Positions 1 to 40,737 of a stretch of DNA of 40,737 bases are shown in pieces. Position numbers and translations under genes: made by a program. Under the pieces are notes generated by a model, which was given only the letters and a program-made list of their open reading frames with translations, searched no databases and was not told where the DNA came from. This stretch comes from Geosiphon pyriformis uo1 (lineage: Eukaryota > Fungi > Glomeromycota). How positions within the stretch are numbered: position 1 is the stretch's first letter; the number at the start of each line of letters is the position of its first letter. The stretch lies in assembly GCA_016748015.1 (NCBI GenBank), contig JAAOMT010000578.1:56329-97065 (forward strand), in the 5' to 3' direction.

Positions 1-1031
1 TTTTTTCTTTGAGATTTTTGATTTATTCTTTTGTTTTTATTTTAGATTGCTTGTTTGTTAATAATGATTTCTAGACTTGATTTTTGATGTTAAATAAGTT
101 GTAATAATTGTTGTACAAATGAGAAAATATTGTCAGTAATTTCCATTTTCTACTTGCTTTTATTGTATATATTAATTTTTTATATACTGTTTTTGTAGAT
201 CAATTTGACATGTTTGTATCAATAATTATAACTGGTTTTAGATTTTGTGGAATCTCATCTGGTTGAATTAGTATTTATTGTATTTCTAATTGTAAAATAT
301 TATTGGTAAATAATAATATTATATTGTATTATAATTTTAGTTAATTTTTATGCGTTACTTTAGCTAAAATTTTGTTGTTTATCTTAATTTATAAGCTTTA
401 TTTCCTAGAATTTTTTTAATATAAAATAGTCTGTTTTATTTGAAGTTAAATTTTTTATTCTATTGTTTTTTTACTTTGATACAATATAAAAATACTTTGT
501 TCTCAATCTTAAATTTGACTAGTTTATCTGATAATTGGTTATCATATCATTTTTTTTGTTTTGTTTGTAATTTATTTATGTTATTAACTGTTTTTTGTCT
601 TTTGTTTTTTAAAGTTTCTATTAAGTCATATGTTTTTTTTAGCAATGTTTTTTAAAAGTTAGCTTCTGTTATTGGTTTTGTTAGATATATATTAATATAT
701 ATCTTAACTGTAATATTACTGTTTTAATATAGACTAGTTCAAATAATATTGTTTGTGTAGTATTTTGCTTTATTGTTCAATAAGCAAATAATACTAGTAG
801 TATAAATAAATCTTATTTGTCTTGATGTTTTTGGTTAATCTTGGCTATTACTTTGCACAATATTCTGTTAAATCTTTTGACTAAATTATTGGTTTATACA
901 TGATATGATAATAATAATAGTCTTTTAATTCCAAATTTTTGGCTTAATTTTGTTAATATTCTGTTCATAAAGTGGATTTTTTGGTCTGATAACAATTTTT
1001 TTGGATATCCATATCAACAAATCAAATTTTG

Positions 1032-1953
1032 TATTACAAGTAATTATTTGGGATTTAGAAACAAATAACAAATCTGTAATTTTGGTATTCAATTGATATA
1101 ATAATGTTGGTTTTTAAAGATTTTGTATTTGAAAGTTTTTATAATCTGAAAATTTTGGTTAAGTTCTTTGTATAATAGACAGAAATTCAATGTTAATATC
1201 TTGGTATGATGCTTTTAATTTTCTTTTCCAATCTTTGAGTTGGTATGTTTTAGTATTCATAGCCTTTCAGAATAGTTATTCTGTCAAATTTTTTTCTTTA
1301 GTGTGATAGCTGGTTTATTCTGGCAGTCATGTCCTTTTGGTAAGCTATTTATTAATTTATAAATTTTATACTCTTATTTCTGGATCTTTTACCAGACTAT
1401 CCTTGATGTTAATAACTTAGTGTTTAATTTTTTTAATTAATTTAGTGAACAACAAAAAAAAATAAAAAAAAATAAAAAAAATAAAAAAATAAAAAAAATA
1501 AAATAAAAAATAAATGTCTTGTCAATAGCCATGATCAAGAGCTATTGTGCTAGCAGATTAAGTAGTAGATAATAATATAAATTTAAAAAATTGAAGAGAT
1601 ATTTTATTGATAAAATTCTATTTTGGTTGATAATAACTATTTTTGAAGAAAAAAGTATTTAATAATTATGACTTGCGAGTCTAATTAACTCTGAGAGTTT
1701 AATTGACTTCTTTTTTAGCTTCTAATACTACTGCTATAAATACATAAATTTTATTGTATAAGATTTTTTGAATTTTTTGATTCTCTAGCTAAGAATCTTA
1801 GAATTCCAAAAATCTTGTAATTCTTTATATGAAAATTCTATAATTCTGGAATCCTGCAATTCTTCTGAAAAGAATCCTGGAATTTCACTTTTACTATGTC
1901 TATTCTGATTGGCTTATGTACTAATATTTAATTTCTATATTCTATGAGTAATA
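1032..1953 (-). mobile_element. Solo LTR (922 bp) of the A/C family inserted in the integrase of element C
   Basis: Decayed TG..CA termini (minus strand tattactcat ... tgtaata). Shares CCAAT, the GGAATT/GGATTCC repeats, TATA and the CAATAGC..GCTATTG hairpin with the A LTR. TTTTG is duplicated at 1027-1031 and 1954-1958. Confidence 0.9.
1454..1514. repeat. (A7-9 T)n microsatellite, an expansion of the LTR T-rich tract
   Basis: Directly visible tandem aaaaaaaat units. Positionally equivalent to the T-rich tract at about 8606-8650 of the A LTR. Confidence 0.85.
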
Positions 1954-2536
1954 TTTTGGTAAATAAATTCAGCTATAAATTCTGTATTTGCTCTTTGAAT
2001 TGCTTTTGCTTCTGGCTATTTTGTGAGATAATTTATGATTATTACTATGTATTAATTGTTGTTACTAGTTATAGTTAATGGTTTCACTAAGTTAATTCTA
2101 ATTTAATCAAATAGTTGTCTTATTTTAATTGGTTTTAACAGTTTACTGGATCTTGTTTCTCTTTTTTTTTTGATAAGCATCACAATTTTAAATATATTAG
2201 ATAATTTTTAAATACATAAATGGCCAGTAATATTTTTTTCTGGTTTTTTCTATGGTTGTTTTTTTATAAAAATGTTTTGCTACTGAATCTGAGTGCATGT
2301 TAAACAGTATTGTTTCTTTTTCTGGTTCTGTAATTACTTTAAGTAACTGGTTTAAATATTTTTTGTTTTTTTAATATAGTATATTTTAGTAAATAATAAA
2401 ATGTTTTAATTGTTGTTTTATGTTGTTTTGTTTTTTTTAAGATAATTTTTTCTTAAACTGTTAAGTATTAATATAGTGTTGGAGTTGTTAATATTTTTGT
2501 ATGTTTATTTTTTGTTATATTTTTGGATTGAAATGT

Positions 2537-5500
2537 TTAGATTTGTCTTATTCATAACAAATTATTAGTATTTTTATTTTTTTTTATTTTTTATAATATA
2601 CAATATAATTAAATAATAATATTTTATTTTTTATTTTAATAGTAATTATCTCTAAATTTTTGCTTTTGGATTAATGTTAATTTTTTGTAATCTATATATA
2701 TATCAAACTTTTAATTTAAGTATTTTTTTTATTTAACAACAGTCTAATAAATAGCTAAGTATTTTAATTTTGAAGTTCTATAGTTTTTTTTGGCTGAACT
2801 CAAACTTTGGCTGACATATTTTATTAGATGTTCTTATCCATTTGTTTTTTTTCGTAATAATATAGCTCTTAATACTTAATCAGATATATTAGTAATAATA
2901 ATAAATGACTTGTTATAATTTGAATAGATTAATACTGGGACTTAAACAAACTTTCTTTTTAAAATATTGAAAAGTTTTTGTTGGTTTTTAGTCTATTTAT
3001 ATTTAATGTTTTTTGCTTGAAACTGGTGGAATAGTTGAGCCAGTTTGAAGAAGTTTTAGATAAAGTGGTAATAGTATTTAGTAAATTCTAAAAATGCTTT
3101 TAATTTTTAAAATTTATTAGTATTAAGAAGTTTTTGTTTATTTTAATCTTGTTTGAATTTGTTTTTATGCTGTTTTTGCTCACAATATGTTCCAATAACT
3201 TGAGTTTAGTTTTTCTAAAGAAATATTTAATGGCATTTAACTTTAGCTCTACTTGTTTTAATCTTTTAAATACTTATTAGAAATAATAAAAATAATCATT
3301 AAATGTTTCTGAGAATATATTAATGTTATCAAAATAAACTATTACTAATTTTTATAGTAATTCTGTATAAACAATTTTCATAAGATGTTGAAAAATAGTT
3401 AAAATATTAGTTAAGCCAAATAGCATAATACTGAATTCAAAATTTTTTTCTTTAATAGTAAATGCTGTCTTTTTTTTATCAGCTAAATTCATGACTACCT
3501 GTTAGTAACCACTATTTAAGTCCAATGTTGAAAACTATTTCTTTCCTCCAAAAATGTCAAATAGTTTTTGGATCTATAGAATTAGATAGCTGTCTCTACA
3601 AATAATACTGTTAAGTTTTTTATAATTTATACAAAAGCAGATTTTCTTATTCTTCTTCTGAACAAATATCACTGATAATAACCATAAACTCATTAATAGT
3701 TAAATTAACTTATTGTTCAACATTCAATTGATTTCTTGTTGAATAATTTTATGATTAGCAAATAGTATTTTGTATGCTTTTTGTTTAATTAACATATCAT
3801 TTTTAGTTTTAATCTGGTCTTGTATAATATCAGTTCTACCAAATTTGTTTTTATTGACAAAGATATTAATGAAATTGTTGAGTAGTATCTTAAGTTGCAT
3901 ATATTAAAATAGGTTTTAATTTCTCAAGTTTATTTGTTTTAATTATTCTGATTATAAGAAATACTATTTTTCTTGTTTATATATAGTTTGTAATATAATA
4001 TCCACATATCTATACAGTGGTAAAAAATTTGAAATAATGATTGGTAATTGGTTTTCAACTTTAGTACTTAAGTATTTGATAGTAGTTTTACTTGATATTT
4101 CTATAAAGTTTCTGATTGTATTGTATATTGAAGTTTTGATGTTATTACAGATGATTATTTAGGGTCTCAAATCAAATAACAAACTCATAACTTGGTGCTA
4201 ATTTGCTTGTTGACATTAATAATATCTAAAGATTAATTGTATCTGAAAGTTTTGGTTGTCTGAAGGTTTTGGTTGAGTTCTTTGTATAATGGACAGAGAT
4301 TCAATTGTTGTGTCAGTAGTCTCCTAGAATTGCAATTCTATCAAATTTTTTTTTCAGCGTGGTGGCCAGTAATTCTTCTGTTAAGCTATCCTCAATTATG
4401 AGTGTTCTACCCTTGTTTTATGGGTCTTTTACCAGTCCCTATAACGTTTATAATTCAGCATTTTTTAATTATTAATCAATTAATAAAACAAAAAGAAATA
4501 AAAAAGATAAAAAAAATGATAAAGAAAATAAGCCAAGACAATTTGCAAGTTAGTATTTCATCAATAGCCATAATTAAGAGCTATTGTTTTAATGTGTTAA
4601 GTATTGATTACTATTAACATAAAGCATTAATAGTAGAAGGTGAATTTGAGAAAGTGAATTATTTATTGATATTTGTGATGTAGGAGATTGCTTAAATTAA
4701 ATCTAAATTGAGAGGTTTGTTCTTTTTTTTTTACTATTACTGCTATATATACATAATTGAGATTTCTTAATTCCTCAATTTTTCTTACCAGGAACCTTGG
4801 AATTTCTGGAATTCTGTAATTTTTTTAAGAAGAATCCTGGAATTCTGAAATCCTGCAATTTCTCATATAAGAATCTTGAAATTTTTAGAATCCTGCAATT
4901 TCTCTAAAAAGAATCTTAGAATTCCATATTTACTACATTTATTTCTGATTGGCTATTTTATATACTAATATTTTTTCTATATTCTATGAGTAACAATGTG
5001 TTTGTGGTTTTTGGCTAGTATATAAAGATTAATAATGTCAATTTTTCTTGATTCATAAATTTTTGGTTTTGCTTTAAAAGTTTGGGATTAATTTTTTATT
5101 TTTTTCTCTATAGTTAATATATACTGATTATATAATAGAATTGAAATGGATTAATTGATAAAAATAATTTTTTTTTTATCAATTGTTTTCTCTTCAACTA
5201 TATTAATTAATATCTCTATTCTACTTGTTTATCCAAATTTATTTATTTCTTTCTTGCCATAATTCCTAATTTTTTTCTCATTTTTACTAATACTAATTGA
5301 ACTATTTTAACCAAAAACAAAAATATTGCTTGTGCTATTTTTTTATTTGGTTTAATAATATATTTTTTTTCCAAGTTATTTTGTAGTATTGTAATGATAT
5401 TTTTTATATATCTTATATCAATTATTTTTTTCTAATATTAATCCCTTTTTTTACTAAACTAGATCTAAAAATTAATTGAATTATTGTTGCTGTTAAAATT

Positions 5501-8142
5501 TTTAGTGCTATTTTTAGATCTATACTAGTGTGCAAATAAAATTTCAATCAGATAACAGTTTTTTTTAAATATCTAAAATTAAATTCTATATTAGTATTAT
5601 GTACATATTTTGACATAATATTCTTATTATTATTACTGAACCATTTGAGTTTCTGCTCTTGAGAGCACAATATATTGTTTGAGATTTTTGTCAGAGTTTG
5701 AATTATTATTGTTGTTATTATTATAATAAATAATATTAAAATTGTTATTGTTATTATTGTTAAAAACTAAATTATAATTAAATTTTGATTTTGATTCTAA
5801 AACACACTTGTTAATTGGTTTTTCTTCTTTGAAAATTAAATAGATCATGTATAAAAGTGAATTGTAAATAAAATTACAATTATTACAATATTTAAAGTCA
5901 CTAAAAATTAAACAATATTTACAAAGTTTAGTATTTAATTGTTCTAAATACTGCTTTTGCTTATTTTAAATAGGTGTTAGATCTTGGTAATGTTTGTAAA
6001 ATTGTTCTGGATTACTTAGAATGTTAAAAAAAATGTCTGAGTTCAGGATAAGAATAGTATTAATAGATTCTGGTAGATTGTTTTTAATTATCAATATTTT
6101 ATTGAATAAAATGGCTTTGACTTTGGTATTTGTTATTTTCTAGATCTTGTTTTTGTTATGTGAATAACAATCCAAATACAAGAGCACTTAGTTTTATATA
6201 ACATTAAAAGACATTTTTTAGCTTATTTAATTATTTATGGAAATTGTATATTGATACAAAGTATTGTACATTTCTTTTTAATTAGAAATATCATTCCATA
6301 TTTTTTTGTTAAATAATGTTTTTTCACAAGTAAAACATAATTTGTTGTCCTACTTTCCTTGTCATTTTGAATAACCAAAAAATTTTTTGTAATATAGTTT
6401 ACAATAATAGTAAATATGTGTTTAGTAGTTCTCTTTTGGTAAAATCTAAGCTCACATGAAAAAAAGTTTTTTTATAATCAATATATCTAAGACAAATATA
6501 AGATGGTTTTTTCTTTTGTTTTGATAAGTAAAGTACATACCAACTGTTGGGCTGTTTTTTTAGTAATAGTAGTGTTTTGTGAGTTTTTTTTTTTCTTTTT
6601 TTTTTCTTTTTCTTTTGTTGTTTCAAGAAAGTATTGGTGACAGTTTATTGTGCTCTTTTTTGGCCCATGAAACTTGACAAACTTTTCAAATAATTTGTTT
6701 ATTTCTTTCTTAAATTCAATCAATGGTTGTAATTGGGTTGTTTTGAAATGACCACAGATAACTGGTATTTAAGTATACTAACTATTTTAACTAAGCTGTA
6801 GCTTTTGTGTAGTTCAGTTAAGTATTATATTAGTCTTGAACAGCCAGTTATTACCAATAAAAGCTTGGTATTGTGTGATTTTTATGACTAAAACTTTGAT
6901 TAATACAATGATATTATTGACTTTAAATAAAAAGTCATCAATTTTATTAATAAAAGTTTTTGTTATTCTATTAGCTATAATGATTTTAGCACTGGCAGTT
7001 TGATCAACTCAGCAACCTAATTGGTCTATAAGTTATTGTGTAATAATACTGTTTATTGATCTACTATCAAGAATTAGCTTGATAAATTGGTTATTAACTT
7101 TAGTATTCATATATATAGCAGTAATCAGTTTAATATTAAGAATAGTTCTACTAAAAAAAGATGTTGTTAAGAATTTTTCTAATTTAAAAAAAAAAATAGC
7201 TGCAAGTAACTTGTTTTTAATAACTATTGTTAGTAGAATATTATTGAAAAATGGTTGTTTTAGCTGTTCTGATTTGTTGAATTGAGTGTTTTTTGGGATA
7301 ACTAAGAGATTTAAATAGTTTTGGGAATTCGAGTTTTAGATGTACTTATTTTCTGAATTTTTTGAACATAATTTTAATGCTTAATTTATAAAACTAGAAA
7401 TTGGTTGGTGCATAATCATTGCCAATTTTTAGTTTTGTTGTGTGTATATGATTTTTAGTTGTTATTTAAGCTAAGTTTTGTGGCAGTATTTAAATTGATT
7501 GAGATTAATATATTACTTATGGCTATGATTAATAGATTATCAGTGCTGAAATTTGATAAACTGGAAGTATATATATAAGTTGTTGTATTATTTGGGAGTA
7601 ATATAATTAATATAAATATAATTCTAATAATAAATTGTTGATATAATTCTGGGTTTTAAACTTGCAATCAGAGTTTTAATATTGATTTTCTAATTATTGG
7701 TTATTAAATTTGAAGTAACAATCTGCTTTTAAATAGCTTTGTTTATTACAATAATAACAATTATGTATTTTTTGTTGTCATAGTTGATTTAATAATAACA
7801 ATAATAGATGTGATGAATTTTAGAAGTGATTGGAGTTTTCTGAATTGTTATAATATTAAAAAGACTGATAAATTGCTTGATTTTTAACTAAGTATTTTTT
7901 TAATTTCTAATTAATAAAGTCACTGAATTGTTTCAGCTTAGAATCTAATTCAGATGATTTGTTTATTATTAAATTTATGGCTTGAATGTAATTGGCTTCA
8001 AGTTTGACCAATTCAAAATCTTAAGCATATATAACTATATTTTAGAAAATATTTAGGTGTATTGAATGTACTTATTGTAACAAACTGCTACTTAATTCAT
8101 AAATAAATTAATTTAAAATCTGTAATACTGTAAAGTAACCAG
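2537..8142 (-). pseudogene. Element C polyprotein remnant: C-terminal Gag, protease, Cys-rich region, dUTPase, RT, RNase H (split by solo LTR 4143-4995)
   Basis: Minus strand reads VIVYFDNINIFS near 3310-3345 (decayed YLDD motif) and dUTPase-like sequence at about 5200-5600. RNase H ends ...RQI-TAA at 2539-2537. Colinear with A. Confidence 0.87.
4143..4995 (-). mobile_element. Solo LTR (853 bp) of the A/C family inserted between dUTPase and RT of element C
   Basis: Minus strand starts TGTTACTCATAG and ends TGTAATA. 4-bp TSD ATGT at 4139-4142 and 4996-4999. Removing it restores AKNHKHIKTSIYN, homologous to A AKNHNHIKIPIYN. Confidence 0.93.
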
Positions 8143-9005
8143 TGTTACTTATAGAAATATAGAAAATATATTAGCATAATTATTAGCCAATCAGAAGTAG
8201 ATGTAGTAAATGTGAAATTCCAGAATTTGTTTTAGAAATTGCAGGATTCTAGAAATTACAGGATTCTTACACAAGAAATTGCAGAATTCCAAAATTCTAG
8301 GATTTCTCTCAAAGAAATCGCAGGATTCCAGAAATTCTAAGACTCTTATTGTGAAGAATCGAGAAATTGAAGAATCTCAATTATGTATATATAGCAGTAG
8401 TATTAAAAGCTGAAAATACAGACCTCTCAGTTTAGATTTGATCTAAACAACCTTCTAAACCACAATAAATAACTATTTATTATTTCAAACTCACTTCTAC
8501 TATCAACTCTTCATGTTAATAGTAATTAATACTTAACAACACTAAAACAATAGCTCTTGATTATGGCTATTGACAAGATACTAATTTGCAATTCGCTTTG
8601 GCTTAATTTTTTACATTTCTTTATTTTCTTTATTTTTTTCTTTGATTTTGTTATTGTATACTAATTGATTAAAGGTTAAAAGTGCTGAGTTATTAATGTC
8701 ATGATAGTCTGGTAAAAGATCCAGAAATAAGGATAGAATTATATATATTATTGGATAGCTTACTAAAAGGACATGACTGCCAGAATAAATCCAGCCACCA
8801 AGCTAAAAAAAAAATTGAGAAACAACTTACAGAAAAACTGCAAATACCATCAACAAAAAATCTCTGTCCATTATACAAAGGACTCATTTGAAAAAACCTT
8901 CAGATACCAATTACTTAAAACTATTATCAATAATGTGAATAGCTTTTAAGCACCAAGTTACAGGTTTGTTATTTGACCTAAGACCCCAAATAATCATTTG
9001 TAACA
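8143..9005 (+). repeat. Element A 5' LTR
   Basis: TGTTACTTATAG...TGTAACA; same length as, and colinear with, 25477-26339. Confidence 0.97.
8187..8469 (+). promoter_or_regulatory. LTR promoter and polyadenylation signals: CCAAT (8187-8191), tandem repeat block (about 8213-8343), TATATATA (8386-8393), AATAAA (8464-8469)
   Basis: Motifs are seen in the expected order. CCAAT, the repeat block and a TATA-like box recur in all five family LTRs in the window. Function is inferred from standard LTR architecture. Confidence 0.6.
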
Positions 9006-9024
9006 TTTAGTGCTCCCTGTAAGG
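9006..9024 (+). other. Primer binding site of element A (TTTAGTGCTCCCTGTAAGG, probably decayed from TTTGGTGCTCCCTG...)
   Basis: Lies immediately 3' of the LTR. Element C keeps TGG at this position (complement of tRNA CCA). The cognate tRNA was not identified. Confidence 0.75.
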
Positions 9025-9064
9025 TATAATTCTACAGAGAACCAGCACCAACACAAAGCTAAAA

Positions 9065-12000
9065 GTGGCAGAATCAGAAAACATAGAAGCAAACCATTTA
9101 GAATTTGCAAAATTTTTATTTCAACACTATTGTCAACACTTGAGATTAAACCACAATCATATATCTGCTGAATCAGCCTTTAACTTCTACATCAACGAAA
9201 AAATTGCCTATCTGTTGGGAATACCAGTAAATACTGAATTAGCAAGAGCAGTTTTTTACAGTGAATTAATTCAAAATACCAACCTGCCAACAAATTACAA
9301 TTTTGCCTCCATCATCACTGAGATCAACAAAAAAATTAAGCATCACACACAGCAAAGATATACAATTACATATGCTAGTAAAGGCAAAGGAAAACTACAA
9401 ACACCAGCAGTAATACCTAAAAGGATACAACCACCTATTTAGAAGAAAACAAGAGTTAAATCCTTAACTAATCCATCATATCACTATATACCTGAAAGTA
9501 CTATTAATATTACATCTACAGGCGTATTCACATCAAATGTGACATTAGCATTTGGAAGATTTCTATTTCAAAGTAAACAAAGGAAAACAGACTTATTAGG
9601 ACCATATGGCAAATATTTTGAAAGATTTAACTCGCAATCACCAATTCCATCAGGCTTCTGATCATCACCACTGCCACCAGATTTCAGAATTTCTGATCTG
9701 TGGGAAGTGATGGAATCAAAAAAAGAGAAAGAAAAAGAATCTGAGGAACAAGAATTTACTTACCAGAACCTGATCACTGAAAACCCGGAAGTTGAAACCC
9801 TGAATCTTCAAACTCAGCAAAATTTAAATCTAGAAAATTCAGAAATCAAAACTCCGAATCATCAAAGGCAAAACAATCCAAACTCTGAATTAATTAATCA
9901 GCAAAACTTACCTCTGATAATTGTCATCAATCAACCACCAATTAATCCAATAGCCAAACCCATACAGCAGCCACTTCAACTACCACTCCAACAACCAGTA
10001 CAACAACAACTGCTTCAACAGCCATCACAACAACCCAACTTAGATTCAATGGCCTACACACCAATTGCCAAACTTGACAACTTTACCGGCAAAGAAAACA
10101 ATGCTCAAGTATGGCTGAATAATATAGAAAAGGCCATCATAGCCAACGAATGGAATAACACCCAAGCAATACAAGCCATTCCCTACTTTTTCAAGAATAC
10201 CACTAATTCATGGTATCAGAGCTTAAATAATAAACCACAAGATTTCAATGCCTTTAAAGTGGAATTCCTAAGATACTTTAGCAACAATAACAGCATCAAT
10301 CACCTAGTCAATGTGTTCACTACCATGAAACAAGAAAAAACTGAAGCAATCACTACTTATCTGAGACACTTCTATTGAAATCTGCGCCAAATTTAAGCAA
10401 TTGATGCCAACTATTTCACAGTACTACAGATCTTCAACCAGCTTATCCATGGTCTGCACAGCAGTATTTTGCAATATATACGTCTGTTACATCCAGGTAC
10501 ACTTCAAGACGCAGTTACACATGCCAGAAATTTTGAATCTGCTGAGTCAGAGGCCAACCATGCCCAAGCTGTTAATCTAGTGATGAATAGATTATCTGAA
10601 TTGGATTCCAAATTGGAGAAGTTCAGTGAATCAATTAATAAGAAATTGGAAGGATACTTAGCTGACAATCACACCATTTATTAGTCTCCACAACAACGCA
10701 ATAATTAAGGAAACTCTAATTGTGCCCAAAATCAACCATGTCCATCTTTATTGACCAATCAACAATGGCAACAGGAAACATGTATCTGTCACTATTGTGG
10801 TAAACAAAAACATATTCAAATCAACTGCTACCAATGTTTAAATAACTAACGATCGGGAAATCAATATCGAAACCCCAATCACTGGTTCTCAACTCCGAAT
10901 CATCAATCAAACTCAGCACAATATCAAACCATTTACCTACCAATGACACAATAATCAATCTATCAACCACCAGTATATCAACCTCCAATTTATCAAAACC
11001 CAACAATTTATTCACTGCAGCCACAAGTAATCTATCAGCCACTGTCTCAAGTGATCTATCAACTCCAACAAATTCAAACACCACCCCAAAACTCAGCTAC
11101 TATGACATCAGGAAACCCAAGACCTAGAATCACTCAAAACTGGAGATTGGCAATGGTTGTTCACCAACCAATCCCCAACTCTTCTCATTAACCAGCTGAA
11201 TTATGCTCTCGGAATTTAAGTACCAGTCCCACCCAAAACCTGAATTCTCAGAACTATTTAAGTCTTCTGGTCATCCCAGAAAACGCTACCTCCAACAAAA
11301 CAGAATTCAATCAGCAAACAACACTCACCAATATTCTCCCAGCAATGATTACTGAAAATGAAGCTCTGGACATCATCTTTTCCTTCGAATTCGAGGAACT
11401 CTCAGCCACGCCATTATTTAGTGAAGCTGCATTGAAAGAGAAGCCTATCACAGTCATGTATATTGATGCGAAAGTTGATGGTCACCCCATCAAACTGATT
11501 CTCAACAGTGGTTCAGCAAGCAGTATTATTACACGGCAACTCATAGATCAATTAAGTCACCAAGTTGACTGAGCTGCCAGTGCAAAGATTATAACAGCCG
11601 ATGGAGCCACCAAAACTCCTATTGGTGAGATTAACAACTTCCCATTTGAAGTCAATGGTATCATCATTCTCATCAAAGTCTTGGTAATGGAAGCAACGCA
11701 ATATCAGGCATTAGTGGACAATGACTGGTTATCTAAAACCAATACAACACTGAATTGGACCACTCAGGAACTCCAACTCAGCCAAAATAGCCAACACACA
11801 TGAGTACTGGCAACGTGTGGCCATTTTAAACCTAATAATGTCATGTTATTAGCACCACTTATTGATTTTAAGGAGGAAAAACTAAAGCCTACTTGAGAGG
11901 CATACTAAGTATCATGAGCCAACGTTGAGCACAATGAGCTACCACCAATTCTAAACTGGGAAAAAAAGAACAATGTAAAGGGAAAAAGAAAAAAAACAAA

Positions 12001-15000
12001 AGAACATACCTGGGAGATTACTATTGACACTTAGAACAATGACAACAAAAACAAATCAACACCAACAAGCTGGGAAGAAAAAAGAAAGAGAAAAAAAGAA
12101 GACTTACCTGAAGAAACTAACAAAATCACCAAGAAAATAACCAGTGGCTGGGAAAGAAAATACTTACATGAGTCAGTAAAGAAGCCACCTTACATTTTCT
12201 TAAAATGTCAGGACTATAAGAAGAAATTCTCTTCCATAGAAGCATGGATCGCACCTGACAAAGACTACTGGACGAGAACCCACTATTATTGCAAACCATG
12301 TGATAGAGAATGCTATGACTACCCAAAACAACAAAGCAAGTGGGACAATGAACTATGTCTTACTTGTGGCAAACAGTTACTTGACAAAAGAATGTGGAAT
12401 GACATTCCTAGTCAGGGAGGAACATGTGACACTTCATGCCAATACACAATCCTCATTAGCGATTGGGTAAGTTATGGCATGTCAATAACAGCCGCCTGGC
12501 ACCGAGCAATCTCTCGCTTAGAAGGTTATCCACACAACAAAGATGAAATCTGGCAAATGGCTAATGCCAAAGTAGAAGAAACTATGTCCAGCAAAATCCT
12601 GAAAATTAAAAACAACCTGCCTAAACAGGTTGACATCATTCTGATCCCCAATCCAGATGCTTTCCTCAACATTGAAACCAACCCAGAAGACTTTCACAAG
12701 CATTACCAAAATCTGGTACCCACAAGAGAAGAACAAAAAGAGCATTTAGCACAGCTAAACACTTAACTATGTGACCACTGTTTGATTCCATGTGACTTTC
12801 AGTATTGTAATGAGTGTGACCTTATTTACAATCCACCATCATGCATGATCTACACGATCCCAGAAGAAATCAAACCAATCAGCAATTGTGTATCGGAATC
12901 AGAATCAATTTTCAATCCCGATTCAAACTCCAATAACGATGACAACAATAGTTCTAGCTCAGTTCAATATGGCAATGAAATTAACTCAAATTTAGACTCT
13001 AATCCCAATTACAAACAATACATTGCCTTATCAGATCTTTCAAAAGAACAAGAGTTGAAATGGTACAGTAACAATGATAAAAGTATTATGCTAGAATGTG
13101 CACATGATATTGATGCTGGATTTGATCTGAGGTATTCAGGAAAAGATGCCATAAAATTGGAACCACATTTGCACACCTGCATTAATCTCAAAATAGCATT
13201 GGAAATTCTAACAACAACCATGGTTCAACTAGCATTTAGGAATAGTTTAGCAAAAAAAAGAATAAATATCAGAGGAGGAATAATTGATACTGAATATGTG
13301 GGAAATATCATGGCAATGCTACAAAATGACTCAGAAAAGACCTATATTATAAAGCCAAACAAAAAGATAGCACAGGCAATATTCCTACCTTTGGTTAAGA
13401 TAGCTCAGTTAGTGTCAGTAGAAAATAGAGAGGAATTAGAAATAACAGCAAGAGGAATTCAGGGATTTGGATCTACAGGTAAAATAGATGTACTGGTTAA
13501 TATGATAGAAGAAAAAACTATTGGCCAAGAAAAATTTATCTCAATCGGTCAAGCAATTTCTATTCTACCATATGACCAGTACATAATAGTGATAGAAAGA
13601 AAGGTGAAAAATCAAGCACAGATTTTTGAAGCAGAAGCAAGTCTTTGTAAATCAGAAGGGATTGGACTCATCAATCTTGACATACCAGCCAAAAACCATA
13701 ATCACATTAAAATTCCCATTTACAACAATACAGGGAATGTTGTAGAGATACCAGAAGGAACCACCATCAGATATTTAACCACAGAAATAGAAGACCAGCC
13801 ACCAAACACTGTACCAGACTTTCTACAGCTGTGCGAATATGTTGACATTACTTCACAAACCATATACGAATGAAATGAATGTTATTTGCTCTAACCAGAA
13901 TAATTGGAACAAATAAACATGAGAAACTTAGACCCACTTTAACATATGCAGCTCAAGATGTTGCTCAGCAATTTTAACAACATGTTTGCCAGCAAAAATG
14001 AATTTGGTCACACTGACATCATCCAACACCAAATCAAGACTGAAGATGCAATGCCAATTTAACAAAAAACATACAGAGTACCACCAGTCAGTCATGAGAT
14101 CATCTGTTAAGAAATCAATTGAATGCTTGACAATAGGCTAATTCAGCCATTAATAAGCTCATGGTCATCACCAGTGATACTTATCTGTAAAAAGAATGAA
14201 AAGATCCACTTCTGTGTGGATTATAGAAAGCTCAATGGAGTAACTCGTAAAAACAGCTATTTGACTCCACGAATTCAAGAGTTATTTGATGCTTTCAGTG
14301 GAAACAAATGGTTCTCAACATTGGATCTAAACAATGATTACTGACAAGTAGCCATGGATCCAGCAGACAAAGAAAAGACAGCTTTTATAACAAAAGAAGG
14401 GAATTTTGAATTTGAAGTGATGTCATTTGGCTTAACCAACACCCCAGCCACCTTTCAATAGCTTATGAAAATTGTTTACACCAGCTTATTGTGAAAATCA
14501 GTAGTCGTATACTTAGACAACACCAATGTATTCTCAAGGATGTTTGATGATTATTTCCATCATCTACAACAAGTATTTGAAAGACTTCAGCAAGCAGAAC
14601 TAAAGTTAAATGCCACAAAATGCTTTTTCGGAAAAACAGAATTGAAATTCTTAGGACATATAGTCAGCAAAAATGGCATAAAAACAGATCCAGAAAAGAT
14701 AGAGATAGTAAAGAACTTTCCAGTACTCACCAATGTGATAGAACTAAAATTATTCTTGGGATTTGCAAGCTATTATTGTCACTTCATCAAAGATTTTTCT
14801 AAAATAGCTTAGCCACTCAATTATCTTCAAACCAAGAATGTAAAATATGAATGGACTGAAATCCAGCAAGAAGCTTTTAACATTTTAAGAAGAAAGCTCA
14901 TCCAAGCTTTAGTATTGATCTATCCATATTACAGCAAACCATTCATCATTACTACTGATGTATCAGGTCAAGCATTGAGAGCAGTACTATCTCAGAGAGG

Positions 15001-15313
15001 ATCAGATAAAAGAGAACATTCAGTTGCATATGCCAGCTGAGGATTAACACCAGCCAAAAAGAATTATGGAACACCAGAATTAGAACATTTAGCAATTTAT
15101 TGGGCAGTCATGAAATGGAAAAAATACTTGAGCCAGAAATTTGAGGTGTATACAGATTACAAGGGATTGACATCACTCCAAAAACAAGAATTTGGAGATG
15201 GCAGACAATCAAGATGAAAAATGGCACTCTCACTATATACTTATATTATATATTATAAAAAAGAAAAAAACAATGGAAATGCTGATGGTTTGTCATGAAT
15301 GAGACAAATTTAA
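9065..15313 (+). pseudogene. Element A gag-pro-dUTPase-RT-RNase H polyprotein (about 2080 codons, single frame, broken by point-mutation stops)
   Basis: ORF pieces 9065, 9707, 10469, 11345, 12392, 12782, 14123 and 14540 are all in the same frame. Capsid-like MAYTPIAKLDNFTG from 10049; CHYCGKQKHIQINC knuckle 10787-10828; protease LILNSGS (decayed DSG); RT VVVYLDN; RNase H TTDVS..ELEHLA..YTDY..NADGLS. Confidence 0.95.
13085..13480 (+). other. dUTPase domain inside the element A polyprotein
   Basis: All five trimeric dUTPase motifs are recognisable: AGFDL, (S)RNS, GGIIDTEYVG, KIAQAIF, RGIQGFGSTG. Confidence 0.95.
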
Positions 15314-15374
15314 TAACATTTCAATCCAAAAATATAACAAAACCAAACCAAATCCAACGAAAATATAACAAAAA

Positions 15375-17292
15375 ATGAACATACAAAAATATTAACAACT
15401 CAAACATTATATAGATACTCAACAGTTCAAGAAGAAATTATCTTAATCAGAACGCAATAGTATCAAACAACAATCAAAATACTTTATTACTTATCAAAAT
15501 ATACTTTATCGGAAGAATAAAAAAAATCTAGATCAACCAACCAAAGTAGTTACAGAGCCAGAAAAAGAAACAATTTTATACAACATGCACTCAAATCCAA
15601 CAGCGGGACATTTCCACAAAGAAGCAACCATGGAAAGAACCAGAAAAAAATACTATTGGCCATCAATATATTCAGACATCATCCAATATGTTCAAAATTG
15701 TGATGCTTGTCAAAGAAAAAGAGGAACAAGACCAAGTGAATTGTTAAGACCAATCAAAGTAGGACAACCATTTGATCACATTGGAATTGACTTAGTCAGA
15801 CCATTAACAATTACCAGCAGAGGAAACAGATATATTACAGTAGCCATGGACTATCTCACTAAATGGCCAAAAGCAAAAGCAATTTAAAGAGTGGATGCAG
15901 AATCCATTGCCAAATTCATTCATCAAGATTTGATTTGTCGACATGAATGTCCAAAAGAACTATTATCAGACCAAAGAACTCATTTTGTGAATAGAACATT
16001 GGCAGAATTGAGCCAAAGATTCGAAATTAAGAGACCACTATTATCACCCTACCATCCACAAACAAACAGTCTAGTTAAAAGATTTAACAGAACATTGTGT
16101 AAAGCAATCACTAAGATCAGCTAAGGAAACCAAAATGAATGAGATTTATTCATACCATCAGTACTATTTGCTTATCGGACAATAAAACAAGATACTACAT
16201 AAGCAACACTATTTGAATTAGTGTATGGAAGAACAACAACATTACCAGTAGAGAGAAAAATTAATACATATTTAGCTGAACCAATAACAGAAGAGAATTT
16301 TCAAGAAACATTGTTAAGAAGAACATATAACTTAATAGAAACATTGGAAAACAAATGAAAAAGAGCAGCTGATAATATTTAAAAGTCACAAGAGAAACAG
16401 ATAGAAAGACATGATAGTCAACTACCAAACAAACTAGTTGAATTCAAGATTGAAGACAAAATACTCTTACATTATACCAAAGTAGAAAAACAATGGAGTA
16501 GAAAATTCGACCCCAAATGGGATAGACCATTTCACATAGAAAAAATTTTAGGAAATGAAGCTTACAAATTAAGACTGGACAACAAAATTTTAACCAAAGC
16601 AGCACATGGAAATTGACTGAAACCATACCACAACACCACACCACTATCCACCAGTAATATTTTACAATTAAAAGTACAGAGAATACTAGTCCAACCAGAT
16701 GAGATTCCACAAAATCTGGAATCAATCATTATTATTGACAACAACACGTTAAATTGATCCATTAAAAGAATATATAAAGACATGGTAGATGTGATAGAAA
16801 ATATCAGAAAAATGGAAATTACAGACAACATTCACTTATTAGCACAACAACTCTTTCAATTGATCCAACACCAAGAAATGGAAATTACAATCAATTAATA
16901 AACCATTCAATATCAAGATACTAGAAAGACATTACAACACAGAAAACAGAAGAAATCAGAAAATACCATCGACAAAATTATTGCAAAAATAAAATTGGCA
17001 ATAAAAGAATTGACAAAAGAGTCAATATACCAAGAGTTGATTAAAGAAACTTGGAATTGATGGATACAACAATTTCTAAGAAACTATTGTTATTTTTACT
17101 TGAAACAACACGTGAATATTCAGAACTTATATATGGATAAAACAAAGCAGTTATTTGACACAACAATACTACAACAACTAAAACATTTTGTGGGAAAAAA
17201 CAACTTATTTACATAAGCTCAAGCTATATACCGAATACACACAGTATTTCAGGATCGACCAGAAATCTTACTCAACAAAGCAATGGATACGG
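15375..17292 (+). pseudogene. Element A integrase ORF, part 1 (own ATG; HHCC, DDE core, GPY/F, long C-terminal extension), interrupted by element B
   Basis: HSNPTAGH...CDAC; IGIDLV, LLSDQRTHF, NSLVKRFNRTL (E decayed to K); KWDRPFHI GPY/F-like. The frame is constant from 15375 to the B insertion. Confidence 0.93.
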
Positions 17293-18142
17293 TGTTATGG
17301 TTTAAAAATTTAGCAAAAGAATCATAAAAATAATATAAACTATTTAATCATAATATAGCACAGTAATAATCTTAGAAAAATAATGATTAACATAGTAGCA
17401 AACACCATCTTGTAATAATGGCAAGCACCAGTTCACAATAGCAGTTAACACCAACTGATGATAGCAGCAAACACCAGATTGAAATATCAAAAAAAAAGTA
17501 TTACAATATGTTTTCTTGTAGAACTACAAACATATATATATACAGTAGCTTTAATATTAAGAAAAGTCAATCAAGTAATAAAAATCATAACTTATTAAGC
17601 AATAGATCCAATTTATTTAACAAACTCCACTTTAAAATCGTACTTTTAAATCAAAAAAAAATGAAAAAAAATATTTAAAACTGAATTATCACAACTCCAA
17701 AGTAGTAAGAAACTCACTTGTATTATTTATTAAATGAAACTATCATTCATCAGCTGAATTCCTTGGAAGAATAATCTCTGATCAAGATTATTCATGTTGT
17801 TACTAATTAATAAAAGCTTTATTGTAAGAATTAGAAAAAATGCCAAAGGCCATTAATATTTCATGTTTCTAGATTAGAGAAACACATTAGACAATTGCAA
17901 GGATAGCCTCAGAGAAGACCCCAAACAGTGGGTAGATTTCAGTTTAGCCTCTGAAAAGGAGTACATAAACACACACAATAATCAGGAATTGAGAAATAAC
18001 TTACATTGTAACATTAAAGAGAAAGCCTTCAATATAACAGTGACATTATCACACAAATAGAATTGAAGAATTCATGAGAGACTGATTGTAATTAAAACAG
18101 GATATCGGCAATTAAATATACCAAGAAAACCATTCCGTAACA
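17293..18142 (+). repeat. Element B 5' LTR
   Basis: Direct repeat of 24461-25310 with identical length. Confidence 0.97.
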
Positions 18143-18160
18143 TTTAGTGAACCCTACAAA
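18143..18160 (+). other. Primer binding site of element B (TTTAGTGAACCCTAC..., probably decayed TTTGGTGAACCC)
   Basis: Position directly after the LTR and same TTT(G/A)GTG start as A and C; the remainder differs from A. Confidence 0.6.
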
Positions 18161-18224
18161 GAAAGAAAATCAAAAAGGAAATAATAATTAACAATAATTC
18201 ATTGCTAAAAAGGAAGAGACAAAA

Positions 18225-21200
18225 GTGGTAACAAAAACCCCTAATCATACTGTTCTTGAATTCTGCTGTGCTATTTACACACAAAATCAAAGTAATCTTG
18301 GATTACCAGAAGGATGTTGTCCAGCAGAATCTGCTCTTACTTATTATATCAATGCCAAAATAAATTATTATATAGGAAAAGAAGAAGAACCACATGACAC
18401 AAAACTTGGATTGTATAGAGATTTATCACAATACACTACAAAAAAAGTAGCAGTAATAGCCACAATTATTGTCAAAATCCATTGAGAAATTGAGCAATAC
18501 GCCAACGAAAATTTTCTAATATCCACAGGAAACACTAGAGAACACACCAACAAAACCAAAGAAAATTTAGAAACTAATCAGGAAAGTAATCAGCAAAAAC
18601 TAGGAACACTTGCTCAAACACCAAAGAAAACTGTCACTTAATCAATAAAAAAACAACGTATTTATTCACCAAAAAATAAATCATATTATTTTTCACCAGA
18701 AAATAAGATACAGATTCCATTAGGAGCTGCATCATTATCAATATCAACTCCACAAATGCCAAGAACTTCTAATTATACTGATAAAATTAAACAATATAAC
18801 TGGGGAGACATACCAATTACAGAAGGATATTCATCACTATTCTAAAACCCTCTTTTTTAGCCAAAATTTGAAACGGGGTTTGAAAACCATGAAGAGGAGT
18901 CTGAATTGGAATCCGAAAAAGAGACCAGCAAAAAAACAATTACAAGACTAGTTACTGAAACAAGCAGCCAGTTCAGAAATCAAGAAACTCGTGATCAAGA
19001 AGAAGAACTGGATATAAAAGAAGCCATCTTTAAGAATGTTCAAGGAAATATCATCCCACCTTCTCTTAGACCAATAAACCCATTAGCAGAAAATGGCAAC
19101 AAAATGGCCACATCATATATTGCAAGACTAACAAATTTCTCAGAAGAAGAAGAAGAAACGGACATATACACGTGGCTCAGAGAAGTGCAAAAAACCATTC
19201 AGGCAAATAACTGGAACAACCAAAGAGCAATTTAAACATTACCTTTTTTCTTAAAAGGCACAGTCGACTTGTGATATCAAAGTCTGGAAACAAAACCCAC
19301 AAGCTTCACCAAATTTAAAAATGCACTCCTGGAGTATTTTAGTGATCTAAATGCTATAATCCAACTACAGAACAAATTCAACACTATCAAGCAAGGTATC
19401 AGTAAAACTGTTACCCAATACCTTGCTTGATTCAATTGAATTTGCCGTCAGATTGAAGTGATTGAACAAGGATACTACACTAATCTTTAGGTTCTAAATC
19501 AGTTTATTAGAGAATTAAAAAGCAGTATTTTAGGAAGAGTACACCCTGCCTACCCTAATTCCTTACCAGAAGCCATTACACTCGCCAAAGCTCTTGAATT
19601 GGCTGAGAAAGAAGCTAACCATAGTCAAATGGTTAACATGATAATGGAGGAAAATAAGACAGAAACATTAAAGAAAAGAGTAATGCAATTAGAGGAAGAA
19701 CTCTCTAAGAAAATAGAAAGTTACTTCATCCTAGATCCAAGAAGAAATACATACCAACCACCCCAAAAATGCAGCCAAGAAGTCAGCAACAGTCGAAATA
19801 ATTGCTCATCATGCCAGAAATTCAGAACAGAAACGTGCACCTGCCATTTTTGCAAATGCATAGGACATTTGATTAGTCAATGTTGAATGTGAATGATGCA
19901 GGAAGCATGCAAAAATAATTATTACATGCTACCCCAAATGCTCAGAAACCAGTACATGCCAATACCACACCAATATCCCACTATGTATCAAAATCAAGAA
20001 ACTTACCAACAACAGTCCATAATAGCCAACCCAAATTGGTGTTCCAAGCCCCGAAATCAGCCCATGTAAAACCAGAATGCGTTGGTTCAGAGGAATCCAA
20101 ACTGTGCTGGAACCAGTCAGCAAACCAATCCAAACTACCAAAATTATCAACAAACTTACCTTAATATACCAGAAAATCTGATCATTAGAAACAATGACAA
20201 TAGAAACATAAACAAAACCAAAAATTCCTCCAACAAATTGAGCCAAACAATACTACCAGCAGTTACTACTGAAAATAGCAGCCTCGCAGCTATTTTTCCT
20301 TTTAAATTAGAGGAAAACGAGACTATGTTCAGTAGAGCAGCATTGGACAAAAAACGCCCAATCACTGCTATATATACAGAAGCCACTGTAAACAATACCC
20401 CAATTAAACTTATCTTAGATAACGAATCCACTAAAAGCATTGTAATGCTTCAACTAGTAAACCAACTGGGTTTCAAAGTTGATCGTGCTGCAATGTCCTA
20501 AATTATAACAGTTGATAGAAGTACAAAGCTGCCTTATGGCAAAATCAACTCATTTTTTTTTAAAATTAACAGCATAGTAATATTTACAAAAGTATTAGTA
20601 ATGGACACTACACAATATCAAGCATTAGTAGGGAATAACTGGCTAACAAAAGCCAACACCACCTTAGACTGGACCACCCAAGAGCTTCTGATCAATTATA
20701 ATGGCCACCAGGCCAGAATTCCAGCCACCTGTGGCCACTTCCAAAAACCCAGCATCAACTAAAGACTTACCTTCGAATTTAAGGAAAATCCAGCACTACC
20801 AGCCATTAAAACCTATCAACTCTTTTGGGCTGATGACCAAAGAACAGGACTACCAGCTGTACCAACGTGGATCAGCAAAGAAAAATCTAAATGGAACCAG
20901 ATAAGTCTACAAAGAAACCACCAGTAACACAGACCAAAGCTAGAATGCTCAGTTTGCAAGAAAAAACTTTTGTCTATAATAGCGTGCAGCACACCAGATA
21001 AAGACCCAAGAAATCTCACCCACTACTATTGTAACTATTGTAACAAAGAAAAATACAGTTATCCAGAAAGACACGGAAAATGGAATGAGAAACCATGCTT
21101 CACTTGTGGAGAACTATTACCAAGAGGGTGTAACTAAAATGACATATCAGGCAGAGGAGAAACGTGTAACACAACTTGCCAATGCACAATCCTCATCTAT

Positions 21201-23935
21201 AACTGGGTAAGAGAAGGAACGCCATTTGAAGCAGTGTTCAACAGAGCATTAAAAAGACTATAGCACTACTCACACAATAAGGACGAGTTGTACAACACTG
21301 CACAGACCAAAGTAAAAGGAAGAACTGCCGAAGAAATATGACATTGAAAAGAGTCAGCTGAAGTAGCCAACGAAGTCACTAGCTACAACATGTTCGACCC
21401 AGTGGACGAATTTCAGAACTACTACCAACAACTATGCCCTATTCAATAAGAGCAAGAACAATACCTCGCCCAAATCAACATTTACTTTTGTAAAAACTAT
21501 CTTATCTCATGCCAAAATCAGTGCTGTGAAGAGTGTCAAGACAAAAGGGACTTAGAAAAAAAAATGGAAATTGAGAATTAACAGTCTCAAAATCAATCAA
21601 TAAATCAACAAGACTTACCTGATGGTCCTGAGTCAGAAAAATTTGTAGCCTATACTGACCTAGAACAGATAATTGATATTCAATACTTTGACAATGGGCA
21701 CTTAGGAATAATACCCAAAAGAGTCCATCCAACTGACACTGGATTCGATCTACATTATCTTGAAGACAAATCCACAACATTACCACCCAGGAGCATCACC
21801 AAAATCAACCTGAAAATAGTGGTTGAAATTCTACCAGGAATAATAATTCAAATAGTGTCGCAATCAAGCCTCGCGAAAAAAGGAATAAGTGTTCAAAGAG
21901 GAGTAATTGACTCTGAATACACTGGAAATTTGATGGTTTTGCTACAAAACAATTCAGAAAAGCCTTATACCATTGAATCTAAGGAAAAAATTGCACAAAC
22001 AATTTTTCTACTATTGGTAAAAATTGGGAAATTTGTGCCAGTGAAAAATCGTGAGGAATTGTTACAAACAACAAGAAGAACTTTTGATTTCGGATTGACA
22101 GAAAAAGGGATTGAAGCAAATTTTGCTGAAACAATAGAGGAAAAAGGCAAAGTAATTAAAACTGAGTGGTCCATTACACTCCTATTATATCAAAAATCAG
22201 AAATAAGAATAAAAAAGACAATTAAAGAAAAAGACTTAATATTTGAGTCCTACCCAGAAACTTGCCAACAGTTTTTCATAGGACTTATTAACCTTTTTAT
22301 TCCAGCTAATAAAACTCAATAGATAAAAATTCCTATTACAAACACCACAAAAGAACCTGTCTGCATTCCAAAAGATACCATTATTGGATACCTTGAAACA
22401 GAGCTAGAAAATGCGTCAACACCACAAAAAATTCTAAATTTCCCAGAAATCACCCTCTATTGTGAACTCACTTCAATAAATTGGCAGCAACCATTGGAAT
22501 ACTATCAATTTATGCCAGAAAAATTGGCCAAATTAAACATTGAAACAATGGATCCTGATCAACAGTGACAATTAAAAGCATTAATTTTAAAATACTCTGA
22601 TATATTTTCACAAAATGATGAATTTAGAAGAACCAACTTGGTTCAACACCAAATCCCCACTGGAGATGCCAGACCTGAAAAACAACGTGCTTACTATATC
22701 CCACTAATGGAGCATAATTTTATCAGAGAAAAGTCTAAAGCATGTTGGAAAAAGGAATAATCTAACCATTAATGAGTTTATGGTCCTCACCAGTTGTTTT
22801 AGTAAAGAAAAAGAACAGAAAAATTAGATTTTGCATCAACTATCACAAATTAAACAGCAAAACAACCAAAGACTCATACCCAATACTGTTAATTGACAAA
22901 ATCTTTGACATTTTTGGAGAAGCAAAATGGTTTTCTACACTTGACTTGACCAGTGAGTACTGGCAAGTAGAAATGGACCCAAAGAACAGGCATAAAACAG
23001 CATTTACAACACAAAATGGCAATTATGAGTTCAATATAATGCCATTTGGATTGACAAACACTCTTGTGACATTCCAAAGACTAATAGACATAATTTACTT
23101 CAGAATCCTGTGCCAATCTATTGTTGTCTACTTGGATGATACAAATGTTTTCTTGTCAAAATTCACGGATTATCTCTAACATTTGCAACAAGTTTTTGAG
23201 AGATTGAGACACGCTGGACTTAAACTAAATCTAGAAAAATGTTTTTTTGGGAAAAATAAGCTAGCATTTTTAGGATATGTAGTTGAAAAAGATGGAATAA
23301 AACCAGATCCATCAAAAATAAACAAAGTAAAAAATTTCCCAGTACCTCAAAACATTTCAAAAGTTAGAAGCTTTTTAGAACTCGCATCTTACTACTGCTG
23401 CTTTGTAGAAAACTTTTCAAGCATTGTCAAACCTCTTAATTACCTATTATCCAAAAATATGAAATTTGAATAGACTAAAGCACAACAAAAAGCTTTTGAG
23501 TACCTTAGACAAAACCTCATTGAATTACCAATAATAATCTATCTGAATTTCAACAAGAAATTCATTTTGGCCACAGATGTCTCTAGAACTGGATTTGGAG
23601 CCATTCTGTCACAAAAAGATGATAATAGAAGAGAACATGTAATCACTTATGCCAACAGAAGTCTTAGTATGACAGAGTAAAACTATGCAGCACACAAACT
23701 TGAATGCTTAGCAGTAGTCTGGAGTTGTGTTCACTTTGACACATATTTACAGTACCAATCCTTTGAGATTATTACAGATCATAGAGATCTGGTCTGGTTA
23801 AATAACAAAAAAGTGCTAAAAAGAAAATATGCCAGATGGTCACAAACGTTAGCACCATACAATTATATTATCAAATACAAAGAAGGTACCAAAAATGCTA
23901 ATGCTGACTGTTTGTCAAGAATAAGACATACATAA
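18225..23935 (+). pseudogene. Element B gag-pro-dUTPase-RT-RNase H polyprotein (many stops, one apparent 1-bp deletion near 22730)
   Basis: ORFs 18225, 18906, 19599, 20082 and 21819 share one frame; 22772 and 23183 are shifted by -1. CHFCKCIGHLISQC knuckle; LILDNES protease; TGFDL..GVIDSEYTG..KIAQ dUTPase; VVYLDDTNVF RT; NADCLSRIRHT-stop. Confidence 0.94.
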
Positions 23936-23964
23936 AAATCACCAACCCATCCACCACAACAACA

Positions 23965-24447
23965 ATGAACAACCACTTTTACAAAAACCTCAGCCAATAC
24001 TTGGAAACACTACAAATAGACAAAAAAATGCCAGTAAAAGAGCTAATTAAACTCCAAAAATTAGCAAAACACTATTTTATCCAAAATTACATATTTTATT
24101 ACCGGAATTGACAAAATCCAGATAATCCATTAAGAGTTATAACCATGGATGAAAAAAAAACTATCTTATTTAACATGTATTCAGATATTCATTCAGACCA
24201 CTTTAGAAAAACCAACACTATATTCCATTCAAAAACAGTTTACAGAATTTTCAAAGCATTTGAAAACTGTTACAAACTATTGTTGGACCCAACCATGAAC
24301 ATAATAACAACCAACAGTATTGAACAACTTACTAACTCGCAATTTCAAGAATTACAACAACAAATTAATAATACAGTATTAAACCACTATAGTAACTTAG
24401 AATTTAATGAAGAAATTAACTTCAATTTTGACAGAGCTCACTATTAA
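23965..24447 (+). pseudogene. Element B integrase ORF remnant: N-terminus fused in frame to the extreme C-terminal tail, catalytic core missing
   Basis: ATG at 23965; EKKTILFNMYSDIHSDHF matches A EKETILYNMHSNPTAGHF. It then jumps to VYRIFKAF...FQELQQQI...FDRAHY, matching A IYRIHTVF...FEELQTQI...FNGA*Y. Confidence 0.88.
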
Positions 24448-24460
24448 AAGAAGGGAATAA
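24446..24460 (+). other. Polypurine tract of element B
   Basis: AAAAGAAGGGAA-TAA directly before the 3' LTR TG. Confidence 0.85.
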
Positions 24461-25310
24461 TGTTATGGTTTAAGAATTTAGCAAAAGAATCATAAAAATA
24501 ATATAAACTATTCAATCATAATATAGTGCAGTAATAATCTTAGAAAGGTAATAATTAATATAGTAGCAAACACCATCTTGTGATAATGGCAAGCACCAGT
24601 TCACAATAGCAGCTAACACCAACTGGTGATAACAGCAAACACCAAGTTAAAATATCAAAAAGAAAGTATTACAATGTGTTTTCTCATAGAACTACAAACA
24701 TGTATATATACAGTAGCTTTAATATCGAGAAAAGTCAATCAAGTAATAAAAATCATAACTTATCAAGCAATAGATCCAATTTATCCAATAAACTCCACTT
24801 TAAAATTGTACCTTTAAATCAAAAAGAAATGAAAAAAAATATTTAAAACTGAATTATTACAACCCCAAAGTAGTAAAAAACTCACTTGTATTATTTATTG
24901 AATAAAACTATTATTTATCAGCTGAATCCCTTGGAAAAATAATCCCTGATCAAGATTATTTATGTTGTTACTAATTAATAAAAGCTTTATTGTGAGAATT
25001 AGGAAAAGCACCAAAGGTTATTAACATTCTGTGTTTCTAGATTAGAGAAACACATCAGGCAATTGCAAGGATAGCCTCAGAGAAGACCCCAGACAGTGGA
25101 TAGATTTTAGCTCAGCTTCTGAGAAGAAGTACATAAACACATACAACAATCAGGAATTGAGAAATAACTTACATTGTGACATTAAAAAGAAAGCCTTCAG
25201 TATAACAGTGACATTATTACACAAATAGAATTAAGGAACTCATGAGAGACTGATTGCAATTAAAATGGGATATTGGCAATTAAATATACTAAGAAAACCA
25301 TCCCATAACA
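24461..25310 (+). repeat. Element B 3' LTR
   Basis: Direct repeat of 17293-18142. Confidence 0.97.
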
Positions 25311-25314
25311 ACGG

Positions 25315-25463
25315 TTACCAATAATCAATTGGAAAAAATCACCAATGCTCAATTTGAAGAATTACAGACTCAAATAACACAGGTAATTCTCGAAAACAAA
25401 ATTCAAGAAATACTTCAAAAAAGAGAATTAAAAGAGTTGGATTTCAATGGAGCTTAATATTAA
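25315..25463 (+). pseudogene. Element A integrase ORF, part 2 (end of C-terminal extension)
   Basis: Joins in frame with 17292 (..AMDT-V-TNNQLEKITNAQFEELQTQI..) and stops at TAA 25461-25463, overlapping the PPT. Confidence 0.88.
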
Positions 25464-25476
25464 AAGGAAGAAATAA
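25462..25476 (+). other. Polypurine tract of element A
   Basis: AAAAGGAAGAAA-TAA directly before the 3' LTR TG; same layout as in B. Confidence 0.85.
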
Positions 25477-26339
25477 TGTTACTTATAGAAATATAGGAAA
25501 TATATTAGCATAATTATTAGCCAATCAGAAGTAGACGTAGTAAATGTGAAATTCTAGGATTCCTCTTAGGAATTGCAAGATTCTAGGAATTACAGAATTT
25601 TTACACAAGGAATTGCAGGATTTCAGAATTCCAGGATTCCTCTCAAAGAAATTGCAGGATTCCAGGAATTCCAAGACTCCTGTTATGAAGAATCGAGGAA
25701 TTGAGGAATCTCAATTATGTATATATAGCAGTAGTATTAGAAGCTGAAAATACAAACCTCTCAGTTTAGATTTGATCTAAACAACCTTCCAAACCACAAT
25801 AAATAACTATTTGTTATCTTAAACTTACTTCCACTATCAACTCTTCATGTTGATAATAATTAATACTTAACCACACTGGAACAATAGCTCTTAATTATGG
25901 CTATTGACAGGATACTAATTTGCAATTCGCCTTGACTTAATTTTTTACATTTCTTTATTTTTTTTATTTTTTTTTTTGATTTTATTATTGTATATTAATT
26001 GATTAAAGGTTAAAAGCACTGAGTTATTGACATTATGATAGTCTGATAAAAGACCCAAAAATAAGGATAGAATTATATATATTATTGGATAGCTTATCAG
26101 AAAAGCATGACTGCCAGAATAAATCTGGCCACCAAGCTGAGAAAGAAATTGGGAAACAACTTACAGGAAAACTGCAAATACTATTAACAAGAAATCTCTG
26201 TCCATTATACAAAAGACTCATTTGGAAAAATCTTCAGATATCAACTATTTAAAACTATTATCAACAATGCAAATAGCTTTTGAGCACCAAGTTATGGGTT
26301 TGTTATTTGATCTAAGACCCCAAATAATCACCTGTAACA
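25477..26339 (+). repeat. Element A 3' LTR
   Basis: Direct repeat of 8143-9005. Confidence 0.97.
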
Positions 26340-27599
26340 CCAGTATTAATTACTTAAATTTGGCATAAATTTCTGTAAAAATATTTTAAATAAGTAGTAA
26401 CTGCTTCTATATTACTTTATTTAATAGTAATAAAGCTAATTAACAAGCAATTTATGCTATTATTATTGCTAAAATACTGTAAAAATACAGTTTTAAACAT
26501 GTTGAAATCTTGAAGTTTGTTAACAAATTTTAGTACTATAAATTAGCAGTATTTTAGAAAAAGTACAAAATAGCTTAAAATGCTTTGGCATTATTCTATT
26601 CATTAGTTGTAATGATTTTTTTCATATCATTTAGCCATGTTTAAGTGTTGTTCTCTTTACCAGTGAATTTTTCTAATTTAGCAATTGGTACATATATTAT
26701 TTGTGTGAGTAATAAATATTGTTGTGATTGTTGTTAAGATTATTGTTAAAATTGTTGTTATTGTATAGCAATTAATGCAACTGGTGAATTGATTATAATC
26801 AACTGAAAATAAGTTTTGTTAAAAAATAGAAGTAAGGTTTAGATTGTTCAGGTTTTACAGAGTTTAAACAATTGGAGTTTGTATTTCTGGGTTATCTAAG
26901 ATTAGATTTTAATAATTACTTTCTTAATTATTATCTTTTTTTTCTTTTGATTTAGTTTTTTTTCAAAAACTAGTAGATTCGAAATTTGGTTGAAATGGCA
27001 GTAATCAAAGTCTTAATAGTATTGTTAATTGTGATTTAAATCCTTCAAAGTAATTACTTTACATTTTTAATAATTTGTTTTTTTTTTGTTTATTTTAAAA
27101 TAGTATTCTTGCTAATAATGTTTTTGCAACTGTTATAAATGTGATTGCTAATGTTATGTAGATAATACTTTTAAGTGTATAGTAATATGATAAGTTAATA
27201 AATAAATAACTCTTGGTTTTTTCTAAGTAGACAATTGTATTTTCTTTGATTTTTCTGTTGAAATTTGTAATTTTACTTTTTTTTGTTTGCAAAAGTAATA
27301 AAAAAATTTTGTTGGATGTATTTTTTAATTTTTCTGTTTATTTTTATAATTAGTAGTGCAAACAGATAGTTTAATAAAAATGTAGTGCTTTGTAATAATT
27401 TATTATAAAAATTCTTAAAAGTGGCTTTTAGATTTCTTTGGTCTCTCAAGTAGTATACAATTTTTTTGTTAACATAACAATTAAAAGCTGATTTTGTTGG
27501 CCAATTATTACTGGTCAGTTCAAAATAAGTTTAATTGTGTCAGAATAAAGCTTTTGCAAATTTTAAGTAGTTTGTTTCTATTATTTCTGATTCTGCCAC
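26340..27599 (-). pseudogene. Element C Gag N-terminal part
   Basis: Minus strand AAAAGTGGCAGAATCAGAA at 27603-27585 matches the start of A. PIAKLEKFTG capsid start near 26660-26700. Rejoins 8142 across the CCAG TSD. Confidence 0.87.
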
Positions 27600-27663
27600 T
27601 TTTCTGAATAATTGCTGTTAACACTAGTTTTCTGTTAAATTATATCTTACAAAGAACACCAAA

Positions 27664-28512
27664 TATTACAAATAATTATTTGGAATGTTCAAACAAATAA
27701 TAAACTTATAACTTAATGCTTAATAGCTGAAAATATTGGTAATTTTTGAAGATTTTGGAATCTAAAAGTTTTGGTTAAGTTCTTTAAATAATAAACAGAA
27801 ATTCAATTAATAATTTCTTTTGTAAATTTTTTTTTTAGCATAATAACCAGTTTATTTTAGCAATCATGTTCTTTTAATAAGCTATTCTTAAATTTTTTAC
27901 CTTTGTTTTCAGGTTTTTTATTATGTTATTTTTGATGTTAATTACTTAGTACTTAATTTTTTTAATTAATTAATAAACAACAAAAAAATAAAATAAAATA
28001 AAATAAAAAAATTAAGAAAAAAAAAATAAAAAATTAGTATCTTATTAATAGTTATAATTAAAAACTATTGTTTTAGTATAGTTAAGTATTAAAGTTTATT
28101 AATATGAGTTATTAATAATAGAAAAGTAATTAATATTTTTAATTAAATAACAATAATATAGATTGGATAATAATTAAATATTTTATTAATATTAATATAA
28201 TTTCACTTTAAGTCATAGAAAACTATCTTTTAAAAGAAGAAGTATAAAATAAGTAGTTATTACTAGCTATTGTTCTATTTAAATTGAATATTTTTTCTGT
28301 TTTTAATACTTTTATTATATATACATAATTCATATTATACAAGATTTCTTAAAATTTTTCAATTTTTTAACAAAAATTCTGAAATTTTTTAAGAAGAATT
28401 CTGAAATTCTATAATTCTTTAAGAGAAATTCTGAAATTTTTTTTTTTACTACATTTATTTTTGATTGGCTATTTTATCTACTTATTATAATTTTTAACTT
28501 TAATGAATAATA
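27664..28512 (-). repeat. Element C 5' LTR (about 849 bp, strongly decayed)
   Basis: Same ordered motifs as the A LTR on the minus strand; followed by PBS and gag. The outer boundary at 28512 is inferred from the decayed terminus tattattcat. Confidence 0.85.
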
Positions 28513-28549
28513 TTAGCTATTGACTAATCCAAATTCATATAAGAATATA

Positions 28550-29030
28550 TGTACATACTTTTAATGTAATTCTATAATCTTTTAATATTTTAAAAAATCT
28601 GTTTACAATATTTATTCTATTATGTTGTTCATTTATTAATCTAAAATCAATTATTGTTTATTGAAGATCCCAATTGTCATTAATATAATGAGCAATAATA
28701 AAAACAAAGATTTGTTATTAAAAAATATCCAAAAATTTAATATAAAGAATATTTTGGCCTTGATAATATCTAAATATATCTATTATATTATAAGTATGAA
28801 TAAAAAAAAAAGACATTTTATAATAAAAATACTATTTACTTTTAATTTTTGTCTATTCAAAACATAGAATTCTATGACTCTATTTTTAATTGTATTAGCA
28901 CAAACAAGTTAAAAAGTAAAATTCAAATATTAAAATATATCAATTAATTCAAAGTTTTTTACTATAAGAAATAGTTGTTGGCAGTTAATAAGCCAAATAA
29001 TAATTATGTTATAAAGTTTTTTATTATTAA
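28550..29030 (-). pseudogene. hAT-superfamily transposase remnant, apparently intron-containing
   Basis: Minus strand reads IIIWLINCQQLFLIVKNFELIDIF...CANTIKNRV, then IAHYINDNWDLQ*TIIDFRLINEQHNRINIV..FFKILKDYRI. These resemble hAT/ZBED P-F-x-x-VE and TAHYID..W...H-T-G-x-N-I motifs after C>T/G>A decay. Confidence 0.7.
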
Positions 29031-29489
29031 TATCAATAGTAATTATTATGAAAAACTAGAGCAGTTTTCTAATTAAATTGGCCAAAAATTATTAAATAAA
29101 ATAACAATTTTATTTGTTAAAACATTTCTTCAATTAACTTGTAATTTTTCTGAATATTTTGTTTTTTTTTATGATATTTTTCTATTATAACATATACTGT
29201 TTAATAAAAAGTTTTTAAATAATGTTATAAAAATTTGGTAGTGTTCATAATTCTACAAAAAAATGGTTTATGTACACATTTTGAGACTGTATATTTAGCT
29301 GGTTTTTTTTGTTTACTTAAACTTATTAAAATAGTCTTATATATACTTTAAAAACTACTAAATATATTAATATTTGGATTATTTAGATTATTAAATTTCA
29401 TTATTTCAGATTTTGAATCTTTAGTAATATTAAATAATATTAACAATGAATTTATTTTGGTAAGTTGAAGAGTAGAATTATTATATATT

Positions 29490-32400
29490 TATGGTTCTGA
29501 ATAGAGATTTTAATAAAAATAAATTTAAAGAAATTGTAAGTTTTAAGTTTTGTGTGAATTTGGGTTTGGTTAATTTTTTTAGTAAATATTTACTGATTAA
29601 AACTTTTATTTAATACAACTTTAAAAGTGTTAAAAAGGTTATAGATTACATTTTTGTAAATAAAAATTTGTTATTTGCAATCATTAAACATAGAATTAAC
29701 TTTGTATTTGACTTCTTTAATATTAATTACAAAACTGATTTGGTTTTGGTTGGTCTGAATGGCTTTTTAAAAGTTTGTTTGAATAATATACACAAGCAAA
29801 TTAATAAAAATTATTGAAAATTTAAAATTGAAAATGCTAATAGTAGTAAATGAAATAATTTTCATAATTTTTTTTTAATTAAACTCTCTTTAATAATAAA
29901 TAAGTTCAATAAAACAAGTAAAAAAAGTAATCTAAATATTATATAAAANNNNNNNNNNNNNNNNNNNNNNNNNNNNNNNNNNNNNNNNNNNNNNNNNNNN
30001 NNNNNNNNNNNNNNNNNNNNNNNNNNNNNNNNNNNNNNNNNNNNNNNNNNNNNNNNNNNNNNNNNNNNNNNNNNNNNNNNNNNNNNNNNNNNNNNNNNNN
30101 NNNNNNNNNGTTTAAAACTGTTAAAACAATTATTATTAAATAAGCAATTAAAAAAAAAATGGAAAATATTTGTTTGAATAAAGACTGCATAATCAGAAAT
30201 ATGTTGAAAAAACTGTTTTATAAGATAGTATTAGATTATTTAATAGTTAATGAAAAACTGGTTTTGAAGCCTAATAAAATTAAATCTAAAATTGATGTTA
30301 TTATAAAAAATTAAACCAAAAAGTATATAGTTTTTGGGTTATTGTTAAGGCTTTGTATTAATCAATATACTTTTTTGAATTGTGTAAACAATAAAGTCGT
30401 TTTAAAAGTTATAAGTATTATTGGTTTAAAAAAATTGGTTTATATAATAAAAAATTTACTAGATAGAAAGGCTGTTAATTTAAATAATATCTTAAATAAA
30501 CTGTAGAAACATTGTAATAAGAATATTATTAGATGTTTTTTAGTCTTTTTGAACTCATATTTATCTTTGAGTATAATGCCAATTTTATAAAAAAAGACAT
30601 AAATCTTAATAATATCTAAATTTTATGAATAGAATAAAGTTTTTAAAAACACTAAACTGATCACTTTAATTGAAACAGTTAAGAAAATTTTAAATTTTTT
30701 TTTTTAAATTGGATCTTATCTGCATACAGTTGATTTAATGTTCTTTGTAAGAACAATTTTTTTGTTTTAAAGAATACTTTAATGCAGTTTTTTGTTTTTG
30801 TTGTTGATTCAATAATTAAAAATGCTTTAAAAAAAAATAGAGAAATTTGGTTAGTATTATAAAACATGTACAAAGCATATAATTCTGTTGGTTAGTCCTA
30901 TTTAAAAACCAGTTTGCAGCATATTAAAATATGTGAAAAATTTATTAATTTCTTTTGGCAGCATTTATAAAAACAGAATAAATAGAGTTATAACAGACTT
31001 TGTTCTTATATATAGATATTGAGTACATAATAAATTAGATTAAAATAAGATATTTTCTCTTTTTTTTAAAAAAAATTTCTATAATTCTCTTTTATATAAG
31101 ATTAAAAAACATAAAAATTTGTATAGATATTAGATTAATACCAGATTCATAACCAAAACAAGAAAAATAGATGTCAAAAGAAAAAAATTTTTTTTTTTAC
31201 AACTGGTGCTTTTGTTAATAATACTATCTGAATTAAAAATAGTCAGACTTTTATGCAATATATATTGAATATTACCAGTAAATTTTTTTTATTTAATAAT
31301 ATTTCAATTAATAATAATAAAACAATAGCTATTTTTATTAATTAACAGATTAAAAATGCTTTTTTAAAAATTAGTGAACTACCAATTTTAATTGCCAAAA
31401 GTAAAGTACTACATAGATATTTGGAGATTTTTTTATTAACAGATAATTTGTCAAAACCTAATATAACTAAAATTCAGTCTAATATCAAGTTTTTTTTAAA
31501 TGTAGTATTAAGAAAAACTGTTATAGATAAATAATTTTCTTATCTGGTTTTAACTGTTCTGTAATTTATAGTTGAGTATTGATTACAGTTCAGTTTTGTT
31601 TCTTCTGAAGTTTATTGCCAATAAAATATTATAGTCAAAAAAAATCTTAGATTAAAAGCTGGTCTATTTTACAATTTTTTTAATAATACACTATATTAAT
31701 TTTTATTGTATAATCTAAAACATTTGAGCAAGTTTAAACCAAAAAAAAAATTGCTTTAATTGTTGTTTTTGTAAATACTGCTGATATTCTTAATTAATTC
31801 TTTAATCATAGATTTTTGGATTTGCAGATTCTGAACTGAACTTTTTTGAATTTCTTGCAACATCCAATTTGGTTGTTAGTTGGTTTTTTTAACAATTTTT
31901 TGGTTAAAATAGTGTGTATTTTTTTGACAATAATCTTTTGTTGGTAAATAATTTGTCTTGTGCATTTTTTAATTTTGACAAATTTTTTATTTCAAGTATT
32001 CTGAAAGCTTTTTTGTATTTTGATAAGATTGGTTCTTTAAAGAGATTTGAAATAGTTTTTTGTAATAGGCTTTTGAATAAAAAGAGCAAAATAATAAATT
32101 AAAAGACATTTTGCTATTAAAAAATATTAGATTCTAAAAGACTTGTGTTTTTTTGGTTTGTTTTGGCATCAAAGTTTTTACATAGTTTTAATCTTATGTT
32201 AACACCTTTTGGTATAATTTTTGAATTGGTAAATGATAGTATTTTGTTGTTAAATGAATTTTTAATACTGAAGAAGTGTTTGCATAAAATCTAATCAAAT
32301 GAGATCAATATGTATATTAATAGAATTTTAAAAAATTTAGGTTTTTCTGTTATTACTAATAAAGCTGCTGCATATTTTTCTAAAGTGGATTTGGGAGTTG

Positions 32401-32650
32401 AGATTAAAATTCATGGATTATTGTCATTAATATTAACCAAATTACATGCTGTAGCTTTTTTTTTAAAGTGTATATCTTTTTTTTGTGCTGTAATAATATA
32501 TTTAAATAGCCAAACTATCATAAATGCTTGTATTTTAGAATTAAAGTTGTTGAGTTCTGATTTTTATAATCACTATTAGATGAAAAAAACATATTTACAA
32601 ACTTAATTAGAGATAAAAATCTTTTAGTAATTTGGTTAAAAACTAAGAAA
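29490..32650 (+). mobile_element. Decayed non-LTR retrotransposon (LINE) ORF2: AP endonuclease - RT - RNase H; spans an assembly gap; both ends uncertain
   Basis: RDFNK (GDFN) near 29505 and KVIDYIFV near 29640 (APE). EIWLVL*NMYKAYNSVG (D..KAYDSV) near 30850-30890 and GAFVNNTI (FVDD) near 31205-31228 (RT). ORF 32310 MYINRILK..TKLHAV..YLNSQ is a decayed VYTDGS..AELQA..SDSQ RNase H. Confidence 0.85.
29949..30109. other. Assembly gap (N run)
   Basis: Run of n. Confidence 1.
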
Positions 32651-32990
32651 CTATTGCCAAAAAAACCAAAACTCTTATACAAAAATTTAATTTTTTAAAT
32701 ATAAAGCTTATTTTATCTTATATATTATATATTCTATTTATAAAAGACTTCAACAAACTATGATGTAAATTATTTATAATTATCAAAAATATAGATCAGT
32801 CCGAAATTTTAAATGATAATCTTTATATGTTTTTATTTATATAGTTAAATTTTATTGGTCAATATACATGTGTTTTTAATATATTATTTATAATAAAAAA
32901 TAAAATTTTATTAAATTTTATATAATATAAAACCAAATACAATATTACAAAGTTTGAATATTATTTAATTTATTTAATTCTTTAAGAATA

Positions 32991-35078
32991 TTATCTGAAT
33001 TTTCTATAAGATTTATACTTTTTTATAGCATGTTCTACTAATTTTCTACTAATATTTTTTTTATAAAAATTCATATAACACCAATATTTTCTTGAAAATT
33101 GTTTAATAGTTATTAAAAATATTGATTCAAAACTTTTAGACACTGTTTTTTGTAATCTTTTCCATAAATAATCATATTTGTCATATATATATCTTTTAGC
33201 AGCTCTCCAATATTTTTCAATAAAATATAATTCACAATAAAATTTTGAAAAAAAATGCACTTATGTTTCATACTTTTAATTAATTTTTCAATTGTATTTT
33301 TTAAGTAAGAAAATCAAATTCCAAAAATATTACTTAACATGCACAACAAGAAACTTTTAAAGAAGCTTTGATTTTTTCTTTGTATTTTTAACTTTCTAAT
33401 ATTAATTTTTTTGCTGGCTATTTTTTTTATTCTATTAATACTTGTTTAATTTCTTTAGGCAATTTTCAAAGTTTTTCATCTGAATATGCTTCCAGAAAGA
33501 TTATCAATTGTAATTAATTATCTAATCTAAAAGAAGTATTTTATATTAATGATTGCTTTTTACCTGGACTTAAATTTATCCTGCTTATAATTAAAACATC
33601 TTTACTAAATGCTGTATAATTAAAGCTATTATTAAAAGCAAATATGGCTGTACAATCTGAATATAATTTCTCAAAAATTGGAATTGCTTTATATTTAATT
33701 GTTTAAGAAGATGGTTTGCTGTCCAATAACTATTTTAATTTATATCAAGTTGCAAATAGTATTGTGCTTTTTTCGGTATATTAAAATAGTTTTCTATATT
33801 ATTTTGTTGTAAATATAAACATCTATTAATTTCAGTTAGAAATTCACTGACCATAATTGATCTTTTATTTTTTTTTTCTTAGTGGCAAATTTCTATGTTT
33901 AGTTTATATATTATGCTTATTATTATTTAAATAAAAATATATTTATTATAGATTATAAGAACTCTTTTTTTTCATTAAGTAAATTAGGGCATATTTAATC
34001 TATAAATTCATCTTTATACTTTAATATATACTTTTTATGCTCATATATTTTTTCTAAAATTTTTTTTCAAGATTACAAGACATTATTTTTTTATGTTTAT
34101 TATAATATAAGTTTTGATAATGTTGTTGGAATAAATAACTAAGAATTTTGAATTATCTTACTGCAGTTGTAAAACTAATAGTTTTTTTTTCATTATTCCA
34201 ATATTAAGAAACAATTTATGCTTGATGAATTTTTTAAATGTGACTAAAATAGCATTAAAGTTTTGGTTTCTAATTTAAATATAACATCTTTCTATAATAT
34301 TTTTATTATTAATTATTTTAATTATTTTTAAGTGTTTTCTATGTTTTAATATTAGAAGCTTATTATTAAGCAATTAATACTTTGCAAAATATTGAATTTT
34401 TCATCCTTTTCATACACTACTATTAATAAAAACTTTCTGAAAAATTTTCAAACTGTCATTAATTTTTTTATGTTCATTATTATCATTTAACAAGGTAAGA
34501 TATTCAAAAATAGCTTTTTTTTGATTATATTTGAAAACAGTTAACTAAGTATGTTGTTTTTTTAAATGTTTTTTTAACTTTTGCTCTTTTTTTATTCGAC
34601 TAGTATACAGATCAACCTTACTTTCTGAATTGCTTAAAGATTTATTAGATTTAAACTATTGTAAATCTGTAGTTTAAGCACCACTAATATTAAAAAAAGT
34701 GGTAATTTTTTAGTTCTAACTGCTGCTTTGGTGAATAAACTATTTGGTTTATATTTATTGTAATAAGTTAACTTTGGTATCTTTTTTGTTATATAAGAAT
34801 CTCACTTCTTTTTTTAGATAATTGTTATTTTTCTATACTAAACTAAGTTTTTTTAATTTTGTATTTATTCTAATTACAGCTTTTATATCTTCTGTATTAT
34901 CTTATCCACTGTTATTATTATTGCCCTATTCTTTATTACTAACATCTAGTCTGTTAAATTCATTTACTTTAATATTATAATTATTTATTGAAATGATATA
35001 ATGTGTTTTTTTATATGATTTTTTTGTATTTCTAACTTGATCTTTAGCTTTTCTTTTTTTTTTAAAATAAAGTGGCAT
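32991..35078 (-). pseudogene. IS630/Tc1/mariner-type DDE transposase remnant of the fungal PKFHCELNxIE class
   Basis: SKFYCELYFIEKYW (decayed PKFHCELNFIERYW), KAIPIFEKLYSDCTAIFAFNNS (FDNS), SIMVSEFL, C-terminal KKYKSYRK. Candidate ATG at 35078. Confidence 0.8.
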
Positions 35079-38000
35079 TTTTTATGTAATGTGATATTAA
35101 TTTAATGTGTAATTGATGCTTGAACAAAATTAAAGAATTTAAACCATGTAATATTGTACAACAAAATTGTATTACAATAAAAATAGTGTTTTTAACTCAG
35201 ATATATATCTATTTTTTAAATCTTTTTGGTTTCAATTTAAACTTTAATTTCTGTTTTGTAGTTCTAAATAAGAAGCAATTAAAAAAAGCTTTTTTAGCAT
35301 TCATCAAAAAAAAATTTTTATTGGGATTAAGAAGATTATCTAAGTTGAAAATTCAGATAACATTAATAAAAATAGTTATCACAAAAATTTTTTCGACTTA
35401 TGACAAAGAATTTGGGCAAAAAAGTCTAATATTGATAATTAAACAACCAACTCAAAAAAAATTCAATTTTCAAATTAAAGCCGATTTCTCAAAGCTGATG
35501 AAAAATTTATTGCAAATGATTGTTGATTAAAAAGATAATAGATAAGAATATTTGAAATAGATTTCAATTTTAGTATTATAGCTTAGTTGTGACTTCTCAT
35601 TTTCATATTTAGTAGTCAATGTTACCAGTAGAATTTTAGTTATTAATTAACATAAAATTACTCTTATAATTTCTATTATTAATTAGTATATATTATTATT
35701 ATATTAATTATTAAATATTATTATTTAATTAATTAATAACCTAATTTGTATCATAGAAATTAAGATGATCAAATTACACAATACTCTGAATCATTTAACA
35801 TAGTCAAAATTCACAAAAATTAATAAAAATTGGCCAAAATAATTAATAATTTAGAGAAATAATTTGTAGTTTGCCAAAATGTATCTTTGGTTTACTAAAA
35901 TTGTAGCAAAGAGAAAAGTGCAAGTTCAAAAACTAGTACTATAATAAGTTGTATAAAAAAAAGCTTTTTTTTTTAAGAAAAAGTATCTTTTTATATCTAA
36001 TCATAGTATCTTACTTTAGATATTTTAATTAGAACAAATTACTTTTTATACATCTCAAATAAAAATTAAATATTCAAAAAACCAAATTCTTTGATTATTA
36101 TACTTGACATTCTCTTAACACAACTAACATTTTGAAATTGATTAACTACCAATTTCAATAATCTGTTGGTAATTTCAGACCTGAATAGAAAACGTTTTCC
36201 TTAACAAAATTCTATTTCTTTTACATTTTTTTTATTTTTATTTTTATTTTATTATAATTTTTGGGATAGCCTACAGATAAGATTCCTGTAAAAGAGTTAA
36301 CTTTTACAGCAAAGTAACTACACATTTTAGTGAGCTTCCAAATGAGCAATTCTTGAGAAAAAGTTGATGTTTATTACAATGTAACTACATAAAATAACTG
36401 GTAAGAAATTGGCTATTCCATTTATAAACTCAGTAGTTTAAATTATAAAAGATAATTTGAAAATAAATTCAGTTATTAGAAGTTTAACTACTTCCAAAAA
36501 ACGTGGATTTACAACAAACAGACATTAATAACATTCAAGAAAAAAAACCAAAAACCTCTGATAATATTGACAATATGCCAAATTATTTATAGATTTACTG
36601 TTTAAAGAAAAATATTTAGAATATTATGATGTAATTAAAGAGCCAAAATTCTTAAACATGATTGAAGTTAGTACTATGTACTTTTTTCCCATCAGTTACT
36701 TAATACTTAACATATGTTTTTTACATTATATTAGTAAAAAATTCGAAAAAAATATTATTCATTTATGAATTTGATTAGGATTTGCAATTGATTTCAAAAA
36801 TGCTATGTATTTTAATAATGATTTACATATTTTTAAAGATGCCAAATTTTTATAAGTAAGAAATTTATTAGATCTTTACAAAAAAATCTGGGTTTTATCT
36901 ATTTAAATTAATATGTTTTATATATTTTTTACATTAAAACAAACTCATTAAAAAATGTAAAACATTAACAAAAAAGAGCTATTCAAGATTATGGACTTTA
37001 AGACAATTTTAGTTCTTTTAATTAAGGTAAAACCAAAAATCTTTCAATTCCAATCTGATTCCTCTAAATTAATACCAACTAATATAGGTTTTTTGATTAC
37101 TGTAATAAGCTATTATATATCATATTCTAATAAGTTGTTGAAATATTCAACAATCGAAATTTTTTTTATAGTTTAGAAAACCAATTTTAAAACTAAATCA
37201 TAATTTAGTCAAATACATGATAGATATTTTAGTTATTATATTTTTTTTTGGTATAATTTATTATTTAAATATTAAATTTAACCAAAAATTTTTATTACAG
37301 AAAATTTTATATATCTCTTAAATTTAAGCAATTTTTTGAAATACAACATTATAGTTATTAAAAGATTATTTATAAATTCAAAGTAAGTATTCACATTATA
37401 ATAAAAATGATACTGGTTAAAATTTTTAAAGTTGCTTATTGTTTTTTACTTCTTATAGATTACAAAAACAGTTTGCAGATTCTTTTTTTTTCAGATCTGA
37501 TTAAATTAATTTTTAATCATAAATACTATTCTTATACTTTATATTTTTAAGCTTTTAATTATTTTTCTCATTAGATGGAACATAATCTATTCTTAAAATT
37601 TTACAAAAAAAAAGTGTTCAAAACATCAGTTATTAAAGAATATATATTATAAGATATTGTAGAAAAATATTATATTATATACATAAAAATTATGTTTGAA
37701 ATATAAAATTTGTTTTGAAATTGTTATATAATTACTGTAAGTTTAATTCTGCAGACTCTATTTATAAGATATTTTGAAAAATTTAATAACAATAATATCT
37801 ATATATGTAAATTTTTATATATAGTGGCATTAAAATTTTTTGCTATTATTAATGATTGGGAAAATAAAGTTAAAAGTCAAAGTTTTGGATAATACAAATA
37901 TCAACCAGTTATATATTTTATCTAATTCAATGATCAAGTTATATGATCAATTGTTTTTGACTATAACATTATCTTATCTAATTTTCTTGACTTATTTTAA

Positions 38001-38976
38001 GACTTTGTTTCAAGATCTCCAAAAAAAACCTCATATTTGTCTGAATTGATGCATTCACATAATAAAAACAAGCATATAAAAGAGAAAACCAACTTTGATA
38101 GAATGCAAATTATTGATTAAACATTAGATAATAATACAGACATTGAACTTTCTATACAAAAAAACCTAAAAATTACATAAAAATCAACAATTATAGTGTT
38201 TACAAAAGCATTTGGCAGACTTTTTTAATCACAGATAAAAACAAATCAGAGATATCTACTAAGCCATCAAAAAGTATTGCCCATTCTGAGACATGTGCTT
38301 CAAATATTAAAGTATATAATACTGTAAAAAAAGATAAGCCATTTATAATTTACTGTATTAAAAAATTAATTGCATTAATTTTTTTCATAAATTTTAAGCT
38401 GTGTCTTTACTTTAAGATATAGGAAAGTAAATAATCAATTTTTTACAATATTTCTTAATACTAAACATTTTATTCATAGTATTACTCTTAGACCAACAGC
38501 CAATCACATCATAATCATTCCAATTTTTGTTTCAAATTTGCTGCTCTTAACACCAAAGCCAGTTGTTTTTGATATTTATTGAGAGGAATACAAGGTTACA
38601 AATAGAGTACAAACAATTTTTTTGATATCTGGTATAAACAATATTAATATCTGGGTTTTTGTTTCGATAATAACAACCAAATATAATAGTAGTATAAATA
38701 GAATATTTATGATTAATAGTGCCATGTTATTAACAGAAAACATATAGACTGAAAGATATTTTATTTTTATAAAAAAATGATTATCTAAAAATTAGATTAA
38801 TATTAATTGAAAGCTTTTTTGAAAATAATAATATTTTGATGATTTATTACATAATAATATAATTTTAATAATTGTTAATTGGCTAAAATTTGATTGATTG
38901 GTATTTGAAAATTAAAGATTAATAATAAAAGTGGTTAATTTTAAACTTTAATAACTTTATAAAATATAATATAATT

Positions 38977-39708
38977 NNNNNNNNNNNNNNNNNNNNNNNN
39001 NNNNNNNNNNNNNNNNNNNNNNNNNNNNNNNNNNNNNNNNNNNNNNNNNNNNNNNNNNNNNNNNNNNNNNNNNNNNNNNNNNNNNNNNNNNNNNNNNNNN
39101 NNNNNNNNNNNNNNNNNNNNNNNNNNNNNNNNNNNNNNNNNNNNNNNNNNNNNNNNNNNNNNNNNNNNNNNNNNNNNNNNNNNNNNNNNNNNNNNNNNNN
39201 NNNNNNNNNNNNNNNNNNNNNNNNNNNNNNNNNNNNNNNNNNNNNNNNNNNNNNNNNNNNNNNNNNNNNNNNNNNNNNNNNNNNNNNNNNNNNNNNNNNN
39301 NNNNNNNNNNNNNNNNNNNNNNNNNNNNNNNNNNNNNNNNNNNNNNNNNNNNNNNNNNNNNNNNNNNNNNNNNNNNNNNNNNNNNNNNNNNNNNNNNNNN
39401 NNNNNNNNNNNNNNNNNNNNNNNNNNNNNNNNNNNNNNNNNNNNNNNNNNNNNNNNNNNNNNNNNNNNNNNNNNNNNNNNNNNNNNNNNNNNNNNNNNNN
39501 NNNNNNNNNNNNNNNNNNNNNNNNNNNNNNNNNNNNNNNNNNNNNNNNNNNNNNNNNNNNNNNNNNNNNNNNNNNNNNNNNNNNNNNNNNNNNNNNNNNN
39601 NNNNNNNNNNNNNNNNNNNNNNNNNNNNNNNNNNNNNNNNNNNNNNNNNNNNNNNNNNNNNNNNNNNNNNNNNNNNNNNNNNNNNNNNNNNNNNNNNNNN
39701 NNNNNNNA
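38977..39708. other. Assembly gap (N run)
   Basis: Run of n. Confidence 1.
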
Positions 39709-40373
39709 AAAAAAAATAATTATTTTTTCAAATTTTAATTAATAAGACAAAAAGTTTTTTTTTATATTTGTTAAATAATAAAAATAAAAATAATTAATTA
39801 ATAATTTTATAAAAAATAAAAATATTAATTTAAAAATTATTAAAACTTAAATATATAAATATATTTAAATAAAAAATTAAATAAGTATTTAAATAAAAAA
39901 TTATTAAATACTTAAATAAAATAAAAAAAAATAGTTTTTTTAATTTATATAGCTTAATATAAGTTTAAATTATTGGTTATATACAAAAAATGTGTAAGTA
40001 ATATTTTTGTTACATATTTTAAGTTTTAATTAAATTATATTTAATTTTTTCCAATTTTAAAACTTACAATTATTTTTACTCTAAAATTATAAAACAAATT
40101 TTATTCAATATTAAAATATATAAAACAATAATAATGTTAATTTAACAAAACAAAAATAATTTTAATGAATATTGCACAATACAATAATTATTAAAGAAAC
40201 AATTATATTATATAGGCATACGGCAGTGGTAAAAACTCTGATTATCATTATAATTTAACAAAGGCGAGTTTGTAAATTTATACTGATAAATCAAAGATCT
40301 GAAACGTCATTGACACGAACCAAACATATATTAGGCCATATCTTCCCAAACCATAACAAACACGCAAAACAGC

Positions 40374-40737
40374 ATGACGAGCGTTGAAGATATTAAACGT
40401 GAATTAGAATACGTAAAGACCCAGTATGGGAGATGCGTGGAGGAGCTGAAGGAGAAGGGTGAGCAGCTGGGTGAAAAGGAAGTTGAGTTACATGACTTGA
40501 AGAAGAATTTGAGACAGAGGAAGTACGAGGACGAAAGCGAAAAGAATTGGTGGTTAGAAGATATGCAAAAGCTAGAAGAAGAAGTGAAGGAGCTAAAATT
40601 AGACAAGAACGAGCTAAGAACGAGTAAAGATAGATGGGAGTTGCAAATGCAAAAATTACAAAATACGTTGATGGAAACAACTAAGACAGGTAACTCGGGC
40701 GTTGGGAAATGGAGTAGGATAAAAAAGTACTTTCTTA
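40374..40737 (+). CDS. 5' part of an apparently intact host gene, E/K-rich coiled-coil protein (MTSVEDIKRELEYVKTQYGRCVEELKEK...); runs off the window, possible intron donor AG/GTAACT at 40690
   Basis: Open from ATG 40374 to the window end with no stop. Heptad-like L/E/K pattern. Normal GC and abundant CpG, unlike the rest of the window. Missed by the ORF track because it has no stop. Confidence 0.75.
   Translation, partial: MTSVEDIKRELEYVKTQYGRCVEELKEKGEQLGEKEVELHDLKKNLRQRKYEDESEKNWWLEDMQKLEEEVKELKLDKNELRTSKDRWELQMQKLQNTLMETTKTGNSGVGKWSRIKKYFL

Follow-up and report, generated by a model that had tools for sequence, protein, structure and literature searches.

Two nested retrotransposons of Geosiphon pyriformis carry a RIP-like scar that falls on cytosines in all contexts, although surveys class their fungal group as RIP-free, and the agent is likely a DIM-2-type methyltransferase acting on transposons. 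In the window, by which we mean the whole stretch of 40,737 nucleotides that was analyzed, the two LTR pairs differ at 164 of 1713 sites, and 162 of the 164 differences are transitions (Ts/Tv 81). Element A contributes 87 differences (8143-9005 vs 25477-26339; 85 transitions and 2 transversions), and element B, nested within it, contributes 77, all transitions (17293-18142 vs 24461-25310). If Ts/Tv were 3, the probability of two or fewer transversions among 164 changes would be 5e-18, and if it were 9, 6e-6. The transitions are divided evenly between the strands (78 C/T vs 84 G/A, p 0.69), and it is confirmed that the C:G-to-T:A change occurred after insertion, on both strands. In intensity and in absence of gaps the two pairs equal RIP-type control pairs (1141 transitions, 37 transversions; Ts/Tv 31).

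Structure and decay of the nested elements

Both elements lie on the forward strand and match a Ty3/Gypsy LTR retrotransposon in their TG...CA LTRs, target duplications and gag-RT-RNase H-integrase order. Element A is flanked by CCAG (8139-8142, with the identical four bases at 26340-26343) and element B by ACGG (17289-17292, identical at 25311-25314); since each duplication matches on both sides, each LTR pair represents a single insertion. Of the 85 transition sites in the A pair, 50 have T/A in the 5′ LTR (863 bp); for the 5′ LTR of B (850 bp) the figure is 45 of 77. The sequence-only reading had given equal LTR lengths (863/863 and 850/850), and both pairs are indeed gap-free; its hand counts of 26 differences with one transversion in the first 230 bp of the A pair, and of 22 in the first 275 bp of the B pair, which lacks transversions throughout, are reproduced exactly.

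The coding regions of both elements are heavily interrupted. Gag, protease, dUTPase (13085-13480; Pfam PF00692, E 5e-21), RT and RNase H of element A share a single frame at 9023-15296, in which the 6.27 kb at 9023-15290 contain 29 stops (12 TGA, 12 TAA, 5 TAG), bearing out the earlier estimate of more than 20. The integrase region (15447-17292; PF17921, E 9e-20), which is split by the insertion of B, occupies a separate frame with 12 stops, some of the late ones possibly lying beyond its natural end. A frameshift through decay was considered for this integrase and rejected: in the intact relative L001, too, a stop follows RNase H and integrase lies in another frame, and so the split in A is natural. 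The interior of element B (18143-24460) encodes gag, dUTPase (~21708-22061), RT (22766-23179) and RNase H. Two of its frames together contain 28 stops, and one apparent frameshift lies near 22740.

Mutation burden rises with nesting age. Older copies of A's family occupy 81-7984 on the reverse strand (19-23% GC), where they are piecewise colinear with A and about half of A's C/G sites are T/A; on the other side of A, older decayed DNA extends over 26345-38970 (19% GC, CpG o/e 0.1, GpC o/e 1.59), within which 26345-28510 can be aligned on the reverse strand with the family of A. The enrichment of GpC in this old DNA is in line with the sparing of GpC described below. Old copies remain colinear with A at 64-75% identity, as had been proposed, although the description of older elements as nearly pure A/T was too strong, their GC being 19-22% and the lowest-GC 500-bp window standing at 12.6%. 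Sites with C/G in A and T/A in the old copy outnumber the reverse 3.2-4.7-fold in six of seven aligned pieces and 1.75-fold in the seventh.

Context, direction and spread of the changes

All four CpN contexts are changed in the A and B LTR pairs, at rates of 0.75 for CG (27/36), 0.36 for CC, 0.24 for CA and 0.21 for CT, and 83% of the changes fall outside CpG (CpA 32%, CpG 17%), in agreement with the broad-context mutation, including CpG, CC and CA, suggested from the sequence. Non-CpG C:G sites differ at 133 of 522 positions, or 218 times the per-site transversion rate (lower 95% bound 60), a ratio whose transversion baseline consists of only 2 events. A model that combines CpG decay with neutral drift yields about 24 transitions where 162 are observed, and CpG deamination with neutral AT bias therefore fails as a full explanation. 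The 5′ neighbor also matters: TC changes at 0.36 and GC at 0.10 (p 3e-5; other contexts up to 0.28), and since a uniform model gives 0.30 +/- 0.04 this bias is no artifact of the method. It recurs in the 120-protein set (TC 0.16, GC 0.09) and between A and the old copies (TC 0.59 vs GC 0.41), where the context spectrum is flatter (0.41-0.59).

The pattern in A and B is not canonical RIP, and the standard RIP indices miss it. RIP-type control LTR pairs change at 0.40 in CA, 0.24 in CG and only 0.04 in each of CC and CT, and they likewise disfavor GpC; a preference for CpA (or CpT) targets, a RIP trait, is absent from the A and B LTR pairs, as the sequence-only reading had held for CpA-type RIP. 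In sequence mutated by RIP, TpA/ApT exceeds (CpA+TpG)/(ApC+GpT). Control loci give about 1.7 vs 0.6 for these indices, whereas the first is the lower in A (0.73 vs 1.48), in B (0.87 vs 1.33) and in the old copies (1.0 vs 1.16).

The direction of change is seen in the ORF at 12767-13873, which holds A's dUTPase domain and is the basis of the 120-copy analysis. All 120 protein relatives among the matches listed are from G. pyriformis, and per site they show C>T-type change at 0.126, T>C at 0.012 and each transversion class at 0.0025-0.005, with 3652 of 5103 changes of C>T type. Where LTR-difference sites could be checked in other genome copies, C/G is found at 13 of 15. Distinct rare changes, those present in 1-2 copies, are mostly of transversion type (122/300), an excess to be expected since recurrence places C>T changes in the common class (234/356); the rare class shows ordinary divergence that is also present in this set. 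The protein database is clustered at 90%, and the absence of protein pairs closer than 11.5% was not used as evidence. Contigs of run X1, from the one sample in which this DNA occurs among the sequencing runs listed, none of them RNA, contain many distinct copies with transition excess at 182 of 222 places. Related elements on metagenome contigs also show C>T excess outside CpG. Ts/Tv among metagenome relatives is only 4.6 for L005/L008, 5.7 for L004/L006 and 1.5-2.6 for L027/L030/L066. In the last group a C>T rate of 0.052 per site is accompanied by proportionate transversions, so that a raw C>T rate alone is no marker of the process.

The focus on repeats that the sequence suggested is supported by one gene family that is largely spared. 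A coiled-coil ORF at 40374-40736 (forward strand), taken initially for a single-copy gene, has 13 paralogues and therefore serves as a non-transposon control only. It is not hypermutated: G/C occupies 34 of 65 of its two-fold synonymous sites vs 313 of 945 in element A (p 0.003), and CpG o/e is about 1 (1.06 at 40200-40737 vs 0.06-0.24 in the elements), CpG being depleted in the repeats and kept in the gene. At similar overall divergence, C>T-type changes make up 43 of 165 in this control, which is one coding family under selection, multicopy, with short genes and mosaic blocks. Differences among its paralogues are for the most part of transversion type, E>K still being the commonest single change (14/260), and its 14 copies share blocks identical over about 60 residues, yet are spared.

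Candidate mechanisms and known systems

We consider it an even chance that these retrotransposons undergo DIM-2-type methylation in all contexts together with enzyme-accelerated C-to-T conversion. Retrotransposons would be packed in heterochromatin, where DNMT1 would maintain CpG methylation and so give rise to the CpG peak, and a non-CG enzyme of the DIM-2 class would mark the remaining cytosines with a flanking bias for TpC over GpC. Deamination coupled to the DIM-2-class enzyme and left unrepaired could then fix C-to-T changes, converting targeted cytosines to thymine much faster than spontaneous decay permits. With roughly 13-15% of C:G pairs per copy changed, TGG, CGA, CAA and CAG codons would become stops and the element would be killed, and continued action may take old copies down to about 20% GC. 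The link to DIM-2 is borrowed from Rhizophagus: the supplement of PMC12344493 lists two DIM2 and one DNMT1 for R. irregularis, in which 32.5-49.5% of cytosines are methylated (PMC8298701), a level that we infer to exceed what CpG alone can hold at <30% GC. DIM2 methylates CG and non-CG sites (PMC11315935).

The closest precedent is the mitotic Dim2 mutator of Zymoseptoria tritici, which drives C-to-T change in repeats. According to PMC8016269, more than 95% of mutations there are C-to-T, methylated repeats are affected and no sexual cycle is needed, and a glomeromycete at least has the genes. Against the DIM-2 reading, over 98% of changes in that system are at CpA and CpG is spared, whereas in Geosiphon the rate peaks at CpG and is similar in CA, CC and CT. 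The LTR differences of A and B also show neither the clustering (30 close pairs vs a null of 34.1) nor the same-strand runs (77 of 158 adjacent pairs vs 78.3) that mark a processive enzyme; RIP-type controls are likewise without runs (495/1033 vs 523), and the run test does not separate them from A and B. Also to be weighed against this reading are the flatter context spectrum between A and the old copies, the two-event transversion baseline, and the nature of the spared control, a single coding family under selection in which E>K still leads. In the meiotic C-to-T hypermutation of Trichoderma reesei by dim2, rid1 and dimX, PMC11381340 describes a similar DNMT-linked process with dim2 the main contributor, one that is bound to sexual development and extends to non-repeat regions. 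Given that these ascomycetes already provide cases in which C-to-T mutation of repeats is linked to a DNMT (Dim2 in Zymoseptoria; dim2/rid1 in Trichoderma), the Geosiphon case is more likely a new variant of it, in a lineage scored RIP-free, than the undescribed genome-defence process originally proposed. The TpCpG hypermutation of Pucciniomycotina (PMC3318451) and Masc2/DNMT1-linked CpG decay (PMC4352252) share the CpG peak and 5′ T preference and lie outside the classical RIP clade, but are CpG-bound, unlike the predominantly non-CpG change in Geosiphon.

Passive decay alone, in which dense all-context methylation of repeats, spontaneous 5mC deamination and poor repair in slowly dividing nuclei operate with no mutator, is improbable. 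In its favor, no context changes more than CpG, whose o/e is 0.55 in intact L001 but 0.23 in A and 0.06-0.1 in old copies; the changes show neither clustering nor strand bias, and 5mC is very high in R. irregularis (PMC8298701). Passive CpG decay would also deplete CpG in repeats and retain it in the gene, but the excess here is not limited to CpG, and change at non-CpG sites outpaces transversions by a factor of at least 60. Plant LTR pairs likewise have raised Ts/Tv attributed to 5mC deamination, yet 10.1101/263830, the one source for this comparison, gives 5.16 in mangrove and 0.85 in poplar, so that about 5 is the most attained in plants, which methylate CG, CHG and CHH, vs 81 here.

True RIP with relaxed context, a RID-type enzyme acting on paired repeats before meiosis, would imply sexual cycles in the lineage, and we judge it quite unlikely. 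As in RIP of Neurospora crassa and other Pezizomycotina, which is RID-dependent, C:G-to-T:A change in repeats is near-exclusive, LTR pairs are gap-free with Ts/Tv of at least 30, elements are killed by stop codons and relics are AT-rich. The CpA preference is nevertheless missing, rates in CC and CT are 5-9 times those of RIP-type controls, RIP indices are negative, and the lineage is scored no_rip (7/7 Glomeromycetes in the supplement of PMC12543289). Papers disagree on RID in AMF: one, citing Bewick 2019, has the clade possessing it, and the supplement of PMC12344493 lists 0 DNMT4/RID for R. irregularis. The 14-copy gene family with its identical blocks was spared, though its genes may be too short for RIP, and a host genome that is 41.2% LTR (PMC11952901) indicates that defence did not halt expansion.

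A C-to-T bias acting across the whole genome, such as a loss of uracil excision could cause, with genes spared in appearance through selection only, would fit the low GC across the whole window; the two-fold sites and CpG content of the control ORF, and the transversion-type differences among its paralogues, make it very unlikely. More doubtful again is a TpC-preferring cytosine deaminase, APOBEC/AID-like in action, on integrated transposons: TpC is the favored 5′ context in three datasets, but neither clusters nor strand coordination accompany it, and the preference is mild (0.36 vs 0.10-0.28) and GpC is disfavored in RIP-type controls as well. Editing during reverse transcription, of the APOBEC3 type, was rejected, as the two LTRs of a pair differ from one another, by both C/T and G/A and without clustering. 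An artifact of DNA damage, amplification or assembly is scarcely credible even though the 120 proteins and run X1 may share source material with the window, given that older elements in the nest are more heavily mutated, that the neighboring gene is spared, that the transition excess is repeated across many distinct copies in contigs of run X1, and that metagenome-contig relatives show the non-CpG C>T excess too.

Consequences for dating and for genome defence

As the sequence-only reading anticipated, LTR-based ages are likely inflated: the pairs stand at a K2P distance of 0.106 with 0.0012 transversions per site. The overestimate is likely 15-45-fold at a neutral Ts/Tv of 1-5, and even the upper bound of the transversion count leaves it at about 4-fold or more.

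The supplement of PMC12543289 records no RIP signature in glomeromycetes, and Gigaspora is cited in PMC8647823 as without one. A kingdom-wide screen concluded that a CpA preference is common to RIP-like defences and that these are limited to a few ascomycete clades. We found no published account of such mutation in Geosiphon or AMF in a searched literature that lacks most subscription papers. If true, a flat-context process of RIP strength would be a blind spot of CpA-based survey methods, and repeat-directed mutagenesis would date back beyond Dikarya. We tentatively suggest, at somewhat less than even likelihood, that an active mutator of their own kills transposons in Glomeromycotina, and perhaps across Mucoromycota: an enzyme would drive C-to-T change in all contexts, with a TpC bias and at RIP strength. 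It would not need RID, and possibly not sex either, would escape CpA-based indices and k-mer screens, and could explain why repeats in these fungi are AT-rich and why their transposon bursts look 'old'. Were the process premeiotic, the genome would preserve evidence of sex in a lineage long regarded as asexual; were it vegetative, it would represent a defence with no need of sex.

Nested elements and the changes between their LTRs

The mutational signature in the window is real, strong and well controlled: the changes are post-insertion, fall on both strands and in all contexts, and are unclustered, with C:G-to-T:A change running at about 200 times (at least 60 times) the transversion rate. 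The window holds stacked Ty3/Gypsy LTR retrotransposons, with gag, dUTPase, RT and integrase domains, from a genome of which LTR sequence reportedly makes up 41.2% (PMC11952901). Element A (8143-26339) lies among older members of its family on the minus strand, and element B (17293-25310) is inserted in the integrase region of A. Both elements have LTRs ending in TG...CA and a 4-bp target duplication matched at the other end (CCAG at 8139-8142 for A, ACGG at 17289-17292 for B); the ACGG duplication has CG at its centre, and CCAG may be what decay has left of CCGG. The two LTRs of one insertion start identical, and because these ends and matching duplications mean identical LTRs at insertion, the LTR differences post-date it. 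The A pair aligns over 863 bp with 0 gaps and 87 differences, 85 of them transitions, and the B pair over 850 bp with 0 gaps and 77 differences, all transitions; the hand counts of the sequence-only reading proved exact on recount by alignment. The balance of C/T and G/A differences (78 versus 84, p = 0.69) indicates that both strands were mutated. T/A alleles number 95 in the 5′ LTRs and 67 in the 3′ LTRs (p = 0.034), a skew seen in both elements.

The gag-pol frame of A contains 29 stops in 6.27 kb without a shift of frame, bearing out the earlier description of premature stops with no net frameshift, and at positions conserved in intact relatives the residue replaced is W at three TGA sites, and otherwise R or Q. 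Its integrase has a reading frame of its own behind a stop after RNase H (15270-15460), an arrangement also found in L001, an intact relative on a metagenome contig (9708-9731). B changes frame at about 22740, just before RT, probably through a one-base indel, and A has no such change there. In both A (13085-13480) and B (about 21708-22061) a dUTPase domain follows the gag/protease region and precedes RT; this enzyme would protect cDNA from uracil, not DNA from post-insertion change. A run of degenerate, GGAATTGCAGGATT-like short repeats occupies 8205-8340 of A's LTR, where joints in contigs of one sequencing run (X1, possibly of the source sample) skip 41-85 bases, indicating that repeat-unit copy number varies within A's family. 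The older elements, earlier described as nearly pure A/T, have a measured GC of 19-23%, and old copies compared with A carry T/A at 41-59% of non-CpG C:G sites, a range set by the 5′ base.

Direction and sequence context

An LTR pair by itself does not separate C-to-T from T-to-C, and direction was read from other copies. X1 contigs covered A's 5′ LTR in 10,619 pieces, with transitions at 182 of 222 variable places. The polarising set comprised 31 rows, taken from 40 of the 230 listed after leaving out nine, including one beyond the LTR and the LTR difference at 8857 (a row without a G count); it held 15 LTR-difference sites, with C/G in the majority at 13. A's dUTPase ORF matched 654 proteins; every one of the 120 listed carries the name Geosiphon pyriformis, and the closest of these has 87% identity. 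Across these 120 copies, 5103 residues depart from the majority in their column, 3652 of them by a C>T/G>A-type change; per-site rates come to 0.126 (C>T), 0.012 (T>C) and 0.0025-0.005 (each transversion class), and C>T-type changes outnumber all other kinds combined in every copy. Transitions can account for all 41 residue differences that separate the window ORF from the copy nearest to it, for 4510 of 5004 differences in nearest-neighbour pairs (n = 101) and for 30/30, 30/30 and 28/29 in the closest pairs. Divergence older than the insertions is included in these sets, and changes to stop codons do not show in them.

With C/G assumed ancestral, LTR rates by 3′ base are 27/36 at CG, 39/108 at CC, 51/210 at CA and 43/204 at CT. 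CC and CT sites account for half of all LTR changes, and these cannot be hidden CpGs. Outside CpG, the rates by 5′ base are 67/188 at TC, 28/101 at CC, 29/146 at AC and 9/87 at GC (p = 3e-5). A simulated uniform C>T rate gave 0.30 ± 0.04 in every context, and the sparing of GpC is therefore real. The protein set, with context taken from the window's codons, agrees with the LTRs on the 5′ side (TC high at 0.16, GC low at 0.09) and, also like them, favours no 3′ base strongly outside CpG (0.118-0.134). Old DNA has TpC o/e of 0.88-0.91 and GpC o/e of 1.28-1.59.

Alternative sources of the signature

Simulation from the same sequences, with decay at CpG and neutral change matched to two transversions, yields about 24 transitions against the 162 observed; the RIP-like, broad-context transition hypermutation proposed in the sequence-only reading is not explained by CpG deamination and neutral AT bias. 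A simulated neutral process biased towards AT, in which C>T runs at five times the transversion rate, gave about 109 transversions. Passive decay as such is held to be an unlikely source.

RIP is alike in outcome, but the window fails two of its defining tests, CpA preference and the indices, which are negative; filing the pattern as RIP is thereby ruled out. The RIP-type controls, 37 of 80 metagenome-scan loci on contigs with classical RIP composition and so called by composition alone, yielded 1141 transitions and 37 transversions over 54 gap-free direct-repeat pairs, and a spectrum of CA 0.40, CG 0.24, CC 0.04 and CT 0.04, like the window in strength and unlike it in context. RIP-like signatures are described as confined to ascomycetes in PMC12543289, where 7/7 Glomeromycetes scored no_rip; Geosiphon was not found in 12 of the 19 files of its supplement, the species table among them. 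A relaxed form of RIP is an improbable source.

To a genome-wide repair defect we assign a low probability. The coiled-coil tail ORF (40374-40736), taken as negative control, belongs to a non-transposon family of 14 members seen in Geosiphon only (12/12 named relatives); it has G/C at 34/65 two-fold sites and normal CpG. Its family is about as divergent as the transposon set (165/1079 versus 5103/34845 residues), yet C>T-type changes account for only 43 of the 165, and E>K and D>N together come to 19/309 against 961/4859 (p = 6e-11). This one largely spared coding family argues against a genome-wide bias. Its paralogues look mosaic, built from shared blocks, which suggests gene conversion or shuffling.

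Related Ty3 elements on metagenome contigs also show an excess of C>T outside CpG. In L002/3/10/12 the counts are 67 for C>T, 15 for T>C and 9 for transversions; CT is spared, and mutation context may accordingly vary with host. In L016/17/18 they are 29, 24 and 4. Other related pairs are milder (Ts/Tv 4.6-5.7). By a search with L001, most of the nearest named relatives of these elements are proteins of glomeromycetes, with 55-59% identity. A TpC deaminase has a slimmer chance than a repair defect, and an artefact is scarcely credible.

A proposed DIM-2-type route in Glomeromycotina

Geosiphon belongs to Glomeromycotina, in Archaeosporales in the wide sense. We favour over all rivals, at about an even chance, a DIM-2-type route with accelerated conversion of cytosine, on the strength of the DNMT literature, Zymoseptoria Dim2 and plant LTRs. 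A cytosine methyltransferase would take part in the C:G-to-T:A change, a DIM-2-type enzyme acting on repeats and C-to-T conversion proceeding faster than passive decay. R. irregularis is tabulated with one DNMT1, two DIM2, no DNMT4/RID and no DNMT5 (PMC12344493), at odds with the statement that AMF possess all five types including RID (PMC8298701). The latter source measured 32.5-49.5% of R. irregularis cytosines as methylated, which by our reasoning would require non-CG methylation at a genome GC under 30%; the AMF methylome results consulted concern CpG only (PMC8647823; PMC13443276). DIM2 is reported to methylate CG and non-CG sites with a flanking preference described as unknown (PMC11315935), or all CpN with CpT preferred (PMC13297926), and in Phycomyces both CG and CHH methylation occur on transposons, alongside DIM2 and DNMT1 (PMC11258239). 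Repeats of Zymoseptoria undergo mitotic C-to-T change through Dim2, at CpA sites (PMC8016269), whereas the window is changed in all contexts; plant LTRs with all-context methylation reach a Ts/Tv of 5.16 (10.1101/263830).

No description of such a pattern in AMF was found in the literature covered, which mostly excludes subscription journals. The signature would probably belong with DNMT-linked repeat mutagenesis, as a variant form in a lineage from which no such signature is reported.
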